The position numbers were made by a program, and so were the translations under genes. Positions 1-64,000 of a stretch of 64,000 bases of DNA are shown piece by piece. Below the pieces are notes generated by a model, which worked only from the letters and a program-made list of their open reading frames with translations, was not told the origin of the DNA and did no database searches. This DNA is from a virus: the IMG/VR virus record IMGVR_UViG_2565956771_000001, positions 24 through 64,023 of that record; one strand, given 5' to 3'. Each line of letters starts with the position of its first letter. Positions within the stretch are counted from its first letter, which is position 1.

Positions 1-593
1 ACGGGGCGGACACGGAGCTCGTCGTACTTGCCGTAGTCGTACTGAATGCCATCATCGAAGAGCATGACGAATGCGTAGTAGGCTGAGCGCTGCGAACTCG
101 ACCAGTAGTAACAGTCTTTGGCGAACACCTCAGGGCAGTTCAGCCAGCCCTGATACAGCTCGGCCGCGGCTGGCAGGTAGAAGTCATGGTGACCATCAGC
201 CTTGTACTCGGCGCAGGCATCGGCAGCCGGATACTTCCGTTCGTCATCGTTGCCGATCAACACCTGGGTATTGGTGTAGCCGTCAGTCTTGCTCAGGCCT
301 TTCACCTCAACTCCACGCCCGCCCCACTCATGGGCCCCAACGTCATTGGCGGCGATGATCAGGTAATGCGCAGGCACTTCACCGCGGGCTTGAACGTACC
401 CGCCGTTGAGACCGCCCTGGCCCGGCCATGGCTGGCCGATTTGCGGGGTGTCGGAGTGCGCAACCGGCTGAACGTTCGCCGCCGGCGGCAGCACTTGGGC
501 GAACACGCTGGCCATGGCCAGTTTTGCCAGGGAGGAAGCGGGCATCTTGATAGACGCGTCACCGTGCTTCAGGGTGATCATTTCGGTTTTCAT
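1..593 (-). CDS. DUF1566/Lcl-C (C-type lectin fold) protein, 3' end off the window; probable DGR target
   Basis: Translated by hand (absent from the ORF track because it has no stop in the window): RBS GAGG, ATG at 593, MKTEMITLKHG...PQIGQPWPGQGGLNGG...FYLPAAAELY...YYWSSSQRSAYYAFVMLFDDGIQYDYGKYDELRVRPV. Confidence 0.8.
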   Translation of the reverse strand, partial: MKTEMITLKHGDASIKMPASSLAKLAMASVFAQVLPPAANVQPVAHSDTPQIGQPWPGQGGLNGGYVQARGEVPAHYLIIAANDVGAHEWGGRGVEVKGLSKTDGYTNTQVLIGNDDERKYPAADACAEYKADGHHDFYLPAAAELYQGWLNCPEVFAKDCYYWSSSQRSAYYAFVMLFDDGIQYDYGKYDELRVRP

Positions 594-650
594 GCGGTTA
601 CCTCAGATAGGCGCCGCCCTCCGGATTCCGGATGCAGCGAGTAGGGTGGG

Positions 651-1016
651 TTACGCTGGTGTTTCGATTTCGTCGTCAGGCTCGGGTGGGTCGTCGGCGA
701 GCGACTTCAGGCCCGCCGCCTTGATGATCTGCGACACCTTTTCAGTTACTAAAAAAGGTGTCGTGACACACTTGAGCATCTGCGCCGCAGTTTCGAAGTC
801 GGCGGCGATTACGTTGCGCAGCAGGGTCTGGTGTACCTCCTGCTGATTGTTGAAGCCGTGCTGCTTCATCAGGCGTTTGAGGTCGGCCTTGAAGATGCCG
901 GCCACCTCAATCGTAAATTTCTCGACGCCCAATGCAGCATCCTTCGCTGCCGCTTTCTCGCGCTTGCGGCGTTGCTTCAAGGCTTCCGCCGTCGGCTGCT
1001 GCTCTTCCTCGGCCAT
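651..1016 (-). CDS. Phage hypothetical protein (early-left operon)
   Basis: 121-aa ORF, co-oriented with its neighbours, charged helical N-terminus. Confidence 0.7.
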   Translation of the reverse strand: MAEEEQQPTAEALKQRRKREKAAAKDAALGVEKFTIEVAGIFKADLKRLMKQHGFNNQQEVHQTLLRNVIAADFETAAQMLKCVTTPFLVTEKVSQIIKAAGLKSLADDPPEPDDEIETPA

Positions 1017-1097
1017 TGCTTGATTCCTCTATTCCACTTGCCGGCAACGCCAGCCAGGTCGGTCTGCGCCGCGCGGCGGCTATCTTGCAGATGCGTC

Positions 1098-1412
1098 TCA
1101 TGGGGTGTCGGCGAACTTGAAGCCGTTCTCTTGGGCGATCAGCGTCACGCGCTTGATGTGCATGCCCAGGTTCTTTGCTGCAACGCTGGCCACGACGCCC
1201 TTAGCTGCTTCGGCGCGTACGGCCGGTGCAAGCTTGTCGCGTTCTTTGCGCAGGCGTTCGTGGTGCGCCGTGGTGCCGTTGTAGGGACCGTCAACACCAA
1301 CGCCGTTCGGGATGATCTGGGCTTTCTTGCCTGAACCGAAGAAGGCGTCCAACTGCTGGTTCAGGTTGTCGATAATCGAGTGCCTTGGATCCGGCATTGG
1401 CTCGCCGATCAT
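1098..1412 (-). CDS. Phage hypothetical protein, possible C-terminal HTH
   Basis: 104-aa ORF overlapping the upstream gene by 4 nt; C-terminus VAAKNLGMHIKRVTLIAQENGF looks HTH-like. Confidence 0.7.
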   Translation of the reverse strand: MIGEPMPDPRHSIIDNLNQQLDAFFGSGKKAQIIPNGVGVDGPYNGTTAHHERLRKERDKLAPAVRAEAAKGVVASVAAKNLGMHIKRVTLIAQENGFKFADTP

Positions 1413-1690
1413 TTCGCACCGCCTGACAGCGTCACCTTCACGCCGTCTGCACGCGCTTCAAGAGCCTGGGCAAAGTTGCTTGCCTCCTTCCACGTCCAGC
1501 GGAAGCCCTTCACCTTGTCGGTGGCGAGCTCCACGATGTGGTAAGCGTTGCCGACATTGCGGATTTGGAATCGAACTTTCTGCGCCGGCGGCTCTTTGCC
1601 GATAATGGCGTAGAGCTCGGCGGTGGCCAGGCGAGAGCGCATGTGCAGGGCCGCAACCCCGTCTACGCGCTGTTGAATTGATGCGTGCAT
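1409..1690 (-). CDS. Phage hypothetical protein
   Basis: 93 aa, RBS GAGGT upstream, coupled to the next ORF. Confidence 0.7.
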   Translation of the reverse strand: MHASIQQRVDGVAALHMRSRLATAELYAIIGKEPPAQKVRFQIRNVGNAYHIVELATDKVKGFRWTWKEASNFAQALEARADGVKVTLSGGAK

Positions 1691-1791
1691 GGTGGATACC
1701 TCAGTGGGTTGCGTTTATTCGTCAGCACCCTGACCGCCTGGTATGTGCCGGTGGGCCCAGGGGAGGGTGCTGACGGGTAAAGGCGAGGCGT

Positions 1792-1819
1792 AAAAAAGCC
1801 CAGTCGAAACCGGGCTTTC
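1792..1819 (-). terminator. Intrinsic terminator in the early-left operon
   Basis: Minus strand reads AAAGCCCGGTTTCGACTGGGCTTTTTTA (hairpin plus U-tract). Confidence 0.7.
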
Positions 1820-2161
1820 AGTGCGATTCGTAGACCTCCCTACGTCACGCGGTAGACGCTGTGGCGTCTAGGGTTCGTTGTGGTTCACATGGCTGCCAAT
1901 CCTCCCTCTGTTCGCTCACTGGGTTGGCAGTGGCTACCGTTCTCTAGGCTTGTTGGATGCAGGTGGCCGGCGCGTGCCGGATGTTCGTCCGCATCGGGGT
2001 GTGATCTGTCGTCCGGTCTGGGCTGCCCGGATTACTGGCTTTCGCCTCCCATATTCCTCCGCTCCGGCTTCCCATTGCTGGGCCCACCCATTGCGGGGCA
2101 AACACATCACACTCCGATGCGGCCTGGTGCTGAGGAGTACCAGGTGCTCGGGCAGTTTGCG

Positions 2162-2467
2162 TCAGGCTGACGTCGCGCTGGTTGTTCCTGCTGCGAGCTT
2201 CAGTGCCTTCTTCAGCGCACGCTCGAAGCTCTCGAAGTAATAGGTCTTATCCGGCTTGAAAACGCTGCCGATGATGATCATGGTGGCCGCCGGGTCGTCT
2301 GGCCCCCGGCCCCCTACGAAAGCACGCGGGCGGGTATCGACCAGCAAGATCCCACCCTTGGGCATTTTCTCGGCGAAGCCCAGTACGGATACGCCTGCTG
2401 CTTTACAAACCTCCTGCCGCTCAGGCTTTAGAGCAAGGAGGCCATCCTTTCGTGTGAAGAGGTTCAT
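2162..2467 (-). CDS. Phage hypothetical protein
   Basis: ATG at 2467 (MNLFTRK) with GAGGA RBS; the ORF track start at 2497 is probably too far upstream. Confidence 0.65.
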   Translation of the reverse strand: MNLFTRKDGLLALKPERQEVCKAAGVSVLGFAEKMPKGGILLVDTRPRAFVGGRGPDDPAATMIIIGSVFKPDKTYYFESFERALKKALKLAAGTTSATSA

Positions 2468-2524
2468 GGTTTGTCCTCGGTTGTCATCCCGCTGCACCCT
2501 GTCGCCAAGGTGCAGCAGTGATGC

Positions 2525-2686
2525 TTATTCAGCCTTGAGCGCTTCGATTGCCTTGCGGTAGTCGGCAGCGTTGGATCGGTTGGTAGCGGCACTTTCGTGT
2601 TCGCCTTCGCGCTCCTGGATGGCTGCGTTGTTTTCGCAGTTGGATGCGTGGATTTCGAGCTGGGAGATTGCTGTTGCGTGCTTCAT
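2525..2686 (-). CDS. Small phage protein (53 aa)
   Basis: Hand translation MKHATAISQLEIHASNCENNAAIQEREGEHESAATNRSNAADYRKAIEALKAE; GAGG RBS; below the ORF-track length cutoff. Confidence 0.6.
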   Translation of the reverse strand: MKHATAISQLEIHASNCENNAAIQEREGEHESAATNRSNAADYRKAIEALKAE

Positions 2687-2709
2687 GGTGGGTGCCTCTG
2701 GTGGATGAA

Positions 2710-3093
2710 TTATGCGAGCAACACGGGTTGTTCGGCCCGGCGCACCATCCGCACCTGGGCCGTACGGCGTTCCGGTACTCGGCGATCACGACGCATTGAG
2801 TCGTCACCGATCATTGCGTGCATGGCGATCAGGCTGGCCAGGACGAAGCACATCGGCGAGATGATCTGCCGGCGCATGGCTTCGGCGACCGCCGCTGTCT
2901 GGCGGGTCACGCCAAGCTTGAACATGGCGCAGGAAAGACGCTTGGCCACGGTGCAGGCCGCCACGTCGAACTGGCGGGCAATCTCTTTCGCTGTCTTGCC
3001 CTGGGCGGTGCCCAGCAGGTACTGAACTTCCTTTGGCGCAAGGCCGCGTCCGAGATGACCCTTCCATGCGCCGCTGACGATTGTTGCTTCCAT
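2710..3093 (-). CDS. LuxR-type HTH transcriptional regulator (first gene after PL)
   Basis: LAPKEVQYLLGTAQGKTAKEIARQFDVAACTVAKRLSCAMFKLGV is a LuxR C-terminal HTH; start at ATG 3093 with GGGAG RBS. Confidence 0.85.
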   Translation of the reverse strand: MEATIVSGAWKGHLGRGLAPKEVQYLLGTAQGKTAKEIARQFDVAACTVAKRLSCAMFKLGVTRQTAAVAEAMRRQIISPMCFVLASLIAMHAMIGDDSMRRDRRVPERRTAQVRMVRRAEQPVLLA

Positions 3094-3283
3094 CAATGTG
3101 ACTCCCGGTTGGTTTCCCGTCTGGCCCTGTTGCCAAGGCCAGCCAGTGAAATCTTCCGTTCTGTTTAAAGAGCTTGATCCAGTCGGTCCCGCTTTCCGGG
3201 GCTGGGAGATCACTTCGCTGATCCCGTGCTATCTGGCGGCTTCACCAGTCGTGTATTGCCGAGTGCTGCTCGGCGATGGAGTG

Positions 3284-3312
3284 AATTTAGAAAACTAAAC
3301 AGAATTCGTCAA
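3284..3312 (-). promoter_or_regulatory. PL early-left promoter
   Basis: Minus strand TTGACG-17 bp-TAAATT, overlapped by an operator palindrome. Confidence 0.75.
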
Positions 3313-3334
3313 CAGTTATTTTAGATATCTTAAC
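3285..3334. promoter_or_regulatory. OL operators (2 sites, consensus GTTTAG-N4-CTAAAC)
   Basis: ATTTAG-AAAA-CTAAAC (3285-3300) and TTTTAG-ATAT-CTTAAC (3319-3334); the same palindrome occurs three times between cI and cro. Confidence 0.75.
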
Positions 3335-3417
3335 TATTGTGACGGCGAGGTACGCTCGAACGCTGACTGCGTCAAGACTTACGCGATTAGAAAAGTTCGG
3401 ATAGTCTGCGTATAAAC

Positions 3418-3433
3418 CTGTATGGATATACAG
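3418..3433. promoter_or_regulatory. LexA (SOS) box upstream of the DUF1654 gene
   Basis: CTGTATGGATATACAG is a perfect CTGT-N8-ACAG, ending 17 bp before ATG 3451. Confidence 0.8.
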
Positions 3434-3450
3434 CAACCAAGGAGCAGCCG

Positions 3451-3768
3451 ATGGCGAGCCCGCAGAAGAAAACCCAACAGCAAACGCCCGTATCGGGAGT
3501 TGAGCGCCTTACGCTCAGAGTTTCCAGCATGATCAACCATCCCATCGCTCAGGACCGGAAGTGGGCAACCATCCACAGGATTGATAGCGATGGGGATCGT
3601 GAGTGGGAGGAGGTTATGGGCGTGCTCGCCGACGTTGACGGTATTGAGATGACTTTCAACGACGAAGATGAGTCGGTTACTTTGAGCTGGGAAGCCGCGG
3701 CCGAGGAAGATCCTCGAGTTCAAGATCATGGTGAGTTAGATGCGATTGAAGAGGTCGCGCCATTCTGA
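3451..3768 (+). CDS. DUF1654-family protein
   Basis: ERLTLRVSSMINHPIAQDRKWATIHRIDSDGDREWEEV resembles Pseudomonas DUF1654 proteins; acidic C-terminus. Confidence 0.65.
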   Translation: MASPQKKTQQQTPVSGVERLTLRVSSMINHPIAQDRKWATIHRIDSDGDREWEEVMGVLADVDGIEMTFNDEDESVTLSWEAAAEEDPRVQDHGELDAIEEVAPF

Positions 3769-3774
3769 AGGACA

Positions 3775-3806
3775 TAAAAAAGCCCGCTGGTGGCGGGCTT
3801 TTTGTT
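3775..3806. terminator. Bidirectional terminator between the convergent DUF1654 and cI genes
   Basis: AAAAAAGCCCGC-TGGTG-GCGGGCTTTTT. Confidence 0.85.
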
Positions 3807-4632
3807 AAGCCTTACGGGCATTCCAGATCAACAGCACCTTGGCGTGGATCGTCACGTCGTCAATTCGAGCCGTTTGGTTTTCATAGTGTTTGTTGTCCGA
3901 TATCAGCCTGTAGCACTCTTCATCCAGGCGCATTACGCGCTTGATGTACAGTTCTCCATGCCAAGTGAGAACGTATATCCCCTCACCGATGAAATCCTTT
4001 ACACCCTTGTCGACTATCACCAGGTCTTTGTCGTTGATCGTCCCGGCCATGCTCTCGCCCCAGCCGTTGATCATGCCAAGCGATGACGCGGAGGTATAAG
4101 TGACCCCTTTCTCTCGGAGAATTTCCTCACGCACCACGAGATTTCGAACGACCTCGGTATAGTCTGGTGGCACCTGTCCGTGCCCCATGGCGGCTCGGAT
4201 ATCGTATTGAGGAATGACAATTTCCTCATTCGTTGGTCGAAGGCCAGCTAGATGACTAGGGACGTAACTCCCGCCTTGCTCGACTGGGCTATCTGCTTGC
4301 TCCGCTGCAGCGAGCATCGTCTCCCGAGCTTTTTCTGAAAGATTCTTTCCAGCCCTGGACGCAAGCATTTTAGCCATCAACTCAACCGTGGACATGCCGG
4401 CCTTGGTGTCATCGGCAAATGACTGATCCGGTGTACCGACACCGTCGGACAACCAGTCCGGCGAGCAATCCAAAGCCTTCGCCAGCGCCAAAAGGTTTTT
4501 GCCCTTCGCGCCATTCGTTCCGCTCACCCAGAAACTGACCGTCGCCTTCGATACGCCAGTCAGTTTGCTGATGTCGGTGGCGCTGAGATTGAGCGCCTTC
4601 ATGCGTGAGGTCACGCGGTCTTTAAAGTCCAT
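3805..4632 (-). CDS. cI: CI-like repressor (HTH plus S24 peptidase)
   Basis: N-terminal XRE HTH (LSATDISKLTGVSKATVSFWVSG); S24 motifs GWGESM and YIKRV; divergent from cro; start probably ATG 4632. Confidence 0.93.
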   Translation of the reverse strand: MDFKDRVTSRMKALNLSATDISKLTGVSKATVSFWVSGTNGAKGKNLLALAKALDCSPDWLSDGVGTPDQSFADDTKAGMSTVELMAKMLASRAGKNLSEKARETMLAAAEQADSPVEQGGSYVPSHLAGLRPTNEEIVIPQYDIRAAMGHGQVPPDYTEVVRNLVVREEILREKGVTYTSASSLGMINGWGESMAGTINDKDLVIVDKGVKDFIGEGIYVLTWHGELYIKRVMRLDEECYRLISDNKHYENQTARIDDVTIHAKVLLIWNARKA

Positions 4633-4696
4633 ATTTAGGATTCTAAACATTTCATTGTTTAGATAACTTGCCTTGTGTTGTTAAGAACTCTAAACT
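4633..4696. promoter_or_regulatory. OR operators (3 sites) with PR and PRM
   Basis: Sites at 4633-4648, 4657-4672 and 4680-4695 match GTTTAG-N4-CTAAAC; PR = TTGCCT(4668)-17 bp-TAAACT(4691); minus-strand TAGAAT lies 7 nt before the cI ATG. Confidence 0.78.
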
Positions 4697-4722
4697 CGGC
4701 AGAGACAACGGAGACGCACCCC

Positions 4723-4929
4723 ATGACCTTTGACGAAGCCCTGAAATATTTCCGCACCGGTCGCGCCATCGGTGACGCGCTCCGCGTTAGCGGTAGCCGT
4801 GTCTCCCAGTGCCGTGCGGCAGGTGGATTTTCGTACCCAATGCAGTGCGTTCTTGAAAAGGAGTCCGACGGTGCATTGGTTGCCAAGCGAGACGATGACC
4901 CAGCGCAGCCAATGAAACAGTCCGCTTAA
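4723..4929 (+). CDS. cro: Cro-like regulator
   Basis: MTFDEALKYFRTGRAIGDALRVSGSRVSQCR is a Cro/CII-type HTH; first gene after PR. Confidence 0.85.
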   Translation: MTFDEALKYFRTGRAIGDALRVSGSRVSQCRAAGGFSYPMQCVLEKESDGALVAKRDDDPAQPMKQSA

Positions 4930-5079
4930 CCTTGATGACGCCATTTTCCGCTGAAGCGGGCAGGGCAGGTAGAGACTCTGGATCAGCTGTTAATTCATCC
5001 AGTATCTAAATCACAGACATAAAAAAACCGCCTGGCAGGGCGGTCCTTTCAACAACTTGTAAAACACAGTGGGGCCATT

Positions 5080-5823
5080 ATGAACACCAATACCGCTCCA
5101 GGCAATACCCCCCATGTCGCGACACTTTTTCGTCATGAACAAAACGTGTCGCGACACACTATGTCTTCACGCGAAATCGCCGAGCTGACCGGCAGCACGC
5201 ACGACAACGTGCTGAAAACCGTCCGGGCCTTGGTTGCAAAGGGTGTCGTTTCTTCAAACGACACCCCCTATATCCACCCGCAGAACGGTCAGGTCTATCG
5301 GGAGTTCCTGCTTTCCCAGCGCGACACTCTGGTGGTGGTCTCCGGCTACAACGTCGAACTGCGCGCGCGGATCATTGATCGCTGGCAGGATCTGGAGGCG
5401 AGGGCGGATCAGTTCCAAATTCCGGCGACCTACGCAGAGGCACTTCAGGCGGCCGCCGACCAAGCCAAGGAAAACCAGTCTCTTCGACTGGTTATTCTGG
5501 ATCAGGCGCCGAAGGTCGCTGCCATCAAGCGCCTGGCATCGGCCTGCGGCGCGATCTGCATTAGCGATGCCGCCAAACAACTTCAGGTTCCGCCGTCCCG
5601 GCTGTTCCTGTGGCTGGAGAAGAACCGGTGGATCTTCCACCGTGGTGGTTCCAAACGTTGGACCGCCTACCAGCCGCGCATCACCTCCGGCTATCTGGTC
5701 CACAAGGTCACGGCGCTGAAGAGCGACCCCGAGACCGGCGAGGATCGTGCAGCCTTCCAACCCCTTGTGACACCCAAAGGCCTGGCCTATTTGGCTGAAA
5801 AGAATATCGGAGCTTCGCTGTGA
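5080..5823 (+). CDS. Phage antirepressor (Rha-type N-terminus plus KilA-C/ANT C-terminus)
   Basis: TMSSREIAELTGSTHDNVLKTVRAL (Rha-like) and QAPKVAAIKRLASACGAICISDAAKQL...VTPKGLAYL (ANT-like). Confidence 0.88.
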   Translation: MNTNTAPGNTPHVATLFRHEQNVSRHTMSSREIAELTGSTHDNVLKTVRALVAKGVVSSNDTPYIHPQNGQVYREFLLSQRDTLVVVSGYNVELRARIIDRWQDLEARADQFQIPATYAEALQAAADQAKENQSLRLVILDQAPKVAAIKRLASACGAICISDAAKQLQVPPSRLFLWLEKNRWIFHRGGSKRWTAYQPRITSGYLVHKVTALKSDPETGEDRAAFQPLVTPKGLAYLAEKNIGASL

Positions 5824-6611
5824 GCGTTCAAGCAATGTCATGGGCGCTCTCTTTGCCCGTTCAAACCCTCAAAGACTCCAGCGCTCGGCATGTGCTGCTG
5901 TGCCTGGCCAACTATGCCGGCTCCAACGGTGCCGGCGCCTTTCCATCTGCTTCCACCCTGGCCCAAGACACAGGACTATCCGAGCGTACCGTACGTTACA
6001 AGCTGGACGATCTGGAGAAGTCCGGGCTGATCCAGAAGGGCAATCAGGCTATCGCGGCTGTGCATATCGATCGTCATGACCGCCGCCCAGTCGTTTACGA
6101 CCTTCAGATATCGCGGGGTGCAAATCCTGCACCCCGTACAAAACGGGGTGCAGATGACGCAACGGGGTGCAACCCACAACAGAACGGGGTGCAGCCTGGA
6201 ACAGAGCGGGGTGCAGCAGCTGCACCCAATCCACCACTTAACCATCAAGGAACCGAAGAGCAGCTGCAGCAGCGCGAGATTGATGCCGCTCTCGCCGAAC
6301 AGAACAGCGCTGCCATCGAACCGCAGGATGATCGCCAGCGCTTCGCCATGTTCGCCACCTGGGTTCCGAGCGAGAAGGGGCTGTCGGATCAAATCACTAT
6401 CGCCGGGCTTCCTGCCGATGCGGTCCCTGAAGCGGCGATCCGGGCGTTCATGGGGTTCTTCGTCGCCAAGCCAGCAACCATTGATACATCGGCCGGCTGG
6501 TGCTACCGCCTGGTTCAGTGGGTCAAGCGCGAACGCGTCAAAGCTTCGGGGCAGGGCAAGGCGCCTGAATTCGATGACACCAGCTGGGCGAATGATCTGG
6601 GGGACCTGTGA
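5820..6611 (+). CDS. Replication initiator (O-like; HTH_36 plus DnaT-like domain)
   Basis: MSVQAMSWAL...VLLCLANYA...PSASTLAQDTGLSERTVRYKLDDLEKSGLI; contains internal iterons. Confidence 0.88.
   Translation: MSVQAMSWALSLPVQTLKDSSARHVLLCLANYAGSNGAGAFPSASTLAQDTGLSERTVRYKLDDLEKSGLIQKGNQAIAAVHIDRHDRRPVVYDLQISRGANPAPRTKRGADDATGCNPQQNGVQPGTERGAAAAPNPPLNHQGTEEQLQQREIDAALAEQNSAAIEPQDDRQRFAMFATWVPSEKGLSDQITIAGLPADAVPEAAIRAFMGFFVAKPATIDTSAGWCYRLVQWVKRERVKASGQGKAPEFDDTSWANDLGDL
6114..6227. repeat. Replication-origin iterons inside the O-like gene
   Basis: CGGGGTGCA at 6114, 6144, 6163, 6185 and 6207, with inverted copies at 6128 and 6221. Confidence 0.85.
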
Positions 6612-7372
6612 TGGAAGTCAAGAAGCCACGCAGCACCGAACAATTGCTCAGCACGATGGGCAATCTTCCTCCGGTAACGTTGGTTCAGCCGAAGCAGTTG
6701 CCGCCGGGTACCGCCGATGTCGTGAACGCGCTGTTCAAAGAGTTGCAGGCGATTTTCCCTGCATGGAAACAGGCTTGGCCTGACGCCGAATCGCTGAATG
6801 CCGCCAAGCGCAGCTGGATCAAGGCGTTCATCGTTGCGGGGATCACAACGCTTGAGCAGATCCGGTACGGCCTGCAGAACTGCCGGCAGATCGGAGGTGA
6901 CTTCGCGCCAAGCGTCGGCAAGTTCATCAAATGGTGCCAGCCGACACTCGAGATGCTGGGCATCCCTTCCCACGACAAGGCGTTCCGCGAGGCGCTCGAA
7001 AACTCCCACCCAAGCCGTTTTGGTGCGCGCACCTGGTCTCACCCGGCGGTCCGTCACGCTGCTTTGCAGTGCGAACTGCATAACCTCGGCGAATTGATCC
7101 CCGAGAAGGCCAGCAAGGTGTTTGACCGGGCTTACGACATAACAATTCGCCGCTTGGTGCAGGGGCTTCCGCTTGAAGAAATCGCCGTGGGCATTGGTTA
7201 CGACGGCAACAAGTCGGCCGCCGAGCTGGCTTCGGAGCTCACCGAGCGAGTTGCCTGTGCGCAGGTCGCCCGGATGGGTATCAAGACGGATGGCAAGGCC
7301 GCCCGCCAAGAGTTGCTGGCCAGATTCGGTATCGGGAGGCGCAATGAGCAAGCTTACGAAGGCCGCGCGTGA
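6608..7372 (+). CDS. Replication protein P-like (helicase loader)
   Basis: VVNALFKELQAIFPAWKQAW...QIRYGLQNCRQIGGDFAPSVGKFIKWC; follows O with a 4-nt overlap. Confidence 0.85.
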   Translation: MMEVKKPRSTEQLLSTMGNLPPVTLVQPKQLPPGTADVVNALFKELQAIFPAWKQAWPDAESLNAAKRSWIKAFIVAGITTLEQIRYGLQNCRQIGGDFAPSVGKFIKWCQPTLEMLGIPSHDKAFREALENSHPSRFGARTWSHPAVRHAALQCELHNLGELIPEKASKVFDRAYDITIRRLVQGLPLEEIAVGIGYDGNKSAAELASELTERVACAQVARMGIKTDGKAARQELLARFGIGRRNEQAYEGRA

Positions 7373-7640
7373 TCGTGATTGCCAGGTTCGGTTCCCTGGC
7401 TGTTCTTGCGAGCCGTCCACCACCGTCCTGGCGCACTACCGCCTGGCCGGGACCTGCGGCATGGGCATGAAACCCAACGACTTCCAAGCGGCCTGGGCCT
7501 GTGGCTACTGCCACGACATTGCCGACGGACGCCTGCGTGCGCCCGGGGAGTTGACCAAATACGAGGTCCGCCTGTTCCTCGCCGAAGGCGTCATGCGCAC
7601 CCAAGACATCCTGATCAGTGAAGGGAAGGTAAAACTTTGA
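7344..7640 (+). CDS. DUF1364-family (YbcO-like) phage protein
   Basis: MSKLTKAARDRDCQVRFPGC...TTVLAHYR...AAWACGYCHDIADGR. Confidence 0.82.
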   Translation: MSKLTKAARDRDCQVRFPGCSCEPSTTVLAHYRLAGTCGMGMKPNDFQAAWACGYCHDIADGRLRAPGELTKYEVRLFLAEGVMRTQDILISEGKVKL

Positions 7641-8053
7641 AGCCATTCATTGCGAAGCCAGTGCGCGCCAGGTCCATCGACCGTGAGGGCCTGGAGCAGG
7701 CCGCGCTGCTCAAGGAAGTCGCGCTGCGTTACCCAGTCGCCGCCAAGCTCATTTTTCACGTCCCGAACGGTGGGCACCGGCACAAGTTGGTGGCGATCAA
7801 GCTGAAAGAGCAGGGCGTGAAGGCTGGCGTGCCCGATCTGGTGCTTCCCATGGCCCGCGGGGGTTACTTCGGGCTGTACATCGAATTCAAGGCCACGGCG
7901 CCGCATGACGCCGCCGTTTCCCCGGCCCAGGACGCATACCTGCAGGCGCTGACCGATCAGGGTTACCTGGCCATCGTCTGCCGCGGGCACTTCGACGCCA
8001 TCGAGGCGATCCGAGCCTACCTTCTCCAACCTCAGACCAAGGCCGCCGCATGA
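7637..8053 (+). CDS. VRR-NUC family nuclease
   Basis: IFHVPNGG...GVKAGVPDL...LYIEFKA...Q (PD-(D/E)XK VRR-NUC motifs). Confidence 0.88.
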   Translation: MKPFIAKPVRARSIDREGLEQAALLKEVALRYPVAAKLIFHVPNGGHRHKLVAIKLKEQGVKAGVPDLVLPMARGGYFGLYIEFKATAPHDAAVSPAQDAYLQALTDQGYLAIVCRGHFDAIEAIRAYLLQPQTKAAA

Positions 8054-9330
8054 CCCAGACAATGCTCACTTCGTTTACCGATGCGGAGATCCGTCGCCAG
8101 GCCAGCAACAGCGCAGTGCGTGACCTGCGCGACGCTCGGTACCCGGGCGTGTACTTCCGTTTCCATCAAAACCGCGAGCGCGGTACCTGGTACCTGGTGT
8201 CGGGTGGCAAGTGGGACAAGATCGCCGCGTTTCCTCAACTGCCGGTGAAGGGGTTGATCGTCGCGTTGCCGAAGATCCGCGAGCGTCTGGCCGCTGATCC
8301 AAAGGCCTCGGCCGCCGCTGGAACCTTGCAGACTGTCGGCGAGCTGCTCGACTGGTTCACCGCCCGCCAGGCCGTGGACCGGAGTCTTTCAGCCAAGCGC
8401 CGTTCTACCAATACCTCGATCATCTCGTGCCACCTGAAGCCACGACTTGGCACCCTGGTGGTGGAGGATGTTGACCGGTCAACGCTCGACAAGCTGGTCA
8501 TGTGGCCCATGCAGGCCGAAATGTCGCTGTCCTACGTCCGCCTGATGTGGGGCGTGCTGGTCGTCGCCTTCCGTCAGGCCGAGAAGCTGCGCCTGATCAC
8601 CACCAACCCCATCGCCGGGTTCAAGTTCACCGACTTCACCAAGGCCCGCATCCAGCCGAAGCCTTCTCGCTTGCGTGCGGTGCAGCTCGAGGAAGTGATC
8701 GGTCAACTGGCTGCCGGGTTTGATCAGCACCCGCAGGACTGCATGCTGGCCCTGATGATGCTGTGCCACGGGACGCGTGCCGGTGAGACCAGGCAGGCGC
8801 AGTGGTCCCATTTGACCCTGGGTGAGCAGGGCGAATGGTTCATTCCGACCGAGAACACCAAGACCCGCTGCGAGCATCACTTGCCATTGACCCATCAGGT
8901 GTGTGCGCTGCTGGAGCGGTACCGGGACTGGCAGTCGGGCAAAGGCTACAAGGGCACCTACCTATTCCCTGCCCGTGTCCGTGGCCCGATGAGTGACAGC
9001 CAGGCCTGTGCCGTGTTCACGCGCCTGGGCAAGGGTGAGTGGACCAGCCACGACCTGCGCAAGGTTGCACGCACTGGCTGGACCGACCTGGGTGTCGACT
9101 TCCTGATCGGCGAGATGCTGGTGAACCACACCATGACCCGCAACGTGCAGACATACATCCATACCTCGGCGGAACTGCTCAAGCGCGAGGCGCTGAACAA
9201 GTGGCATGACTGGTTAGACGGGAAGGGTTTCAACCTGATTCACCGCTCGACCATGACTAGAAACGGAAATTCGCACAATGACGCCGAGGCCTTGAATGGC
9301 GCGGCCTCTAGCCAAATTCAGAAACCATAA
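8050..9330 (+). CDS. Tyrosine recombinase/integrase in the nin-like region
   Basis: Arm-binding N-terminus (DLRDARYPGVYFR); catalytic set GTRAGE, HDLRKVAR, VNHT, TYIH intact. Confidence 0.88.
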   Translation: MTQTMLTSFTDAEIRRQASNSAVRDLRDARYPGVYFRFHQNRERGTWYLVSGGKWDKIAAFPQLPVKGLIVALPKIRERLAADPKASAAAGTLQTVGELLDWFTARQAVDRSLSAKRRSTNTSIISCHLKPRLGTLVVEDVDRSTLDKLVMWPMQAEMSLSYVRLMWGVLVVAFRQAEKLRLITTNPIAGFKFTDFTKARIQPKPSRLRAVQLEEVIGQLAAGFDQHPQDCMLALMMLCHGTRAGETRQAQWSHLTLGEQGEWFIPTENTKTRCEHHLPLTHQVCALLERYRDWQSGKGYKGTYLFPARVRGPMSDSQACAVFTRLGKGEWTSHDLRKVARTGWTDLGVDFLIGEMLVNHTMTRNVQTYIHTSAELLKREALNKWHDWLDGKGFNLIHRSTMTRNGNSHNDAEALNGAASSQIQKP

Positions 9331-9346
9331 AAGGCGAGGTTTAAAA

Positions 9347-9559
9347 ATGGCATTTCATCACGCTATTGCCTGCAAATCTTGCAATGCAATCAGCCGCGTC
9401 GACCGCCACTGCGCCGACTTCTACAACTCCTTTGAGAGCCTAAAGCTGTGCGGGCACTGCGGGACAAGGAATGGCTGGCGGGACACCGTTGTGGTCTGGG
9501 TGCCTCGGTGGCGGTGGTTCAACCCTTTGACCTGGGGCTCTGGAGAATGGATCGAATGA
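9347..9559 (+). CDS. Small Cys-rich (zinc-finger-like) protein
   Basis: CKSC...CGHC; GAGG RBS; 4-nt overlap with the next gene. Confidence 0.6.
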   Translation: MAFHHAIACKSCNAISRVDRHCADFYNSFESLKLCGHCGTRNGWRDTVVVWVPRWRWFNPLTWGSGEWIE

Positions 9560-9882
9560 GCATTATGAAGAAGTCCCACGGCCCAGCGTTCCGCGCCGCG
9601 CAGCTTGACCTGGCCAAGTGCCCGGCATGCCGCGGTCGCGCGGTGATCAAGGGCGTCTTCCATGAACTGGCCTGCGTGCAGTGCAACGCCTCGGGATGGG
9701 TTACCGCCGAAACCGGCGAGGCGCTGCCGCTGGAGGTGCTGGTGACGCAGCTGAGCATTCGGCTCCAGGCTGCCGAGCACCAGATCACCCAGTTCAACTG
9801 CTTCAAGCCTGCCGGTGCTGAAGCGCAATACAACGAGAACAACCGCCGTGGCGCAGGTGCCACCAACTTCACAGGGGATTGA
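9556..9882 (+). CDS. Phage zinc-ribbon protein
   Basis: MKKSHGPAF...CPACRG...CVQCNASG; sits immediately before Q. Confidence 0.72.
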   Translation: MSIMKKSHGPAFRAAQLDLAKCPACRGRAVIKGVFHELACVQCNASGWVTAETGEALPLEVLVTQLSIRLQAAEHQITQFNCFKPAGAEAQYNENNRRGAGATNFTGD

Positions 9883-9885
9883 GCC

Positions 9886-10239
9886 ATGGCCTTCACACCG
9901 AGCTTTAGAGAACGCACTGCCGAGGATCTGCTGGAGCATTGGGGCCGCTGGGTTGTACTGGGCTCTGGTGTGTCGTGCTGCGCCTCACGCGAGAACACCG
10001 TCCTGTCGCCAATGATCACCGATGACGATGCCCTGATGATCGATGGTTTGATGGGCCGACTGCTCAAGCGCTACCCGGAATGTGGCCAGGTGCTGATGAA
10101 GTATTACACCAGGCTCGACAGCTCCTTAATGGAGGTCGGTAAGAAGATGGGATTCGGGGAAGAGAAGACGCGGCAGCTCTGGAAGGCAGGTGTCGCGTGG
10201 ATTGACGGCGCTTTAGATATTCGCCGCCAGGCCGCTTGA
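9886..10239 (+). CDS. Q: Late antiterminator Q
   Basis: AEDLLEHWGRWV...YY...GVAWIDGAL pattern; followed directly by a late promoter and holin. Confidence 0.82.
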   Translation: MAFTPSFRERTAEDLLEHWGRWVVLGSGVSCCASRENTVLSPMITDDDALMIDGLMGRLLKRYPECGQVLMKYYTRLDSSLMEVGKKMGFGEEKTRQLWKAGVAWIDGALDIRRQAA

Positions 10240-10264
10240 CAGCCCCGGTCCCTGCATATAGATT
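10236..10264 (+). promoter_or_regulatory. Late promoter PR'
   Basis: TTGACA-17 bp-TAGATT overlapping the Q stop codon. Confidence 0.72.
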
Positions 10265-10291
10265 TCAGTTACTTTGCGGTTTTTCCGCGAG

Positions 10292-10322
10292 CAAAGCCCG
10301 ACCCTAGAGTTGGGCTTTTTGC
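10292..10322 (+). terminator. tR'-like terminator after the late promoter
   Basis: AAAGCCCGAC-CCTAGA-GTTGGGCTTTTT. Confidence 0.7.
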
Positions 10323-10549
10323 TTTCTGGAGATGATCAAAGCCCGGCGGCAACGTGCAGGGGTAACAGTCAGCGTGGGGACTGGGGGGAAACGCCACGAC
10401 AGAGACCTGACAGGGTCTCCATCTTCACCCACATTGAGCCTCGGCATTTGCCGGGGCTTTTTCGTTTTCGGCTCCACCACACCCATCGCGCTGAGATGGG
10501 AGTGCTGTTGGGGCTGATCTATTCACTCCCCGAAAGGGAGGAACCTGAG

Positions 10550-10882
10550 ATGTCGAACATGCCAGACAAACCAGATACCTGGCTCATCGTGCTTGCATGG
10601 CTGAGTCAGCATTCGCCGACTCTATATGCCGCAGGCTTATCTGCATTGATGGCTGGTATCAGGATCATCTACGGCGGCGGGACCCGGCGCCAGGCTCTGC
10701 TCGAGGCCGCAATCTGCACCTTGATCACGATAGGACTGATCCCGGTCCTTGAGTACTTCGGACTGCCGCAGAACCTTGCGACGGCGGCCGGTGTGTTTAT
10801 CGGATTCTTGGGTGTTAAGAAGCTGGCCGACTTTGCTGATCGGGTTGCGGAGTTCAAGTTTCCCAGTCGCAAGTCTGAGTGA
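10550..10882 (+). CDS. Holin, lambda-S family
   Basis: MSNMPDKPDTW..., three hydrophobic segments, basic C-terminus; position after Q. Confidence 0.85.
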   Translation: MSNMPDKPDTWLIVLAWLSQHSPTLYAAGLSALMAGIRIIYGGGTRRQALLEAAICTLITIGLIPVLEYFGLPQNLATAAGVFIGFLGVKKLADFADRVAEFKFPSRKSE

Positions 10883-10942
10883 TGGCTTGCAGTGGATGCG
10901 CCGCCCGGCGCGAATGGTTCAACAAGATGAAGAGGCTGGCCT

Positions 10943-11125
10943 ATGAGCGAGCAAGCGAATTGCTTACAGGCCGAGATGTTGGCCGAGATGAAGAAACAGA
11001 CCGCGCTGCTGGAGCGGATGGAGGAGCACCAAGCGCTACTGATCCAGGCGCTGGCAGAGGATCAGGCCGAGCAGGACCCTGATGCCCGCCCGCTGACGTA
11101 CATGGATGGCACCCCGTGCCGCTGA
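10943..11125 (+). CDS. Small phage protein
   Basis: 60 aa coiled-coil-like, ending YMDGTPCR; overlaps the HNH start. Confidence 0.6.
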   Translation: MSEQANCLQAEMLAEMKKQTALLERMEEHQALLIQALAEDQAEQDPDARPLTYMDGTPCR

Positions 11126-11490
11126 GACCGCAGAAGCCGTGCAATGCCCAGGGCTGCAACACCCTGACCCGTAACCCTCGGTACTGTGATGATCACGCTC
11201 ACCTACTCAAGAGCTCGACCTGGGCGAAGCCCCGAGAGAGCAGCACCAAGCGCCACTACAACTATAAGTGGCAGCAGGCCCGGGCTGGTTGGCTGGCCAA
11301 GCATCCGCTGTGCAGATTCTGCGAGCAGGGAGGCAAGGTGGTCGCAGCGACGGATGTTGACCACATCATCCCGCACAAAGGTGACATGACCCTGTTCTGG
11401 GATCGTGACAACTGGCAGAGCCTGTGTGGTCCGTGCCACTCCAGCAAAACGGCCTCCGAGGACGGTGGTTTCGGCAATTCCCGGCGCTGA
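11116..11490 (+). CDS. HNH endonuclease (terminase-associated, HK97 gp74-like)
   Basis: CRFC...VDHIIPHKGD...NWQSLCGPCHSSKT; lies just upstream of terS. Confidence 0.92.
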   Translation: MPLRPQKPCNAQGCNTLTRNPRYCDDHAHLLKSSTWAKPRESSTKRHYNYKWQQARAGWLAKHPLCRFCEQGGKVVAATDVDHIIPHKGDMTLFWDRDNWQSLCGPCHSSKTASEDGGFGNSRR

Positions 11491-11649
11491 AAACAGAAAA
11501 ATTGCCGAAAAGCAGTGGAAAACGACCAAATGAGAACGATTTGCGCAGAAAGGGAGGGGGAGGGTCGAAAGTCTGGGCCTTTTCGCTTCTAGACCGCGCC
11601 CTCAATCGTTTTTTTACACCCGCGAAATTAAAAATTCAGGAGTTGCGCG

Positions 11650-12135
11650 ATGGGAGGCACCGCCACGGTCGCCGGCCGTGGTCGCAAACCCAAGCCAACG
11701 GCCAAAAAAGCGCTCGCCGGAAACCCAGGCAAGCGCGCGCTGAACACAGCCGAGCCGCAGTTTTCAAAGATTACCCAGATCGATCCGCCCGAGTGGTTCA
11801 CCCCTCGGGCCGCCACTATGTGGAACATGATTGTCCCTGAGCTGCTGCGCGAGAACGTGGTGGCTATCACGGACCTGCACAACGTCGAGGCCTTCTGTAG
11901 CGCCTACGACAACTGGCGGCTGGCCCAAGAGTCGATCCAGCAGCATGGCATCGTCGTTACCGGTGCCACCGGTGGCCCGATGAAGAACCCTGCACTTACC
12001 GCCGCCAATGAAACGATGCGCCAGATGGTTACGTTCGGTTCGATGCTGGGCTTGGACCCGGCGAGCCGCACACGGCTGATCGGCGGCAACAAGGAGAAAG
12101 AAACCAACGAATTTGCCAACCTGCTGAGAACCTGA
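11650..12135 (+). CDS. terS: Terminase small subunit, P27 family
   Basis: [22 protein letters not shown]...NPALT...[11 protein letters not shown]. Confidence 0.92.
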
Positions 12136-13862
12136 TGACCAAATCTGCCCACCCCAATGTCGACAAGGCGACGGCGTGGGGTCGGTCATTGCTTCGCGGT
12201 AAGGTCCCGGCGTGCCGTTATATCCACCAGGCGGTGCAGCGTCACTTCGACGACCTGGCCGCCAGTCGCAAGCGTGGGTTCAAATACAAGTTCGACGCTG
12301 CCAAAGCTGAGAAGAAGCTCAGGCTGATCCAGCTTCTGCCACACACGAAAGGCGAGTGGGCATTCAAGCGTCAGCTGATTAGCCTTGAGCCCTGGCAGTT
12401 GTTCGGCCTGGCCGTCACGTTTGGTTGGGTCAAAAAGAAAGGCGGCCACCGTCGGTTCCGTGAAAGCTACTGGGAAGTGCCACGAAAGAACGGCAAATCC
12501 GTTGTCGCAGGCGGCGTGGGCATCAGCATGTTCGTTGCCGACGGCGAGTTCGGCGCCGAAGTGTATGCCGGTGCGACCACCGAGAAGCAGGCGTGGGAGG
12601 TATTCCGCCCGGCCAAGTTGATGGTGAGCAAGTCGCCCATGCTGATTCAGGCCGCGGGCATCGAGGTCAACGCCTCGAACATGAACATCCCATCCGACTT
12701 CAGCCGCTTCGAACCACTCATTGGCAACCCAGGGGACGGCGCTTCACCCAGCTGCGCGATCGTCGACGAATACCACGAACACCCAACGTCGGCCCAATAC
12801 GACACCATGCTCACCGGTATGGGGGCACGCAGGCAGCCGCTGATGTTTATCATCACCACCGCCGGCGCCGATATCGAAGGCCCTTGCTACGACAAGCGCC
12901 GTCAGGTCGTTGAGATGCTGGCCGGCACCGTGCCTGACGAAGAGTTGTTCGGCTGGATATGGACGCTCGACGAAGGCGACGACTGGACCGATCCGAAGAT
13001 GCTCGCCAAGGCCAACCCGAACCACGGCGTCTCGGTGTTCCAAGAGTACTTGGAGAGCCAGCAAGCCAGGGCGATACGTTCGGCGCGGTTCGCAAACACC
13101 TTCAAAACGAAGCACTTAAACCTTTGGGTGAGTGCAAAGTCCGGCTTCTTCAACATGGAAGACTGGAGATCCTGTGAGGACACCACGCTCACGCTCGAGC
13201 AGTTCGAGGGGCAGGAGTGGATCGCTGGTTTCGACTTGGCCCGCAAGCTGGACATGAACTCAAGGGCGCGCCTGTTTTGGCGAGTGATTGACGGGAAGAT
13301 CCACTACTACAGTGTCGCGCCAAAGTTCTGGGTGCCCTATGACACCGCGTACGACAGCGACAACAAGCGCATGTCTGAACGGTTCCAAGCTTGGATCAAT
13401 TCCAAGCATCTGGAAATCACCGATGGCGCCGAGATCGATTACCGCGAAATCTTCGAAGACACAAAGGAAGCCAATCACCAGGCGCCGGTCCGCGAGTGCC
13501 CGATTGACCCGCACGGCGCAACGGGCCTCAGCCACGATCTTGATGACGAAGGCTTCAGCCCGATCACGATCACGCAGAACTACACCAACATGTCCGATCC
13601 CATGAAGGAGCTCGAGGCGGCCATCACCGCCGGCAGGTTCCATCACGATGGTCACCCGATCATGACCTGGTGTATCGCCAACGTGATCGGTAAACACATG
13701 CCCGGCAACGACGATGTCGTGCGGCCCATCAAGCAGGGCGACGACAATAAGATCGACGGCGCCGTCGCGCTGATTATGGCTATAGGCAGGGCGCTAATCC
13801 TCGCCAACGACAACAGCGGCAACATCAGCGATTTCTTTTCGAAACCTATCATTGTTGGATAA
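12135..13862 (+). CDS. terL: Terminase large subunit
   Basis: Walker A VPRKNGKS, Walker B IVDEYH, nuclease GFDLA and KIDGAVA. Confidence 0.96.
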
Positions 13863-13869
13863 ATCACCC

Positions 13870-14034
13870 ATGGATACTGGCCTGATCCTCTTCATTGTGG
13901 CGGCCGTCGCCGCGCTGTGCCTGTTTGTCGCCGGCGTATTTGTCTTGGTCGGTCTCGGCTGGGCACTCATCGCCTGCGCTGCTTCTTTCTTGGCTGCGGC
14001 TGGATTCATCCGTAAGGGGTTGACTGGTGAATAA
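13870..14034 (+). CDS. Small membrane protein between terL and portal
   Basis: 54 aa with two hydrophobic helices; typical HK97-like position. Confidence 0.65.
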   Translation: MDTGLILFIVAAVAALCLFVAGVFVLVGLGWALIACAASFLAAAGFIRKGLTGE

Positions 14035-15364
14035 ACCTATCAAGTCAGTCCTGCGCCAGGCTCTATTCAAATCCGCCGAGCCTGGATTTGTGAAGTCCTC
14101 GCTTGCTGGCTGGGTAGGTCGGCGCATTGGCCTGGGTGACGCTTCATTCTGGAATGGTTACTACGGCACTGATTCCGCGTCGGGAAAAACGGTGAGCCAG
14201 CAGACAGCGCTTCAGTTATCGACGGTGTGGGCTTGCGTACGCCTCATCGCCGAAACCCTGGCCACCCTCCCGATCGCACTTTACGAAAATAAGAACGGTG
14301 TGCCAGAGGTGGCCGCTTCGCACCCCGTACACCGGGTGATCAGCGAGCAGCCGAACGCCGACCAAACCCCCGTTGAGTTCTGGGAATGCGTGGTGGCCAG
14401 CTTGCTGCTCAGCGGCAACAGTTTTAATGAGCCTCATTTGGTGGGGCGCGATCTGTCTTCGTTGGAGTTTATCCTCCCTCAGTCGGTTTCTCCGCCTCGG
14501 CGCACTAGCAGCGGAGCGATCGAATACCGGTTCATCGACAGCGAGGGTAAGCCTCATACGCTACTCGATGAGCAAATGATGCACACGCGTGGGTTCGGGA
14601 CCGATCCCATGTGCGGCTTGAGCCCGCTTGCCATGGGTCGCAATGTATTCGGCGCTGCTATGGCTGCCGATGAGTCGGCCAGCAAGATGTTTGCCAACGG
14701 CATGAAACTCGGCGGCGTTCTGTCCACAGACCAGATTCTCAACAAAGCCCAGCGGGAGGACATCCGAGAGGACATGGCTGCCAAGTTCGCCGGCGCGGTG
14801 AACACCGGCAAGACGATGGTGCTGGAAGCTGGCATGAAATATCAGCAGGTGTCCATGACGCCCGAAGATGCACAAATGCTCCAAACCCGAGCCTTCAACG
14901 TCGAAGAGATCTGCCGGTGGTTTCGTGTTCCTCCTTGGATGGTGGGCCACACGTCGAATAGCACCAGCTGGGGCACCGGTATGGAACAGCAGATGCTCGG
15001 GTTCCTGAGCTTCACTCTACTTCCCTGGATGAAACGCATCGAGCAGAGCATTAATCGTCGCCTTCTGCGCCCTGATGAGCGCCGCCGATTTTACGCAAAG
15101 TTCAATCCAGAGGGCTTGCTTCGTGCCGATAGCGCAGCTCGCGCAGCGTTCTATAGCTCCATGACACAAAACGGTATCTATACCCGAGACGACTGCCGGA
15201 TCAAGGAAAACCTTGCACCCATGGGCGGTAACGCGGCGAAGCTCACCGTCCAATCCAACATGCTGCCAATCGACAAGCTTGGCGAGGGCTCTGGTGATGC
15301 CCAGCAAGCGCGTTCCGCGCTGCTGGACTGGCTCAACGAAACCCCCAAGGGGAACCAGGAATGA
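14027..15364 (+). CDS. Portal protein, HK97 family
   Basis: TALQLSTVWACVRLIAETLATLP...PNADQTPVEFWE...ICRWFRVPP. Confidence 0.95.
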   Translation: MNKPIKSVLRQALFKSAEPGFVKSSLAGWVGRRIGLGDASFWNGYYGTDSASGKTVSQQTALQLSTVWACVRLIAETLATLPIALYENKNGVPEVAASHPVHRVISEQPNADQTPVEFWECVVASLLLSGNSFNEPHLVGRDLSSLEFILPQSVSPPRRTSSGAIEYRFIDSEGKPHTLLDEQMMHTRGFGTDPMCGLSPLAMGRNVFGAAMAADESASKMFANGMKLGGVLSTDQILNKAQREDIREDMAAKFAGAVNTGKTMVLEAGMKYQQVSMTPEDAQMLQTRAFNVEEICRWFRVPPWMVGHTSNSTSWGTGMEQQMLGFLSFTLLPWMKRIEQSINRRLLRPDERRRFYAKFNPEGLLRADSAARAAFYSSMTQNGIYTRDDCRIKENLAPMGGNAAKLTVQSNMLPIDKLGEGSGDAQQARSALLDWLNETPKGNQE

Positions 15365-16062
15365 AACGGAAAGACCAGTCCCTGGCGGTGAAGTACCGCT
15401 CATTTGATTACGACGTAAAGGCTGTCAGCGATGACGGCCTTTTTTCTGGCTACGGATCGGTGTTCGGTGTCGTCGACAGCTACAACGAGGTGGTCGCGCC
15501 TGGCGCTTTCCTCGACTCAATCGCTGAACACAAGGCCAAATCCCGATCCTTGCCGGTGCTTTGGCAGCACCGAACTGGCGAGCCCATCGGTGATTGGTCC
15601 ATGGAATCGTTGAAGGAAGACGAGCGCGGTCTTTTTGGCGACGGTTCGCTGTGGATGGCTGAAGCGCCATATGCGCGAATTGCTTATCGCGGGATGAAAA
15701 CTCGTTCTATCACCGGCCTTTCCATCGGCTATTACGTTCGGGAATCCACGTTCGACGAAAAAACCCGGATCAGAACCCTGACCAAACTCGACCTGGTCGA
15801 GATTTCCATCGTGACCGTGCCGGCCAATGATGAGGCCCGAACCGACACGATTAAGTCGAAGCTGGCCCATGGCGGCCTGCCTTCACTTCCTGAATTTGAG
15901 CTGCTCCTGCGTGAGGCAGGCTTCTCGAAAACTCAGTCCGCGGTGATTGCCAATCGCGGCCTGCAGCATCTGCTCCGGAGCGAGTCCGCGGGCGACCTGG
16001 CAGCAATTGAAGTGGTCGAGGCGCTCAAGTCGCGCCCAGCACTGTCCCTCCCTTCGTTTTGA
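15361..16062 (+). CDS. HK97-family prohead protease
   Basis: FSGYGSVFG...LWQH...GLSIGY...LVEISIVTVPAN. Confidence 0.93.
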   Translation: MKRKDQSLAVKYRSFDYDVKAVSDDGLFSGYGSVFGVVDSYNEVVAPGAFLDSIAEHKAKSRSLPVLWQHRTGEPIGDWSMESLKEDERGLFGDGSLWMAEAPYARIAYRGMKTRSITGLSIGYYVRESTFDEKTRIRTLTKLDLVEISIVTVPANDEARTDTIKSKLAHGGLPSLPEFELLLREAGFSKTQSAVIANRGLQHLLRSESAGDLAAIEVVEALKSRPALSLPSF

Positions 16063-16071
16063 GGATTCACC

Positions 16072-17325
16072 ATGCATAACGCCATGAGCAACCAGGCTCG
16101 CGCCGAAAACCGTCAGATGCAACGCAAGGAGCACTCCGACGACAAGGTCCAGCTGAAAGCGGTAACCGAACTGCTGGACCAGCGCGACCAGGAAATCAAA
16201 GCGTTCGCTGAGAAGGCGAACAAAGAAATCAAAGAGCACGGCACCATTCTGGCCGATACCAAGACCGTTCTCGACGGCCTGGTAAAGGATGGCCTGGGCT
16301 TGCAGGATCGCCTGCAGGACATCGAGCAGAAGCTGGCTCGCCGCTTTGCGGCGAACGATCCAACTGACGCCAAGTCGGTAGGCGAAGAGCTGTCCGACTC
16401 GGAGGACTTCAAGGCCCTGCAAACTCGCGGCCGTGGCATCGCCCGCATTGGTCGCAAGGCCGTCACCAACATCACCAGCGCAACCTCCGGTACTGGCGGC
16501 GTGGGCGTTGGCATCCAGCCCACGCGGGTACCTGGCATCGTTGCAGATCCGGAGCGTCAATTCGTCATCCGCGATTTGATCATGCCTGGCCGGACCGGCT
16601 CCAACGCTGTCGAGTTCGTGCAAGAAAGCGGCTTCCAGAACATGGCGGCGATCCAGGCCACTGAAGGCGCAGCGAAAGCCCAGTCGGATATCTCGTTCGC
16701 TTTGAAAACCACCAACGTGGTGACCATCGCGCACTGGTTCCGCGCCTCCAAGCAGGTTCTGTCCGATATCCCGCTGTTGCAGAGCTACATCAACGGCCGC
16801 GCGATCTACGGCCTGAAGTACAAGGAAGAAGAGCAGATCCTCGCCGGTAACGGCGTGGGCGGGAACATGCTCGGCCTGATCCCTCAGGCATCCGCTTTCA
16901 ACAACGCCCTTCGCAAAGCCGGCGATACCAAGATCGATACGCTGCGTCGCGCCATCCTGCAGGTACGGATCGCCGAATACCGCGCCTCGGCGATCGCACT
17001 CAACCCCGTCGACTGGGCTGATATCGAGCTGACCAAGGACAGCACGGGCTCCTACATCTGGGTCAACGTCCAGGAAGGCGGCGCACAACGTCTGTGGAAG
17101 CTGCCTGTTGTGGACAGCAACGCTGTTCCAGAGGGTGAATTCCTGGTGGGCGCCATGAACATCGCGGCTCAGATTTTCGACCGCGAAGAGGCGGCCGTCG
17201 AAGTTTCGACTGAAGACGGCGATAACTTCCGTACCAACATGGTCACGATTCGCGCGGAAGAGCGCCTGGCTATGGCTGTGTACCGTGAAGAATCCTTCGT
17301 CCACGGTGAATTCGACGCGCCGTAA
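16072..17325 (+). CDS. Major capsid protein, HK97 fold with N-terminal delta domain
   Basis: Coiled-coil N-terminus; TIAHWFRASKQVLSD; NFRTNMVTIRAEERLA. Confidence 0.95.
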   Translation: MHNAMSNQARAENRQMQRKEHSDDKVQLKAVTELLDQRDQEIKAFAEKANKEIKEHGTILADTKTVLDGLVKDGLGLQDRLQDIEQKLARRFAANDPTDAKSVGEELSDSEDFKALQTRGRGIARIGRKAVTNITSATSGTGGVGVGIQPTRVPGIVADPERQFVIRDLIMPGRTGSNAVEFVQESGFQNMAAIQATEGAAKAQSDISFALKTTNVVTIAHWFRASKQVLSDIPLLQSYINGRAIYGLKYKEEEQILAGNGVGGNMLGLIPQASAFNNALRKAGDTKIDTLRRAILQVRIAEYRASAIALNPVDWADIELTKDSTGSYIWVNVQEGGAQRLWKLPVVDSNAVPEGEFLVGAMNIAAQIFDREEAAVEVSTEDGDNFRTNMVTIRAEERLAMAVYREESFVHGEFDAP

Positions 17326-17375
17326 GGCTTCGACACCTCATAGGAGCGCACCTGGGAAACCGGGTGCGAACACCG

Positions 17376-17618
17376 ATGCCAGACATCACTGTAAAAGCGA
17401 TCAAAGGCTTCAATACCGACGGCCTGGATTCAGGCGAAAAGTATGTGAAGCGTGGTGCGGAATTCACCGTGGATGAATCGGTGGCGCGCGATCTCCGCCG
17501 TAATGGCCTGATCGAGGAATACGACGTGAAGAATTCTGCTTCCCCGGAAAACAAGCAGGCCCCAACCCCTTCGAATAAAGCTGCGCCAAAACCCGCAGCC
17601 AAGAAAAAGGCCGACTGA
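17376..17618 (+). CDS. Small head-associated protein
   Basis: 80 aa, Lys/Pro/Ala-rich tail, follows the capsid gene. Confidence 0.7.
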   Translation: MPDITVKAIKGFNTDGLDSGEKYVKRGAEFTVDESVARDLRRNGLIEEYDVKNSASPENKQAPTPSNKAAPKPAAKKKAD

Positions 17619-17620
17619 CC

Positions 17621-18097
17621 ATGAGCGTGATCGACATCGGACTAGCCATGAAGCATCTGCTTGCAGAGCCTGAGGATCAGGACCTGGTGCAGTCGCAATT
17701 GGACGGCGCCGAGGAGGCTGCTCAGCAGTTCCTGCAACGCCGGTTCTTTGCCGATCAGGCCTCTGTGGATCTCGCAAAGTCCACCACTCTTCAGCGGAAC
17801 CAGGCGGCGCGCGCCACTTACCGCGCCGCGCTGCTGGTGGCTGATGCCCCTGAAAACTCTGACGACCGGTGCCGGCTGCGTGAACGTGCTCGCCAGACCC
17901 TGGCGGATACCTTCGAGGCAATCGACATGGACGAGTACGGGATTGTGATCAACAAGGGCATTGAGGCGGCTTGCCTGCTCAAGCTCGGCCACCTATTTGC
18001 GAACAGGGAGGAGGTGGTGACGGGCACTATTGCTACTGAGCTTCCGCTGACCAGCAAGGCGTTGCTGATGCCTTACCGCATCCGGATGGGTGTGTAA
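17621..18097 (+). CDS. Head-tail connector (gp6-like)
   Basis: MKHL...ACLLKLGHLFANRE...LLMPYR. Confidence 0.88.
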   Translation: MSVIDIGLAMKHLLAEPEDQDLVQSQLDGAEEAAQQFLQRRFFADQASVDLAKSTTLQRNQAARATYRAALLVADAPENSDDRCRLRERARQTLADTFEAIDMDEYGIVINKGIEAACLLKLGHLFANREEVVTGTIATELPLTSKALLMPYRIRMGV

Positions 18098-18414
18098 TGC
18101 GCGCCGGCAAGTTGAGGCATCGAATTACCATCCAGCGCCCCAGCTTTGTGCAAGATCCAGTGACAGGCGAAATGGTGAAGACATGGATCGACGCCTGGGT
18201 GAGCGTTCCTTCGGATGTTGACCCCGTATCTGTAACGCAGTTTGTAGCCGCTGCGGCACCGCAGAACAAAGTTACCGCCCGCGTGGTGATTCGTTACCGT
18301 GCTGGCGTGGATGGGACGATGCGCATACTTCATAGAGGCAAGGTCTACGATATTCAGGGCGTGCTGCCGGATACTGAAAGCGGGCTTGACTATCTGACGA
18401 TGCCCTGCAGCTAG
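18097..18414 (+). CDS. Head-closure / head-tail adaptor
   Basis: MRAGKLRHRITIQ...VIRYRAGVDGTMRILHRGKVYDI; stops at TAG six codons before the probable family end. Confidence 0.88.
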   Translation: MRAGKLRHRITIQRPSFVQDPVTGEMVKTWIDAWVSVPSDVDPVSVTQFVAAAAPQNKVTARVVIRYRAGVDGTMRILHRGKVYDIQGVLPDTESGLDYLTMPCS

Positions 18415-18424
18415 GGTGTGAACG

Positions 18425-18916
18425 ATGGCTGATGGTATGGAGTTCAGCATCACCGGCTTAGATTCATTGCTCGGCAAGCTTGAGGCGGTGACCTACGACC
18501 TAAAGCGCAAAGGTGGGCGCTCCGCGTTGCGCAAGGCTGCGCAGTTGGTTGCCAACAAGGCAAAGGAGGGCGCCGAGAAGCTGGACGACTCGGCTACCGG
18601 CCGGTCGATCGCCAAAAATATCGCGCTTCGCTGGAATGGACGACTGTTCAAGCGGAGCGGTGACCTGGCCTTTCGAGTGGGCGTTCTGCATGGCGCCGTA
18701 CTGCCAAAGAGGGGCTCCAGCCCCGACCTTTCGGCCAATGCGCCAACCCCGCACTGGAGACTCCTGGAATTCGGCACCGAGAAAATGCGGGCCACGCCAT
18801 TCATGCGCAAAGCCCTTGCGGACAACATCAGCGTGGCGACTGACGCGTTTGTCACTGAGTACGAGAAAGCAATCGACCGCGCTATCAAGCGCGCAGCCAA
18901 AAAGGCCGCTCAATGA
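18425..18916 (+). CDS. HK97 gp10-family tail component
   Basis: ITGLDSLLGKL...HWRLLEFGTEKMRATPFMRKAL. Confidence 0.9.
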   Translation: MADGMEFSITGLDSLLGKLEAVTYDLKRKGGRSALRKAAQLVANKAKEGAEKLDDSATGRSIAKNIALRWNGRLFKRSGDLAFRVGVLHGAVLPKRGSSPDLSANAPTPHWRLLEFGTEKMRATPFMRKALADNISVATDAFVTEYEKAIDRAIKRAAKKAAQ

Positions 18917-19281
18917 AGTACCCACCAATCTTTCAGGTTGCTACCGCTGATCCTGGTGTTACTACGCTGCTGGGTACGAATCCGACCCGGCTCTATTTGT
19001 TCGGCCTGGCTCCGGATAATCCAGTGGGCACGTATTGCGTCTGGCAGATTGTCAACGGATCACCTGATAACTACCTGGCAGGCCGGCCGGACGTCGAGAG
19101 TCACGCGCTGCAGATCGATGTCTATGCTGCCACAGCGGCTGAGGCTCGCGCCGCCGGCCAGGCTTTGGAGTACGCCGTCGAGCTTTCTGCCTCCGTGGCC
19201 AGCTACAACGGCGAAAACCGCGACACTGAAACAGGCCGATACCGCTATAGCTTCAGCGTGGACTGGATCGTCCGCCGATAA
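18913..19281 (+). CDS. Tail terminator (DUF3168-like)
   Basis: PPIFQV...CVWQIV...LQIDVYA; position in the tail module. Confidence 0.82.
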
Positions 19282-19343
19282 CCAAACCTCAAACCCAGCC
19301 CGCCAAGTGCGGGTATTTTTTTGCCCGACATTTGGAGAATGCC

Positions 19344-19841
19344 ATGTCGATCCTTTCCCAAGGAACCCAGATCTACGCACTGGTCCCGCCGCTTTCCGGC
19401 ACCGGGCCTATGACGGTTATGGAAGTTGAGTGTGCCACCAGCTTCGACCCGGGCGGCTCCCCTGCCGAGCAGATCGAAGACACCTGTCTCAGCGCCGATG
19501 AGCGCAGCTACAAGAAAGGCTTGCGCACCCCTGGCCAGGCCTCGCTCGGCCTCAACGCTGACCCAAACAACGCGAGTCATATTCGTCTGCATCAGCTGTC
19601 GGAAGCCAATGGCGATACCACCATCAAATGGGTTGTGGGTTGGTCGGATGGCAAGGACATCGTGCCGACGATCAGCACCGAGGGCGATGACTTCGAGCTG
19701 CCGCCGACGCGAACCTGGTTTGCCTTCCAAGGCTACGTGGCCGACTTCCCATTCACCTTCGCGCAAAATGCCGTGGTTGCTTCGACCGTGTCGATTCAGC
19801 GCTCGGGCGGTTCCGCCTGGATTCGTAAGGTCCCCGCATAA
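19344..19841 (+). CDS. Major tail tube protein
   Basis: [11 protein letters not shown]...IEDTCL...[16 protein letters not shown]. Confidence 0.88.
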
Positions 19842-20176
19842 TGGAACTGAACATTGCGAACCTGAAAAAATCGAAGGCCTTCACCGCGCGGCCGGTGGCC
19901 AAGGAAATCGAGTGGGATGGCGCCAAATTCACCTGCTACGTCCGGCCACTCTCGTACCAGACCGCCGTTGGCGACATTGCTGCCCACCGTGGTGCTGACC
20001 CGCTGGCCTGCCGAATTGCCTCCAGCATCTGTGATGCCGATGGCAAGGCGGTGTTCACCGTGGCCGACATCACTGGCGAGGCCGATCCGGATAAGGGCGC
20101 ACTCGACCCTGACTTGACCAACCTGCTGCTTATCGCCATCGGCGAGGTGCAGAACTCGGGAAAGAAGAAGCGCTAG
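19841..20176 (+). CDS. Tail assembly chaperone (G-like)
   Basis: Follows the tail tube gene; ends in GGGAAAG slippery site. Confidence 0.85.
   Translation: MELNIANLKKSKAFTARPVAKEIEWDGAKFTCYVRPLSYQTAVGDIAAHRGADPLACRIASSICDADGKAVFTVADITGEADPDKGALDPDLTNLLLIAIGEVQNSGKKKR
20158..20164 (+). other. Programmed -1 ribosomal frameshift site GGGAAAG
   Basis: Same heptamer as lambda G-T; the -1 frame is open into the 20209 ORF. Confidence 0.85.
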
Positions 20177-20472
20177 ACCCATCTGATGAGCTTTGGTGCG
20201 AGCTGGTCATGAACGGAATCGGCGGCCGCACCATTGCCGAAGCGCAGGAGCGCATGACCTATTCCGAGTTTGTGGTCTGGATGAAGTTTCGCGCCAAGCG
20301 CGGATCGCTGCACCAGGGCATGCGCATCGAGATGGCTCTGGCGCAGTTTCAAGCTTTTTACGTCAACTCGAAGACCGGCAAGGATGCGCCTCGGCACTAT
20401 CAGCAGGACTTCGCGCCGCACATGGATCCGCGTGTCGAGTCGCTGGAGGAGGCTGTAGCGGGTTGGGCGTGA
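20158..20472 (+). CDS. Tail assembly chaperone GT extension (T-like)
   Basis: -1 frame reads KEEALDPSDELWCELVMNGIGGRTIAEAQERM... Confidence 0.8.
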   Translation, partial: GKEEALDPSDELWCELVMNGIGGRTIAEAQERMTYSEFVVWMKFRAKRGSLHQGMRIEMALAQFQAFYVNSKTGKDAPRHYQQDFAPHMDPRVESLEEAVAGWA

Positions 20473-20524
20473 TGATAGGCCTGGATGATGGTAGATTGGG
20501 GCTTTGTGGATAGGGAGATAGGTC

Positions 20525-20839
20525 ATGCGGAAGAGCGTTTTGTTGTTAGCGTCATGTGTCCTCGCGTCTTGCGCTACCCAATATGGAAAGCCAGTAACCC
20601 AGGCTCAGCTTGATCAGATAAAGCAAGGAGTGACGACAAAGAATGATTTGATCAGCAGCTTCGGAAGTCCACTGGCAACCTCCAGAAACTCCGACGGAAC
20701 GCAGGTAATGTCCTGGGGATATGCGAAAGTCGGTTTCGTCGGCTCCAGCTATAGCAATCAAGCTTTAAGCGTGATTCTCGACTCGTCTGGGAAAGTTGTC
20801 AGTTTTACAACGACCGAGACGGCGAACCCTTATCAATAG
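20525..20839 (+). CDS. Lipoprotein moron (SmpA/OmlA/BamE-like)
   Basis: Lipobox VLASC; VTQAQLDQIKQGVTTKNDLISSFGSP; has its own downstream terminator. Confidence 0.8.
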   Translation: MRKSVLLLASCVLASCATQYGKPVTQAQLDQIKQGVTTKNDLISSFGSPLATSRNSDGTQVMSWGYAKVGFVGSSYSNQALSVILDSSGKVVSFTTTETANPYQ

Positions 20840-20858
20840 GTTTTCAAATAAAACTTAT

Positions 20859-20884
20859 AAGCCCGCCTTGTGCGGGTTTTTTTA
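20859..20884 (+). terminator. Terminator after the lipoprotein moron
   Basis: AAGCCCGC-CTTGT-GCGGGTTTTTTT. Confidence 0.75.
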
Positions 20885-20899
20885 TGCCTGGAGTAAAAT

Positions 20900-23479
20900 A
20901 TGGCCGGCTCCCTTGGCACTCTAACGCTTGACTTGATTGCCAAGATCGGCGGATTTACTGGTCCACTTGATAAGGCATCAAGAAACGCAAAGAAAAATAA
21001 CAGTGAAATAGGAAAGTCTTTTGATAATTTAGCGAAGGTAGTGGGAGTTGCTATTGGCTCAATTCCTGCTGTTGTCACCGGTGTTGTAATAGCGAGTGCA
21101 TCCGCGGCAAAGGAGATAGGGAATCTAGCGGCATTGGCAGGGCTTGGCAGTGAAGAATTTCAGAAGCTCGCTGCTGGTGCTCGATCTGTAGGTGTAGATC
21201 AAGAAAAGCTGTCTGGTATATTTAAAGACACGAACGATAAAATTGGCGATTTCATTAATACGGGCGGAGGAGAATTAAAGGACTTCTTCGCCAATATCGC
21301 CCCTAAGGTCGGAGTAACAGCCGATCAGTTTAAAAAGCTCAATAGTCGCGATGCCCTGGCGTTGTATGTGACCAGCTTGGAAAAGGCAAATGTAAGCCAG
21401 GCTGAAATGACTTTCTACATGGAGGCCATCGCGAACGACTCAACGGCGCTTGTTCCGCTTCTCAGAAATAACGCCAAAGGATTTCAGGATCTTGGATCGG
21501 CAGCTGATGCTGCTGGCGTGATCATGAGCGACAGTACTATTTCTTCAGCAAAGAATTTCGGTTTTGAGCTTGATAACTTGCTCGGATATGTGAAGTCTGT
21601 GCAGATCGCACTCGCCGCCGAGTTCTCTCCACTGCTGCTTCAGGCGAGCAAGGACCTTAAACAGGCCGCAATCGACGCTGGCGGCGTAGGTCCAGCAATC
21701 AAGAAAAGTGCAGCCCAGGCGGTGGAGGCGATGGCATTCATCGTCGATGCGGGCGATAGCGCTGGACGTGTTTTCAGGGTTATTTCCGCCGAGTTTGATG
21801 GGCTGGTAGCGAGCGCAGCTGGCAGCATAATCGCTGGCGTGTACCAGACGTTAAGCCTCCTAAATAAGCTGCCCGGCGTCGATCTGTCCTCTCAGCTCGG
21901 AGAGTTAGAGAATAACTACACGTCCCAAGTGGCTGCTGCCACAGATGCTACGGAGCGGATGCGGTCAGCCCTTGAAACGCCATTGGCGGGTACAGCATTT
22001 CTTGATTATTACAAAAAGGCAAACGAGAACGCCAAAGAGCTTCTGGCAACGAATAATTCCTTAACCAAAGGAACCGGTAGCGGAGTTGATCCAGCCAAGA
22101 TCGCTGCCCGTGCCGCAGCCGAAAAAAAGTCTGCAAGTGAAGCTCTTTCAGCTGCCAAGAAGATTGATGACGCGTTCAAAGCGACTGAAATCGATTATAA
22201 GCGGCAGATTCAGCTTATTGAGGAGACTTCCGGAAAACAGGGCAAGGCTTCTGAAGTTGCACAACTCGCTTTCGAGCTGGAATCAGGAAAACTTAAGGGA
22301 GTCAGTGTAGAGCGGCAGAAGGTGCTCAAAGACTTAGCCTCCGAATTAGATTCAAAAATAAAGATCAAAAAGCAAAACGAACAAGATCTTAAACTTGCGA
22401 CTTTGGCGGCCAATCTTAAAGACAGCAACACAATTATTAAGCAAGGCTTCGAGATGGAGTTGGCAGGGGCGGGGTCAGGCGAAAAGCTCAGGGGGCGGCT
22501 TAAGGAAGATCTTGCGATTCAACAGGACTACGCTCAGCAAAGAGCCGAGATGTACAAACAGTACAAGGAGGCTGAACTGCAAGGGGATCCTGACGCTAAA
22601 AATACGTATGACGAAGAAACGGCATTGCTTGAAAAGGCGCTTTCTGAGCGCATGATTATTCAGCAAAACCACTACAGAAATCAGGATAAATCCCAGGAAA
22701 ATTGGATTGATGGTGTTAAGGATGCTTGGCGCAATTATGTTGATGCTGCTACCAATTACACTGCGATGGCCGCTGATGCGACTTCTTCGGTGCTTGATAA
22801 CGCTAAGAGCGGCCTCAGCACTTTCCTCTCGGATGTGGCGAGCGGAGCAGAAGATGCGGGTGATGCGCTGGGCGATTTGATTTCTAACTTTGCAAAGTCA
22901 ACATTGCAGGCCCTTTCCGATATGGCTTCCCAGTGGCTGGTGTACCAGGCCGTGCAGTTGCTGGTCGGAAAAACTACGCAGGCAAGTGCGGTCCCAACTC
23001 TGGTAGCCAATGCCCAGGCAACGGCGTTCCAGGCGAGCCTGGCAGCATTTGCGTCGACTGCCGCTATTCCTATCGTCGGTCCTGCCGCAGCCCCGGCCGC
23101 TGCGGCTGCCGCTGCAGCAGCAACTGCCCCCATGGTGGCTGGCGTTGCCAGTGCTGCCCTTGCTGGTATGGCTCACGACGGTATCGACGCGGTGCCCGAG
23201 ACGGGCACCTGGCTGCTTCAAAAGGGTGAGCGAGTCACAACGGCCGAGACCAGCGCCAAGTTGGACAGGACGCTTGACCAGCTACGCGCAAACTCAGGAG
23301 GCGGCGGTGGCGGAGGTCTCACCATCAATGCGCCCGTTAACGTTCAAGCCCAGCCAGGCATGAGCGGTGATGATGCGAGGAAGCAAGGCGAGGCGATGGG
23401 CCAGGGGCTAGTCTCGGAAATTCGTCGCGTTCTTCAGGGTGAAATGGGGCAGGGCGGCATGCTCTGGAGGCGAGTCTGA
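20900..23479 (+). CDS. Tape measure protein
   Basis: MAGSLGTLTLDLIAKIGGF; Ala-rich helical body; C-terminal GMAHDG motif. Confidence 0.93.
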   Translation: MAGSLGTLTLDLIAKIGGFTGPLDKASRNAKKNNSEIGKSFDNLAKVVGVAIGSIPAVVTGVVIASASAAKEIGNLAALAGLGSEEFQKLAAGARSVGVDQEKLSGIFKDTNDKIGDFINTGGGELKDFFANIAPKVGVTADQFKKLNSRDALALYVTSLEKANVSQAEMTFYMEAIANDSTALVPLLRNNAKGFQDLGSAADAAGVIMSDSTISSAKNFGFELDNLLGYVKSVQIALAAEFSPLLLQASKDLKQAAIDAGGVGPAIKKSAAQAVEAMAFIVDAGDSAGRVFRVISAEFDGLVASAAGSIIAGVYQTLSLLNKLPGVDLSSQLGELENNYTSQVAAATDATERMRSALETPLAGTAFLDYYKKANENAKELLATNNSLTKGTGSGVDPAKIAARAAAEKKSASEALSAAKKIDDAFKATEIDYKRQIQLIEETSGKQGKASEVAQLAFELESGKLKGVSVERQKVLKDLASELDSKIKIKKQNEQDLKLATLAANLKDSNTIIKQGFEMELAGAGSGEKLRGRLKEDLAIQQDYAQQRAEMYKQYKEAELQGDPDAKNTYDEETALLEKALSERMIIQQNHYRNQDKSQENWIDGVKDAWRNYVDAATNYTAMAADATSSVLDNAKSGLSTFLSDVASGAEDAGDALGDLISNFAKSTLQALSDMASQWLVYQAVQLLVGKTTQASAVPTLVANAQATAFQASLAAFASTAAIPIVGPAAAPAAAAAAAAATAPMVAGVASAALAGMAHDGIDAVPETGTWLLQKGERVTTAETSAKLDRTLDQLRANSGGGGGGGLTINAPVNVQAQPGMSGDDARKQGEAMGQGLVSEIRRVLQGEMGQGGMLWRRV

Positions 23480-23823
23480 TGGCGGAAACATTCAGCTACT
23501 GCGTTCAGCTCGGCGGAGATGGTGAGATCAGCCAGCGAACTTGGGAGAATGACTTCGGTGATGGGTACACCCAGGCCGGCGGTATCGGAATCAACACCAA
23601 GAGCCAGACCTGGAACCTGTCGCATACCGGCGCCCTGGCTGATGGTCAGGAACTCCCACTTGTTTGGGCTTTCCTAGACCGCCACGAGGGATACAAGTCG
23701 TTCCTCTGGACGCCGCCAGGTGGCGTGCAAGGCCGGTACCGTTGCAATGGCTACAAGCCGCGGCCTCTTGGTGCTGGCTTGTTTACCCTGACCTTCACTT
23801 TCAAACAGGTCTACACCCCCTGA
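23479..23823 (+). CDS. Minor tail protein (lambda gpM-like)
   Basis: FGDGYTQ...FLDRHEGYKSFLWTPP...FKQVY. Confidence 0.88.
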   Translation: MAETFSYCVQLGGDGEISQRTWENDFGDGYTQAGGIGINTKSQTWNLSHTGALADGQELPLVWAFLDRHEGYKSFLWTPPGGVQGRYRCNGYKPRPLGAGLFTLTFTFKQVYTP

Positions 23824-23877
23824 CCTTAACCATCACCAAGCCCCGCCAAGTGCGGGGTTTCTTGTTTTTGGGGCCCT

Positions 23878-24582
23878 ATGAATTACAACACTGATCTTCA
23901 AAAGCTCGAGCCCGGTAACCAGATCAGGCTTTACGAGTTGGACGCTACACGCCTGGGCGCTACGGTCTGGCGCTTCCATGGTCACGCCCATGAAGGCGAC
24001 ATCATCTGGCAGGGCCAACTCTACTCGCCGCTCCAGATCGAGGCCAAGGGCTTTGACATTCGCGGCGACGGGCGCCCAGCTACACCCACGCTGCAGGTGG
24101 ATGATGAGCTCGGCGGGGTGCGCGGTGCGATAACCGCTCTATGCTTCCAGTTCCGCGACCTGGCCGGTGCCCGGGTCAAAGTAATCGAGACGTTTCGCCA
24201 CTTCCTGGATGCTGCCAACTTTCCCGACGGCAACCCGGAAGCCAGCGACCAATCGAAAACGAACCTCTGGTTTATCGAGCAGAAGACCGAGGCGTTGCCG
24301 AGCATCTCGGTCACGTTCTCGCTGTCGAGCCCTACCGATATGGAAGGGCAAATGCTACCTGGCCAGCAGATCACCAAGCTCTGCCGGTGGGCCTGCCGTG
24401 GCGGGTACCGGCAGGAGGCTTGCGCCTACACAGGGGCTGCGATGTTCGATAAGAAGAACCAACCCACCGACAACCCCGCGCTCGACCGCTGTGGGGGCTG
24501 GTGGAGCAGTTGCAAGATCAGGGGCAACACCCGCCGGTTCGGTGGGTCCATGGGCGCAAGCCTAATCGCAAGCTCGAGGTAG
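23878..24582 (+). CDS. Minor tail protein L
   Basis: QKLEPG...Cys cluster CRW...C...C...C, FGG. Confidence 0.9.
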   Translation: MNYNTDLQKLEPGNQIRLYELDATRLGATVWRFHGHAHEGDIIWQGQLYSPLQIEAKGFDIRGDGRPATPTLQVDDELGGVRGAITALCFQFRDLAGARVKVIETFRHFLDAANFPDGNPEASDQSKTNLWFIEQKTEALPSISVTFSLSSPTDMEGQMLPGQQITKLCRWACRGGYRQEACAYTGAAMFDKKNQPTDNPALDRCGGWWSSCKIRGNTRRFGGSMGASLIASSR

Positions 24583-24584
24583 TC

Positions 24585-25367
24585 ATGCGCATCAACCAGA
24601 AATTGCAGGACGAGATCCGCGCACACGCCGAGCGTGCTTACCCGTCCGAGGCTTGCGGGGTGCTGGTGAAGTCTGCCGAGGGCCGCGAGTATGTGCCGTG
24701 CACGAACTTGGCCACCACGCCGCGAGAACACTTCCAGATTGATCACAGGGACATGGCCCGCGCCGAAGATCGGGGCGAAGTGCTGGCGATCATCCACAGC
24801 CACCCGGATAAAGCGCCGACGCCCAGCATGGCCGACCGGGTCAGCTGCGAGTTGCACGAGCTGCCCTGGGGCATCGTCGGCTGGCCTGGCGGTGACATTG
24901 AGTGGTTTAAGCCGTCCGGCTTCCAGGCACCGCTGCTGGGACGGGACTTTTCCCATGGGTTGCTTGATTGCTGGGCAGCTTGCCGGGACTGGTACGCCAG
25001 GGAGGCGGGCCTGCAGTTGCCGAACTTTGAGCGGGCCGACCTGTGGTGGGAATGCAAGGACGGCCCAAGCCTCTACGAGGACAACTTTGCAGCCACCGGC
25101 TTTTACCAGGTCAACGAGGCAAAGCGCGGCGACATGCTGGTGTTGCAGATCCCTACGCCAGGGCGGGAGTGCTATTTCCCGAACCATGCCGTGATTTATC
25201 TGGGCGATGAGCCTGCGCTGATCAGCGAGCCGGGGCCCAAGCTCGGCGGGTCAGGCCCGTTCATTTACCACCACATGCCTGGCCGCCTGGCTGCCCGTGA
25301 AGTCTACGGCTGGTCGATGGCGAACAGGGTGAAACTGATCCTCCGGCACAGGGACTACCGCCCATGA
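24585..25367 (+). CDS. Tail assembly protein K (JAB/MPN plus NlpC/P60)
   Basis: PSEACG, IHSHPD, DCWAAC, NHAVIYLG, HH. Confidence 0.92.
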   Translation: MRINQKLQDEIRAHAERAYPSEACGVLVKSAEGREYVPCTNLATTPREHFQIDHRDMARAEDRGEVLAIIHSHPDKAPTPSMADRVSCELHELPWGIVGWPGGDIEWFKPSGFQAPLLGRDFSHGLLDCWAACRDWYAREAGLQLPNFERADLWWECKDGPSLYEDNFAATGFYQVNEAKRGDMLVLQIPTPGRECYFPNHAVIYLGDEPALISEPGPKLGGSGPFIYHHMPGRLAAREVYGWSMANRVKLILRHRDYRP

Positions 25368-25951
25368 CCATGCGCACCATCAAGCTCGGCGGGGTGCTGG
25401 GCAAAAAGTTCGGCAAAGAGTACCGACTCGACCTGAACGGGTTTCATGACGCCACCGCGGCGCTGTGCGCGATGAAACCCGGTTTCGAGAAGTTCATGCG
25501 GACCGCACACGAGCGGGGCCTGGTATTCGCTGTGTTTGTTGATGAGCGGAACATCAGCGCGCAGGAGCTTGAGCTTGTCGGCCGTGCCGAAGGCGACATT
25601 CGCATACAGCCGATTATCCAGGGCAGCAAGCAGGCGGGCATGTTTCAGACATTGCTCGGCGTGGTGCTGATCGTGGCCGGCCTGTTCACAGGTGGTACGT
25701 CCTCTGCGCTCGGTATGGGCCTTCTTGCCGCCGGCGCCGCAGTGGGGTTGGGTGGTGTTGTGCAGATGCTTTCGCCGACTACCAAGGCAACCGCCGAAGG
25801 CAAGAACGACGACGGCAACAACCCGAGCTACGGCTTCGGTGGCGCGGTGACCACAATTGCCCAGGGCAACCCTTACCCGCTGCTTTACGGCGAGCGCGAG
25901 GTAGGCGGCGCCGTCGAATCTGGCGGGGTGTACACACAGGACAACATCTGA
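25364..25951 (+). CDS. Tail assembly protein I
   Basis: IKLGGVLGKKFG...GNPYPLLYGER. Confidence 0.9.
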   Translation: MTMRTIKLGGVLGKKFGKEYRLDLNGFHDATAALCAMKPGFEKFMRTAHERGLVFAVFVDERNISAQELELVGRAEGDIRIQPIIQGSKQAGMFQTLLGVVLIVAGLFTGGTSSALGMGLLAAGAAVGLGGVVQMLSPTTKATAEGKNDDGNNPSYGFGGAVTTIAQGNPYPLLYGEREVGGAVESGGVYTQDNI

Positions 25952-26004
25952 TTCAGCTTAAACAATGAACCCGCTCCGGCGGGTTTTTGCATTCTGGAGG
26001 GCGC

Positions 26005-29000
26005 ATGAGCGCAGTAGCAAAGAAGACGTCCCGTGCCGCAGCTCGCACCCGCCGCGCCGTGATCGGCAGCAAAGGCGGCCAGGCCAAAGAGAAAAAGCCA
26101 AGCATTGCGCAGAATAGCGTTCCTTCGATTTCTACCGCACGCATCCTCTACATGTGGAGCTGGGGACCAATTGTTGGCCCGGTTGATGGCCTGCGCTCGA
26201 TCAAGCTGGACGGCACCCCAATCCAGGGGCCGGACGGCACGTTGAACTACCCCGGCGTCAAATGGCAGTTCCGTAACGGTGAGCTGAATCAGGCTCGCCT
26301 GGAGGGCAATACCGAGTCCAGCAACGAGATCGACGTCAAGCAGGAGCTGATCTTTGGCACTCCCTGGCTGCACAGCATCGCCAACCCGGTACTCGACGCG
26401 GTGCGCCTGCGCCTGAGCTGGCCAGTGCTTCGCAGCCAAGATGCAGCCGGCAACATCAACGGCGTGCGCATTGATTACGCGGTGGATATTTCTACTGACA
26501 ATGGCCCCTACCTGGAAGCGCTGGTCTCGTTTGTCGACCGGAAGAACGTTACCGAGTACGAGCGAGCTCATCGGCTTGAGCTTCCCGCCGGCAACCGGTG
26601 GACAGTTCGTGTGCGTCGTCTGACCCCGAATGCCAACTCCGACCTGGTGGCCGACCAGATGGTGGTAAAGGCCATCGCAGAGGTGGTCGATAGCGATCAG
26701 GAATATCCGCTCACCGCTGTAAGCAGCATCGAGTACGACGCCCAGACCTTCGGCGGCGACATCGCTAAGATTGCCGTGCTGATGCGCGGTCGCATCATTC
26801 GGGTTCCCACCAACTACAACCCGGAGACACGCACGTACTCAACATCTGGCACGGGTACGAGCAACGGCATTTGGGATGGCACGTTCAAAGAGGCCTATAC
26901 CAACAACCCGGCGTGGATCTTCTACGACCTGGTGCTGCACCCGTACTACGGCCTCGGCGACCGCATCGACGCAACAATGGTTGATCGCTGGTCGCTCTAT
27001 CGCATCGCGCAGTACTGCGACCAGATGGTGCCGGACGGAAAGGGGGGCATGGAGCCGCGTTTCACCTGCAACCTTTATTTCCAGAAGCAAGCCGAAGCTT
27101 ACGCGGTGCTCCAGGACCTGGCCTCTATCTTCCATGGCCTGGCCTACTGGGATGGCAGCCAGATCGTGGTCAACGCCGATATGCCGGGCGACCCGGTGTA
27201 CACCTACAACCAGACGCAGATCCTGCACAACGGCGCCATCAAGTACGAAGGCACCCGAGCGCGTGATCGGCACACCTTGTACATGGTCGGCTGGGACAAC
27301 CCAGACCAGGGCTTTGAAACTGACAAAGAGCCTGTGTTCGACGATGAGGCCATGATCGAGCTGGGCGGTATCGTTCGGGAAACCTCGGTTGGCGCTATTG
27401 GCTGCACGTCCCTTGGCCAGGCGCAGCGCGCAGGGCAGTGGGCAGCGCTGACCGAGAAGCTACAAACCCAGGGCGGAGTGTTTCGTGTCGGCCTTGACGG
27501 CGACATTCCTAAGCCTGGGCAGGTCATCGCGGTGGCCGATCCAATGTTGGTGGGCCGCAAAAACGGCGGGCGTATTGCCGCGGCGGCGGGCAGGGTGGTA
27601 ACGCTGGATCGCGACACTGTGGTGCCGGTCGGTGCCCGCCTGATGGTCAACCTTCCCAGCGGCAAGTCAGAGGGCCGGGTGGTCAAATCTGTGGCAGGGC
27701 GAGATGTTACCGTCATGGCCGACTTCAGTGAGCAGCCGCAGGCAGAGTGCGGGTGGATTCTCGACTACGAAGACTTGAAGCTGATGCAATTCTACGTCCG
27801 CAACGTCACGCGGCCGGAGTGGCACCAGTTCCAGCTCGAGGTGATCCAGCACGACCCTAGCAAGTTTGACGCTATCGACAACGGCGCCGTAGTGGATCCT
27901 CGCCCAATCACTGGCATACCCATTGGGAGCCAGGACGCACCGGCCCGCGTCATGCTCAGTCAGCACGTCGTGATTGAGCAGGGCATCGCCTTCACGGTGA
28001 TGTCGATCGCCTGGGACGCCGCGCCAAACGCCGTCGCTTATGACGTGGAATGGAAGTGGGGTGCCCGTGAGTGGGTCAGGGTTCCGCGCACCGCTGAGCA
28101 AATGATCGATGTCCGTGGTATTTACTCGGGGCAGTACATGGCCAGGGTGCGGGCTGTGAGCGCGCTCAACGTTTCGTCGATCCCGGTAACCTCTGCGCTG
28201 ACCAACCTGGAAGGCAAGACCGGCTTGCCGCCGGCGGTGTCGTTCCTGACCACCACCAGCGAGCTGTTCGGCATCGGCATCAAGTGGGGCTTCCCTGCTG
28301 GCGCCGAGGATACTCAGCGCACCGAGCTTTGGTATGGCCAGGCGAATAACCTGGATGCCGCGACCAAGCTGGCCGACCTGGCATATCCGCAGGCCGACTA
28401 CCGTATGCAGTCTCTGCTGGGGGGCGCGACACTGTTCTTCTGGGCGCGCCTGGTGGACCGTACCGGCAACATCGGTCCGTTCTATCCGGTGGTGAATGGG
28501 GTGATGGGCCAGGCCAGCTCGGATGCTGGGCCGATCCTTGAGCAGATCAAAGGGCAGATCGACGAGACGTCCCTGGGGCAACTGCTGAATGAGCGCATCA
28601 ACCTTATCGACGGCAATGGCCCTGGCTCGGTCAATGGGCGCATCGAAGCGGCCAAGGATGAGCTGGAAGGTTTGATTGACCAGATCGTCGACGCGCTTGA
28701 GTACGTCCCTTCCAAGGCTTATACCCTTGGCAATATCGTCCGAGTTGGCCAGCACTTATATCAGGCAAAGGGTGATGTACCTGCGGGCGCGGCGCCCCCA
28801 AATGCTACTTATTGGGTTGATATCGGTACGGTGGTGCAGACCGTTGACGCTCTGGTCCTTCAGGTCCAGCAGAATTCCGCGACGATCACGCAACACGGTC
28901 AGGACATTACCGCCCAGGCTTCGCAATTGAACGCCGTCAAATCCACAGTGAATGATCCTGTCACCGGGGTGGTTGCGACTGCAAGCGGCCTGAGCACGCT

Positions 29001-29889
29001 CAAGACCACGGTCACCACGCTAGATGGCAAGGTGACCACCACGGCAGAGCGGGTTGACGGCATTTACCTGCAGGTCAATCCGCCGCTCCAGGGCGATAGC
29101 GGTTCGATGATGGGGTCGGAGGCAAGCTATGTGGGTGTCTGGTCTACCCAGTCCGCGCTGATCGAGGGCGACTTGGTACAAGGCCAGCGCACAGATGCGG
29201 TCGAGGTAAAAACCTCGGCGAACGCTGCTGCCGTGCTGTCTGAGCAAACCGCTCGCATCAATGCGGATGGTGCTCTTTCCACTCGGATCGACACCGTTAC
29301 AGCGCAGACGGCGAGTAATGCCTCGGCGGTCCAGGCAGAAATCATTGCTCGGACGAATGCTGATCAGGCTCTCGGCCAGCGCATCGACACCGTTCAGACG
29401 ACGGTGGGCGGGAATACGCTCGCAATCCAGACCAACGCCACAGCCATACAAACGGTCGACGGCAAGGTCACCGGGAGCTGGTCGGTGCGTATGCAGTACG
29501 AAAGTGCCAGCGGCTTGTACAAGTACGCGGGTATCGGCCTGGGCCTGGAGAACGGTCCCGGTGGGTTGCAGTCGCAGTTCATTATCGACGCCGACAGGTT
29601 CGCTATCGGCCAGGCCGGGACTGTGCCGTTCGCAGTCACGGGTGGGCAGACCTTCATCAAGGCTGCGTTCATCCAGGATGGCACGATCACCAACGCCAAG
29701 ATCGGTAACTACATCCAGTCGAACAACTACGACCCGCAAAAGGCTGGATGGAAGCTGTTCTTCGACGGGACGTTCGAAATCAACGGCGTAGCTCCAGGTC
29801 AAGGACGATCAATGATGACAAATCGGTCGCTGCGCTTTTGGGATGCGGGCGGTGTAAAGCGCCTACAGCTTGGAGATCAAACCGAATGA
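26005..29889 (+). CDS. Host-specificity / central tail tip protein J
   Basis: GSKGG, YTNNPAWIFYD, EPRFTCN, FN3 region, coiled coil, DUF1983-type C-terminus. Confidence 0.94.
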   Translation: MSAVAKKTSRAAARTRRAVIGSKGGQAKEKKPSIAQNSVPSISTARILYMWSWGPIVGPVDGLRSIKLDGTPIQGPDGTLNYPGVKWQFRNGELNQARLEGNTESSNEIDVKQELIFGTPWLHSIANPVLDAVRLRLSWPVLRSQDAAGNINGVRIDYAVDISTDNGPYLEALVSFVDRKNVTEYERAHRLELPAGNRWTVRVRRLTPNANSDLVADQMVVKAIAEVVDSDQEYPLTAVSSIEYDAQTFGGDIAKIAVLMRGRIIRVPTNYNPETRTYSTSGTGTSNGIWDGTFKEAYTNNPAWIFYDLVLHPYYGLGDRIDATMVDRWSLYRIAQYCDQMVPDGKGGMEPRFTCNLYFQKQAEAYAVLQDLASIFHGLAYWDGSQIVVNADMPGDPVYTYNQTQILHNGAIKYEGTRARDRHTLYMVGWDNPDQGFETDKEPVFDDEAMIELGGIVRETSVGAIGCTSLGQAQRAGQWAALTEKLQTQGGVFRVGLDGDIPKPGQVIAVADPMLVGRKNGGRIAAAAGRVVTLDRDTVVPVGARLMVNLPSGKSEGRVVKSVAGRDVTVMADFSEQPQAECGWILDYEDLKLMQFYVRNVTRPEWHQFQLEVIQHDPSKFDAIDNGAVVDPRPITGIPIGSQDAPARVMLSQHVVIEQGIAFTVMSIAWDAAPNAVAYDVEWKWGAREWVRVPRTAEQMIDVRGIYSGQYMARVRAVSALNVSSIPVTSALTNLEGKTGLPPAVSFLTTTSELFGIGIKWGFPAGAEDTQRTELWYGQANNLDAATKLADLAYPQADYRMQSLLGGATLFFWARLVDRTGNIGPFYPVVNGVMGQASSDAGPILEQIKGQIDETSLGQLLNERINLIDGNGPGSVNGRIEAAKDELEGLIDQIVDALEYVPSKAYTLGNIVRVGQHLYQAKGDVPAGAAPPNATYWVDIGTVVQTVDALVLQVQQNSATITQHGQDITAQASQLNAVKSTVNDPVTGVVATASGLSTLKTTVTTLDGKVTTTAERVDGIYLQVNPPLQGDSGSMMGSEASYVGVWSTQSALIEGDLVQGQRTDAVEVKTSANAAAVLSEQTARINADGALSTRIDTVTAQTASNASAVQAEIIARTNADQALGQRIDTVQTTVGGNTLAIQTNATAIQTVDGKVTGSWSVRMQYESASGLYKYAGIGLGLENGPGGLQSQFIIDADRFAIGQAGTVPFAVTGGQTFIKAAFIQDGTITNAKIGNYIQSNNYDPQKAGWKLFFDGTFEINGVAPGQGRSMMTNRSLRFWDAGGVKRLQLGDQTE

Positions 29890-30215
29890 GTTCTGCCTTA
29901 AGGATCTGGTCTTCGTCGGGGGTGCTGGAGTTCGATACGAGTGTCGCCACATACAGGATTGTTTTATCTGTTCTGGTTTCTTATTCGTCGGGCCCAGCAG
30001 GAACTCGAGAGTTTTCGGTGCTGGGTTGCAATACAAGCAACTCGATATGCTTTTTTTTGCCGATAAATAACGATACCTCGCAAGTTTCTGAAAATAGACA
30101 GTTGGAGTGCGAGATGGGTCAGGATGTGGTTTATACACGAAACTTCCTGAAAGGCAGCCCGTCTGGGTCTTTTTCATCCGCAACAATGCGGCTAATAGTT
30201 GCGAGGTGGGGGTGA
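29886..30215 (+). CDS. Tail-tip accessory protein
   Basis: MSSALRIWSSSGVLEFDT...; 4-nt overlap with the J stop. Confidence 0.72.
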   Translation: MSSALRIWSSSGVLEFDTSVATYRIVLSVLVSYSSGPAGTREFSVLGCNTSNSICFFLPINNDTSQVSENRQLECEMGQDVVYTRNFLKGSPSGSFSSATMRLIVARWG

Positions 30216-30862
30216 TGACCTATGGCTTGAGCGTTGTTAACGATGCTGGAGCGATCTCCCTAGACTCTGAGTACGCAAGGCTATGTGTTTTTCATAAAGG
30301 CACCTACAGCGCTGGCGTCACAGTCACATTCCAAAATGTGGTTGATACACAGGAACCACCGCTAATTTTCATCAGGCCGCCTGACAATGGATCGCTTATA
30401 CAGTTAGGCGTTCTGCTTGAGGGTTCTGCGGGGGCTTGGACTGGCGCTACTGTTGTGTCCGGGCAAGTCCACTCGGGCAATATTTTCGTGGGGGCGTTTT
30501 CGTCGAAGCCCTTAGCATCGTACGGGCTAAGAATGTGGGATGCCAATGGCAAGCAAATCTTCGATTCTGGTACTCAAGCAGCAGTATTTACCAGATCGTT
30601 ACAAAATTGGACTTACACGCATACTACGTATAGCGCCCAAGGATTGCCGACTAATTGGTATTCTGTTCCGCTGAGTTATGAGCTCGGCGATTACTTGATG
30701 ATTAATAACGCCAGAATGCCGATGATGGCAGGAAATAATGAGTCTCGTGGAACGGGACTTAGATATGACTTTCCTGCTGGGCTTATAAGATTCAGCGTGA
30801 CCACCGTGACGAACCCATTTTACTTCTCCCTTGCTGCAGTTTTTGGGAAGGTGGTTGTTTAA
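30215..30862 (+). CDS. Tail-tip accessory protein
   Basis: MTYGLSVVNDAG...SYGLRMWDANGKQIFDS repeated motif typical of proteins following J. Confidence 0.75.
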   Translation: MTYGLSVVNDAGAISLDSEYARLCVFHKGTYSAGVTVTFQNVVDTQEPPLIFIRPPDNGSLIQLGVLLEGSAGAWTGATVVSGQVHSGNIFVGAFSSKPLASYGLRMWDANGKQIFDSGTQAAVFTRSLQNWTYTHTTYSAQGLPTNWYSVPLSYELGDYLMINNARMPMMAGNNESRGTGLRYDFPAGLIRFSVTTVTNPFYFSLAAVFGKVVV

Positions 30863-30890
30863 ATTTAAGTCATCATAAGGATGCAAGCAC

Positions 30891-31421
30891 ATGGCAAGAC
30901 AAGAGATAAACCTTGGTACGGCCCCTACTGGTGTAGGCGGGGATACCACTCGTACGGCTGGCGTCAAGATCAACGCCATGACAGATGAGATATATAAGAA
31001 CTTCTATCAGAGGTCGAATATTCTCGCTGATGTTGCTGATTTAAACGGCCTTCCGAACGGCGGTATTATCGAGACAAAAACAAACTCAAACGGAACCTAT
31101 ACGAAATTTGCAGACGGCACTCTAATTTGCTTTAACACGTTTATCGTAACTGCGACCGTTAACCCTGGCGCGTCTGTGGTGCCATCTGTAGTTATGCCGT
31201 ACGCTTTTTCAGGCTCGCCTTATATTGCCAATTCTCTGATTTTTTATACGGCGGGGCAGGGCGCGCAGATATACTCATCCAAGCAAAACTATGGTTTGAT
31301 TGGGGTGTTCATAAACACTGGTGTGTCTGCATCTTCATCGTTCCCGAGCTTTACGACACTAGGAACTAATATTTCTTATTCCTATGAATATCGCTATTTG
31401 GCAATAGGGAGGTGGAAATAA
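30891..31421 (+). CDS. Short tail fibre (gp53-like C-terminal domain)
   Basis: MARQEINLGTAPTGVGGDTTR...; TNSNGTYTKFADGTLIC...AIGRWK. Confidence 0.8.
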   Translation: MARQEINLGTAPTGVGGDTTRTAGVKINAMTDEIYKNFYQRSNILADVADLNGLPNGGIIETKTNSNGTYTKFADGTLICFNTFIVTATVNPGASVVPSVVMPYAFSGSPYIANSLIFYTAGQGAQIYSSKQNYGLIGVFINTGVSASSSFPSFTTLGTNISYSYEYRYLAIGRWK

Positions 31422-31711
31422 TGATAATCAAATTATCGCCGCAGCGTCGGGATGATCAGCTGGTCGTCAGTAAGCGGAATGATGTGCTGACAATCAACGG
31501 TGAACGGTTCGACTTCCGAGAACTTCCTGAAGGTGCAGTCTTGCCAGCATCTGCTGTGGCTTGCGAATTCGTCGTCGGCGACGTTATGAGGCTCAACGGA
31601 GATCTGATCATAACCTTGCTCCTTCCGTGCGGACCTGAAGCAAGCAACTCAGCTTGCTTCCCTGCCGATATCGTCGCCCCACCGAACGGTAATGTGAGTC
31701 TTCCCCTATGA
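31421..31711 (+). CDS. Tail fibre assembly-associated protein
   Basis: MIIKLSPQRRDD...LTINGERFDF...GDLIITLLLP. Confidence 0.7.
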   Translation: MIIKLSPQRRDDQLVVSKRNDVLTINGERFDFRELPEGAVLPASAVACEFVVGDVMRLNGDLIITLLLPCGPEASNSACFPADIVAPPNGNVSLPL

Positions 31712-31962
31712 GTAATATCGATTTCAGCAAGATGGTTACCGCCGAGCAACGTCATGCGGATGAAGAGCGTGCCGCCCTTGAGTCCGTTCTGTCATCGCGT
31801 CGCGCTGCCTACCTGTCCGAGTCCGACCCGCTCAGGCTGGAAGCCGACTACGACGCGTTGAGCCGTGGCCTGGAGCCTGACTACACCGCCTGGCTGGCCT
31901 CAGTGGCCGCGATCAAGGCGCGTTTCCCTTTACCGGTGAGCGCTTCCGCCTTAGACGCCTAA
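31708..31962 (+). CDS. Tail fibre assembly-associated protein
   Basis: NIDFSKMVT...RRAAYLSESDPL...IKARFP. Confidence 0.7.
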   Translation: MSNIDFSKMVTAEQRHADEERAALESVLSSRRAAYLSESDPLRLEADYDALSRGLEPDYTAWLASVAAIKARFPLPVSASALDA

Positions 31963-32018
31963 AGCCAGCAGTACACCGCCACCCGCCTTGAGCGGGTTTT
32001 TTATTGCCTGGAGAAAAT

Positions 32019-32444
32019 ATGAACGCATCCGAGAAAGACCGGGACATTCTGACGCGCACGCTCTGGGGTGAGGCCCGCGGCGAAGGACTGGCCGGACAGA
32101 TCGCCGTGGCCTGGACCATCCGCAACCGCGTATTCGATGGAAAGGCCAAGTCCTGGTGGGGGGAGGGTTACGCCGGCGTTTGCCTGAAACCCTGGCAGTT
32201 CAGCTGCTGGAACCAGAACGACCCGAACCACGCGTACCTGAGTGGCGCCAAGCCGATTCCTGCAGCTCAGTTCGCCCAGGCGCAGCGTGCAGCTGACCAG
32301 GTGATGGCGGGCGTGGTGCCGGATCCAACCGGCGGCGCCACGCACTACTACGCAACCACGATGCCCAAGGCCCCGGCCTGGGCGGCGAAGGCCACGCAGA
32401 CGCTGCGCCTTGGTCACCATGTCTTCTTCAAGGATGTGCCGTGA
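32019..32444 (+). CDS. Endolysin, SleB-like cell wall hydrolase
   Basis: RTLWGEARGE...VAWTIRNR...WQFSCWN...DPTGGATHYY...HVFF. Confidence 0.9.
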   Translation: MNASEKDRDILTRTLWGEARGEGLAGQIAVAWTIRNRVFDGKAKSWWGEGYAGVCLKPWQFSCWNQNDPNHAYLSGAKPIPAAQFAQAQRAADQVMAGVVPDPTGGATHYYATTMPKAPAWAAKATQTLRLGHHVFFKDVP

Positions 32445-32971
32445 TGACGCCGATGCAGAAGCTGATCGGCCTGGGGCTGGCAATCCTGCTGGCGCTGGGC
32501 ATCGGCTTTGGCGGGGCATGGCAGGTTCAGGACTGGCGTCTGGGCAAGAAGCTGGCTGAGCGTATTGCGGAGCAGGGCGCCCGCCACCAGACGGAACTGG
32601 ATGCAATCACTGGCGAGGCCTGGCGTCAGCAGGCGGCCGAACAGGATAAGCGCCTGGCCACCGAGCAACAGCTCGCGATCCAGGACCAACACCACACCAA
32701 GGAATTATTCGATGTCCAACGCAACCAGGCTCGCCTGCGTGACCAGCTTGCTACTGCTGATGTCCGGCTGTCAGTCCTCCTCGCCGAGGATCCAGCCAGT
32801 AGCTGCAACGTGCCTACCGCCCCCGGCGCCGTCGGCGTGGTTCATGCAGCCCTTCGAGCCCCACTTGACCCAGCGCATGCGCAACGAATTGTCGCCATCA
32901 CCGACGACGGGGACAACGCCATAATCGCCTTGCGTGCGTGCCAGGCGTACGTCAGGGCTGTGGCTCCTTGA
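32441..32971 (+). CDS. Rz: i-spanin Rz
   Basis: N-terminal TM helix, coiled coil, ALRACQAYVR end. Confidence 0.88.
   Translation: MMTPMQKLIGLGLAILLALGIGFGGAWQVQDWRLGKKLAERIAEQGARHQTELDAITGEAWRQQAAEQDKRLATEQQLAIQDQHHTKELFDVQRNQARLRDQLATADVRLSVLLAEDPASSCNVPTAPGAVGVVHAALRAPLDPAHAQRIVAITDDGDNAIIALRACQAYVRAVAP
32712..32924 (+). CDS. Rz1: o-spanin Rz1 nested in Rz (+1 frame)
   Basis: MSNATRLACVTSLLLLMSGC lipobox followed by a Pro-rich segment. Confidence 0.82.
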   Translation: MSNATRLACVTSLLLLMSGCQSSSPRIQPVAATCLPPPAPSAWFMQPFEPHLTQRMRNELSPSPTTGTTP

Positions 32972-33311
32972 GTGCCCGCAGCTCTTCCAGCAATCGCTGG
33001 TTTTCCCTGAGAAGGTGGTCCCTCTGTTCCGTGATTATCGCCAACCCGTTTAACTTGCGGCCCTGGCGTGAGGTTTCCAGGTTCAGGGCAGCTACTTGGG
33101 ATAGGGCGTCTTTCAAGGAGGTCTCCGCCTGATCCTTTCCTGTCATCAGCAGATCATTCATCTGCACTAGGCCGGCAATATTCGCCCGCGCTCGACGCAG
33201 CATGCGCTCAGTCTCCACCAACTCATCCACGAGGATGGAGCACTGGTGCTGGTACATCTCCAGCTGAGTGGGGCAGCCGAGCCAATCATCGGTGTCCATG
33301 TCTACGTTCAT
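32952..33311 (-). CDS. Coiled-coil hypothetical protein at the prophage right end, SOS box upstream
   Basis: 119 aa ORF (WLGCPTQLEMY...); LexA box 17 bp upstream. Confidence 0.7.
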   Translation of the reverse strand: MNVDMDTDDWLGCPTQLEMYQHQCSILVDELVETERMLRRARANIAGLVQMNDLLMTGKDQAETSLKDALSQVAALNLETSRQGRKLNGLAIITEQRDHLLRENQRLLEELRALKEPQP

Positions 33312-33326
33312 AGCGTGAATCTCAAG

Positions 33327-33346
33327 TACTGTATGTGCTTACAGTA
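33327..33346. promoter_or_regulatory. LexA (SOS) box
   Basis: TACTGTATGTGCTTACAGTA = TA-CTGT-N8-ACAG-TA. Confidence 0.8.
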
Positions 33347-33513
33347 ATCGAGGTGGTGCAGGTTTGGGGAGTGGTGTTCGTCGGCAGGACGCCGGGGCGG
33401 GTGCGTGACATTTGCGTGACTCTCTCACGCGCTTGTAAGCTCTTGTGGGCAGTCGATTGCAGCGAGCGCCAATAAAAACAGCTACTTAACAAGGTCTCAC
33501 AGGTTTACTGCGT

Positions 33514-33560
33514 GCATGGGGTGCTAGGGGTCGAGTGTTCGAATCACTCCGTCCCGACCA
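33514..33560 (+). other. attR: 3' portion of tRNA-Pro(GGG) from the anticodon arm to CCA
   Basis: GCATGGGGTGCTAGGGGTCGAGTGTTCGAATCACTCCGTCCCGACCA contains anticodon loop ATGGGGT, T-arm GTTCGAATC and CCA; the 5' half of the tRNA is absent. Confidence 0.85.
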
Positions 33561-33575
33561 TATTTTTCAATGACT

Positions 33576-33604
33576 TAGCCCAATCTTCACAGGTTGGGCT
33601 TTTT
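33576..33604 (+). terminator. Terminator downstream of the tRNA remnant
   Basis: AGCCCAA-TCTTCACAGG-TTGGGCT-TTTT. Confidence 0.65.
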
Positions 33605-34076
33605 CATGTCTGAAAAAATACTCCCACATTTACTCCCACGGATATTCTAGATCTAGGTAGCTTTGGTATCTCAAGGGCTGTGAGCTAGCGACAGCTTTGG
33701 CATAAGCAGCAACGTGGGCGTTAGTTGAAATCAGGAACTTCGGGTCCTTTTTCGGTGCGCCCAGCATGGGCGCAATCTTGTGGGAGAAGATCCCGCCGTA
33801 ATGCAAAGCCAAGCAGCAGGCGAAAGATGTGATTCATCTCTGTCGTGGAGACGCAAAGCAAGCGGCCGAGATCTATAGCCCAATAGAGGTGGTCGCTGAA
33901 CCTATGACTGCCTGGAAGCCAGGCTACGTGTACGATCCGGGGGCCTTCGACACCAACTAGTGGTCTTGATCCTAGCTCTAGCATGTGATGGGCATACTGA
34001 TAGCCATTTACCATCGGCATGGTGGTCGTTATCCTGAAGACACGAGAACAACCGGTTGTTATTTCAGGGAAAGGAT

Positions 34077-36407
34077 ATGAAGGACGTCATTGGCTTTTTT
34101 GCTTACGCGTCAACGCCTGCCGAGATAGGGCAAACCATTGAGAGTGCTGTTGCTACCAGCTCAAGAACCAATACGAAAACGGTTGTGTCTACCTGGAGGG
34201 CCTTGGACATCGTCGGTCACTTCATCTCTGACGAAGTGCTGGCAAGTATTGATGCAGCCGATTTCCTGGTTGCTGACATCAGTGAGCTAAATTTCAACGT
34301 CACGTATGAAATTGGCTACGCCCTTGGTAAATCAAAGCGCGTTCTGCTTGTCAAAAACAAAAGCCTCCAGTCGCAGGGGTTGAAAATTTCCGATGTCGGT
34401 ATTTTTGACACCCTTGGGTTTCAGGAATACCAGAACTCGCCTGAGCTGAGCGGTTTCTTGAACAACGCGTCAGCCTGGAAATCGATTGACGTGTCTGCTG
34501 CGCTCAATCTCAAGGCACCGGTTTATTTGTTGGATACACCGCACAAAACCGACTGGTCGACCCGCATCATCTCGAGAATCAAAAAGGGCGGCTTCATCTT
34601 CCGTAACTTTGATCCAAACGAAACTCCCAGGCTTTCGGCCTATGACGCGATCAATCAGGTCGCACAATCCTATGGAGTTGTGGTTCCGTTGCTATCTACT
34701 GGGGCGACAGGAGCGGCCATCCACAACATGCGAGCCGCCTTCATTGCTGGTTTGGCCGATGGCATGGGCAAGGCGATGTGCATTCTTCAGTCAGGCGATG
34801 AGCCGGTCCCAGTGGATTATCGAGACTTTGTCCAGGTTACCTACCATCCGAATGATGTTAACCGCGCCATTGAGGTGTTTGCGTCCGATGTGACCCAAGC
34901 GTTTCAGCAGCTTGAGGCTTCTGGCGCGAAACCCGAGCGGTCATTTATCAAAAAACTCAACCTCGGCGCGACATCTGCCGAGAACGAAATGCGGGATCTC
35001 GAACGTTATTATCTGGAGACCGATCAGTTTCTGAAATCGTTGCGTGGCGAGGCGCATTTGGTCGTCGGTCGTAAGGGTTCTGGAAAATCAGCCATCTTTC
35101 TTCAAATCAGGGATGCCGAGCGCGACAAAAACCGTAACAAGAATATCGTTTTGGATTTGAAGCCAGACGGCTACAAACTCATCAAATTCAAAGAACGCAT
35201 CCTTCAGTTTCTTTCCGAAGGCACCTACCAGCACACAATCACGGCGTTTTGGGAGTACGTGCTACTGCTGGAAATTTGCTACAAGATTTTGGAAAAAGAC
35301 AAACAGCGTCACATCCATGATCATAGGCTGTATGAAGGCTATCGCGAGCTCGCCGAGCTGTATCGGGGAGAAGATTACGATTCAGAAGGCGATTTTTCTG
35401 AGCGCATGTCGATGCTCATGGAGAAAATCTACTCCGAATACCAATCCAAGTACGGTTCAACCAAAAGCGTCAATCTGAGCTCATTCGAAGTGACCGAACT
35501 CCTGTACAAGCATGACGTAAAGCAACTCAAACAAAAGCTGGGACGTTACCTTGAGAACAAGCAGGTGCTATGGCTTCTCTTCGACAATATTGATAATGGC
35601 TGGCCAACGTCCGGACTGAAGCATGAAGACCTGCTTATGGTCAGAGCTTTGATCGACGCTACGCGAAAAATTGAACGTCAGTTCAGCAGCGACAACATCA
35701 AGGTGCGCTCGGTAGTGTTCCTACGCAACGACGTCTACGAGCTGCTGGTCAAGGAGACGTCTGACCGCGGCAAGGAAGCCAGTGTGGTGCTGGATTGGAC
35801 GGATTCTGACTTGTTACGCGAGCTCGTTCGTTTGCGAATCGTGTCCAACGGTCTTGAAGAAGACCTGGACTTCAAGTCGGCCTGGCTGCGGCTTTTTGTA
35901 AGCCATTACAAGGGCGAGGAAACGTCTCAGTTTCTGATAGAGCGTTCCTTGATGAGACCACGCTTTCTCTTGAATCTGATCAATCATTGCAAGAGCTTTG
36001 CCATCAACCTCAACCACGAGATTATCGAAGGCAGCGACATTGAGAAAGGCATCGCGGCCTATTCAGCGGATCTGCTGCGCGATATTGGCTACGAGCTTCA
36101 GGACGTGTCCGATGAGACTGAAGGCCTTCTCTACGCTTTCGTCGCATCATCCGCCGACCTTTCTGAGCAGCAGGTGATGGATACTCTCCTTAAGTCTGGG
36201 CTTGATCAGCAGAAGGCGAGTCGCGCGGTAGATCTGCTGCTTTGGTATGGATTCCTGGGCATTCGAATCAACTCGGACGATCCTAAGTTTATTTATGATT
36301 TTAGCTACAACAAAGCGCTCATGGACGGGGTTAAGAAGAACTCGAACCAAGCGGTCAGTCTTGTAATTAACCAGGCGTTTTGGCCAGCATTGATGATCAA
36401 CCAATAA
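34077..36407 (+). CDS. P-loop ATPase (Sll1717/FunZ-like) with two N-terminal NDT/TIR-like domains
   Basis: ADFLVADISELNFNVTYEIGYALG (NDT-like); second copy near HNMRAAFIAGLADGMGK; Walker A VVGRKGSGKS; Walker B LLFDNID; C-terminal wHTH-like LLWYGFLG. Confidence 0.82.
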   Translation: MKDVIGFFAYASTPAEIGQTIESAVATSSRTNTKTVVSTWRALDIVGHFISDEVLASIDAADFLVADISELNFNVTYEIGYALGKSKRVLLVKNKSLQSQGLKISDVGIFDTLGFQEYQNSPELSGFLNNASAWKSIDVSAALNLKAPVYLLDTPHKTDWSTRIISRIKKGGFIFRNFDPNETPRLSAYDAINQVAQSYGVVVPLLSTGATGAAIHNMRAAFIAGLADGMGKAMCILQSGDEPVPVDYRDFVQVTYHPNDVNRAIEVFASDVTQAFQQLEASGAKPERSFIKKLNLGATSAENEMRDLERYYLETDQFLKSLRGEAHLVVGRKGSGKSAIFLQIRDAERDKNRNKNIVLDLKPDGYKLIKFKERILQFLSEGTYQHTITAFWEYVLLLEICYKILEKDKQRHIHDHRLYEGYRELAELYRGEDYDSEGDFSERMSMLMEKIYSEYQSKYGSTKSVNLSSFEVTELLYKHDVKQLKQKLGRYLENKQVLWLLFDNIDNGWPTSGLKHEDLLMVRALIDATRKIERQFSSDNIKVRSVVFLRNDVYELLVKETSDRGKEASVVLDWTDSDLLRELVRLRIVSNGLEEDLDFKSAWLRLFVSHYKGEETSQFLIERSLMRPRFLLNLINHCKSFAINLNHEIIEGSDIEKGIAAYSADLLRDIGYELQDVSDETEGLLYAFVASSADLSEQQVMDTLLKSGLDQQKASRAVDLLLWYGFLGIRINSDDPKFIYDFSYNKALMDGVKKNSNQAVSLVINQAFWPALMINQ

Positions 36408-36663
36408 TCTAAAAATCATCCGCCAGATGGTAGGGATAGCCCCGTTGTCTGCCTTAGCCGCCGTTGGCCTGACAGACCTCAAAACAATGCTCTATGTGCG
36501 TCGCACGATTCAGATTTGCCCTTTTGCCGGAGATCGAATTCGTGGTTGCTTCATATCTTTCGAGGGCTCATCAATGAGCCTTGCATGGGCTTAGCTTGTG
36601 CTCGAACAGGATCGATAGACAGCCGCGATTTTGATCAAACATTTTTGCGAGTAAGAGATCGCT

Positions 36664-37920
36664 GTGATGAAGTTATGCTTTGTCGTGATGGGGTATGGCA
36701 AGAAAACCGAGTATGAGTCTGGTCGCACGCTCGACCTGAATGCAACGTACGAAACGATTATCGAGCCCGCTGTCACCAGCCGCGGCTTACGCTGCGTTCG
36801 GGCTGACGAGATCATGCAGTCGGGACTTATCGACGTAAAAATGTACGACCTGCTGCTCAGGGCTGATCTGGTCATCGCCGATATTTCCACGGGAAACGTA
36901 AACGCCGTCTACGAACTGGGAGTACGTCACGCGCTGAGACCGAATTCGACCATCGTCATGAGCGAGGACAAGGGCAAGCTGTACTTTGACCTCAATCACA
37001 TCAGCACTTTCCAGTATTCGCATTTTGGTGAGGACATTCTTGCACGTGAGGCGCGGCGCGCCACGGAGGCCCTGGGTAACCTGATTGAGGCCGTGATGGC
37101 CGCCCAGGCTATCGACAGTCCAGTTTATACGTTCCTGCCCAGGTTGCGCTCGCCGAGTATGTCGGATGAAGAGTTTGAAGAGTTGGTCGATGAAGCAGAA
37201 GCCGCTCAACAACGACTTTTTCATCACATGCGCGAAGGTGAAAAGTTGATGCGGCAGAGTCAACATCATGCTGCCAGCGTAGAGTTTGCTGCTGCAAGGG
37301 ATATGAAGCCTGGTGAGCCTGATATTTTGCAAAAGCTTGCACTGAGCACCTATAAGTCAAAGATTCCTAATGAGCTCGCCGCGCTGCGAGCTGCCATGGA
37401 AGTGCTTAGCCCCCTCAATCCTGAAAGCTCGAATGACCCCGAGACTGTTGGCATTGCGGGAGCGATCGTCAAGCGAATCTGGCTGCTTGAGGGTGATAGA
37501 GCTTCACTTGACTCCGCCATTGCTTTTTATCGCCGAGGCTTTGAGGTCAAGCGTGACTATTACAACGGCGAAAACCTTGCGCTGTGCTTCGAGTTTCGAG
37601 CGCAAATACAAACAGAAGACGCGGAGAGAATGTTCGACTTCATGTGCGCGCAGAAAATCCGTGAAGCGATTTTGAGGATTCTGTTGCCTGTGCTGGAGTC
37701 TCCCGATTTCATTGAACGCAGCGACAGACGCTGGGTGTATGCGACTTTGGCCAACTGCTATTTTGCGGTCGGAGACGCCACGCAAGCCGAGACGTTCGAG
37801 AATCATTTTATGGGAGCCTTCATTGCTCAATGGGAGGTTGATACTTATCAGGCGGGCAAAAGTCACGTGTTAGCAACCCGAGAGAAACGGCTCGCAGCGG
37901 TGGCCCCGTCTCAGCACTGA
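36664..37920 (+). CDS. NDT-like domain plus DUF4071/TRAF-binding-type TPR protein
   Basis: LCFVVMGYG...ADLVIADISTGNVNAVYELGVRHALR; helical repeats DPETVGIAGAIVKR, YYNGENLA. Confidence 0.8.
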   Translation: MMKLCFVVMGYGKKTEYESGRTLDLNATYETIIEPAVTSRGLRCVRADEIMQSGLIDVKMYDLLLRADLVIADISTGNVNAVYELGVRHALRPNSTIVMSEDKGKLYFDLNHISTFQYSHFGEDILAREARRATEALGNLIEAVMAAQAIDSPVYTFLPRLRSPSMSDEEFEELVDEAEAAQQRLFHHMREGEKLMRQSQHHAASVEFAAARDMKPGEPDILQKLALSTYKSKIPNELAALRAAMEVLSPLNPESSNDPETVGIAGAIVKRIWLLEGDRASLDSAIAFYRRGFEVKRDYYNGENLALCFEFRAQIQTEDAERMFDFMCAQKIREAILRILLPVLESPDFIERSDRRWVYATLANCYFAVGDATQAETFENHFMGAFIAQWEVDTYQAGKSHVLATREKRLAAVAPSQH

Positions 37921-37975
37921 CCGTTTGAGGTTATCGACAATGCTCAACCAACGACTTCAAGAAAGGAACAGCGAA

Positions 37976-38455
37976 ATGGGGTTGCCCAGAACATTCGTCG
38001 GCTTCAGCAGCACAGACCGACACATGTATGAACTGATGGGGGCGTGGAAGAAAAACACTCGGATCGATTTTGATTTCGCCGACTGCCAGTTGAACATGGC
38101 GTTGAACTCGGAAGACGAGGATTACATCAAGCGCAAATGCCGGGAAAGGATTGATATGGCCGGCACCTTCGCACTGCTGATTGGCAGGGACACGCGTTCG
38201 AAACACAAATACGTGCGTTGGGAGATACAGGTAGCGATAGAGAAGGGGTGCAAGCTCATCGGCATCAACCTGGACGGAGCCCGCCAGGTGAATGCTGATC
38301 TTTGCCCTCCCATCCTGCAGGACGTTGGGGCAGTGTTCGTCCCGTATTCCCCTGCCATTATTGCTCATGCCCTGGCGAACCCCACGGCAAGTGAGCGTGG
38401 CAACTATTTCTATCCGCCAGCCGTGTATCAAAAACTCGGCTATGAGGTTCCTTGA
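37976..38455 (+). CDS. TIR-domain protein (ThsB/DUF1863-like)
   Basis: RTFVGFSSTD...EDEDYIKRKCRERI...LLIGRDT...YVRWEIQVA (catalytic Glu). Confidence 0.88.
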   Translation: MGLPRTFVGFSSTDRHMYELMGAWKKNTRIDFDFADCQLNMALNSEDEDYIKRKCRERIDMAGTFALLIGRDTRSKHKYVRWEIQVAIEKGCKLIGINLDGARQVNADLCPPILQDVGAVFVPYSPAIIAHALANPTASERGNYFYPPAVYQKLGYEVP

Positions 38456-39318
38456 TGCAGATTTCTGATTTCCCTGGTCTCTATCAGGCCGCCGATGAGC
38501 TGTCGGGTTCCGCTCAGAAGCATTTTCTTGCCGCGCTGCTCACTAACCTGGCGCTGTTGGTGGTGGCCGCAGTCGTCTCGGTTATCAATTATCCTCACTG
38601 GGGTGCAGCGGCCCTGCAGGCGGCTCTTTTAGCCGGCGCATTAGCCAGCTCTGTGTATTTGGCGACACAGCGGCCTGAGCGGCTTTGGTATTCGGGGCGT
38701 GCCGTCGCCGAATCAATCAAAACCATGGTGTGGCGCTACGTGTCCCGCGCAGAGCCTTTTCATGAAAGCGACGAGGCGGCCAAGAAGCATTTGCTGGCAA
38801 AGCTTACGCAAGTGGTTGAGCAAAACCCAGGCGTGTCGAACAAGCTGCTCACGCATCTGCCGGCCCAGCAAATTACGTACAAGATGAAGCTGATGAGGGC
38901 CGGTGATTTCGAAACCCGGCGCGATACGTACATCGAATCCCGGATCAACGACCAACTGGGATGGTATTCACGTAAAGCTAACTTCAACGCCCAGGCCGCC
39001 AAGTATTTCTTCATTACATTGATCGCCGTTAACGCCATCGCTTTTGGATGTGCGCTGATCAAGATCGCCAACGTGGAATACCAATACTTTCCGACTGACG
39101 TGCTGATCGCTGTTGCAGCAAGTATTCTGACGTGGATGCAGGCAAAACGCTTCACTGAGCTATCGGCGTCTTACGCACTGACTGCGCATGAGATTACGCT
39201 TATACGTGAACAGGCCGATGAGCTGAAAAAAGATGAGCATTTGTCGACATTTGTAGGTGACGCTGAGAACGCATTTTCTCGTGAGCACACTCAGTGGGAG
39301 GCAAGGAAGGACAACTGA
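38455..39318 (+). CDS. SLATT/DUF4231 membrane effector (two 2-TM modules)
   Basis: Four hydrophobic segments; WYSGRAVAESIK; RINDQLGWY; ENAFSREHTQW; start overlaps the TIR stop. Confidence 0.87.
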   Translation: MQISDFPGLYQAADELSGSAQKHFLAALLTNLALLVVAAVVSVINYPHWGAAALQAALLAGALASSVYLATQRPERLWYSGRAVAESIKTMVWRYVSRAEPFHESDEAAKKHLLAKLTQVVEQNPGVSNKLLTHLPAQQITYKMKLMRAGDFETRRDTYIESRINDQLGWYSRKANFNAQAAKYFFITLIAVNAIAFGCALIKIANVEYQYFPTDVLIAVAASILTWMQAKRFTELSASYALTAHEITLIREQADELKKDEHLSTFVGDAENAFSREHTQWEARKDN

Positions 39319-39395
39319 CAGCGCCTCGCGTGCGAACGACTACTGGCAGGAGTAGGGCGCTAGTTTCAGAAGCTAAACACCTTCCTGCCGGCAGC

Positions 39396-39866
39396 TTATT
39401 TAAGCTCGTCGGAGAGCTTCGACCAGGGTACGGTTTTGATCTTGTGTTCCGATACCCATTTAGGCTCAGCTGCGCCGAACTGCTTACCGGAATGCACAGC
39501 TACAACCTTCTTGCCAAGCTCTAGGCTCTTTTCTACCTCCCATTTCACCCACTTGCTCTGGGCAGTGTCCTTGGAAATGAAGACCACAGTGATAGATGAG
39601 CGGTTGATGCGCTCGGCGATCTTGCGCTTGATGTACTCCGCCTGCTCACTGTCGTAGGGTTCGCGGACTGAATGATCATTGAACTCGATGTCATTGTTAT
39701 CGTTTTTTGCCTGTCCCCTGAGCAGATTGACCTCAGCCATGTCCTCAGTGGCAAAACTGATGAACACGTTGCGCTTGCCCTCATTTAGAGCAGCCTTGGC
39801 TTTTTGCTCCAGTGACCTGACATCACCGAGTCGGCTCCATCCACCTGTGCTGCTACCGCCCATCAT
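39396..39866 (-). CDS. TIR-domain protein (ThsB-like) with a Gly-rich N-terminal tail
   Basis: (M)MGGSSTGGWS...; NVFISFATED...AEYIKRKIAERINRSSITVVFIS...WVKWEVEKS; GAGGG RBS inside the end of the queC-like gene. Confidence 0.88.
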   Translation of the reverse strand: MMGGSSTGGWSRLGDVRSLEQKAKAALNEGKRNVFISFATEDMAEVNLLRGQAKNDNNDIEFNDHSVREPYDSEQAEYIKRKIAERINRSSITVVFISKDTAQSKWVKWEVEKSLELGKKVVAVHSGKQFGAAEPKWVSEHKIKTVPWSKLSDELK

Positions 39867-40455
39867 TGGCACCCTCAAATTTGAATTCGTTGCAGGCGAT
39901 ACAGTTGCCGCACGGCTGTTCTTCACCCAGGTGGCACGAGTAGGTCTGAGAGATGCCTTTCTCGGCTGCCAGCGTCACGACGTCAGGTTTGGTGAACGAT
40001 GAGAGCGGTGCAAGCACCTTGATATTCCGGCCCATGCATAGAGTTATCATGCGCTCAGCCTCCTCGAGGAATCCGGAGGTCTGATCAGGAAAAAGGCTGG
40101 TGCTTTCGTGAAGCAATCCGATGGAGATCGCATCGGCGTTTTTCTGATGGGCGTAAGCGGCGGCGGTCAACAGAAAAAGCATGTTCCGGCCGGGAGTGAA
40201 GGCGTCGTCAATGATGTGCAAGGTCGGGTCGGTGAGTCCCGAGCGAATCAACCTGCCAAATCCCGACAGACCGGCAATTTCGGGCTCAGGAAGTCCAAGC
40301 TTCTGCATGGCCAGCTTGCAGGCTGCGAGCTCTCGGTCGCGGGCGCGTTGACCATAATCTACAAAGAGTGGAAATATCTGCAGGCCTTGCTCCTGTGCCA
40401 ACTTGGCGACGAGCGTAGAGTCTAGGCCTCCGGAAACCAGTGTCACGATACTCAT
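39853..40455 (-). CDS. QueC-like PP-loop ATPase (7-cyano-7-deazaguanine synthase family; Cap9/QatC-like)
   Basis: SGGLDS, FVDYGQR, PGRNMLFL, zinc site SCHLGEEQPCGNCIAC. Confidence 0.92.
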   Translation of the reverse strand: MSIVTLVSGGLDSTLVAKLAQEQGLQIFPLFVDYGQRARDRELAACKLAMQKLGLPEPEIAGLSGFGRLIRSGLTDPTLHIIDDAFTPGRNMLFLLTAAAYAHQKNADAISIGLLHESTSLFPDQTSGFLEEAERMITLCMGRNIKVLAPLSSFTKPDVVTLAAEKGISQTYSCHLGEEQPCGNCIACNEFKFEGANDGR

Positions 40456-41150
40456 ACTAAAACAGCCTCCTGCTTGCGATTTGCAACGCGCATAACGATC
40501 CATATGGCCCAATCCAAAAGACCAACCGGGCAATCCATTTCCCGGGCATGGTCACGAAGCCTGTCTTCATGCCTGCCATACTGATTCAATCCGGATATGG
40601 ATACCTGAGTGCCTGAATATATCCCCTGAGCAGACATGTAATTGAGCACGTGCCGATCAAGGATTGCCAAGTCATAAGTAACCCCGCAATTGCGCAAAAA
40701 CATACTGGCTTGCTTGGGCCCCATACCGGATGCATGGGCCACTAGCCACGCGCGTACATCACTGACGTCACCACTGATCAGCGCCTTGAGTGAGCCGCCA
40801 ATGCTTGCTACGGCCGCCCACGTGGACGCTAAGTGACCGGCTTTTGCCCTGGGAAACCTGTAAGTGCGCATTTTGCCGTCGACAACGAGAGGGGTTCTGA
40901 GCACTTCAAACAATTTCTCGGCAAGGTGCTCGCTGTGTTGTTTGTTGTGATAAAGATAGCCACGTTCATCGATGGCATCGGCGGCTGCCATAGCGAGCGG
41001 GTAGGGGACCTGGCTACTGAGAATGCAGCAAGAAAGCTCCCACCATAGATGACGCTCGTCAGACACTGCGCCGGCTTCGATGCGTGTGCGAATATCTGGA
41101 CAGACCGCAGCGACAGCTCTGCAGAGCGCTTCAGCGCTATAAGTGGTCAT
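40452..41150 (-). CDS. OGG-like N-glycosylase/AP lyase (HhH; Cap11-like)
   Basis: ELSCCILSSQ, YRFPRAKA, GMGPKQASMFLRN, AILDRHVL, DWAIW. Confidence 0.85.
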   Translation of the reverse strand: MTTYSAEALCRAVAAVCPDIRTRIEAGAVSDERHLWWELSCCILSSQVPYPLAMAAADAIDERGYLYHNKQHSEHLAEKLFEVLRTPLVVDGKMRTYRFPRAKAGHLASTWAAVASIGGSLKALISGDVSDVRAWLVAHASGMGPKQASMFLRNCGVTYDLAILDRHVLNYMSAQGIYSGTQVSISGLNQYGRHEDRLRDHAREMDCPVGLLDWAIWIVMRVANRKQEAVLV

Positions 41151-42529
41151 AGAAAAATTCCTGGGAATAGCGATCGAAGCTCGGCGCTTTTCATGCCGGT
41201 AACTCCCATGGCGAACGGTTCTTCGCGGCCTTTCGAATACATGTCACGCATGATTCGGCCAAACTCCGCATAATACTCTAGATTGTGGAACGCAACCTTG
41301 CCTGCGTAGCCTATGTTGTTGTTTGCCATCACCCTATCCATAAATTCACTTCGGATCCTTTTCGTTTTGAAAAAGTCGAAGTGTTGGAAGTGGTGAAGCC
41401 GCTCAAGCTCAGGATCTACCGCAAACCGACACCACTCAAGACCGTCGAACGTGTCCGCGCCAGCGGCCGCCAGTAGTGCAATGCTCCACGGGTTTCCAGT
41501 GCCCAGTAGATGAATGGGTTGATAATAGGGCAGCTTGTCCAGTTCATCCCTGATATGTCTGACAGTCAATGCACGCTGCGCAAGGCCCGCACCCAGTTCC
41601 CTTTCCGGAATGGCGATGATAGGCGGTTGCAGGTGCTCGGATATCGCCCTGACGATCCGAGGAAGTCTTTCGAGCCCCTTAGGGGTCTGCTTGACGTGAA
41701 TGATGGGTAGCACCGGAGCAGAGGTGTGCTTGGCGTCGCGCTCCACTGCTTTTATGACCTGCCTGACCGCCACTTCGAATTTGTCACTGGGGGTCATGTT
41801 GTCAAAACAGAACGCCCAATCGTGTGGCGTATCGGTTAGCGCGCGCTTCAGGTTCGATGGCTTCCACTGTTTGTCATTCAGGCGGTAAGCCTCATAATTG
41901 CCCGAGTCGATGAGAACAAAACCGCCTAGGTCTCGATAGGTCGTTATTTCAGCAATCATCTTGTGTCGCGATTCAGAATTAACCAGGTCATAGGCAGAAA
42001 CAAGAATCGAGCGCGTCGGATACACCGTTAATGCTTCCAACGCTTCTACGGGATCGAACTGTGTCTCGTGTGACGAAACAGACATGAAGACATTAGGAAG
42101 GGCAAGCGCACCGTCAGCTATCGTGGCTAACCGGACGGGCTTACCCTGAGGAGGTACAACGAGCCCGATTTTCTTCTGCAGCAACTGAAAGCATGAGTGA
42201 TCTGCTTCGCCCTGCCATGACCGGAAATCAACACTGCTGAAGTGACCATATGGGTACGGCGGATCACTGTCATCCAAAATGAGAGGGACGACCTTCTTTT
42301 GATATTTTTCTGCCAAGCTCAACTCGCCAGTGATGGTGTGCTTGTGAGCAAATGAGGAATATAGAGCAACGACGCATTTCGCTTCTTTGAGATTTTCTGT
42401 AATCGCGACACTGAAGTCGCCAACTATCAAATCGTCTAGCCACACGCTCCAGGACGCGGAGAGGAGATCGCGAACCTTCAGCGCTGTCTTGCTATTTTCT
42501 TTGGCATATATGATATAGACGTCCGCCAT
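41147..42529 (-). CDS. TIR domain fused to a tRNA-guanine transglycosylase (TGT)-like barrel (Cap10-like)
   Basis: N-terminal DVYIIYA...VWLD...VVALYS...GEL; TGT motifs LIDSGNYE, FCFD, PIIH, IHLLGTG, ADTFDG. Confidence 0.82.
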   Translation of the reverse strand: MADVYIIYAKENSKTALKVRDLLSASWSVWLDDLIVGDFSVAITENLKEAKCVVALYSSFAHKHTITGELSLAEKYQKKVVPLILDDSDPPYPYGHFSSVDFRSWQGEADHSCFQLLQKKIGLVVPPQGKPVRLATIADGALALPNVFMSVSSHETQFDPVEALEALTVYPTRSILVSAYDLVNSESRHKMIAEITTYRDLGGFVLIDSGNYEAYRLNDKQWKPSNLKRALTDTPHDWAFCFDNMTPSDKFEVAVRQVIKAVERDAKHTSAPVLPIIHVKQTPKGLERLPRIVRAISEHLQPPIIAIPERELGAGLAQRALTVRHIRDELDKLPYYQPIHLLGTGNPWSIALLAAAGADTFDGLEWCRFAVDPELERLHHFQHFDFFKTKRIRSEFMDRVMANNNIGYAGKVAFHNLEYYAEFGRIMRDMYSKGREEPFAMGVTGMKSAELRSLFPGIFL

Positions 42530-42602
42530 GGATCGATCTGGCCTCAGCTGGTTACATTCCGTTGCATGACCCTGCGGGCGATGCCGATTATTGTTTTATC
42601 TT

Positions 42603-43757
42603 TCAGTGAGTGGCAGCGGCTTCGCCAGCAGCCCAGACTGCGAGGTACATTGCTGTCGTGAAGTCATCCGTTGTCTCTGTTGCAACGGTTAATACACTCG
42701 CGGCAGTAGTGCGCTCGTGGAGTGTGATGATCGGAATTGATCGGGCTCGGTCTTCTGCAATTCGTGCCAGGGACTCCACCGACAACTCATCATTTATTAC
42801 CAAGGTCGCATCCGTATTCCAGCCAGCGTTTGCCACTTCAATCTGTGGACATGTCACATCAACACCCAGTTCGCGCAATGCAAACCGGGCTTCTTCCATC
42901 GTGTATCGCTGTCCTAGTGAATCAACACCACCTTCAAGACGAACCCTGCCACCTCTCCAAGATGAGATAGGCTGACGTTGCTTGAGGATGGATTCATCAA
43001 ACTCGAACGCACGGGTATCGCAATAGACAGATACCGACCGTGACGCCAGATCTGCAGCTTGGTGAGGCGGCAGTTCGCCTTGCGCCCAATGAACCGCAAA
43101 TACGGCAGTAAATATGTCACCTGTTCCGATTTTAAAAACACTGCTGGAACGATAAGCCGGTATGTGTGAAATCTTGCCTACACCCTCGTAAACTGAGGCG
43201 CCACGTGCACCTTGTTTGATCACGACAACCTGTGCGCGTTGTTTTTTCAGCAGGTGTTGCGCCGCTAAGTGCAACTCATCGATTCCAGTTATCTGGCGCA
43301 CTTCCAGTTCATTCATTACTAGGGCCAATTCTCTGGCCGTCGACCCATTGGCTCCAAACGATGGCGGGTTATGCCAGGTTTGCGGGTCGTATACGGCCCG
43401 ATTCGCCGTGACCACCGCATCTCCCTCAAGAAAGCCGAAGCGCAAAACGGCGTTCCCAGTCACCGATATCGAGTTTTCGCGGTTGATGGACGCGCGGGGT
43501 GGCTCAATATGGGGCGAAGAAAGGGGGTGGAAATACGCAAAGACTATTGGCGATGGCCTGGTAGCGGCATGCGTGATGATTCCCTGCGACTCCAGCGAAA
43601 CCAATGCGGAGCGATCAGCGGGGGAGGCATAAGTGGAAAACTCGACACCCGAAGCCAGTGCGTTGGCGGCCAAGGCAGCGCGACCTCCAGAGCCCAGCGT
43701 AGAGTCCCAGAACGGTACATCACATAACTCGCGATATAGACCACCAACGATGTGCAT
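42603..43757 (-). CDS. PfkB/ribokinase-family kinase with a C-terminal degenerate NDT-like domain
   Basis: MHIVGG...LGSGGRAA; VVIKQGARG; FKIGTGDIFTA; tail LGQRYTMEEARFALRELGVDVTCP. Confidence 0.82.
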   Translation of the reverse strand: MHIVGGLYRELCDVPFWDSTLGSGGRAALAANALASGVEFSTYASPADRSALVSLESQGIITHAATRPSPIVFAYFHPLSSPHIEPPRASINRENSISVTGNAVLRFGFLEGDAVVTANRAVYDPQTWHNPPSFGANGSTARELALVMNELEVRQITGIDELHLAAQHLLKKQRAQVVVIKQGARGASVYEGVGKISHIPAYRSSSVFKIGTGDIFTAVFAVHWAQGELPPHQAADLASRSVSVYCDTRAFEFDESILKQRQPISSWRGGRVRLEGGVDSLGQRYTMEEARFALRELGVDVTCPQIEVANAGWNTDATLVINDELSVESLARIAEDRARSIPIITLHERTTAASVLTVATETTDDFTTAMYLAVWAAGEAAATH

Positions 43758-44155
43758 TCCGTGCCCTCGGTCAGTCTTACGTCGGATCGGCAGCCAATGC
43801 ATCGCTTCAGAGACTGAAGTTCAGATGATTTGCTCTTTAACGCATATCGCATCATGCCCTACAAAAAAAGCCTGAAAACCAGCAGCCACATAGTCGCTGC
43901 GCGGCGAACGACAACGATCGTCGATTGACACTTCGGTCGATCAAGCTCACGTCCTCGAGGCCCGATGATGCTGCACGAGTATAGGTGTCATGATGATATT
44001 ATCGTCAAGCAGGGCGCCCCAAAAAACTTTGAGACTAAGCCAATCAACCATCGAACTCTATGAGCTCCTGGAGAGCGGCAACGGAACGGTTCAGTAATGA
44101 GCGCTGCCCCGAGTTGATTGTGCATGTCGAGCACCCAATGGGATGCTACGGAGAT

Positions 44156-45886
44156 TTAAGCTTTTTCGAGCTTAAGAAAGGGATTATCGGTAGGTACGGC
44201 CGCAGCTTTGAACAATAGTGCTGGTTCTTCTAGCAAATAGCCTTTGAGTTTTGCCTTCTTACGGGGACCTTCGACCTGACAAGCCCAGATATTTAGACCG
44301 TCGTCACGCTTCCTGTGGACCTTCAATTTTTCGAATTGCTTCTGCACCCAACGCCATTCTTCAGTCTCTTGATTGGCACCCTGAGAGATACCAGGGAACT
44401 CCTGCGCATAGCGTTGGAAGAGACCAGGCGTGACCAGAAATACGCTGCCACTCACCGTGTGGATTTTGGCCTTGCTGTCATTGATGACCAGTTTGTGGCT
44501 CAGGATGCTTTCCTTGACCCAATTCAAGAATGCCTGGCCAGGGTTATTCGAAGGAGGATTTGAGATTTCGAGAGCGTTTGCTGACGGTGCATCACGTGCC
44601 TCGGGTTCTGCCATTTCGAACATATCCAGCAACGCTCCTAAGTAGTCGGCATCTTCCGTGGCTACGGGATCTGGCTGTGATGGGCTTTGATCTGATCCTC
44701 TACTGACAACCTTGGGTGCTAGTGGCGATGCCGGAGCGTCAGTTGAGTGGTCATCGACTGCGAAGCTTACCGTTCCGCTGAAAGCTTCAGGTCGGTCTTC
44801 GTTCGCCCAAATCAACGCCGGTTGAAGGCGCAGAAAGGTAAAGCTCTGCTGCCAGTTTCCCTGCGTGACAAGCGCAGTCCAGATGGCTTTGCCTTCCGGC
44901 GTGGACTCAACCAATCCATGCGATTGCAGTTCGTCGAACACAGCAATGTTGGACGACGGAATGCCTTCTATCGCTTGTGAAAGCAAATAAGCTCGGAGTT
45001 TGTCCGTGACTGCCTTACTAACCAACCACAGGGAGTCCTGGGTCAGCCATCCCGCGGCCCCTGGCTGGTTGAGTTTCAGCTCGTGCTGAACGAGATGACG
45101 CAGTCCGCTGATCAAGTGATGTTGCAGCGTATGAATCGGCGCTTGCAACGCCTTGCTTGGGTTGCCACCGATGTTCTGTGCGGTGGAGACCCGGTCGGCT
45201 TGAATCACCAACTCGCCCAGCACGCCGGCGCGTTCATACTGGCCGGCTAGGACATACAGCAGACTCGCCCACAGCGGCGGAAAGCCACTCAGCCAATCGA
45301 GGATCGGTCGGTTGAGAATCTGGGTGTAGAGCAAGCCTGCGGCGGCGCCGTGCAGGTGATAATCGCGACCTTTGAGGTAGCGAAAGCGGTAGGGCTGATC
45401 CAGGGGACCCTGCCAAGGATGCCAAACACGGCCATCCTGGCGTTCGACTAGCAGGTCCACGGCGATCTTGCCGATGTCATGCAGAAGGGCACCATAAGCA
45501 ATACCCGCCGACCAGGCATCGGTCTGGGCGGCTTGGTCTTCGGGCGCAGCGCCGGTTGGCAGCAGATACGACTGACGCAGTTTCAAACTGCAAGCGACCA
45601 GTTCCAGTCCATGGTCGAGCATGCCGCCAAGGTAAGCATGGTGGTGCGTCTCGCTGGCAGGCAGTTGCTGGACCTGTTCGGCGTAGCGATGGATCGGATT
45701 TATATAGAGCTGGGTGAACTGCGCGTGGGAGAGGGCGGTGTACTGCCAGATGCGGTCGAGCAACTGGCGGCGGTGTTCCGCGGCTAACAAACTGTGAGCC
45801 GACTCGATGGGCAGGTAACCTTCGGCGACGTTGACGGTCGGTGGCGGAGGGGGCTTCTGCCTTTTGCGGCGAAACAGGCTGAGCAT
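44156..45886 (-). CDS. traI: MobH-family relaxase (TraI_2)
   Basis: LPASETHHHAYLGGMLDHGLE and LLHDIGK (HD domain); VWHPWQGPL. Confidence 0.93.
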   Translation of the reverse strand: MLSLFRRKRQKPPPPPTVNVAEGYLPIESAHSLLAAEHRRQLLDRIWQYTALSHAQFTQLYINPIHRYAEQVQQLPASETHHHAYLGGMLDHGLELVACSLKLRQSYLLPTGAAPEDQAAQTDAWSAGIAYGALLHDIGKIAVDLLVERQDGRVWHPWQGPLDQPYRFRYLKGRDYHLHGAAAGLLYTQILNRPILDWLSGFPPLWASLLYVLAGQYERAGVLGELVIQADRVSTAQNIGGNPSKALQAPIHTLQHHLISGLRHLVQHELKLNQPGAAGWLTQDSLWLVSKAVTDKLRAYLLSQAIEGIPSSNIAVFDELQSHGLVESTPEGKAIWTALVTQGNWQQSFTFLRLQPALIWANEDRPEAFSGTVSFAVDDHSTDAPASPLAPKVVSRGSDQSPSQPDPVATEDADYLGALLDMFEMAEPEARDAPSANALEISNPPSNNPGQAFLNWVKESILSHKLVINDSKAKIHTVSGSVFLVTPGLFQRYAQEFPGISQGANQETEEWRWVQKQFEKLKVHRKRDDGLNIWACQVEGPRKKAKLKGYLLEEPALLFKAAAVPTDNPFLKLEKA

Positions 45887-46108
45887 CGTGATCTCCGGGA
45901 AGTGGCTGGGTCATTGGCCTTTTAGCCTTTTCGGATAGCGCTCTTACCCTTGAGTGCCCATTCCCTTCCAACCCTTACCCGTCCTTTTGGCTCGTGTCCC
46001 TTTGTGAGGCAATCGGAATATGGATACTGCTAGGCATCATTTTTTTGGGGGCTAGTACGGAAAAGAAAAGAGTCGGTACACTGCGGTGCCTATTTTTTGG
46101 GTCTTGCC

Positions 46109-46303
46109 ATGAACCTTACTGACGCCACGCTCGTGCTGCTGCTCGCGGCACGTATCCATGGGACCGACGAAGCCGTCAGGGCCTCGGCGAAGAGCGTGGT
46201 CAAGAAGTTACCGCGCAGTAAACGCGATCTGATCTACAAGGTGATCGACAGCCGGAGTCCGCTCGAGCTGGTGGATTTTCTGGCGCAGAACCTGGATACA
46301 TAA
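46109..46303 (+). CDS. Small conserved Pseudomonas hypothetical protein
   Basis: MNLTDATLVLLLAARIHGTDEAVRASAKSVVKKLPRSKRDLI. Confidence 0.65.
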   Translation: MNLTDATLVLLLAARIHGTDEAVRASAKSVVKKLPRSKRDLIYKVIDSRSPLELVDFLAQNLDT

Positions 46304-46433
46304 CGGCATGCTGCGGGTGTGCGCCCCTCTCTTTTTCTTTGCGTGAGGGGCCCGCCGTCTGTTTTCTGGAAACAGAAAAAAGGGCTCAACTCGCGTTGGG
46401 CCCTGTGAAGCGTTTGCAGCGGTGAGGTAACGA

Positions 46434-47393
46434 TCAAGCTCCATCGTTCATGCATAGTGAGTCATCCAAGACCGCTTGCTTCAGTTGCTGCTCCAGGTTG
46501 AGTACATACTCCGAGGCGCTTCGGGCCTGGCCACTGGCGCGGAAGATCGCGCGTTTGTCAGCCTTGAGCAGGCCGAGCCAGGAGTCAATGTAGCCCTCGT
46601 GCCTAAGTTCTCCCTGTATACCGGTGTAGGCACATAAAAACGCAGCGCCCATCTCGGCGATCAACTCCTCAAACGCGTAGCCTGGCGAGCCGAACGGACA
46701 GGCTGACGTCATGCCTTCGCGCTGCAACCGAGAGTGATGCCCGGTCCAGTGCGTCAGCTCATGAAGTGCCGTGGCGTAGTACCCGCCTTCATCGTGAAAT
46801 TGTGCTTTTGTCGGCAGTTGGATGAGATCCCTGATCGGGTGGTAAAAGGCTTCGTCGGCAGGCCGATGAACGATGCGTGCACCTGAACTTAATAGCAGAT
46901 TTTCCGCGGCGCTGTTGGGCTGGAAGGGATCACTCTGTTCCGTCTCGAGCAGGGTTTCATTGAGCATTTCGAGCCCCTCCGTTTGCTCGATGTTGAACAG
47001 AAAATGTGTCCTGAGAATGCCGAAGTGAGCGACCTTGGGTTGACCGTTTTCATCGAGTACGGGTTGGCCTGACTCGGTCTGTTCCTCGCGCTCCATCGGC
47101 TTGTAGAGCACCGCCAGAGTGCTGTGCTCACCCTTACGAATGTGCCCACCGGTCTTTTTGGCTTGGTTGAAGGTCAGCCAACGATCTTGAGTGAACCCCT
47201 GCAACCTGGCCTCGGCCCAGAGCAGCGGTAAATTGATGCCCGAATACGGACGTCGTGTGATGGCGTTGACGGGGTAGGGTTGATGACCGATGTAAGCGGA
47301 GCCACTTGAGGACCAGGGTTTGATCCAGGGAGCAACGCCTTGGTCTAACGCGGTAACGATCTTGTCAGTTACGTCTTGGTAGATATCGCGCAT
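46434..47393 (-). CDS. ardC: ArdC antirestriction protein (DUF1738 plus zincin-like domain)
   Basis: DIYQDVTDKI...APWIKPW; YSGINL; WLTFNQA; ALHELTHWTGH; YAFEELIAE. Confidence 0.92.
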   Translation of the reverse strand: MRDIYQDVTDKIVTALDQGVAPWIKPWSSSGSAYIGHQPYPVNAITRRPYSGINLPLLWAEARLQGFTQDRWLTFNQAKKTGGHIRKGEHSTLAVLYKPMEREEQTESGQPVLDENGQPKVAHFGILRTHFLFNIEQTEGLEMLNETLLETEQSDPFQPNSAAENLLLSSGARIVHRPADEAFYHPIRDLIQLPTKAQFHDEGGYYATALHELTHWTGHHSRLQREGMTSACPFGSPGYAFEELIAEMGAAFLCAYTGIQGELRHEGYIDSWLGLLKADKRAIFRASGQARSASEYVLNLEQQLKQAVLDDSLCMNDGA

Positions 47394-47524
47394 GGCAATT
47401 TCCTCGAGAGAAAACGGAGGAACGCCTTGCCCGTCGGGGGAGGGTTCCCCGGTTGGGTGATGGGTTGGATTGATGCAGGTCTTGCATGCCGCCCGAATGT
47501 GGAGGTGGGCGCCGCCCATTGCGC

Positions 47525-47854
47525 TTAGCGCTGGTGTTCTCCTGCAAGCGCTATCAGCAAGGCGGCAGGCTGACCCGGTTCTTGGAGTAGGCTCAGACTC
47601 AATTGCAGCAACGGGTCGTGGTGTAAGTGATCGGTTGGTTCAATGTGGATTACCTCGAACAGCACGTAGGGCTTGTGTGGATAGGCCAGGTGGGCTTCGA
47701 AGGCTGCGCGCAATACGTGGCTCAACCGATCGACCTGCAGCTTCTCAGCGTGATCGGATTGCTCGAGCAGTACTGCGCGTTGCCACGCGCCAGGGGTGAA
47801 CACGATGGGCAACCGAAGGGTGTTCAGTGTTTGCGGTGTAAGTGAGTCGGGCAT
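47525..47854 (-). CDS. ICE hypothetical protein
   Basis: 109 aa, GGAG RBS, preceded by the same repeat element as ardC. Confidence 0.65.
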   Translation of the reverse strand: MPDSLTPQTLNTLRLPIVFTPGAWQRAVLLEQSDHAEKLQVDRLSHVLRAAFEAHLAYPHKPYVLFEVIHIEPTDHLHHDPLLQLSLSLLQEPGQPAALLIALAGEHQR

Positions 47855-48310
47855 GGTATGTCTCCGTTGAATACGCGAAGAAACCTGCCCTGTGCGGGGA
47901 AAGATTTCCCCGCAGTGGGTTGAAGAAAATCAAGAGGGCTTATCTCACGAGCAGCGCTCGAAAGGCGCTCAGGAGAGCAGTAGGCGTTCATCATCGTAGC
48001 AACGGTCACCGTGCGAGCCACCGAACGCTAATCGCACTTGGGGAGAACCATCATCGAAGTGACGGAGCCTTGAAGGTTCTGGCTACCTGGGAAAGTGCTG
48101 TCGATAACAGCGATCCGTACCTTGTATTTAGCTGGACGATTTATCTGGGTCAATCACTGTAGATAGGCTTTTTCACGGGGCTTGTCTTCTGTCTTCCAGT
48201 GAAGATTTTTTCGGCTGGGCAAACTGATAAACGGTCAGGCACGGACAGTTTTCAGTAGTAGGCTGTTACTCCTGTCTCAACCATGAAAACGCTCAGAAGA
48301 GTGCGAGAGC

Positions 48311-48709
48311 ATGCCGACTCAGCAACCTGTTCAGAATTCACGTGGCCACAGCTGGGCGTACGCATGTGGCACGTCGGTAAAGCGTGGTTATCGCAAATTG
48401 CAAGCGTTTGAGTCCCGCCTGGCTGAGCGTGCGGTGACGGCAGGTATGCCCGCAGGTAAATTACTTGTTCGCGGGAGCTTTCTGATTGCCAAACTGGCAT
48501 TGATCGGAGGATTGCTCTTTGTCAGTGTTTGGCTGGTTACTTTTTTTGTGATGATGCTGGCTGTCATCACTTTGCTATGGTTCAGGGCTTTTGTTGGTTC
48601 CGATCATCAAGAGGAAAGTCCAGGGCCAGACTACCTAGGTGCTGATCTCTACATCGGTGACTTCGATGACAATGGGCATTATATAGGCGACAGCAAGTCA
48701 TCTAATTGA
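48311..48709 (+). CDS. DUF3742-family ICE membrane protein
   Basis: Family-like N-terminus, two TM segments, acidic tail; convergent with traG. Confidence 0.65.
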   Translation: MPTQQPVQNSRGHSWAYACGTSVKRGYRKLQAFESRLAERAVTAGMPAGKLLVRGSFLIAKLALIGGLLFVSVWLVTFFVMMLAVITLLWFRAFVGSDHQEESPGPDYLGADLYIGDFDDNGHYIGDSKSSN

Positions 48710-50239
48710 ACGTTTTGCAGCACCCAATATTTGATCCGTACCTTTGCTCGCTGAATCACTTGCGGCTTTGCTACCGTTCGCCAACATGCCTTGAATCCCG
48801 TTGCCGACTGAATATCCTGCCCAGCTCATGGCCCCTAGAAACAGCATTGGTAGCACGATGAACATCGCCCCCATCACATACTCGATCACCTGTGCCGTGA
48901 CGGTTCCATCCATGAAGCCGGATGTGGGCAGCGATAACAGCACTTGATTGGAAGCCGAAACCTGGTTGTACAGCGTATCGAGCATGCTGGAGTCGATCCA
49001 GCGAGCGAGTTCCCACCAGAAGCTCAGCATGTGTAAGGTGAACAGCGCGAACGTCACGGTCATGACAGTTTTCAACTGGTAGGTACTGACCAGCAGGATC
49101 AGCGGCAAGCTGATGATGACGCCCATGATCAGGAACGCCTGCACCATCGGCAAGGCGGCGCGTAGTGCATTCATTGCCGGGAAGTTGCTGAAGGAACCGA
49201 GGGCCAGCCCGGTATTGGTGGCTAGGTTATTGAGCCCCTGATTGATCGAGCCGCCACGAGCGCTGGAACCATAGTCCTGGTACACCTGTCCGGGCGACAT
49301 GGACATCGATTGCTGGCGCGGACTGACCAGTTCGCGCAGGGTGGCATCCTCGATGTCGTTGCTCGAGCGGCCAGTCAGCCAATTTTTCAGCTGAGTCAGC
49401 AGAGAGGGATCAACCTGCTGGATCAACTGCTCGCGCAAGCCAACACCGCTGTCGCTCCACCACTGCTTGCAAGTGGGGTAGCCCGCGGCACTCTCCAGCC
49501 GCGGCAAGGAAACATCGCGGCTTTCGTCATACGGCCAACTGATTCGCGGTGTGCGTGAACGATCCGTGTCGTAGTAGCCGGGCGTGTCGAGAAGATAGCT
49601 TGAGCCGATCCAGGACGCGTCGTGACTTTGTGCCTTGTCCAGTTGCGGGCGATTGGTAAACAACCGAGAACGGGAATAGCCATAACAGTCGCGGGTGAAG
49701 TCGGCGACTTCCTGCAGCAGTACCTGGCTGTTGATACGCGAGCTGTCGATCTCCATGCGCATCTGCCGAATATCCGGTGCGCAGGGAATGGAGGCGGTGG
49801 CTGCGGCGGTTACTCCTTTGCTCAAGGCATGCACTAGAAACCACCAGATCGGTACGTTGGCGGAGCGTTCGCCGATGGTATTGAAGGTTGTCCCCCAGGC
49901 GGTTTCCGCTGGCTTGGCCACATTTACGCCGCAGCGCTGACTTGCCGCATCATCGAACGTCATTGACGAGAGGCTCAACGGAAAGACCGGCGCGCAGCCG
50001 AACAATACGACGATGTAGGCCAGCCACAACCGGTTCTCGATCCGTGGCACCGAGAGCAATCCCTTGTTTCCCTCATCCGCGCCTTGCTGACGGGCTGACA
50101 GCCATTCCTGGAGGATGATCGCGCCAAAGGGCGCGGCGAACAGTCCGGTGTCGGACAGGACGCTCCAGAGTCCGTTGTTGATGATCCAGGCCAGCAGGGA
50201 GAGGTAAAACTCCAAGTAGCTGTTGGTGCTCATGAGCAT
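48698..50239 (-). CDS. traG: TraG N-terminal-domain mating-pair protein
   Basis: YLEFYLSLLAWIINNGLW; VPIWW; SFWWELARWIDS. Confidence 0.9.
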   Translation of the reverse strand: MLMSTNSYLEFYLSLLAWIINNGLWSVLSDTGLFAAPFGAIILQEWLSARQQGADEGNKGLLSVPRIENRLWLAYIVVLFGCAPVFPLSLSSMTFDDAASQRCGVNVAKPAETAWGTTFNTIGERSANVPIWWFLVHALSKGVTAAATASIPCAPDIRQMRMEIDSSRINSQVLLQEVADFTRDCYGYSRSRLFTNRPQLDKAQSHDASWIGSSYLLDTPGYYDTDRSRTPRISWPYDESRDVSLPRLESAAGYPTCKQWWSDSGVGLREQLIQQVDPSLLTQLKNWLTGRSSNDIEDATLRELVSPRQQSMSMSPGQVYQDYGSSARGGSINQGLNNLATNTGLALGSFSNFPAMNALRAALPMVQAFLIMGVIISLPLILLVSTYQLKTVMTVTFALFTLHMLSFWWELARWIDSSMLDTLYNQVSASNQVLLSLPTSGFMDGTVTAQVIEYVMGAMFIVLPMLFLGAMSWAGYSVGNGIQGMLANGSKAASDSASKGTDQILGAAKRSIR

Positions 50240-50249
50240 GGTGGTGACC

Positions 50250-50558
50250 TCACAGTCGGGTGAGTTCGACGAAGGTAAAGAGCACGAGCCCTAATGCCCC
50301 GATGCGTTTCACGCGCAGTCGATCCTGTGGTCGATGTCGGTAGCGCCGAAGCAGATCCACCCACAGCGCGAAGAGGGCGCCGTAGAGCAGGGCACGCCAC
50401 CACTGCAGATAGGGCCTTACGGATTCGAATGCCTGCTGCCAGACCTCGAAGCTGCCCAGCGCAGCGTGGCCGATCCATGCGACCAGTGCGGCGGTCAGGA
50501 TCATCACTGCGGCAATCCCCAGACTCGAAAGCAAAGTGAATAGCGGTGAGCGTTTCAT
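50250..50558 (-). CDS. ICE membrane protein
   Basis: 102 aa, hydrophobic, between the PFL_4711-like gene and traG. Confidence 0.7.
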   Translation of the reverse strand: MKRSPLFTLLSSLGIAAVMILTAALVAWIGHAALGSFEVWQQAFESVRPYLQWWRALLYGALFALWVDLLRRYRHRPQDRLRVKRIGALGLVLFTFVELTRL

Positions 50559-50561
50559 GGC

Positions 50562-51944
50562 TCACTTGCGCCTGGCGTCAGCGTCATTGAGTCGGCCCGG
50601 CTCAGGGTCGCCTTGCTCGACGGTGCGCGAAGCATCAGCACCGCCGGCATGCCGATCGAGCACTAGGCTGGCGGTATTGGTGGCCAGCATCTGCCGGACC
50701 TGCAGTTCGGTCTGCAGCAGGCGGATTTCGCGCTCCAGAGCGTCGATGTTTTTCGTCAAGGCGGTTTGGGCCGGCTCGGCGGAGGCGATGTTCGGTTCGT
50801 GACTGCCCGCCAACAGGGTGCGCAGTAGCAGCAACGCTTTGTCGAGCACACTGGACAAGGCCGTCTCACTGGCCAGGCGCCGTGCCAACAGATCCTGGTC
50901 GGGATCGTCGCGCAGGGCTTCGACCACGCCACGGGTTACCGGCAGCATTGGGCTGGAGGCTTTAGCCAGATTGTCAGGGGTAGGCGGCAGTGAGCCAGAC
51001 AGCAGCCCTTGCAGGGCCTTGAGGCGTTCGCTGTAGGCCTCCTGGATCAGCGGCGTCAGTCCGCTGCCAGCGGTCGCACGCAGGGTTTCGCAGGTATCGC
51101 AGGTCGTGACTTCAGTTTCGCCCAGCACGCGAACGGCCCATTCGGATTCCTCCTGGGGCGAAGCCCAGGTCTGGCAAATGGCCCCACCCAGGCAATCGCT
51201 ATTACTAATCGAGGCATTGTCATCCATCGACCGGTTATGCAGCAGGTTGTAGCCCGCGCGCACTACGTCGGCGGTCACCCGAATGGGCGTCTGCCCATCA
51301 CCGCCAGCCTTCGAGCCGCCGACCCAGGACACCCCCTTGTTGCCGTTATGGGCCTCGGTGTTTTTCACCGCGGCCACCGCATCACCGCCGGTTTGCTCCA
51401 GATTGCCCTGCATCTCCTGGTTCTTGGCCAGCGCGCCCCAGCCGGCTTGACCGACCTTGTCCGCCATCTTCTCGGCCATGGCCTGGCAGGTCAGCTTCGA
51501 GCGGTCGAAGTCGATACGCCCCTGCATCACCCCGTTGCTCAACAACTCATAGAGGCCGGGGTTGGCGCGTTGGATGATCAACGCCGGCAGCGACATCACG
51601 GCTTGGGTCGCGTTCTGCACGATGCTGCCCATGATCTGCTGGAAACCTTCGGTGACGCCGTTCAGCTGGTTTTGCAGGGTGTTGGTGAGGCTCATGTTTC
51701 CGCACATCATGTTCGCCCGCCATGACCCGCCGACACCGAGACCACTGGGTCGGTAGAGCGAGCTCGGTGAGCCGACTGCCGAGCCGCCACCAATGGTGTA
51801 CATCACTCGGTCGTCGAGTACTTCACCTTGAGTACCCAGACGGTAATCGCCCTCGGCGGCGTAGGCATGTGTGGCAATGGCGAGCAGTCCACAGAGCAAC
51901 AGACTCATCGTGCCCAACCAGGGCCGCGCGAGAAGCCGACTCAT
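50562..51944 (-). CDS. ICE protein, PFL_4711 family
   Basis: YTIGGGSAV; MMCGNM; IIQRANPGLYELL; FDRSKLTCQ. Confidence 0.88.
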   Translation of the reverse strand: MSRLLARPWLGTMSLLLCGLLAIATHAYAAEGDYRLGTQGEVLDDRVMYTIGGGSAVGSPSSLYRPSGLGVGGSWRANMMCGNMSLTNTLQNQLNGVTEGFQQIMGSIVQNATQAVMSLPALIIQRANPGLYELLSNGVMQGRIDFDRSKLTCQAMAEKMADKVGQAGWGALAKNQEMQGNLEQTGGDAVAAVKNTEAHNGNKGVSWVGGSKAGGDGQTPIRVTADVVRAGYNLLHNRSMDDNASISNSDCLGGAICQTWASPQEESEWAVRVLGETEVTTCDTCETLRATAGSGLTPLIQEAYSERLKALQGLLSGSLPPTPDNLAKASSPMLPVTRGVVEALRDDPDQDLLARRLASETALSSVLDKALLLLRTLLAGSHEPNIASAEPAQTALTKNIDALEREIRLLQTELQVRQMLATNTASLVLDRHAGGADASRTVEQGDPEPGRLNDADARRK

Positions 51945-52897
51945 GAAGCACCTCCTTCGAAGTCGATGCTGAACAGGAAGGTCTGTCCCTCACGTTTGCA
52001 GCAGCTATAGGGACGCCACAGCGACCAGGCGTAGCCGCCATCCGCGCTCTGTACCGGATCGCTGGGGAAGATGGCGCACGTGGGCTGCACCTGGGGGTAG
52101 AGCAATTGCCATTTGTGGGTCGAAGCGTCGTTTTCAACGATCGGGCCAGGCGGCCAGTAGCCGTCGCGTTTGGCGGGCGTGAGTGGTAAGTACACATGCG
52201 GCTGCCAGTTGTGGGTAATCACATCGCCGGCGCGTTGCGCCATGACTGCGGCCGCCTTGAAATCGTCGGGCTGTACCAGAAAGCCCTGCCGGGGATAAAC
52301 GTTGCCCCACATGTTTCCCGAGACCTGACGACCAATTTCACGGATCCCCGGCATGAGCGATTCGGGGTAGAAACTTTCTGGGATGCCATGGCGCCAGGCC
52401 AGTGAGTCCAGGGTACTCAGGTAGTAAGGCATTAATGCAGTTGCACCGCTGGCGCAGGCATAGCCGGATTGCGAAGCCAATTGCGTTGCGACCCAGCCAC
52501 CGGGGTGGCCGATGCCATCAACGTTCTTGAATCGAGGCAGGTTGTCGCGGCGGGCGTTCGGCGTGATCAGGTTGCCGCCACCTTCTGCACCGCTGATGGG
52601 AGCGGAGAGGGTGGTCATCTCGGTCCAGGGGTTATTGCCGGTGGTGGCGTAGCTCGAGACGACCAGTTCAGGAATGAAATGACGAACCTTGGTCGAGGTT
52701 TTGACTGTGCAGCCGAAGGGCGTGCAGAGTAGCCAGAAACAAATGCCGACGACCCTGTATTCGAGACAGTTTGGCGAAAGCACGGAGGAGGTGATGCTGA
52801 CGGTGTCCAGCGCCATGCTTGGGCCGCACGCCAGCAGAATGCTTAGCGCCAAGGGCCTTAGTTTTGTGGGCGGAAGTGACGAGCAGGCAACAGGCAT
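51941..52897 (-). CDS. ICE protein, TIGR03756/PFL_4710 (TraU-like)
   Basis: CLEYRVVGICFWL; WGNVYPRQG; WRPYSCC. Confidence 0.88.
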   Translation of the reverse strand: MPVACSSLPPTKLRPLALSILLACGPSMALDTVSITSSVLSPNCLEYRVVGICFWLLCTPFGCTVKTSTKVRHFIPELVVSSYATTGNNPWTEMTTLSAPISGAEGGGNLITPNARRDNLPRFKNVDGIGHPGGWVATQLASQSGYACASGATALMPYYLSTLDSLAWRHGIPESFYPESLMPGIREIGRQVSGNMWGNVYPRQGFLVQPDDFKAAAVMAQRAGDVITHNWQPHVYLPLTPAKRDGYWPPGPIVENDASTHKWQLLYPQVQPTCAIFPSDPVQSADGGYAWSLWRPYSCCKREGQTFLFSIDFEGGAS

Positions 52898-53002
52898 TAT
52901 CCAGGCTCTCGGTGTATGGCCTGGGCAGGTTCGGTTAGGGACTGAAGACTGTCAGTGGGAATTATGAAGGCGGATCTATCGGATTTGTGAGGCGTGGGTC
53001 TA

Positions 53003-53257
53003 TTATTTGACGTGAAGGGAGCTGCGCAGGGTATCGGCGTCTACAAGTAGTTGATCTGTGGTGATTTCGAAAATATTGGCGAGTTTGCACAGGACCAACA
53101 GCGAGGGGTTGCCCGCGCATCGTTCGATTTGGCTGACGTAGGTGCGATCCACCTCGGCCATGAGCGCCAGCTGCTCCTGGGTAAGGTTCTTTACGCGCCG
53201 CATCCAGCGGATGTTCTCCGCCAGTTGCAGACGAAGTTGTTCGTAGTCTTGAGTCAT
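53003..53257 (-). CDS. XRE-family HTH regulator
   Basis: NLTQEQLALMAEVDRTYVSQIERCAGNPSL. Confidence 0.9.
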   Translation of the reverse strand: MTQDYEQLRLQLAENIRWMRRVKNLTQEQLALMAEVDRTYVSQIERCAGNPSLLVLCKLANIFEITTDQLLVDADTLRSSLHVK

Positions 53258-53426
53258 GCGCGCAAATTGCGCCTTGAGGGACTCTCAATCCACGGGATAT
53301 AGTCTACATTGGCATTCAACTAGGCCATTTGGTGTTCATGCCTGGTATCGAGCGTTCATTTGGTGTCGTTACGCTTTTCGAAGCTGCGCCCAGCATCTAA
53401 CAATAAATCAGAAATTTAGGGTGTGT

Positions 53427-53684
53427 ATGGACCAAAACTACATTTCAATTCCTGCGGCGGATGGTTGCCCAAGTCTTCTGACACCTTGGGGCAGCGAATT
53501 TTCGCCGATGATCGAGCGTGGTGTGCAATGTGCCCAGGCTTGGCTTGAGGCAACGACCGATATTCCTTTGTGGTGGGAACTGGCGCAAACGCGCAAGACC
53601 TTTCCTGTCGGTGACTGCCAAGATGCCTTCGAAGCCGGTTTTCTGTTGAGAATTCAGCAACGGCTTCGGAGCGTGTCACAGTAA
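53427..53684 (+). CDS. QslA-like (LasR antiactivator family) protein
   Basis: IPAADGCP...GVQCAQAWL...LWWEL...DAFEAGFLLRIQQRL resembles the QslA family as recalled. Confidence 0.6.
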   Translation: MDQNYISIPAADGCPSLLTPWGSEFSPMIERGVQCAQAWLEATTDIPLWWELAQTRKTFPVGDCQDAFEAGFLLRIQQRLRSVSQ

Positions 53685-54049
53685 CCCTGTTGCTTATGGG
53701 CGATTGCATCGTCTTGATCGCCCGTTTGCACTCAACCTGGCTGCATCGACACAGACCATGCAGTTTAAGAACGATTGCCGCTTCGCTGGCGCGTTTTTTC
53801 CACCGGCTGAACAACTCGGTGGGGGATTGTGCTTCCCTTATTTGGGCGCTGCACCAAGGGCGGCACTTGCTTCAAATGCCACCGGTCATGCATCGAACGT
53901 GAAAATCTCTTGAAAGGTATGGTTCCAGACGCCATTCCTCTAGAATGAAGGCTGACAGAAGTAGCTTTCGCCCTGTTACAAACAGGTTTACGTAGCTAAG
54001 ATTCTGATTAAGTGCAGATTCTGCACGCTCTGAGAACGTGGAGCGCGAT

Positions 54050-54298
54050 ATGAAAGCCAAACGAGTGTTGAGTGACGATCTGGTGAGCCGACTGGAGGAT
54101 AAGATCCCGGTCATGGCTGAAGGCGCCATCAATACCGCCTATATCAACGCCCTGGCTGCCGGCCGCAGTGTGATGGAAGTCATGAACGGCATGCTTGTTG
54201 AAACGACTGCTGACGGTAAGCACAAAGTCATTCGGGTGGCCAAGCCCAAGCACAAAGTGACTCTGGGTGGCGTCATTAAGGTGCGCCGTTGCTCATGA
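54050..54298 (+). CDS. Small protein coupled to the zeta-like kinase (candidate antitoxin)
   Basis: 82 aa; ATGA overlap with the downstream gene. Confidence 0.65.
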   Translation: MKAKRVLSDDLVSRLEDKIPVMAEGAINTAYINALAAGRSVMEVMNGMLVETTADGKHKVIRVAKPKHKVTLGGVIKVRRCS

Positions 54299-55029
54299 CT
54301 GTCCCTCGGTTGAGGGTCTTTGCTGGACCCAACGGCTCCGGCAAGAGCACGATGAAGAGTGCCATCCCTTCCCACCTGATCGGTATCTACATTAACCCGG
54401 ATGAAATCGAGAAGGCTGCCAAAGACAGCGGTCGTCTGGAGTTCAGTGATTTTCAACTGGAAGTTGAGGGTGATGAGGTCCTCGGTTTCATTAGGGAGCA
54501 TCGGCTGGTCAGGTCTGCCCGGCTCGATGAGGAGGCGACCAACATAGGCTTTAGCAGCAACGGCCTGAATTTCCAGACGGTCGCGATGAACTCCTATTTT
54601 GCCTCCGTGCTCTCTGACTTCATCCGGAACAAGCTCCTCGAAGACCAGCTGTCTTTCACCTTCGAAACGGTGATGTCTAGCGACGACAAAATCGCTTTTA
54701 TGCTCAAGGCAAGAGAGTCTGGATACCGAACCTACCTGTACTTTGTGGCAACTGAAGACCCTGACATCAATATCAACAGGGTCAGGAACCGTGTCGCGGC
54801 AGGTGGGCACCCAGTTCCCACAGAAAAAATTGTACAGCGCTACGGCCGTTGCCTGAGCCTGCTGCCTGTGGCTATTGCTGCTTCGGACCGGGCCTACATC
54901 TTCGATAACTCCGGTGCCGATCTGGTGCTGCTGGCCGAAGTTACGGATGGGACGGACCTTGAGTTCAAGGTTGATGAGGTCCCTGACTGGTTCATGGATG
55001 CCTACGTTGAAAAGGTGTCCAACGGCTAG
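54295..55029 (+). CDS. Zeta-toxin-like P-loop kinase
   Basis: VFAGPNGSGKST, INPDEI, SFTFETV, RVRNRVAAGGHPVP, IFDNS. Confidence 0.85.
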   Translation: MTVPRLRVFAGPNGSGKSTMKSAIPSHLIGIYINPDEIEKAAKDSGRLEFSDFQLEVEGDEVLGFIREHRLVRSARLDEEATNIGFSSNGLNFQTVAMNSYFASVLSDFIRNKLLEDQLSFTFETVMSSDDKIAFMLKARESGYRTYLYFVATEDPDININRVRNRVAAGGHPVPTEKIVQRYGRCLSLLPVAIAASDRAYIFDNSGADLVLLAEVTDGTDLEFKVDEVPDWFMDAYVEKVSNG

Positions 55030-55066
55030 CTGCCGGATTGGCCAAGCTGGGAGCGCCACACCTCCC

Positions 55067-57820
55067 TTATATGGGCTCTATTCCTCGTGCGCTATCGATC
55101 CGTTCAGCTACCCGGTAAGCCGCTTCCAACTCCGAACAGCCATTCTCCTGCATCAGTGTCCAGCGTTCGGCTTTTTCCTCGGGCTCTGTCATGGCCAAAG
55201 CGAGGTAAAGACTGGGTGGCACGGCTCGAAACAGCGTCTCGAGCTTTTTCGACAGCACCACTCCCTCGGTGTATTTCCCCGGCTCTTTGCTGGCGGAGAG
55301 CAACAGGGCTTTCTGCGCAGGTGAAAGCTTCTTGAACCGTGCGATTTCTTCGATTTCCGCGGGCGGCATATTCAAACAAATCCACCATTCGATCATGTTG
55401 AGCATGGTCTGCGCAGCCGTGGGAAAATCAGCAAGGTTCTGCGTCGCCAGCCAGAACCAAGCGCCGAGCTTGCGCCACATCTTCGTCCCCTTGACCACGA
55501 ACGGCGCCAGCAACGGGTTCTTGGTGATGATATGACCCTCGTCGGTGACCATGATGATCGGTCGGCCCAGGTACTGGTCGCGCTCGGCGAGGTTGTTCAC
55601 GGTGTTCATCAAGCTGATGTAGCTGATGGACATCTGTGCCTCGTAGCCTTCGCGCGCGTAAGTGGCAAGGTCGACAATGGTCACATCGCTCTCGGGCCAA
55701 GGCGTGCCTTCGCGATCGAACAGTTCACCCTCGAAACCCTGGCAAAATAGGTCGATGGACTCGCCCATTTCCTGGGCACGCTCGCGACGTTTCTCCGGCA
55801 AGTGCGGGTCGGCGGCGATGCCCAGCAAGGCGTCGCGTACGTCGCGGGTCAGTACCTGGCGACCCGCCGCGACGCAGGTCTGCGCCGCATCGAGAATGCA
55901 CTCGCGGATCAAGCTGCGATCGGCTCGACTCATGCGCGCCTCTTCTTTGGCCTCGCCGCCGGTGATCATCAGGCGGGCAGTGATTTCCAGTTCGCCGAGA
56001 ACATCGCGCTGGTCTTCGTGACTGGTTACCACCTCATCGTCCAGCTCATCGATCGACAGACTCGCCACCTGATCCGGCTGCTCGACCAGGCGCCAAGCAT
56101 CGGCGAACGGGGCGAGACAGACCGAGGCGCCAGGTTTCAATTGGACCTTGTTGACCGACAGGCCCTGTGTCGCGAAGTAGTCTCCCTGCAAGCCGAATGA
56201 GTTGCCGGCCTCTACGATAAACAGGCGAGGGCGGTACACGGCCATGACCTGCATCAGTAGGGTGACCAAGGTCGCCGACTTCCCGGCACCGGTGGGGCCG
56301 AACAACAGCAGATGACCGTTCATGGCCCGATCCAGGCGTGACAATGGGTCGAAGCTCAATGGCGAGCCGCCGCGGTTGAACAGGGTGATGCCCGGGTGGC
56401 CGGTGCCGGTGCTGCGGCCCCAGACCGGAACCAGGTTCGCTAGGTGCTGGGCGAACATCAGGCGGGTGTACCAGTTACGCGTGTCGCGGGCCGGGTTGTA
56501 AGCCATCGGTAACCAACGCAGGTAGCTGTTGCAGGCGGCGACCTCATCGCCTTCACTTACCGGTTGCAGCCCCGCGCCCAACAGCGCGTTGGCCAGGCTG
56601 ACCGAGCGCTGGTGCAATTGCTGTTCATCGTGACCGCGTACGTAGAACGCCAGGGTTCCTCGGTACAGCTTGTGCTGGCGGCCGATGATCGCGCGAGCCT
56701 CTTCGACATCCTGACGAGTCTGGGTCGAGGCCAGGTTTTCACCGATGGCTTTGCGAGCTAGGCGGTTCAACTGATCCTCGAGTACATCCTGTGGTTTGAC
56801 CATTAAGGTCAGACTCGTCACCGTACCTTCGGGTAACTGGTCGAACAGCGCATTCACCGCGTCACCCTTGCGGGTTTCGCCGGTGAGTTGACCAATCGAT
56901 GGTGCCCGCCGCAGTTTGTCCACCACTATCACCCGGTGGGGTTGATCGTCGAAAAACCAGAGTCCGTGCTGCACATCCGAACGCGGTTCGTTGAAGAACA
57001 GCCGCTCGGCAAAGTCATGATCGAAGGGCAGATCCAGCGACTCACCGTCACCCGACTCCGGATAGGCCACGCGGCGGTAGAAATTTTCGGGCGCTTCATC
57101 AGTGAGCCTGGGGGCCGGATTGAACCAGGGCAATAACCAGGCATACAGACCTCGGCCATCGACTCGCGTTGAGTGCACCCCGCACGCCTGCAACGAAGCA
57201 CGGATACGTTCGCAAGCCTGTTGCAGGGATTGCACCGGGGTGAGTCCCGTCTCCTCAGCGTCAGATTCAAGCCAGCGATAGACCACCAGACGCACCCGTC
57301 GGTTATTGCCGCGCCAGGGCAGGCGCGTCACCACCTGATCCTCAAACAGACCACCGGGCTTGGCGATGGCCTTCAGATGACGGCGGCTGAGCTGCAAATA
57401 CGCCTCGGTGAAGACCGTACCTCGCGCGCTGTTCTGAATATAATCGGTGAGCTGGGTCAGGTAGGGTGTGAAGTCGTTGTCGTCTTGACAGAAAAACTGC
57501 GCCACCCAAGGCGCTTGATCCAGCTCGTCAAAGCTATCTTGCAGGGCGTCTTCGAGGGCGTCGCGGACCGCCATCAGCCAATCGGGTTCGCGCCCTTCGG
57601 TGCCGATGGGCAGCAACTCGAACACCGCACCCACCGAGCGATTGTCATCCAGTAGAAAACACTGCTGAGTGTCGAGGTATTCGACCCAAGGCAGGTAATC
57701 GGTGAAGCTGGGGTTGTGCGCATAGAGTGCGGCCTCATCGGCCAAGGTCGCGCGAGGGCGCAATGGATTGCGCCAGCCTTTCCACGTGGGAGTGCGATTG
57801 CCCGAATCGCCGCTACGCAC
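55067..57820 (-). CDS. virB4: Conjugative VirB4-type ATPase (PFL_4706 family)
   Basis: LLFGPTGAGKSA; VTDEGHII; KMWRKLGAW. Confidence 0.93.
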   Translation of the reverse strand: MRSGDSGNRTPTWKGWRNPLRPRATLADEAALYAHNPSFTDYLPWVEYLDTQQCFLLDDNRSVGAVFELLPIGTEGREPDWLMAVRDALEDALQDSFDELDQAPWVAQFFCQDDNDFTPYLTQLTDYIQNSARGTVFTEAYLQLSRRHLKAIAKPGGLFEDQVVTRLPWRGNNRRVRLVVYRWLESDAEETGLTPVQSLQQACERIRASLQACGVHSTRVDGRGLYAWLLPWFNPAPRLTDEAPENFYRRVAYPESGDGESLDLPFDHDFAERLFFNEPRSDVQHGLWFFDDQPHRVIVVDKLRRAPSIGQLTGETRKGDAVNALFDQLPEGTVTSLTLMVKPQDVLEDQLNRLARKAIGENLASTQTRQDVEEARAIIGRQHKLYRGTLAFYVRGHDEQQLHQRSVSLANALLGAGLQPVSEGDEVAACNSYLRWLPMAYNPARDTRNWYTRLMFAQHLANLVPVWGRSTGTGHPGITLFNRGGSPLSFDPLSRLDRAMNGHLLLFGPTGAGKSATLVTLLMQVMAVYRPRLFIVEAGNSFGLQGDYFATQGLSVNKVQLKPGASVCLAPFADAWRLVEQPDQVASLSIDELDDEVVTSHEDQRDVLGELEITARLMITGGEAKEEARMSRADRSLIRECILDAAQTCVAAGRQVLTRDVRDALLGIAADPHLPEKRRERAQEMGESIDLFCQGFEGELFDREGTPWPESDVTIVDLATYAREGYEAQMSISYISLMNTVNNLAERDQYLGRPIIMVTDEGHIITKNPLLAPFVVKGTKMWRKLGAWFWLATQNLADFPTAAQTMLNMIEWWICLNMPPAEIEEIARFKKLSPAQKALLLSASKEPGKYTEGVVLSKKLETLFRAVPPSLYLALAMTEPEEKAERWTLMQENGCSELEAAYRVAERIDSARGIEPI

Positions 57821-58236
57821 TACAGGTCTTCCTGACGTTCACCAGGTAATGCGTACTGCACACGTTGGTAGAACGGAAAGACGGTCGAGTAACCTGGGAT
57901 CGGTGCCTGCTCGGTACCACTCAGATGCGGATACACGTATAGCACCAGATCGGGATTGGGCAAGCGAGGGAACAGGTTGCGGATCTCGTTCGCCGCTGTG
58001 CGAGTGTACGGTTCCTGGAGAGAAAAGGAGAAATCTGCTTGAGCCAACGGGCGGCGTAACTGCTGCCGAGCATCCAGCAGTTGCTGCTGAGTGCCTTGCG
58101 AACCGGCGCCGTTCCAGATGTCCAGCATGGTTTGCTCTCCATGGGGCAGAAGCGTCTCCTTGTCGGTGGAGCACCCCGCCAGGACCCAGCAGAACACGCT
58201 AATCCAGGTCAGGCAGGGAGGCATGGTCTTTTTCAT
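57820..58236 (-). CDS. Conjugal transfer lipoprotein (TIGR03751)
   Basis: Lipobox VLAGC; FPRLPNPDLVLYVYPHL. Confidence 0.88.
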   Translation of the reverse strand: MKKTMPPCLTWISVFCWVLAGCSTDKETLLPHGEQTMLDIWNGAGSQGTQQQLLDARQQLRRPLAQADFSFSLQEPYTRTAANEIRNLFPRLPNPDLVLYVYPHLSGTEQAPIPGYSTVFPFYQRVQYALPGERQEDL

Positions 58237-59719
58237 GGCGAACGCTCCGGCCCTTGGGCTCGTAGTCGATGGTGATCTCATGGTCGAGGTGCAGCGCGAC
58301 TTGTGCTGCCGGTGGCACGTACACGGCAGCAAAGGCTTCGCCATACAGCTTGTTGACCCACTCGCGGATGTCGCTGACCCCGCCGCTGAGAATTGAATTC
58401 AGCGCGCTGTTGCCACTGCTACTGGTGACCCCGAGGGTACTGCCGCCTGAACTGATTACGCTGCTGTTGTTCCGCTCATCCCCGAGCAGGGCGGCGACAC
58501 CGGCGCCGGCGGCAGTGATCAGGCTCTGGCTGCCGAGGTATTGCTGAGCGTTCGAGCGGCGCTCGCCAGCGATGCAAGGAATGCCATACGGATCGGACAG
58601 GTAACCGAGTCCGCCGCGGATCTTGTCGGTGTTTGAGCTCTGGGTGGTGGAGGCAGTGCGGCTGGCTACTGCTTTCGGCTGAGGTACCGTGCGGATGGTG
58701 CCATCGGTAAACACAAAGGTGATTGACTCGACCTGTCCACGTACGCAAGACAGGGTCCAGTCACCGGACGCGGTGCCGCTCATTACGGCACCCGCGACGT
58801 CTGGCAGGTCGATGCCGTTGGCGGTCAGGTTCTCAGGGCCGACCAGCACTTTGAAGGGATAGGGATCATTCACAGTGCCGTCCACCGGGACGCGGCCGAT
58901 CAGCGCGGTCATGGCGACTGAGCCCATCAATGTCGCGTTTTCGGGGATGGTGTAGACCGGCTTCGCCCCTTCGGTTCGGTCAACGGATCGCGTCAGGTCA
59001 CGCTCACCCTTGGTGACTGCACGTAGCTGTTTCTGGCTGCGATCAATAGGATTGTCTTTCAAGCCTTCCAGTGAGTTGAAGGCGGTAGGCAGACTCAATG
59101 CGAGGGAGGAGGTCTTGGTTTTGCCTCGGGTGTCGGTGCCCGAAGCATCCGAGGGTTCAATCCACTGCAGCGCATCATTGGCAGGATGCTGTCCGTCAAA
59201 CTGAGCACCGTCGCCAGGCTCGAGCCCCAATCCGATTGGCATATCCTTGCCTTTGCCGGTCAGCCCCGACAACTGATCCTGCAATTGCGTGAGCAGGCCG
59301 CGAGCCTGACGACTGTCTTGTTCCGCTTTGAGTCGGGCCTCGTTGGCTTGGCGGCGGCCTTCGTCGACCTGCTGGGTCACACTGCCAAGCGCGGTCTGGA
59401 TACGCGAATCGACACTGTTTTCCCGCTCGCGTAGGCGGTTGTTTTCCGTCTGCAGTGAGTCATTGTGTTTCTTCAAACCGAGCATGTCGCTGCGCATGGC
59501 CTTCACCTGGCCGACCAGGGTGGCGACCGTGTCGCGTGGGGTATCGCCCGCAATGCCGAGCGACTTGGCTTGCTCGGCGGATAATTGAATATTGCCCTGA
59601 TCAACTGGGTGCTCTGGAGAAGGTGTGCTGCCACCCGGGACCCAGGTTTTCAGGATGATCAGTACCACGCCCAGCAGCGCAGCCGGTACCAGCCATTTGA
59701 GCAAGGCGTTAGCTTTCAT
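58199..59719 (-). CDS. ICE VirB10-like protein (TIGR03752/PFL_4705)
   Basis: YTIPENATLMGSVAMTALIGRVP; ASGDWTLSCVRG. Confidence 0.88.
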   Translation of the reverse strand: MKANALLKWLVPAALLGVVLIILKTWVPGGSTPSPEHPVDQGNIQLSAEQAKSLGIAGDTPRDTVATLVGQVKAMRSDMLGLKKHNDSLQTENNRLRERENSVDSRIQTALGSVTQQVDEGRRQANEARLKAEQDSRQARGLLTQLQDQLSGLTGKGKDMPIGLGLEPGDGAQFDGQHPANDALQWIEPSDASGTDTRGKTKTSSLALSLPTAFNSLEGLKDNPIDRSQKQLRAVTKGERDLTRSVDRTEGAKPVYTIPENATLMGSVAMTALIGRVPVDGTVNDPYPFKVLVGPENLTANGIDLPDVAGAVMSGTASGDWTLSCVRGQVESITFVFTDGTIRTVPQPKAVASRTASTTQSSNTDKIRGGLGYLSDPYGIPCIAGERRSNAQQYLGSQSLITAAGAGVAALLGDERNNSSVISSGGSTLGVTSSSGNSALNSILSGGVSDIREWVNKLYGEAFAAVYVPPAAQVALHLDHEITIDYEPKGRSVRHEKDHASLPDLD

Positions 59720-60521
59720 CGTCAGCACCTCGCGCAACGGGCGGTAGCAGCACGGCTTGCTCGAGGCCGGCACCGCGGGTGACAAGGTAGGCGATCGTGG
59801 TGTCTTCAGCGCTGCCGACAGGCCCGAGGAAAGCATGCTGGAAGGCCGCGGCGAACAGCTTGGCCTGAAGTCGACGTGGATCGAGTTGCACCGTCTCTGA
59901 ACCACGATTGCGCAATTTCACCGCCGTCACCCAGTAATCACCGAGTCGCCAGACGGCGATGGGTGTGCTGGACACGTTTTCGGTCGGCAGCAGGGTCGGC
60001 AGTTCGGTACGCAGCTTGAGCGGGACGCGGCGTACACCGGGCAGGGACTCCACGGTGCGCAGCGGCGCGTACAGGCTTTGCGCGGCGTAGCGCGTCAAAG
60101 CGACCGGGATCGGTGTGCGTTCTGGAACAGGGACGGTGCTAGATTCAGCCTCGGTAGCTTGCCCCTGAGCATTCTTGAGAATACGTACGGGCTCCAGCGG
60201 TTGATCGCCGGGAGTGGCCGCGATATCCAGGAGGATGATCTCGCCCGTCGTGACCGATTGCAGCTGCAGTCGGGTCGGTGCAATGGCTTCCGACGCTCGC
60301 AGGTACAGCGTGCCGCCGGTTGATTGCACACGCAGCTTGCCGGTCAGGGTTGAGGGCACACCGACGCGAACAGCCTCATCGATAAAGACCACTCGTTCCT
60401 GATTGATCACCAGCGGGACCGCGAGGGGGAGGCGTTCCCAGTGCATCAGCTCGACGGCCTGCGCTACAGCTCCCCATAGCATCAGTGCAACGGTGAGTCC
60501 CAGGGTAGAAATCCGCTTCAT
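59709..60521 (-). CDS. ICE protein (TIGR03749/PFL_4704)
   Basis: WERLPLAVPL; ALTRYAAQSLYAPLRTVE. Confidence 0.88.
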   Translation of the reverse strand: MKRISTLGLTVALMLWGAVAQAVELMHWERLPLAVPLVINQERVVFIDEAVRVGVPSTLTGKLRVQSTGGTLYLRASEAIAPTRLQLQSVTTGEIILLDIAATPGDQPLEPVRILKNAQGQATEAESSTVPVPERTPIPVALTRYAAQSLYAPLRTVESLPGVRRVPLKLRTELPTLLPTENVSSTPIAVWRLGDYWVTAVKLRNRGSETVQLDPRRLQAKLFAAAFQHAFLGPVGSAEDTTIAYLVTRGAGLEQAVLLPPVARGADDES

Positions 60522-61159
60522 GGCTCACCTCCAGGCAGGGAGATTTTTTGCGGAGTGCCCTGATAACAATCCAGTGCCAGCCCCCACTTATTGCGTTCGG
60601 GGTCCAGATCAAAACGCACCACGCGCAATGGATACCGCACCACCACCCGTTTCACCGGTTCGGCGGCGTAATATTCATCGGCATTGAGATCGAGCTTGAC
60701 CAGCCAGCTGTCGCGGTCGAGTTGCTTGACCCTGAGTTCCGGATCTTCGCTGTAGCCTCGGCCCAGAATTTCGTAGACGCCACGCACCCGCTGGCGCAGC
60801 TCGCCGGCGGCCTTGCGGTACTCATAATCACCGTCGAGGAAGGCCTTGCAGGCGGGTGTCAGGTAGGACTGCAAGCCATAGATGGCGCGGCGATAATCCT
60901 GCTCGCCATCCGAAGGCCAGCGGTTGAGTTGGCCAAAGATGTACAGGGCAAAGGCATAGACATTCTCTGGGGGGACATCCCACCACTTGCGAGTGCTGCC
61001 CGAGCGCAGATCCGGGGGGACATGCACCGTCAGATCGGTCGGTGCCGAGCGCCAGCCATACCAAAGTCCGGCACAGACCAGGGCCAGAATCACTACCGCC
61101 AGACGCAGGCTGAAGATGTGGGCGTGTTGGGCATCCACCTTGTTCCGAAAACGATTCAT
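60518..61159 (-). CDS. ICE protein (TIGR03746/PFL_4703)
   Basis: VHVPPDLRSGSTRKWW; IFGQLNRWPSDGEQDY. Confidence 0.88.
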   Translation of the reverse strand: MNRFRNKVDAQHAHIFSLRLAVVILALVCAGLWYGWRSAPTDLTVHVPPDLRSGSTRKWWDVPPENVYAFALYIFGQLNRWPSDGEQDYRRAIYGLQSYLTPACKAFLDGDYEYRKAAGELRQRVRGVYEILGRGYSEDPELRVKQLDRDSWLVKLDLNADEYYAAEPVKRVVVRYPLRVVRFDLDPERNKWGLALDCYQGTPQKISLPGGEP

Positions 61160-61569
61160 GGTTGCCACCGGAACAGGGCAGGGCGCAGTCGACGCGAACG
61201 GCGAATCGTCCAGGCGCCGGAGTGGAGAATCAAACTTCCGCGCCCCAGGCGCCAACGGCTGGCGAGTATCCATTCGAGCTTGCGGTACAACCAGGTCTCG
61301 GGGCGAGCCCGTTTGGCCCGACGCAAAAGCGTACCACCGGCAAATAACACCAGCGCCATGCTTGCGATCATGCTGGTCGGCGCAACGGCAATAGACGAGG
61401 TGACGATCCCTAGAGGAACGCCCAGCAGCAGGCCAATGGCGGCGCCAGTGCCGAGAGCTACCCACATCTCATCATTGGTCAAACCGCGCAGTACGGCAGG
61501 ATCGCGGTTGAGTCGCTCCGGCAGAAAGACCAAGGTGCCGTCGGCAAGGCGTTCGATAGTGTCGTTCAT
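61156..61569 (-). CDS. Conjugal transfer protein (TIGR03750)
   Basis: DGTLVFLPERLNRDPAVLRGLT; KRARPETWL. Confidence 0.85.
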   Translation of the reverse strand: MNDTIERLADGTLVFLPERLNRDPAVLRGLTNDEMWVALGTGAAIGLLLGVPLGIVTSSIAVAPTSMIASMALVLFAGGTLLRRAKRARPETWLYRKLEWILASRWRLGRGSLILHSGAWTIRRSRRLRPALFRWQP

Positions 61570-61576
61570 GTCGACC

Positions 61577-61948
61577 TCACAGAATCGCGGCGGCCTTGGT
61601 CAGGAACCAGATGATGATCACCACCAACAGGGCGCCGATGCCGACCACCGCGCCGAGGTCCTTCCAGGTCTTGCGCTGGTTCTGCACGTCGGCATAGACA
61701 GTTAGGGAATGCCAAGCCACCCCGAGAAAAGCGAGCAGGGCGATCAACAAACCGAGCAGGATGCCGCCGTCATAGGCGTAGTTTTTGATCGTCTCGATCA
61801 ACCCGGAACCTTCACCACGCGAAGGAGCCTCCATGGTGGGAAGCTCGGCAAAAGCCAGGCTTGGGCCGAGCACCAACAGCAGGCCGATCAAGCGCTGGCT
61901 GGCACGATCACGCAGGTTGTTTTTTAGAGGGGTAAAGCACTTGAGCAT
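61577..61948 (-). CDS. ICE membrane protein / pilin-like (TIGR03745)
   Basis: AELPTMEAPSRG; TWKDLGAVVGIGALL. Confidence 0.85.
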   Translation of the reverse strand: MLKCFTPLKNNLRDRASQRLIGLLLVLGPSLAFAELPTMEAPSRGEGSGLIETIKNYAYDGGILLGLLIALLAFLGVAWHSLTVYADVQNQRKTWKDLGAVVGIGALLVVIIIWFLTKAAAIL

Positions 61949-61965
61949 GGCAGTGATCTCCTGGA

Positions 61966-62205
61966 TTAGGACAGCGTGAAGAACATCAGGACTAGTAGGG
62001 CGAGCAAAACACGTGCGGCGCTGCCGCCAAACGCGCCGAAGCGCACACTGCCGGTGGCCCAGCCCCGGTAAGCCGTCCACATCACCCAGGTGCACCAGAG
62101 CAAAGCCAGGACGAGAACCAGGGACAACCAGAGTGTCGAACTGCTCTGTGCCGAGAAACCGGAGGCGTTTTGGAACGCTGCGGTCTGAGCGTCGGTCATG
62201 CTCAT
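61966..62205 (-). CDS. ICE protein (TIGR03758/PFL_4701)
   Basis: MTDAQTAAFQNASG...LWCTW...YRGWA. Confidence 0.85.
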   Translation of the reverse strand: MSMTDAQTAAFQNASGFSAQSSSTLWLSLVLVLALLWCTWVMWTAYRGWATGSVRFGAFGGSAARVLLALLVLMFFTLS

Positions 62206-62537
62206 GGCGACGGTTCCACGGACGGGATGTCGAGGCGGTAATCGCCGACCAGCTCACCAGCGTCGTGAGGTTGAGCACGGGAGGGCGACAGATAGTTCTG
62301 CATTCCTTGGCGAATGCGTTGGATGTCCTGAGACAGGCGGGGATAGTCGAAGCGATAGCGTTCGTTTGGTTCGGAGGTCCTGGCTACCTTAGCTTGCGCC
62401 GCAAGGCGCTCAATAGTGTCGACCTGCTGCTGAACTAGGCTGAGCTGCTCGCGCTCATGAGCAGATGCGGCATAGCCGCCGCTATGGAACGTCATCAATA
62501 TGAGCAGTAGGCAGATTCGGAAAAATGTAGTCGGCAT
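62202..62537 (-). CDS. RAQPRD-family ICE protein
   Basis: RYRFDYPRL...YLSPSRAQPHD. Confidence 0.85.
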   Translation of the reverse strand: MPTTFFRICLLLILMTFHSGGYAASAHEREQLSLVQQQVDTIERLAAQAKVARTSEPNERYRFDYPRLSQDIQRIRQGMQNYLSPSRAQPHDAGELVGDYRLDIPSVEPSP

Positions 62538-62836
62538 GTGGATAGCCCATTTGGAGATGGGGCCAGCATTCAACTAACGTCCAGGACTCAGCAGTAAGAA
62601 ACACGAAACACGCTGCGTCATTTTATTTCGATACAGTCTCTGATCGTGGAGCGAGTTCGAACACCGTATCGAGAGCTACGAAACGCGGAAAAATGACACG
62701 ATTGGACCGCAAGTACAGCATTGGTTACTCATGAAAAACGATTAGTAGCCGTTAACTTTTGATTCCGCTAACAGCATTGTTAGCGGGGCGCAGATAAGCG
62801 CGGACGAAATCAGTTAACGAAGAGTGATAGCAGAGA

Positions 62837-63418
62837 GTGAACATCCAACAAGCAATTCGGCGGTACCGTATTCGACAGGCCGTGGGCTTCTCCTTGATGG
62901 TCTTCGGGGGGCTATTTTATTTGGTTTCATCGTTGATTTTTCTGCACCATCAAGCAGAGACTCTCGCGAGCACAAAATTTTTTGGGCATTTGGGAGGGGT
63001 TGTGCAAAATTTAGTAGCCGATGTTTACCAGGTCACATCACCCTACATCGGTTTTGTATGGGAGCACGCGCCTACCCTCAGCCAGGAAAACCCGCTCAGC
63101 TATGGAAATTTGCTGTTTTTCGGTTTGCTGGGTGTGATGATTATTGGAAAGCAAATTCTCCTTTCCGCTAGCCAACTCAAGAGGCGTGTTCAGGTTCAAT
63201 TCGAACGTCTTGAGGAAGCTCAGTGGCGCAACTCGATGCAAAATGGAGCAGCCACCCAAGTCAACGCAAATCAGATCGGGCAGATCAATTTTTATCAGCA
63301 GTCTATGCCGCCGTCCCCTAGCGGTGATTGGTGGCAGCGGCCGTTGGGTATTGTTGGTTTGTCTATTATTGGCGGTTATGTCGTCGCGATTTTGGCTAAA
63401 TTCACCGGAATGGTTTAA
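62837..63418 (+). CDS. Membrane protein, weakly YniB-like, inserted antisense to the transfer operon
   Basis: MNIQQA...TM...FVWEHAP...TM...LSASQLKRR; three hydrophobic segments. Confidence 0.55.
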   Translation: MNIQQAIRRYRIRQAVGFSLMVFGGLFYLVSSLIFLHHQAETLASTKFFGHLGGVVQNLVADVYQVTSPYIGFVWEHAPTLSQENPLSYGNLLFFGLLGVMIIGKQILLSASQLKRRVQVQFERLEEAQWRNSMQNGAATQVNANQIGQINFYQQSMPPSPSGDWWQRPLGIVGLSIIGGYVVAILAKFTGMV

Positions 63419-63438
63419 CACGTCAGCGTTACATTTTA

Positions 63439-64000
63439 TTAAATGTATTTTTTAAACGTCGCCGCGGTGATGGCTGTCGTTATTCCGAGCATCATCGCGC
63501 AAGGCAAAAAGACGGCCATAGGATTGAGCGAAAAGGGCAGGGACAGATACATGATCCAGGGTACGAGCAGCAGGGGTATCACTGCTCGTTTAGCTCGGTG
63601 ATAGACAAAACTGCTTTCTCGCCCGGCTCCAAACTTGCGCAGGTCGCGGCGCATCAAACCATCGACAAAACCGGTGAACGAGGCCAACAAAAATAGCGGT
63701 GTGGCCAGAGCCAAGATGGTTAGGCGCACTACGAAGGTAAAGGTCACATACACCGCCGCCAGTACGAAATCCTCAATGCTCACGTAGAGCTGATTCGCCC
63801 AGCTCCAGAAGCCATTGCCCTGGCCCGAAACCCGCGCCTGCCGGGCAAAATCCTCAAAGCCAGTCTTGACCAGCAGCCACTGATTGAGGAGCTCCAGCCA
63901 CTGGACAATTGTTTTCCCAGGCTGTTGGATGAGAAGTGAAGCTTTGAAGTGCTCGCTGAGCCAGCCCAACTCACTGGTTAGCATAGCCTGACTATGCCGC
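63439..64000 (-). CDS. ICE membrane protein (TIGR03747/PFL_4697), 5' end off the window
   Basis: DGLMRRDLRKFGAGRESSFVYHRAK; ATFKKYI. Confidence 0.88.
   Translation of the reverse strand, partial: RHSQAMLTSELGWLSEHFKASLLIQQPGKTIVQWLELLNQWLLVKTGFEDFARQARVSGQGNGFWSWANQLYVSIEDFVLAAVYVTFTFVVRLTILALATPLFLLASFTGFVDGLMRRDLRKFGAGRESSFVYHRAKRAVIPLLLVPWIMYLSLPFSLNPMAVFLPCAMMLGITTAITAATFKKYI

What the first reader, a model, noticed from the sequence alone, without database searches (positions are those of the whole stretch)
1..113. DGR variable-repeat signature at the C-terminus of an early, non-structural phage gene
Seen: the ORF ends YYWSSSQRSAYYAFVMLFDDGIQYDYGKYDELRVRPV. Between fixed codons, the variable-looking positions are almost all NNC/NNT (TAC TAC, GTC, CTC, GAT, ATT, TAC GAC TAC, TAC GAC), as expected from adenine mutagenesis of AAC/AAT template codons. 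Established: the WSS...RxVR C-type-lectin ending is the classic target of diversity-generating retroelements. No matching template repeat was spotted in the window. Inference: avd, TR and RT lie just left of position 1. The target sits in the PL operon rather than the tail, implying diversification of an intracellular binding protein (for example anti-defence or host takeover).
Basis: partly seen in the sequence, partly recalled or inferred. Interest (0 to 1): 0.8.

Follow-up and report, generated by a model that had tools for sequence, protein, structure and literature searches.

The report
DGR variable repeat in prophage gene
The end of this early Pseudomonas prophage gene really is a hypervariable stretch written by a diversity-generating retroelement, but this element family is already catalogued and the reverse transcriptase lies beyond the end of the assembled contig.

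Summary
Confirmed. A 203-aa minus-strand gene (window 593 to 19 nt left of the window) ends in a true DGR variable repeat (VR, window 1-95).

- **Window VR against template repeats (TR):** against the TR of related Pseudomonas prophages, all 13 mismatches fall on TR adenines (33 A of 104 nt, P = 5e-8).
- **Homologues:** among 120 homologues the scaffold is almost invariant. Ten codons show the AAC-mutagenesis residue set and three show only D/G/V/A.
- **Public metagenomes:** contigs are identical outside the VR and differ at TR-adenine sites.
- **Relatives:** most carry target1-target2-bAvd-RT-15 RNA-TR-RT directly downstream (26 of 33 informative IMG/VR loci; 23 of 25 full-length matches in 400 Pseudomonas genomes). 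Eight have lost the RT by deletion.
- **This record:** it ends 4 nt after the stop codon and holds no RT, Avd or TR. Its own cassette is unseen; I put its presence at about 0.7.
- **Fold:** a confident model (pLDDT 93.8) is C-type-lectin-like and closest to the Legionella Lcl C-terminal domain.
- **Context:** the gene sits in the leftward early operon and shows no obvious export signal. An intracellular ligand is plausible but untested.

This is a new member of a known kind. P. fluorescens WH6 was listed with a two-VR DGR in 2012.

The parts
1..593 (-). Target gene T1: 203-aa DUF1566/Lcl_C-type C-type-lectin-like protein. The start ATG is at 593-591. The last 6 codons and the TGA stop lie in the 19 nt left of the window (contig 5-23).
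   Evidence: ORF list and contig end. 852 homologues, many carrying PF07603. AF2 model pLDDT 93.8 and Foldseek top hit 8q4e Lcl C-terminal domain, E = 3.6e-6.
1..95 (-). Variable repeat (VR). It corresponds to TR coordinates 10-113 of relatives and extends 8 nt left of the window. The 13 positions mutated relative to the TR are window 23, 26, 31, 35, 38, 41, 46, 61, 62, 67, 68, 77 and 80.
   Evidence: 13/13 mismatches on TR adenines, P = 4.7e-8. Homologue entropy profile. 18 of 19 listed variable places in metagenome contigs map to TR adenines.
1..21 (-). Invariant G+C-rich 3' end of the VR (GAGCTCCGTGTCCGCCCCGTCCGCAGATT), an IMH-like element. It is identical to the 3' end of the relatives' TR, and homology to the TR stops just after it.
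   Evidence: Alignment A1 and TR/VR table. The exact 43-mer of this element plus the 3' flank occurs only in three RT-bearing IMG/VR contigs.
96..428 (-). Non-variable scaffold of the C-type-lectin-like domain (about residues 56-166).
   Evidence: Low entropy among 120 homologues. Confident AF2 model.
489..593 (-). Conserved N-terminal module (residues 1-35): a beta-hairpin plus an Ala-rich helix, followed by a variable linker. It is shared with paralogue T3 and absent from T2.
   Evidence: AF2 secondary structure, pLDDT 90-96 for residues 1-30. Sequences of T1/T2/T3.
651..3213 (-). Upstream genes of the same leftward operon: 2710-3213 (GerE/LuxR-type regulator), 2162-2497, 1409-1690, 1098-1412 and 651-1016 (small proteins with no family).
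   Evidence: ORFs and Pfam. Same gene order as RT-bearing loci L068-L071. No minus-strand terminator-like site.
3284..3312 (-). Sigma-70-like promoter match upstream of the GerE gene, a candidate leftward early promoter.
   Evidence: Consensus scan only, 9 of 12 matches. This is not evidence of function.
3805..4650 (-). CI-type repressor (HTH_3 + Peptidase_S24), divergent from a cro-like gene at 4675-4929 (+). It fixes the immunity region and therefore the 'early left' position of the target.
   Evidence: Pfam E = 4.9e-20 and 1.4e-11.

Best explanation
Window 1-95 (minus strand) is a genuine DGR variable repeat. It forms the last ~35 codons of a 203-aa C-type-lectin-like protein (T1) of a lambdoid Pseudomonas prophage.

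Mechanism in relatives. The cassette there is T1 - T2 (a second target) - bAvd - RT-15 structured RNA - TR - RT. The expected mechanism is this: the TR is transcribed, the RT/Avd complex copies it into cDNA with random nucleotides opposite TR adenines, and the cDNA replaces the VR. The G+C-rich 3' element guides this replacement. That recodes ten AAC/AAT codons and three GAC/GAT codons on one beta-hairpin face of the lectin fold and leaves the scaffold untouched.

Shown: the adenine-specific TR/VR pattern, VR-only variation between otherwise identical genes, and the cassette in relatives. Inferred: the biochemical steps, by analogy with Bordetella phage BPP-1, and the presence of the window phage's own T2-avd-TR-RT. 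That part would lie just beyond the contig end, and I rate its presence at about 0.7.

The gene is part of the leftward early operon and has no recognisable export signal. The diversified ligand-binding surface therefore most likely acts inside the infected cell. This is inferred and untested.
For: (1) 13/13 window-VR mismatches fall on TR adenines of L006/L024/L025, P = 4.7e-8.
(2) In 20 cognate TR-VR pairs the mismatches are A 292/641, C 4/709, G 2/415 and T 29/315. The T mismatches lie mostly at the VR2 3' boundary.
(3) Across 120 homologues, positions 172, 173, 176, 178, 183, 185-187, 190 and 191 have about 2.3-3.3 bits of entropy. Positions 180, 181 and 188 are only D/G/V/A. The flanking residues are invariant.
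(4) Two prophage copies in one genome (L024/L025) have 0/498 scaffold differences and 16 VR differences. L054 against L059 shows the same pattern with 13.
(5) Metagenome contigs are identical to the window gene outside the VR and differ at TR-adenine places.
(6) The relatives' cassette: Pfam bAvd 44.6 bits (cutoff 40) and RVT_1 E = 5e-17 with IGNLSSQ and YVDD motifs. The best PDB match of the RT is 8ub7, E = 4.5e-35. Rfam RT-15 scores 174-179 bits and abuts the TR.
(7) 26 of 33 informative IMG/VR loci have an intact cassette. 23 of 25 full-length matches in 400 Pseudomonas genomes lie within about 2.5 kb upstream of the RT.
(8) The window's VR non-adenine positions and 3' flank are identical (0/85) to the RT-bearing L029/L045/L068. 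The upstream synteny matches the RT-bearing L068.
(9) The fold is C-type-lectin-like.
Against: - The 82.6-kb record holds no RT (PF00078: no candidate), no Avd, no TR and no second target. The DGR of this particular phage is therefore not observed.
- The closest scaffold relative (L002/L003/L004, 19/498 differences) is an orphan whose T2-avd-TR-RT was deleted.
- The TR used for the 13/13 test is heterologous.
- Cytoplasmic location rests only on the absence of obvious signals, judged by eye and by a hydropathy scan.
Confidence: 0.88

Rival explanations
1. Orphan (fossil) VR. The window phage once had the DGR but lost T2-avd-TR-RT by deletion, as in L002-L004. The VR is then frozen, or is rewritten only in trans by a co-resident prophage's DGR.
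For: - The closest scaffold relative is the RT-less L002 type (19/498 differences).
- 7 of 33 informative IMG/VR loci carry independent RT deletions.
- No cassette part is in the 82.6-kb record.
- L032 and L037 share one RT deletion yet differ at 20 TR-adenine sites in VR1. Trans action or recombination is therefore possible.
Against: - The next-closest relative, L067 (27/498), has a complete cassette.
- The window VR has zero non-adenine changes and an intact G+C-rich 3' element. Orphans L002 and L037 each carry a substitution at the same G of that element.
- The 3' flank is identical to RT-bearing loci, and the exact 43-mer was found only in those.
- The record lacks the terminal integrase expected downstream, so it is simply truncated.
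- A contig break right at the VR is what a multi-copy VR1/VR2/TR repeat would cause. L040, L044 and G278 break there too.
Confidence: 0.28
2. Not a DGR product: an ordinary DUF1566 protein whose C-terminal loop varies through conventional mutation and diversifying selection. The NNC codons would then reflect only the high G+C codon bias.
For: The genome is G+C-rich, so NNC codons are common anyway. The window protein's own Pfam Lcl_C score is below threshold.
Against: - The variation is confined to TR-adenine positions (13/13; 18 of 19 variable places in metagenome contigs).
- Three positions show only D/G/V/A, the outcome of changing the middle A of GAC/GAT.
- Identical scaffolds carry 13-16 VR changes.
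- A TR with A at exactly these sites, plus Avd and RT, sits beside the homologues.
Confidence: 0.01
3. The reading differs in function only. T1/T2 would be virion-associated or otherwise extracellular receptor-binding proteins like Mtd of BPP-1, diversified to switch host receptor, rather than intracellular binders.
For: Characterised phage DGR targets are tail-fibre or receptor-binding proteins. The conserved N-terminal beta-hairpin/helix module could be a docking module. The Lcl C-terminal domain and the Legionella DGR target are surface proteins (PMC5758913).
Against: - The genes lie in the leftward early operon between the immunity region and int. They are on the strand opposite to that expected for late genes and sit next to regulators and recombination or replication genes.
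- There is no signal peptide, lipobox or clear TM segment.
- There is no tail-fibre domain.
Confidence: 0.2

Closest known systems
Bordetella phage BPP-1 DGR (mtd-avd-TR-brt)
   Same: - The accessory Avd is a four-helix-bundle type (Pfam bAvd).
- The RT's best solved relative is the 328-aa RT of 8ub7. From memory this is the Bordetella bRT, and I have not verified that.
- The TR lies next to the RT.
- The VR occupies the last ~35 codons of a C-type-lectin-fold target.
- Mutagenesis is adenine-specific and acts on AAC codons.
- A G+C-rich 3' element sits at the VR end, and a hairpin lies downstream of VR1 in relatives.
   Different: - There are two adjacent targets, and sometimes a third 2-5 kb upstream, instead of one.
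- The targets are small (about 200 aa) DUF1566-type proteins in the early-left operon, not a tail-fibre protein next to the tail genes.
- A 192-nt Rfam RT-15 RNA precedes the TR.
- The TR 3' end overlaps or abuts the RT reading frame.
Legionella pneumophila DGR target LdtA and the CLec2/DUF1566 target class (category 'd' of Wu et al. 2018, PMC5758913)
   Same: The VR class is the same (YWSS..QRSA...ELRVRPVR; weak DUF1566/Lcl_C hits). The nearest solved fold is the Legionella Lcl C-terminal domain.
   Different: LdtA is an exported surface lipoprotein on a chromosomal island. T1 has no lipobox or signal peptide and is encoded by a prophage early operon.
Pseudomonas fluorescens WH6 DGR with two VRs (DiGReF table 2, PMC3521204) and the many Pseudomonas DGRs counted in surveys (PMC6642488; bioRxiv 10.1101/2020.04.01.020958)
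   Same: The genus matches, and the two-target architecture matches T1/T2 here.
   Different: Those surveys list the elements without describing their position in the prophage early operon, their decay to orphan VRs or their function. I did not fetch WH6 itself, so identity of family is inferred.
Pseudomonas phage Cruim01 (PP179333.1), with Aurca01 and Medea1
   Same: These cultured P. syringae phages carry the same T1-T2-avd-RT-15-RT block, and T1 is 52-57% identical.
   Different: In the record the targets and avd are 'hypothetical protein' and the RT is 'retron-type'. No DGR is annotated. The neighbouring early genes differ.
Cyanobacterial DGRs that diversify intracellular signalling proteins (PMC7517822)
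   Same: They are a precedent for DGR targets that act inside the cell (abstract seen).
   Different: They are cellular rather than phage elements, and their targets are multi-domain regulatory proteins.

Membership tests
Diversity-generating retroelement (target/VR) | The VR differs from a TR almost only at TR adenines. | tested here: met
   Window VR against the TR of L006/L024/L025: 13 of 13 mismatches at A, P = 4.7e-8. The TR is heterologous. Cognate pairs in relatives: A 292/641 against C 4/709 and G 2/415.
Diversity-generating retroelement (target/VR) | A TR copy is present in the same element or genome. | tested here: inconclusive
   There is none in the 82,665-bp record. However, the record ends 4 nt after the stop codon, and in relatives the TR lies about 1.3-1.4 kb further downstream.
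Diversity-generating retroelement (target/VR) | A DGR-type reverse transcriptase ([I/L]GxxxSQ and YxDD motifs) is near the TR. | tested here: inconclusive
   PF00078 is absent from the record and tblastn with the relatives' RT finds nothing. The RT is present in 26 of 33 informative IMG/VR loci and beside 23 of 25 full-length genomic matches. The motifs IGNLSSQ and YVDD are in the L007 RT.
Diversity-generating retroelement (target/VR) | An accessory protein (Avd) is present. | tested here: inconclusive
   It is not in the record. In relatives, Pfam bAvd scores 44.6 bits (cutoff 40) and NCBIfam DivGenRetAVD gives E = 1e-13, below its cutoff.
Diversity-generating retroelement (target/VR) | The VR sits at the C-terminus of a C-type-lectin fold, with variable residues on one surface. 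| tested here: met
   AF2 pLDDT 93.8. The variable residues 172-191 lie on the beta-hairpin 173-178/183-188 and its loops. Foldseek gives 8q4e Lcl_C at E = 3.6e-6, followed by many C-type lectin-like domains at weak E-values (0.08-0.9).
Diversity-generating retroelement (target/VR) | A conserved G+C-rich 3' element (IMH-like) lies at the VR end, where TR and VR homology stops. | tested here: met
   GAGCTCCGTGTCCGCCCCGTCCGCAGATT is identical in the window VR and in the TRs, and the sequences diverge right after it. Its function as an IMH was not tested.
Diversity-generating retroelement (target/VR) | Otherwise identical genes vary only in the VR, which indicates activity. | tested here: met
   L024 against L025: 0/498 scaffold and 16 VR differences. 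L054 against L059: 0/498 and 13. Logan contigs of three metagenomes show no listed difference from the window gene between contig 104 and 469 (X1: to 633) and differ at TR-A sites. These are contigs, not raw reads of the source sample.
Pfam PF07603 Lcl_C (DUF1566) | The HMM score is above the gathering threshold (34.9 bits). | tested here: not met
   The window protein scores 19.7 bits, E = 1.1e-3. The L007 paralogues score 27.5-30.2 bits. Many homologues carry a precomputed PF07603 hit. Fold similarity to the Lcl C-terminal domain is clear, so this is a divergent relative rather than a threshold-passing member.

The most novel reading that the evidence does not exclude
The DGR of these lambdoid Pseudomonas phages diversifies two or three small cytoplasmic lectin-fold proteins that are expressed from the early-left operon. 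They would act as a phage-encoded repertoire of 'adaptive' binders for variable intracellular host or competitor molecules, for example defence proteins or superinfecting phage components. The system would therefore not serve receptor switching. RT-less orphan copies could be kept up to date in trans by co-resident prophages.
Probability: 0.25. Interest if true: 0.75.

Novelty: new member of a known kind. Interest (0 to 1): 0.4.

Why it matters
- **Biology.** A widespread Pseudomonas prophage DGR was found in about 8% of 400 sampled species genomes. It places its targets in the early operon with no export signal. That differs from the textbook receptor-switching role and would be worth testing.
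- **Experimental system.** Cultured phages carry the same cassette (Cruim01, Aurca01, Medea1), and in the one record inspected (Cruim01) it is not annotated as a DGR.
- **Annotation and assembly.** The family also shows recurrent RT loss that leaves orphan VRs, and contigs that break at the VR. Both matter for DGR annotation and for metagenome assembly.

Tried and rejected
- **TR search in the record:** blastn with word size 7 found none.
- **Cassette parts in the record:** RVT_1 and tblastn with T1, T2, T3, Avd, RT and methylase found only T1 itself.
- **Exact-protein look-up of the window's T1:** not on record.
- **Search for a closer relative or the continuing contig:** Genome contigs, viral contigs and metagenome contigs gave nothing closer than 92%.
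- **Reads:** the raw-read run X21 laid no reads, so read-level VR heterogeneity in a single sample could not be measured. Logan contigs that run past the left end were reported, but their sequence is not shown.
- **Structure:** the first AF2 model, built from a shallow alignment of close homologues, was poor (pLDDT 57.7) and was discarded. A diverse 125-sequence alignment fixed this.
- **Literature:** a search for 'HbP1/8Q4E' returned only unrelated human HBP1 papers. Foldseek's title identified 8q4e as the Legionella Lcl C-terminal domain. No supplements of Wu et al. are held.
- **Assembly break or trimming:** I considered whether the record's end is a provirus-trimming boundary. It is 4 nt off the gene edge and the downstream integrase is missing, so an assembly break is more likely. 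This is not proven.
- **No complex prediction** was run, because no binding partner is claimed.

Full report
**1. What is at the coordinates**

The window is bases 24-64023 of an 82,665-bp IMG/VR virus record. On the minus strand an ORF starts at window 593. It runs off the left edge and stops at a TGA at contig 5-7. The product has 203 aa and ends ...YYWSSSQRSAYYAFVMLFDDGIQYDYGKYDELRVRPVRRLFI*. The record therefore ends 4 nt after the stop codon.

Pfam gives only a weak Lcl_C/DUF1566 hit (19.7 bits, cutoff 34.9).

**2. Is it a DGR variable repeat?**

A protein search found 852 homologues. Almost all have 203 aa and come from Pseudomonas genomes and metagenomes. In an alignment of the best 120:

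- The scaffold is nearly invariant.
- Residues 172, 173, 176, 178, 183, 185, 186, 187, 190 and 191 have 2.3-3.3 bits of entropy, with the residue set expected from AAC mutagenesis (N, Y, D, H, S, T, G and others).
- Residues 180, 181 and 188 are only D/G/V/A. That is what changing the middle A of GAC/GAT gives.
- The residues between them (W164, S166, R169, A171, F179, G182, R194, R196, P197, R199) never vary.

Five genomic loci with homologues of 57-74% identity all have an RVT_1 ORF about 1.6 kb downstream on the same strand. In L007 the order is:

- T1, 202 aa.
- T2, a second Lcl_C-like target.
- A 118-aa bAvd (Pfam 44.6 bits, above the cutoff of 40).
- A 105-108-bp repeat of the VR.
- A 386-aa RT.

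A third target lies about 4 kb upstream. The RT carries IGNLSSQ and YVDD motifs. Its best solved relative is the 328-aa RT of 8ub7 (E = 4.5e-35). Rfam's RT-15 RNA (RF03018, 174-179 bits) fills the gap between avd and the repeat, and its 3' end abuts the repeat.

The repeat is the TR. In 20 cognate TR-VR pairs the mismatches are A 292/641, C 4/709, G 2/415 and T 29/315. The T mismatches lie mostly at the 3' boundary of VR2.

TRs are 89-100% identical between prophages. Against the TR of L006/L024/L025 the window VR has 13 mismatches in 104 nt. All 13 are at the 33 adenines (P = 4.7e-8). The G+C-rich 3' segment is identical, and homology ends right after it.

**3. Evidence of activity**

- Two prophage copies in one 6.44-Mb genome (L024, L025) have identical T1 scaffolds (0/498) and 16 VR differences. 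L054 against L059 shows 0/498 and 13.
- Logan contigs of three metagenomes were laid on the record's first 900 bases. They show no listed difference from the window gene between contig 104 and 469 (for X1, up to 633) and many differences in contig 39-103. 18 of the 19 listed variable places map to TR adenines.
- Loose ends of those contigs reproduce the RT-15/TR 5' flank and the VR2 3' flank. Complete cassettes are therefore present in those samples.
- The only raw-read run laid nothing, so heterogeneity within one population could not be measured.

**4. Does this phage carry the cassette?**

This cannot be seen. The record has no RT, Avd, TR, T2 or T3. It also lacks the terminal integrase that follows the cassette in relatives, so it is truncated inside the prophage.

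Among 38 IMG/VR loci:

- 26 have the intact block.
- 7 have deletions: L032 and L037 keep TR nt 1-34 and RT aa 344-386. L056, L065 and L066 keep only the last 27-34 RT residues. L041 and L052 keep none.
- 5 are too short to tell. Two of those contigs also end in or at VR1.

In 400 Pseudomonas species genomes, 23 of 25 full-length T1 matches lie within about 2.5 kb upstream of the RT. One is split across contigs and one has no RT.

Evidence against an intact cassette:

- The window's closest scaffold relative (L002-L004, 19/498 differences) is an orphan. There T2 is cut after about 48 codons and avd-TR-RT are gone.

Evidence for an intact cassette:

- The next-closest relative, L067 (27/498), is intact.
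- The window's non-adenine VR positions and 3' flank are identical (0/85) to the RT-bearing L029/L045/L068. L002 and L067 each differ at 2.
- The exact 43-mer spanning the VR 3' end and its flank occurs only in three RT-bearing IMG/VR contigs.
- The upstream gene order and DNA match the RT-bearing L068-L071.
- The orphans L002 and L037 each carry a substitution at the same G of the G+C-rich element. The window does not.

I put an intact cassette at about 0.7.

**5. Fold and context**

A first AF2 model from close homologues was poor. A library-wide search gave 2,989 representatives at E <= 1e-3. A 125-sequence alignment then gave a model with pLDDT 93.8.

Foldseek's best PDB match is the Legionella Lcl C-terminal domain (8q4e, E = 3.6e-6). 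A Bacteroides fimbrial protein follows, then many C-type lectin-like domains at weak E-values (0.08-0.9). A profile search also hits 8q4e. The variable residues lie on the beta-hairpin 173-178/183-188 and the adjoining loops.

The gene follows a CI-type S24 repressor (3805-4650, divergent from cro), a GerE regulator and four small genes, all on the minus strand. A promoter-like site lies at 3312-3284. No minus-strand terminator-like site lies before the gene.

In relatives the same strand continues through T2, avd, TR and RT, often a C5 methylase, then small genes and int. T1 has no signal peptide, lipobox or clear TM segment (maximum 19-residue hydropathy 1.26). It has a conserved N-terminal beta-hairpin/helix module that T3 shares and T2 lacks. 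An intracellular role is plausible but untested.

**6. Comparison with what is known**

- DUF1566-type VRs are the CLec2 / category 'd' class of Wu et al., exemplified by the Legionella DGR (PMC5758913).
- DUF1566 is called the most common Pfam domain of DGR targets, and Pseudomonas is a DGR-rich genus (PMC6642488; bioRxiv 10.1101/2020.04.01.020958).
- P. fluorescens WH6 was listed with a two-VR DGR in 2012 (PMC3521204).
- The cultured P. syringae phage Cruim01 carries T1-T2-avd-RT-15-RT, annotated as hypothetical proteins and a 'retron-type' RT. Aurca01 and Medea1 carry T1 homologues.

**7. Verdict**

The item is a new member of a known, catalogued kind. Three points of modest interest remain:

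- The early-operon, signal-less targets.
- The recurrent decay of the cassette to orphan VRs.
- The possible rewriting of orphan VRs in trans.

The earlier notes of this scan concern other parts of the window and did not bear on this finding.

Noticed in passing
L007:11706-11896 and L068:7707-7898: Rfam RT-15 RNA (RF03018, 174-179 bits) lies between avd and the TR. Its 3' end runs into the first bases of the TR. This 'RT-associated' motif therefore appears to be the 5' part of the DGR template RNA in this family.
   Followed up: partly
L032 and L037 (IMG/VR), VR1 at about 8499-8603: Both loci share the same TR/RT deletion (TR nt 1-34 and RT aa 344-386 remain). Their T1 scaffolds differ at 1/498 positions, while VR1 differs at 21 sites, 20 of them TR adenines. 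This suggests rewriting in trans by another prophage's DGR, or recombination. The wider region is only 94% identical, so the question is unresolved.
   Followed up: partly
L002:10496-10603 and L037 VR1: Two independently RT-less loci carry a substitution at the same G of the G+C-rich 3' element (CCGTGTCC to CCGTATCC or CCGTTTCC). The element is otherwise invariant in all intact loci.
   Followed up: no
L040, L044 (IMG/VR contigs); G278 C21/C2; window contig start: Several assemblies break in or just after VR1, or between T1 and the RT. The VR1/VR2/TR repeat, VR heterogeneity or both seem to fragment short-read assemblies here.
   Followed up: partly
L098 (Pseudomonas phage Cruim01, PP179333.1: 33360-36447): This isolated phage carries the full T1-T2-avd-RT-15-RT block. 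The RT is annotated 'retron-type RNA-directed DNA polymerase' and the targets and avd are 'hypothetical'. No DGR is annotated.
   Followed up: partly
L007:13134-14057; L067:9146-10069: A C-5 cytosine DNA methylase gene directly follows the DGR RT in some relatives and is replaced by other genes in L068. Any functional link is unknown.
   Followed up: no
L007:10610-10690 and the equivalent in L002, L029, L067, L068: A conserved hairpin (GGCGC-loop-GCGCC followed by T6) lies about 45 nt downstream of VR1. It could be a terminator or the target-site hairpin known from BPP-1. It lies beyond the window contig's end.
   Followed up: no
contig 8694-9194 (window about 8671-9171), + strand: The only tyrosine-recombinase match in the 82.6-kb record lies in a 473-aa ORF inside the early-right region, not at a prophage end.
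   Followed up: no

What the first reader, a model, noticed from the sequence alone, without database searches (positions are those of the whole stretch)
34077..43757. Two convergent operons packing about seven TIR/NDT-fold domains: possibly one composite system sharing the SLATT effector
Seen: the + strand set ends in SLATT and the - strand set ends in the Gly-tailed TIR, with stop codons 77 bp apart and no obvious terminator between. TIR or nucleoside-deoxyribosyltransferase-like domains occur in the ATPase (two), the TPR protein, both small TIRs, TIR-TGT and PfkB-NDT. The - operon has no evident effector; the only membrane effector is the SLATT gene. Inference: several sensor/signal enzymes feed one SLATT pore, as multiple ThsB genes feed one ThsA in Thoeris.
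Basis: inference. Interest (0 to 1): 0.72.

Follow-up and report, generated by a model that had tools for sequence, protein, structure and literature searches.

The report
Thoeris island with deazaguanylation add-on
Two facing operons on a Pseudomonas mobile element most likely form one anti-phage TIR signalling (Thoeris) system: a second TIR enzyme, controlled by QueC/TGT/OGG-like "deazaguanylation" genes, shares the membrane and nucleotidase-like killing proteins of an ordinary Thoeris cassette. This layout was noted, untested, in a 2025 preprint.

Summary
Nine genes form two convergent operons whose stop codons lie 77 nt apart, with no terminator-like site between.

The + set is an NDT-like/Sll1717 ATPase followed by ThsI-like (NDT-like + TPR-S), ThsB and a SLATT protein. 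That is a hybrid of type VII and type VIII Thoeris.

The - set is PfkB/NDT-like, TIR-fused Cap10 (TGT-like), Cap11 (OGG-like), Cap9 (QueC-like) and a ThsB that starts MGGSSTGG. This is the type IV CBASS deazaguanylation module serving a TIR instead of a CD-NTase.

The co-occurrence test is asymmetric:
- The - module almost never stands alone. In 46 of 53 fully flanked loci from many phyla a SLATT and/or ThsI gene lies within 6 kb. Four of the five remaining loci I checked carry TPR-S or divergent SLATT proteins. Some loci are single co-directional operons.
- The ThsB-SLATT/ThsI cassette usually occurs without the - module (26 of 32 metagenome loci).
- The ATPase is separable and mostly solitary.

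So the "composite system" reading is partly supported. The - operon is a dependent add-on arm, there are two effectors rather than one, and most of the "signal enzymes" are regulators.

The kind is known from Yirmiya et al. 2025 (bioRxiv, Fig. 5I, 6G), and this scan met it before on other DNA. Apparently undescribed: the strict link of PfkB/NDT-like to TIR-fused Cap10, and the restriction to SLATT/TPR-S effectors.

The parts
34077..36407 (+). NDT-like N-domain(s) fused to an Sll1717-family P-loop ATPase (776 aa). Separable neighbour, possibly an optional extra effector.
   Evidence: NCBIfam NF047389 2.1e-95. N-domain 1 is homologous to the ThsI N-domain (hhalign 87.6%). More than 1795 homologues. 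Solitary in 6 of 10 contexts and beside Thoeris VII/VIII parts in 4. A 256-nt gap separates it from the next gene.
36664..37920 (+). ThsI-like effector: NDT-like ('CMP hydrolase'-type) N-domain plus TPR-S sensor domain (418 aa).
   Evidence: Pfam TPR-S 1.8e-20 and PADLOC TIR-effector model 7.6e-8 on residues 25-123. The domain make-up equals ThsI of type VIII Thoeris as described in bioRxiv 10.64898/2025.12.03.692087.
37976..38455 (+). ThsB TIR protein of the + cassette (about 159 aa; the ORF opens at 37925). No Gly-rich tail.
   Evidence: Pfam ThsB_TIR 2.6e-14; PADLOC ThsB1 2.2e-40. PDB 8v6t 5.7e-20 with the catalytic-position Glu aligned. The stop overlaps the SLATT start.
38452..39318 (+). 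SLATT membrane effector (ThsH-like), SLATT_3 + SLATT_1 (288 aa).
   Evidence: Pfam 1.4e-43 and 1.2e-36; NCBIfam SLATT_3/SLATT_1. ThsB-SLATT pairs are type VII Thoeris.
39319..39395 (.). 77-nt gap between the convergent stop codons, with no terminator-like site.
   Evidence: Homologous convergent loci have gaps of 72-198 nt.
39396..39863 (-). ThsB TIR protein with N-terminal MGGSSTGG tail (155 aa): predicted substrate of deazaguanylation.
   Evidence: Pfam ThsB_TIR 3e-25. Glu of 'WVKWE' aligns with the BcThsB 'WVRYE' Glu (6lhy). The MGG[GS][GS] start is conserved in essentially all loci. ATG at 39863 read on the sequence.
39853..40455 (-). Cap9-like QueC-family ligase (200 aa from the ATG at 40455).
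   Evidence: Pfam QueC 1.7e-39; PADLOC QueC 1.6e-29. PDB Cap9 9nto_B 8e-14. SGGLDS and the Cys cluster are conserved in 60 homologues. ATGA overlap with the upstream stop and an AGGAGG RBS.
40452..41150 (-). Cap11-like OGG/HhH glycosylase homologue (232 aa).
   Evidence: Pfam Ogg-HhH 2.4e-24; NCBIfam N-glycosylase/DNA lyase 7.9e-29.
41147..42529 (-). TIR domain fused to a Cap10-like TGT barrel (460 aa).
   Evidence: Pfam TIR_2 2.9e-11 and TGT 5e-6; PADLOC TGT 1.6e-22. Best PDB hit is Cap10 9ntn_A, 2.7e-9. Cap10 D73/H226/D248 correspond to D208/H340/D362, all invariant. TIR E69 is invariant and aligns with the ThsB catalytic Glu.
42603..43757 (-). PfkB (ribokinase-fold) kinase fused to a small NDT-like alpha/beta domain (384 aa): conserved first gene of the TIR-fused subtype.
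   Evidence: Pfam PfkB 3e-12. Model pLDDT 93, ribokinase fold. Invariant NxxE and GxGD motifs. C-domain fold nearest to NDTs. Present in 54 of 62 TIR-fused loci and 0 of 17 unfused (p = 1e-11).

Best explanation
The stretch is one functionally linked Thoeris-type anti-phage island with two input arms and two shared effectors, carried as cargo between a prophage and ICE transfer genes.

Arm 1 is an ordinary type VII/VIII hybrid cassette of ThsI, ThsB and SLATT. Its ThsB senses infection and makes an NAD-derived signal. By analogy with published type VII/VIII systems the signal is canonical cADPR. It activates the SLATT membrane protein (ThsH-like) and the NDT-TPR-S protein (ThsI-like).

Arm 2 is the facing operon. 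The Cap9-like QueC enzyme is predicted to ligate 7-carboxy-7-deazaguanine, using ATP, to the free amine of Gly2 of the MGGSSTGG-tailed ThsB. The TGT-like barrel of TIR-Cap10 is predicted to hold the modified tail and keep this ThsB poised until infection. The OGG-like Cap11 is predicted to counteract the modification. This arm has no effector of its own, so once released its ThsB signals to the same SLATT/ThsI effectors.

The PfkB/NDT-like protein and the TIR fused to Cap10 are conserved extras of this subtype with unknown roles. The NDT/Sll1717 ATPase is a separable neighbour.

Shown here: gene content, motifs, catalytic residues, and conserved linkage across genomes. Inferred: the modification itself, the identity of the signal, and the sharing of effectors.
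For: 1. Identity of the parts: Pfam, PADLOC, NCBIfam and PDB matches.
2. The Cap10 residues that are essential in type IV CBASS (D73, H226, D248; paper read) are invariant here as D208, H340 and D362.
3. The ThsB next to QueC starts MGG[GS][GS] in essentially all 78 loci. This matches the M(G/S)G(G/S)GG acceptor motif of type IV CBASS CD-NTases.
4. Tight translational coupling in the - operon: ATGA overlaps and an 11-nt overlap.
5. Dependence of arm 2 on effectors:
   - 46 of 53 loci with at least 4 kb on both flanks have SLATT and/or ThsI within 6 kb, in variable position and orientation.
   - Of five loci without a tblastn hit that I examined, four carry TPR-S fusion proteins or a divergent SLATT.
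   - Single-strand operons join both halves: L132, L134, L157, L163, L179, L185.
   - L006 has effectors but no second ThsB.
   - Most loci have no second ThsB at all.
6. In 400 Pseudomonas genomes, 3 of 3 TIR-TGT genomes have ThsI adjacent, against 4 of the other 397 (p = 3e-6).
7. Effector and Cap9 distances co-vary as strongly as genes within the operon do (Mantel r 0.66-0.81 against a control of 0.68-0.78).
8. Literature: type VII (SLATT) and type VIII (ThsI) both respond to cADPR; rare operons hold both; Thoeris operons with cap9, cap10 and cap11 exist, with AF3-predicted ThsB-Cap9/Cap10 contacts (bioRxiv 10.64898/2025.12.03.692087).
Against: - No experiment exists on this or any Cap9-11 Thoeris locus. 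The modification, the signal molecule and the effector sharing are all inferred.
- In this window the + cassette has its own ThsB and is complete by published criteria, and close relatives of it work as stand-alone pairs (26 of 32 flanked loci lack the - module). Adjacency here could therefore partly reflect co-transfer of two systems.
- Correlated divergence can arise from shared descent of a mobile block without any functional coupling.
- A few loci showed no effector with my queries (L046 and L056 among those examined; L044 was not checked by Pfam).
- The PfkB/NDT-like protein could be an unrecognised effector of the - operon.
Confidence: 0.6

Rival explanations
1. Two independent defence systems that merely travel together in a defence island. 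The + cassette is a complete type VII/VIII Thoeris. The - operon is self-contained, with the PfkB/NDT-like protein (or the TIR of Cap10 acting as an NADase) as its own effector.
For: The + cassette stands alone in most relatives. PfkB/NDT-like is conserved as the first gene in 54 of 62 TIR-fused loci and keeps its kinase motifs. Its C-domain has the same fold class as the ThsI effector domain. The TIR on Cap10 keeps the catalytic Glu. Defence genes cluster for reasons other than function.
Against: The - module is next to SLATT/TPR-S effectors in nearly every locus across phyla, including loci with no second ThsB and loci where both halves form one operon. PfkB is missing from all 17 unfused-Cap10 loci and from 8 fused ones, yet those loci still carry SLATT or ThsI. 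The NDT-like tail lacks the catalytic Glu motif of NDTs.
Confidence: 0.2
2. The - operon is a brake or tuner rather than a second input. The tailed ThsB and TIR-Cap10 form TIR-TIR heteromers that sequester or consume the signal (or the other ThsB), and so limit autoimmunity from the SLATT/ThsI effectors.
For: In type IV CBASS, loss of Cap9 or Cap11 raised toxicity and Cap10 holds the cyclase in an inactive conformation. A second TIR is fused to or adjacent to Cap10 in about 73 of 78 loci.
Against: In most loci the tailed ThsB is the only stand-alone ThsB next to the effectors, so something in the module must generate the signal. In CBASS, Cap9 and Cap10 are required for defence, not only for restraint. 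Both TIRs keep the catalytic Glu.
Confidence: 0.1
3. The NDT/Sll1717 ATPase is a third signal-responsive effector of the same system rather than an unrelated neighbour.
For: Its N-domain is homologous to the ThsI effector domain. It lies beside Thoeris VII/VIII parts in 4 of 10 contexts, including a three-gene ATPase-SLATT / ThsB island in Enterobacter roggenkampii. In Pseudomonas, 2 of 4 ATPase genomes have it next to ThsI (p = 0.0016).
Against: It is absent from 78 of 80 Cap loci and from all 80 SLATT metagenome loci. It is solitary in Yersinia, Aeromonas, Vibrio, Alcaligenes and two Pseudomonas genomes. A 256-nt gap separates it from thsI here.
Confidence: 0.15

Closest known systems
[quoted passage not shown] 6G and S10B; genome analysis and AF3 only)
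   Same: A TIR signalling protein and an effector sit together with QueC-like, TGT-like and OGG-like genes. The TIR is predicted to dock on Cap9 and Cap10 as the CD-NTase does in type IV CBASS.
   Different: The preprint text gives two sentences. It does not mention PfkB (0 occurrences) and, in the passages I read, says nothing of a TIR fused to Cap10. Here the module faces a complete ThsI-ThsB-SLATT cassette, so the locus has two ThsBs and two effectors. My census adds the restriction to SLATT/TPR-S effectors and the PfkB-to-fused-TIR link.
Type IV CBASS (Cap9/Cap10/Cap11 with a CD-NTase; Wassarman et al. 2025, bioRxiv 10.1101/2025.04.06.647259)
   Same: Same three ancillary families, the same Cap10 catalytic and recognition residues, and the same Gly-rich N-terminal acceptor motif on the signal-making enzyme.
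   Different: There is no CD-NTase; the signal enzyme is a TIR. Cap10 carries an extra TIR domain. A PfkB/NDT-like gene is added. The effectors are Thoeris-type (SLATT without SAVED, and NDT-TPR-S).
Type VII (ThsB + SLATT ThsH) and type VIII (ThsB + ThsI) Thoeris, and the rare operons holding both effectors (same preprint, Fig. 5)
   Same: The + cassette has exactly these parts in one operon: ThsI, ThsB, SLATT. Stand-alone relatives have the same order (L106).
   Different: Here the cassette is joined to a second, Cap-controlled ThsB arm. The signal (cADPR) has not been measured for this locus.
Type I Thoeris with several ThsB genes feeding one ThsA
   Same: More than one TIR input protein for a shared effector set.
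   Different: The effectors here are SLATT and NDT-TPR-S, not SIR2-SLOG. One input is controlled by a protein-nucleobase conjugation module, which type I lacks.
QatABCD (QueC-family QatC modifies the QatB N-terminus; PMC13279940)
   Same: A QueC-family ligase acts on a Gly N-terminus within a defence system.
   Different: QatABCD has no TGT, OGG or TIR gene, and its partners (ATPase, TatD nuclease) are different.

Membership tests
Thoeris with Cap9/Cap10/Cap11 (Yirmiya 2025, Fig. 6G) | A TIR (ThsB-type) protein encoded with QueC-like, TGT-like and OGG-like genes | tested here: met
   Pfam, PADLOC and PDB matches for all four genes, which are translationally coupled.
Thoeris with Cap9/Cap10/Cap11 (Yirmiya 2025, Fig. 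6G) | An associated Thoeris effector | tested here: met
   SLATT lies 77 nt away (convergent) and ThsI 1.5 kb away. The association holds in 46 of 53 flanked loci.
Type IV CBASS-type deazaguanylation module | Gly-rich N-terminal acceptor M(G/S)G(G/S)GG on the signal enzyme | tested here: met
   MGGSSTGG in the window. The MGG[GS][GS] start is conserved across the loci; the motif comes from the paper read.
Type IV CBASS-type deazaguanylation module | Cap10 nucleobase-binding Asp and catalytic His/Asp pair (D73, H226, D248) | tested here: met
   Aligned to D208, H340 and D362, which are invariant in 17 homologues.
Type IV CBASS-type deazaguanylation module | Cap9 with the QueC ATP-binding loop SGGxDS and a Zn Cys cluster | tested here: met
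   SGGLDS and CH..C..C..C are conserved in 60 homologues. PDB Cap9 match 8e-14.
Type IV CBASS-type deazaguanylation module | An actual NDG (+176 Da) adduct on Gly2 | not testable with these tools
   Needs mass spectrometry.
Type IV CBASS | A CD-NTase as the signal enzyme | tested here: not met
   None of the nine genes matches a CD-NTase family. Not a CBASS.
Type VII Thoeris | A ThsB TIR gene paired with a SLATT effector (ThsH) | tested here: met
   ThsB 37976-38455 overlaps the start of SLATT 38452-39318. Many stand-alone relatives of this pair exist.
Type VII / VIII Thoeris | Canonical cADPR as the signal | not testable with these tools
   Needs LC-MS of infected lysates. Inferred only from the effector types.
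Type VIII Thoeris | A ThsI effector: nucleotide-hydrolase (NDT/CMP-hydrolase-like) domain plus TPR domain | tested here: met
   TPR-S 1.8e-20. The N-domain has the NDT-like YELG motif and matches the PADLOC TIR-effector model at 7.6e-8. I had no ThsI reference sequence to compare with directly.
TIR NADase/cyclase | Catalytic Glu in the TIR domain | tested here: met
   ThsB(-) 'WVKWE' aligns with 6lhy 'WVRYE'. ThsB(+) 'VRWE' aligns with 8v6t 'AHE'. TIR-Cap10 E69 is invariant and aligns with that Glu, but the profile alignment has low probability.
Nucleoside 2-deoxyribosyltransferase fold (PfkB C-terminal domain) | NDT-like flavodoxin fold with the catalytic Glu | tested here: inconclusive
   The best fold matches are NDTs (TM up to 0.71) but CheY-like folds score nearly as well. 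No Pfam PF05014 match in 32 homologues. No Glu at the NDT catalytic position.

The most novel reading that the evidence does not exclude
In the TIR-fused subtype, deazaguanylation may be only the first step. The PfkB/NDT-like protein and the TIR on Cap10 are all enzymes of N-glycosidic bonds or ribose phosphates. They might build a sugar or (ADP-)ribose phosphate onto N9 of the protein-bound 7-deazaguanine. That would create a protein-linked nucleotide that gates the tailed ThsB. The island would then be a two-input, one-signal, two-effector immune circuit with a new kind of protein-nucleotide switch.
Probability: 0.12. Interest if true: 0.8.

Novelty: new member of a known kind. Interest (0 to 1): 0.45.

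Why it matters
Protein deazaguanylation was discovered only in 2025, and its downstream step is still unknown. Thoeris loci that carry the same module give it a second, independent context.

This locus is a convenient natural test bed. It holds an unregulated ThsB and a Cap-regulated ThsB side by side with the same two effectors. A deletion series can therefore ask directly what the modification adds: threshold, phage range or control of autoimmunity.

The census here yields three testable rules:
- The module is always tied to SLATT or TPR-S effectors, which predicts a cADPR-type signal.
- A second TIR nearly always sits on or beside Cap10.
- PfkB/NDT-like genes occur only with the fused form.

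Tried and rejected
- No RNA holder was listed for the junction, so nothing can be said on read-through or expression.
- phmmer against PDB found nothing for the Cap10 TIR domain or for ThsI.
- The protein atlas gave no usable hit for the PfkB C-domain.
- hhalign did not link the PfkB C-domain or ATPase domain 2 to the ThsI N-domain.
- I considered equating this QueC clade with 'Cluster 4' of the QueC-family preprint PMC13082051, which has a PfkB-NDT neighbour in 89% of cases and is read there as purine salvage. The Cys signature differs (CH x6 C xx C xx C here against CH x5 CxxCxGCxK there) and no supplement is held, so this stays unresolved.
- I rejected 'type IV CBASS' (no CD-NTase) and 'queuosine or DNA deazaguanine modification operon' (Gly-tailed TIR, Cap10-type barrel, defence-island context).
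- ARAGORN found no intact tRNA at 32.5-34.2 kb.

Full report
WHAT IS THERE

The window is a 64-kb piece of an 82.7-kb IMG/VR record. Phage tail and lysis genes end near 33.3 kb. ICE genes (TraI_2 relaxase, ArdC, TraG) begin at 44.2 kb. The stretch between them has a lower G+C (0.50-0.54 against about 0.60) and holds nine genes in two convergent operons.

Plus strand:
- An NDT-like/Sll1717 P-loop ATPase, 34077-36407 (NCBIfam 2.1e-95).
- After a 256-nt gap, a protein with an NDT-like N-domain and a TPR-S domain, 36664-37920 (TPR-S 1.8e-20).
- A ThsB TIR, 37976-38455 (PADLOC ThsB1 2.2e-40).
- A SLATT_3+SLATT_1 protein, 38452-39318.

Minus strand:
- A PfkB kinase with a small C-terminal alpha/beta domain, 42603-43757.
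- A TIR_2 domain fused to a TGT barrel, 41147-42529.
- An OGG/HhH glycosylase homologue, 40452-41150.
- A QueC homologue, 39853-40455.
- A ThsB TIR, 39396-39863.

The last four minus-strand genes overlap by 4, 4 and 11 nt. I read the starts on the sequence. The second ThsB begins MGGSSTGG. The two stop codons are 77 nt apart and no terminator-like site lies between them.

THE DOMAIN COUNT

Five TIR/NDT-like domains are solid by profile searches: two ThsB, the TIR of TIR-TGT, the N-domain of the TPR-S protein and ATPase N-domain 1. The last two are homologous to each other (hhalign 87.6%, E 3.5e-6).

The PfkB C-domain has no sequence match; 0 of 32 homologues hit PF05014. Its model (pLDDT 87) is nearest to nucleoside 2-deoxyribosyltransferases (7o62 TM 0.71), but generic flavodoxin folds are close behind. 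It also lacks the NDT catalytic Glu motif.

The second ATPase domain is supported only by a language-model lead.

WHAT THE PARTS ARE

The minus operon is the type IV CBASS ancillary triad serving a TIR.
- The TGT barrel's best solved relative is Cap10 (9ntn, 2.7e-9). The three Cap10 residues shown to be essential (D73, H226, D248) align to invariant D208, H340 and D362.
- The QueC homologue matches Cap9 (9nto, 8e-14) and keeps SGGLDS and the Cys cluster.
- The ThsB beside it carries the acceptor motif. In the loci fetched, its orthologue starts MGG[GS][GS] essentially without exception. Type IV CBASS cyclases start M(G/S)G(G/S)GG and are modified on Gly2.

The plus cassette matches the published type VII (ThsB + SLATT ThsH) and type VIII (ThsB + ThsI, a nucleotide-hydrolase domain plus TPR) Thoeris. 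Both respond to canonical cADPR and are occasionally combined in one operon (bioRxiv 10.64898/2025.12.03.692087). The same preprint notes, in two sentences and one figure panel, Thoeris operons with cap9, cap10 and cap11.

THE CO-OCCURRENCE TEST: FORWARD DIRECTION

A profile of TIR-TGT relatives (more than 876 proteins) retrieved 80 loci from species genomes of many phyla. I mapped all nine window proteins on them.
- The order (PfkB)-(TIR-)TGT-OGG-QueC-GlyThsB is constant.
- Of 53 loci with at least 4 kb on both flanks, 46 carry a SLATT and/or ThsI homologue within 6 kb. The position varies: directly downstream on the same strand, upstream, divergent, or convergent as here.
- Of seven well-flanked loci without a tblastn hit, I checked neighbours of five by Pfam. 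Three have other TPR-S fusion proteins (one with a trypsin-like peptidase) and one has a divergent SLATT.
- Most loci have no second ThsB. In L006 the facing set holds only ThsI and SLATT.
- In 400 Pseudomonas species genomes the TIR-TGT gene occurs in 3, always next to ThsI, while ThsI occurs in 7 (Fisher p = 3e-6).

THE CO-OCCURRENCE TEST: REVERSE DIRECTION

I examined 80 metagenome loci with SLATT relatives.
- The seven closest (at least 69% identity) all show the same convergent pairing with the Cap module.
- At 48-59% identity most are plain ThsB-SLATT pairs. Of 32 loci with at least 2.5 kb on both flanks, 26 lack the module.
- Several loci join both halves on one strand: L132 is PfkB, TIR-TGT, OGG, QueC, GlyThsB, ThsB, SLATT. 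L134, L163 and L185 are the same without the second ThsB. L157 and L179 run ThsB, SLATT, TGT, OGG, QueC, GlyThsB.
- Stand-alone ThsI-ThsB-SLATT cassettes also exist in Pseudomonas (L105, L106).
- Pairwise distances of Cap9 and of the neighbouring effector co-vary about as well as those of two genes inside the Cap operon. Shared descent alone could produce this.

READING

Dependence runs one way. The Cap9/10/11 + Gly-ThsB module behaves as an add-on arm that needs SLATT or TPR-S effectors. The effector cassette is self-sufficient.

- There are two effectors, not one.
- The TPR-S protein is an effector rather than a sensor enzyme.
- TIR-TGT, QueC and OGG are a conjugation and regulation module.
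- The ATPase is separable. It is absent from 78 of 80 Cap loci and from all 80 SLATT loci. It is solitary in six contexts. It is nevertheless enriched next to Thoeris VII/VIII parts in four, including an ATPase-SLATT/ThsB island in Enterobacter.

LIKELY MECHANISM (INFERRED)

After Met removal, Cap9 ligates 7-carboxy-7-deazaguanine to Gly2 of the tailed ThsB. The Cap10 barrel binds the modified tail and holds the enzyme until infection. Cap11 antagonises. The released ThsB, like the cassette's own ThsB, then makes a cADPR-type signal that triggers SLATT and ThsI.

I base the cADPR inference on the fact that every effector class found next to the module is SLATT or TPR-S.

FEATURES NOT DISCUSSED IN THE LITERATURE I COULD READ

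- A second TIR with an invariant catalytic-position Glu is fused to Cap10 (62 loci) or encoded right beside it or elsewhere in the operon (11 of 16 unfused loci).
- The PfkB/NDT-like gene, with intact NxxE and GxGD kinase motifs, occurs in 54 of 62 fused loci and in none of 17 unfused loci (p = 1e-11).
- Earlier notes of this scan report the same kind of operon on other DNA, and report a PfkB-NDT fusion beside a QueC-like gene in a different cassette. I did not test those notes.

VERDICT

This is a real, conserved system and a well-equipped member of a recently described but untested kind. The composite reading is probably right in the one-way sense described above.

Noticed in passing
window 34077-36407; L112 6001-9653; L107; L007: The NDT-like/Sll1717 ATPase is a very widespread, highly conserved single gene (more than 1795 homologues, at least 62% identical across Enterobacter, Yersinia, Vibrio, Aeromonas and Shewanella). 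It usually sits alone in mobile islands. In Enterobacter roggenkampii it forms a compact ATPase-SLATT operon with a convergent ThsB. It may be an undescribed stand-alone defence gene or an optional Thoeris effector.
   Followed up: partly
L043 13498-16125 and L044 (Ruegeria); L011 6312-7673; L021 14381-16414: Some Cap9/10/11-ThsB loci carry other TPR-S fusion proteins instead of ThsI or SLATT. One example is TPR-S + trypsin-like peptidase preceded by an alpha/beta hydrolase. This suggests further TPR-S-gated effector types.
   Followed up: partly
L059 (Candidatus Micrarchaeota MAG), L061 (Clostridiales), L063 (Syntrophomonadaceae): TIR-fused Cap10 modules with a ThsI-like gene directly downstream occur outside Pseudomonadota, including an archaeal MAG. 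These lack the PfkB gene.
   Followed up: no
L065-L081 (Acidobacteriota, Nitrospirota, Latescibacterota, Planctomycetota and other MAGs): A distinct subtype runs SLATT-(small TIR)-TGT-OGG-QueC-GlyThsB on one strand, with Cap10 not fused to a TIR and no PfkB. The tailed ThsB there starts MGGGGGGGRGLT.
   Followed up: partly
L009 8762-9908: The PfkB homologue matches in two adjacent tblastn pieces that meet at about 9175. This may be a frameshift or a sequencing error in that MAG.
   Followed up: no
window 25987-33311 and 44156-50239: The island lies between lambda-like phage tail-tip (GpJ) and Rz lysis genes on one side and ICE genes (TraI_2 relaxase, ArdC anti-restriction, TraG) on the other. 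ARAGORN finds no intact tRNA at 32.5-34.2 kb.
   Followed up: partly
window 36408-36663: A 256-nt gap lies between the ATPase and thsI, with promoter-like hexamers at 36380-36408. This fits a separate transcription unit for the ThsI-ThsB-SLATT cassette.
   Followed up: no
PMC13082051, 'Cluster 4': A QueC-family preprint files a proteobacterial QueC clade with PfkB-NDT neighbours under purine salvage. If that clade is this one or its relative, the defence context was missed. The motifs differ slightly, so the link is unproven.
   Followed up: partly

What the first reader, a model, noticed from the sequence alone, without database searches (positions are those of the whole stretch)
39396..43757. 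Type IV CBASS-like QueC/TGT/OGG module with the cyclase replaced by a TIR enzyme: candidate deazaguanylation-controlled Thoeris-like system
Seen: five translationally coupled or adjacent - strand genes (PfkB-NDT, TIR-TGT, OGG-like glycosylase, QueC-like, TIR); no nucleotidyltransferase (CD-NTase) motif in any ORF of the island. Established: QueC (Cap9), TGT (Cap10) and OGG (Cap11) are the ancillary trio that defines type IV CBASS, and a QueC-like enzyme is part of QatABCD. ThsB-type TIRs make NAD-derived immune signals. Inference: the deazaguanine-handling trio here licenses or senses through a TIR signal generator instead of a cyclase. I do not recall a named system with this composition. No folE/queD/queE genes are present, so the deazaguanine precursor would come from the host queuosine pathway.
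Basis: partly seen in the sequence, partly recalled or inferred. Interest (0 to 1): 0.95.

Follow-up and report, generated by a model that had tools for sequence, protein, structure and literature searches.

The report
TIR defence system with deazaguanine-tagging helper genes
This is a real, widely conserved anti-phage gene cluster in which the QueC/TGT/OGG helper genes known from type IV CBASS serve a TIR (Thoeris-type) signalling enzyme instead of a nucleotide cyclase; a 2025 preprint had already noted such operons from sequence alone, and none has been tested at the bench.

Summary
**Observation: confirmed.** Five minus-strand genes (39396-43757) encode, in order:
- a PfkB kinase with an NDT-like tail
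- a TIR-Cap10 (TGT) fusion
- Cap11 (OGG)
- Cap9 (QueC)
- a ThsB-type TIR

The last four are joined by overlapping start and stop codons. No CD-NTase is present.

**Conservation.**
- The Cap10-Cap11-Cap9-ThsB core recurs in 27 species from at least five phyla.
- The TIR downstream of Cap9 begins M-G-G in 27 of 27 loci. This is the N-terminal acceptor motif of type IV CBASS cyclases.
- It also carries a ~30-residue extension that other ThsB proteins lack.
- The residues that are catalytic in Cap9, Cap10, Cap11 and TIR enzymes are conserved in all four parts.

**Effectors.** 25 of 27 loci carry SLATT and/or TPR-S effectors, as in Thoeris types VII and VIII. About half have no second ThsB. The convergent plus-strand genes (36664-39318) therefore belong to the same system.

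**Interpretation: supported. Novelty: lower than claimed.** Yirmiya et al. (bioRxiv, Dec 2025, Fig. 6G/S10B) already describe Thoeris operons with cap9/10/11, without experiments.

**Not mentioned in that text:**
- the invariant MGG tail
- the TIR fused to Cap10, with catalytic Glu in 117 of 117 homologues
- the kinase gene, present in 21 of 27 loci

The parts
42603..43757 (-). PfkB (ribokinase-fold) kinase fused to a C-terminal NDT-like Rossmannoid domain. It is an accessory gene of the module, and the true start is the ATG at 43757.
   Evidence: Kinase domain:
- PF00294, 3.3e-12.
- AF2 model pLDDT 92, with ribokinase and pseudouridine-kinase fold matches.
- Kinase motifs GSGG, NExE and GTGD are invariant in 19 homologues.

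C-terminal domain:
- Z 12-12.7 to NDT structures.

Conservation and start:
- Present directly upstream of TIR-Cap10 in 21 of 27 loci.
- All homologues start MHI(V/A)GG.
41147..42529 (-). TIR-Cap10 fusion: an N-terminal TIR_2 domain (residues 1-110) and a TGT-family Cap10 domain (residues ~140-460).
   Evidence: - PF13676, 2.9e-11; PADLOC TGT, 1.6e-22.
- A family profile matches Cap10 9NTN at 2.2e-17 over 240 residues.
- Conserved in 116-117 of 117 full-length homologues: D208/S209 (116 each), D243, H340 and D362 (117 each). These align to Cap10 D73/S74, D122, H226 and D248. TIR Glu69 is also 117 of 117.
40452..41150 (-). Cap11, an OGG-like HhH glycosylase.
   Evidence: - PF22175, 2.4e-24; NF002305, 7.9e-29.
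- The GPKQAS Lys and the D-x-H Asp are conserved in at least 95% of 24 homologues.
- ATGA overlaps on both sides.
39853..40455 (-). Cap9, a QueC-family enzyme and the predicted N-terminal deazaguanylase. The true start is the ATG at 40455.
   Evidence: - PF06508, 1.7e-39. It scores below the equivalog cut-off for canonical QueC (127.8 against 150.3 bits).
- Matches Cap9 9NTO at 6.3e-14.
- SGGLDS, RN, FPDQ and the Cys cluster are conserved.
- Host genomes carry a separate canonical QueC.
39396..39863 (-). ThsB-type TIR (called ThsBn here), with an N-terminal Gly-rich tail and a helix ahead of the TIR core. It is the predicted signal generator and the substrate of Cap9.
   Evidence: - PF08937, 3e-25; PADLOC ThsB models.
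- M1, G2, G3 and the catalytic W-x-x-W-E are invariant in 24 aligned homologues.
- Solved ThsB structures align only from residue 31 onward.
39840..39863 (-). Codons for M-G-G-S-S-T-G-G, the predicted acceptor tail. Gly2 would be exposed after Met removal.
   Evidence: - 27 of 27 loci begin MGG.
- 0 of 10 second-ThsB homologues do.
- The motif matches M(G/S)G(G/S)GG of type IV CBASS CD-NTases (Wassarman 2025).
38452..39318 (+). SLATT_3-SLATT_1 membrane effector, ThsH-like as in type VII Thoeris.
   Evidence: - PF18184, 1.4e-43; PF18181, 1.2e-36.
- SLATT genes lie beside the core in 16 of 27 loci, in some directly downstream of ThsBn with no other ThsB (L014, L026).
37925..38455 (+). A second ThsB TIR with no N-terminal extension. 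The likely start is the ATG at 37976 (MGLPRTF).
   Evidence: - PADLOC ThsB1, 2.2e-40.
- Homologues start at MGLPRTF.
- A full-length second ThsB is present in 12 of 27 loci.
36664..37920 (+). NDT/CMP-hydrolase-like domain fused to a TPR-S sensor: a ThsI-like effector, as in type VIII Thoeris.
   Evidence: - PF20308 TPR-S, 1.8e-20.
- The N-terminal domain keeps an NDT-type Y-E-L-G.
- ThsI-like or other TPR-S proteins occur in 20 of 27 loci.
34056..36407 (+). NDT-like domains fused to an Sll1717-family P-loop ATPase. It is a neighbour and probably a separate defence gene.
   Evidence: - NF047389, 2.1e-95.
- Found next to the core only in L001 and L006.

Best explanation
The region 36664-43757 is one composite Thoeris-type anti-phage system carried as cargo of an integrative conjugative element.

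**Inferred mechanism, by analogy with type IV CBASS**
1. Cap9 uses ATP and host-made 7-carboxy-7-deazaguanine to attach a 7-amido-7-deazaguanine base to Gly2 of the small TIR protein ThsBn.
2. The Cap10 domain of TIR-Cap10 binds that modified tail in its TGT-like pocket. It holds or primes ThsBn, and may transfer the base onto a still unknown ribosyl target.
3. Cap11 may reverse that transfer.
4. On infection, ThsBn makes an NAD-derived signal, probably a cADPR isomer.
5. The signal activates the neighbouring SLATT membrane effector and the NDT/TPR-S nucleotide hydrolase, which stops phage growth.

**What is shown and what is inferred**
- Shown here: gene content, order, coupling, conserved motifs and co-occurrence.
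- Inferred: every biochemical step.
- Open: the roles of the fused TIR domain and of the PfkB/NDT-like kinase.
For: **Domain assignments**
-.

**Conservation**
- Cap10-Cap11-Cap9-ThsBn order kept in 27 species, from Pseudomonadota to Acidobacteriota, a Bacillota MAG and a Micrarchaeota MAG; 25 of 27 Cap10 genes carry the TIR fusion.
- Also found on 13 Rhizobium/Agrobacterium/Neorhizobium plasmids.

**ThsBn as the Cap9 substrate**
- ThsBn begins MGG in 27 of 27 loci, followed by a conserved amphipathic helix. The second ThsB never does.
- This mirrors the M(G/S)G(G/S)GG tail plus helix alpha-1 of CdnD, which Cap9 modifies and Cap10 binds (paper).

**Catalytic residues**
- Conserved in Cap9, Cap10, Cap11 and both TIR domains.

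**Effectors**
- SLATT or TPR-S effectors flank 25 of 27 loci.
- In 13 loci ThsBn is the only stand-alone ThsB, often directly followed by the effector.

**No cyclase**
- No CD-NTase in the record or near any locus.

**Independent support**
- Yirmiya 2025 report AF3 models of ThsB with Cap10 (ipTM 0.79) and Cap9 (0.62).
Against: - No experiment exists for any such operon. The preprint tested none.
- Cap10 Lys154 has no aligned Lys here. It aligns to an invariant Pro, with an invariant His three residues later.
- In this window the effectors sit on the opposite strand with their own ThsB, so they could act alone.
- Two MAGs with the system showed no canonical QueC. Either the MAGs are incomplete or the base has another source.
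- The signal molecule is only guessed from the effector type.
Confidence: 0.7

Rival explanations
1. Two independent systems lie side by side. One is an ordinary type VII/VIII Thoeris (ThsI-like, ThsB, SLATT) on the plus strand. The other is a self-contained five-gene module on the minus strand, in which the TIR domains are NAD-depleting effectors rather than signal generators.
For: - The plus-strand genes have their own ThsB and form a convergent unit.
- TIR Glu69 of TIR-Cap10 is invariant, so that domain could be an NADase.
- Two loci (L016, L020) show no recognised effector.
Against: - 13 of 27 loci have no full-length second ThsB.
- The effector often follows ThsBn directly on the same strand (L011, L012, L014, L022-L024, L026).
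- Effector type varies while the TPR-S or SLATT sensor is kept. This is the pattern of signal-dependent effectors.
- ThsBn matches ThsB signal-generator models, not effector TIRs.
Confidence: 0.15
2. The module modifies nucleic acid with a 7-deazaguanine base, either for restriction-like discrimination as in Dpd or for tRNA modification. It does not modify a protein.
For: - QueC, TGT and a DNA glycosylase are all nucleic-acid base enzymes.
- RefSeq calls them 7-cyano-7-deazaguanine synthase and DNA lyase.
Against: - The nearest solved relative of the TGT domain is Cap10 (2.2e-17), against 7e-6 for archaeosine TGT.
- Only the PADLOC models named QueC and TGT match. No Dpd or Qat component was found.
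- The invariant MGG tail on the adjacent TIR is unexplained by this reading.
- The system is sporadic: 3 of 400 Pseudomonas species.
Confidence: 0.05
3. It is a housekeeping or salvage operon for queuosine and nucleoside metabolism that happens to sit in a mobile element.
For: A kinase, an NDT-like domain, QueC and TGT could be read as salvage enzymes.
Against: - TIR fusions, SLATT and TPR-S neighbours, and a location on an ICE or plasmid.
- Host genomes already hold a canonical QueC that scores above the equivalog cut-off, while this one does not.
Confidence: 0.03

Closest known systems
Thoeris operons with cap9, cap10 and cap11 (Yirmiya et al., bioRxiv 10.64898/2025.12.03.692087, Fig. 6G and S10B)
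   Same: A TIR signal generator and an effector, together with Cap9, Cap10 and Cap11 and without a cyclase. The proposed mechanism is the same, by analogy with type IV CBASS.
   Different: - That work gives one sentence, one figure panel and AF3 models, and no experiment.
- Its text does not mention the MGG tail, a TIR fused to Cap10 or a kinase gene.
- I could not see the figure, so I cannot say whether those features are drawn there.
Type IV CBASS (CD-NTase with Cap9, Cap10 and Cap11; Wassarman et al. 2025)
   Same: - The Cap9, Cap10 and Cap11 homologues have conserved active-site residues.
- The signalling enzyme has an N-terminal Gly-rich tail beginning MGG, followed by a helix.
   Different: - The signalling enzyme is a 155-residue ThsB TIR, not a CD-NTase.
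- Cap10 carries an extra TIR domain.
- A PfkB/NDT-like gene is added.
- The effectors are SLATT or TPR-S types.
Thoeris types VII (ThsB with SLATT ThsH) and VIII (ThsB with CMP-hydrolase/TPR ThsI), which signal by cADPR
   Same: The plus-strand genes have these architectures, and the same effector families accompany the Cap module in other loci.
   Different: - Those are two-gene systems without ancillary genes.
- I could not compare sequences with the validated proteins, which are listed by IMG identifiers only.
Type II CBASS, and Thoeris operons with Cap2/Cap3 (ubiquitin-like conjugation of the signalling enzyme)
   Same: The logic is the same: ancillary enzymes covalently prime the signalling enzyme at one terminus.
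   Different: The chemistry and the terminus differ: C-terminal Gly with E1/E2-like enzymes there, against N-terminal Gly with QueC/TGT-like enzymes here.
QatABCD
   Same: A QueC-family enzyme is proposed to deazaguanylate a partner protein's N-terminal Gly.
   Different: - No QatA (KAP ATPase), QatB or QatD (TatD) is present.
- Cap9 here is the short, QueC-like form, not the extended QatC form.

Membership tests
Type IV CBASS | A CD-NTase (SMODS) signalling enzyme in the operon | tested here: not met
   - No nucleotidyltransferase family in any ORF.
- PF18144 is absent from the 82.7-kb record.
- It is absent from 12 of 15 host genomes. The three hits lie on other contigs or hundreds of kb away.
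Type IV CBASS | Cap9: a QueC-family enzyme with an SxGxDS loop and a Zn-binding Cys cluster | tested here: met
Type IV CBASS | Cap10: a TGT-family protein with base-reading D73/S74, D122 and K154, and the catalytic H226/D248 | tested here: met
   - D208/S209, D243, H340 and D362 align to those residues and are conserved in 116-117 of 117 homologues.
- K154 aligns to Pro275, so that single residue is not matched.
Type IV CBASS | N-terminal M(G/S)G(G/S)GG acceptor tail on the signalling enzyme | tested here: met
   MGG is invariant in 27 of 27 loci, but on a TIR protein.
Type IV CBASS | Cap9-dependent NDG modification of the signalling enzyme | not testable with these tools
   This needs mass spectrometry.
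Thoeris | A ThsB-type TIR with catalytic Glu | tested here: met
   PF08937 at 3e-25, PADLOC ThsB models, an invariant W-x-x-W-E, and solved ThsB structures as best matches.
Thoeris | An adjacent effector with a signal-sensing domain | tested here: met
   SLATT and TPR-S proteins are present in the window and in 25 of 27 loci.
Thoeris | A phage-triggered NAD-derived signal that activates the effector, and anti-phage activity | not testable with these tools
   This needs phage assays and LC-MS.
Thoeris with cap9/10/11 (Yirmiya 2025) | TIR, effector, cap9, cap10 and cap11 together | tested here: met
   All five are present.
QatABCD | QatA ATPase, QatB and QatD (TatD nuclease) together with the QueC-like QatC | tested here: not met
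   No TatD or KAP ATPase family in the scanned ORFs, and no PADLOC Qat models matched.
Dpd 7-deazaguanine DNA modification | DpdA with DpdB/DpdC and further Dpd genes | tested here: not met
   Only the PADLOC models named QueC and TGT matched, and no Dpd models did. The TGT domain is closest to Cap10.

The most novel reading that the evidence does not exclude
The extra parts of this variant are a catalytically intact TIR fused to Cap10 and a ribokinase-fold kinase with an NDT-like domain. They suggest that the long-sought acceptor of Cap10-mediated transfer is a small ribosyl compound rather than nucleic acid.

On this reading:
- The deazaguanine on the N-terminus of ThsBn is ribosylated or ADP-ribosylated at N9, with NAD, ADP-ribose or a nucleoside as donor.
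- The kinase/NDT-like protein then processes it.
- Cap11 reverses the step.

The result would be a protein-linked nucleotide that switches TIR signalling on.
Probability: 0.12. Interest if true: 0.85.

Novelty: new member of a known kind. Interest (0 to 1): 0.6.

Why it matters
Protein deazaguanylation was discovered in 2025, and its downstream step, what Cap10 transfers the base to, is still unknown.

- **Wider reach.** This family shows the same machinery coupled to TIR signalling. It is at least as common as the 49 type IV CBASS operons counted by Wassarman et al.: more than 800 TIR-Cap10 protein clusters were found.
- **A simpler substrate.** ThsBn is a 155-residue TIR protein.
- **Two extra conserved enzymes.** The fused TIR and the PfkB/NDT-like kinase both act on ribosyl compounds. 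They give concrete, testable candidates for the missing step.
- **Shared regulation.** The family is a further case of CBASS and Thoeris sharing regulatory modules.

Tried and rejected
- **Kinase C-terminal domain.** It has no Pfam family. Only the fold search placed it near NDTs.
- **Upstream genes in loci without the kinase.** I tested whether the small genes upstream of Cap10 in L021, L025 and L026 are related to the NDT-like tail. hhalign found nothing.
- **Older literature.** I looked for the Aravind-group papers of 2015 and 2020, which may mention QueC/TGT with TIR. They are not held, so I could not check them.
- **Other papers.** Searches for QueC/TGT/TIR/SLATT and QueC with TIR domain found nothing beyond the Yirmiya preprint and reviews.
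- **Preprint supplements.** They list no cap9/10 entries in the stored parts.
- **Deposited phages.** No deposited phage genome carries TIR-Cap10.
- **Host queuosine pathway.** The window's own record is an 82.7-kb virus-type record, so the pathway could not be searched there. I used relatives instead.
Full report
**What is there**

Between 39396 and 43757 the minus strand carries five genes.

- **Kinase, 43757-42603.** A 384-residue protein with a PfkB kinase domain.
  - All homologues begin MHI(V/A)GG, so the ATG at 43757 is the start, not the one at 43802.
- **TIR-Cap10, 42529-41147.** It follows after 73 bases.
  - It has a TIR_2 domain at residues 4-108 and a TGT-family domain at about residues 140-460.
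  - That second domain matches the PADLOC model named TGT at 1.6e-22.
- **Cap11, 41150-40452.** An OGG-type glycosylase.
- **Cap9, 40455-39853.** A QueC-family protein.
- **ThsBn, 39863-39396.** A ThsB-type TIR.

Cap10/Cap11 and Cap11/Cap9 share ATGA overlaps. The ThsB start sits within the last Cap9 codons, behind a GAGGG.

**The kinase**

- A model built on 19 homologues (pLDDT 92) shows a complete ribokinase fold plus a separate C-terminal alpha/beta domain.
- Modelled alone (pLDDT 86), that domain is closest to nucleoside 2-deoxyribosyltransferases: Z 12.0-12.7, rmsd 2.3-2.8 Å over about 110 residues.
- Receiver and TIR domains score lower, at Z 9-11.
- The margin is modest, so "NDT-like" is a statement about fold. 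No Pfam family matches the domain.
- The kinase motifs (GSGG, NExE, GTGD with Asp214) are invariant, as are several acidic residues of the tail (E288, E289, E348, D365).
- Both halves therefore look functional.

**Comparison with type IV CBASS**

Wassarman et al. showed three things:
- Cap9 links 7-amido-7-deazaguanine to Gly2 of the cyclase.
- The cyclase always starts M(G/S)G(G/S)GG.
- Cap10 binds that modified tail through D73, S74, D122 and K154, with H226/D248 as the catalytic pair.

What I find here:
- **Acceptor tail.** The TIR after Cap9 reads M-G-G-S-S-T-G-G, followed by a conserved amphipathic helix, before the TIR core begins at about residue 31.
  - Solved ThsB structures align only from residue 31.
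  - In 27 related loci the protein begins MGG every time, down to 46% identity.
  - None of the ten homologues of the second ThsB has either the tail or the extension.
- **Cap10 residues.** A family profile aligns to Cap10 (9NTN) at 2.2e-17.
  - It places D208/S209, D243, H340 and D362 on D73/S74, D122, H226 and D248.
  - D243, H340 and D362 are invariant in all 117 full-length homologues. D208 and S209 are conserved in 116.
  - K154 aligns to an invariant Pro, with an invariant His three residues on, so that one residue is not matched.
- **Cap9 and Cap11.** Cap9 keeps SGGLDS, RN, the PD motif and the Cys cluster. Cap11 keeps the HhH Lys and Asp.
- **TIR domains.** ThsBn has an invariant W-x-x-W-E. 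The TIR fused to Cap10 keeps its Glu69 in 117 of 117 homologues.

**No cyclase**

- None of the scanned ORFs has a nucleotidyltransferase family.
- PF18144 finds nothing in the whole 82.7-kb record.
- Of 15 host genomes carrying the system, 12 have no SMODS protein at all.
- The three hits lie on other contigs or hundreds of kilobases away.
- Unknown genes flanking the core in other loci are effectors, transposases or unrelated proteins.

**Where the effectors are**

Across the 27 loci:
- **Core.** Cap10-Cap11-Cap9-ThsBn is constant, and the Cap10 gene carries the TIR fusion in 25 of 27 loci.
- **Kinase.** It precedes the core in 21 loci.
- **Effectors.** 25 loci have, within about 3 kb, a SLATT protein (16 loci) and/or an NDT-like/TPR-S protein or another TPR-S fusion (20 loci).
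  - L010 has an alpha/beta hydrolase fused to TPR-S.
  - L011 has a trypsin-like peptidase fused to TPR-S.
- **Arrangement.** Position and strand vary.
- **Second ThsB.** Thirteen loci have no full-length second ThsB.
- **Direct adjacency.** In L011, L012, L014, L022-L024 and L026 the effector follows ThsBn directly.

These are the effector types of Thoeris VII (SLATT, ThsH) and VIII (CMP hydrolase-TPR, ThsI). Both respond to cADPR according to Yirmiya et al.. I conclude that the convergent plus-strand genes of the window belong to the same system: the ThsI-like gene (36664-37920), the second ThsB (37925-38455) and the SLATT gene (38452-39318). The 783-residue NDT/Sll1717 ATPase (34056-36407) accompanies the core only in L001 and L006 and is probably separate.

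**Setting**

- The island has about 52% G+C, against about 60% in the flanks.
- It lies between a lambda-like prophage end (tail tip protein, Rz) and ICE genes (TraI_2 relaxase, ArdC, TraG, TraU, TraC).
- A near-identical copy is in Pseudomonas californiensis (L001, 98%).
- The family occurs in 3 of 400 Pseudomonas species searched.
- It is also on 13 mostly conjugative Rhizobium/Agrobacterium/Neorhizobium plasmids, where RefSeq gives only generic names.
- It is in no deposited phage genome.
- More than 800 TIR-Cap10 protein clusters and more than 500 kinase clusters exist in public data, often on the same contigs.

**Precursor supply**

- Pseudomonas, Halomonas and Desulfuromonadales hosts carry a canonical QueC (over 200 bits) besides the Cap9-like gene (110-130 bits).
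- Two MAGs showed only the Cap9-like gene. That may be incompleteness.

**What is known already**

Yirmiya et al. [quoted passage not shown] They also state that AF3 predicts the TIR to bind Cap10 (ipTM 0.79) and Cap9 (0.62).
- None of their 30 tested operons is of this kind.
- Their text does not mention the MGG tail, a TIR-Cap10 fusion or a kinase.
- I found no other paper on this composition.
- I could not read the 2015 and 2020 Aravind-group surveys.

**Verdict**

The composition, however, is already on record as a bioinformatic observation.

What this analysis adds:
- the 27 of 27 acceptor motif;
- conservation of the catalytic residues in every part;
- the absence of a cyclase from whole host genomes;
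- the assignment of the SLATT and TPR-S effectors to the same system;
- two conserved extra parts whose roles are open.

All biochemical steps remain inferred.

Noticed in passing
34056-36407 (+): A 783-residue protein with NDT-like N-terminal domains and an Sll1717-family P-loop ATPase, with a weak match to an NCBIfam anti-phage model. It accompanies the core only in L001 and L006, so it is probably a separate defence gene.
   Followed up: partly
L010:13835-15253 and L011:7143-8744: TPR-S sensor domains fused to an alpha/beta hydrolase (L010) and to a trypsin-like peptidase (L011), next to the Cap module. The effector domains swap while the sensor is kept.
   Followed up: partly
L021:8761-9812: In a Desulfobacterales MAG the kinase is replaced by an 8xMP membrane protein and a small protein with a weak NDT match, directly upstream of TIR-Cap10. 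hhalign found no relation to the NDT-like tail of the kinase.
   Followed up: partly
L027:7409-10513: The TIR-Cap10 gene is split by an insertion that carries an rve-family integrase. This copy is likely inactivated.
   Followed up: no
L008:8774-9908: The kinase gene matches in two frames that meet near 9175. This is a frameshift or an assembly error in a MAG.
   Followed up: no
L025 and L026: Two Acidobacteriota loci have Cap10 without the TIR domain. They still have Cap11, Cap9, an MGG-ThsB and SLATT, so the fusion is not obligatory.
   Followed up: partly
Genomes of L023 (Micrarchaeota MAG) and L024 (Syntrophomonadaceae MAG): Only the Cap9-like QueC was found and no canonical QueC. Either the MAGs are incomplete or the deazaguanine base comes from elsewhere.
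   Followed up: no
46434-47519 (-): An ArdC-type anti-restriction protein (ArdcN plus a zincin peptidase domain) in the ICE backbone, next to the TraI_2 relaxase at 44156-45886.
   Followed up: no
25987-32971: A lambda-like tail tip protein (1300 residues) and an Rz-type lysis gene end a prophage that abuts the ICE cargo. The whole record is classed as a virus record, although the island sits on the ICE side.
   Followed up: no
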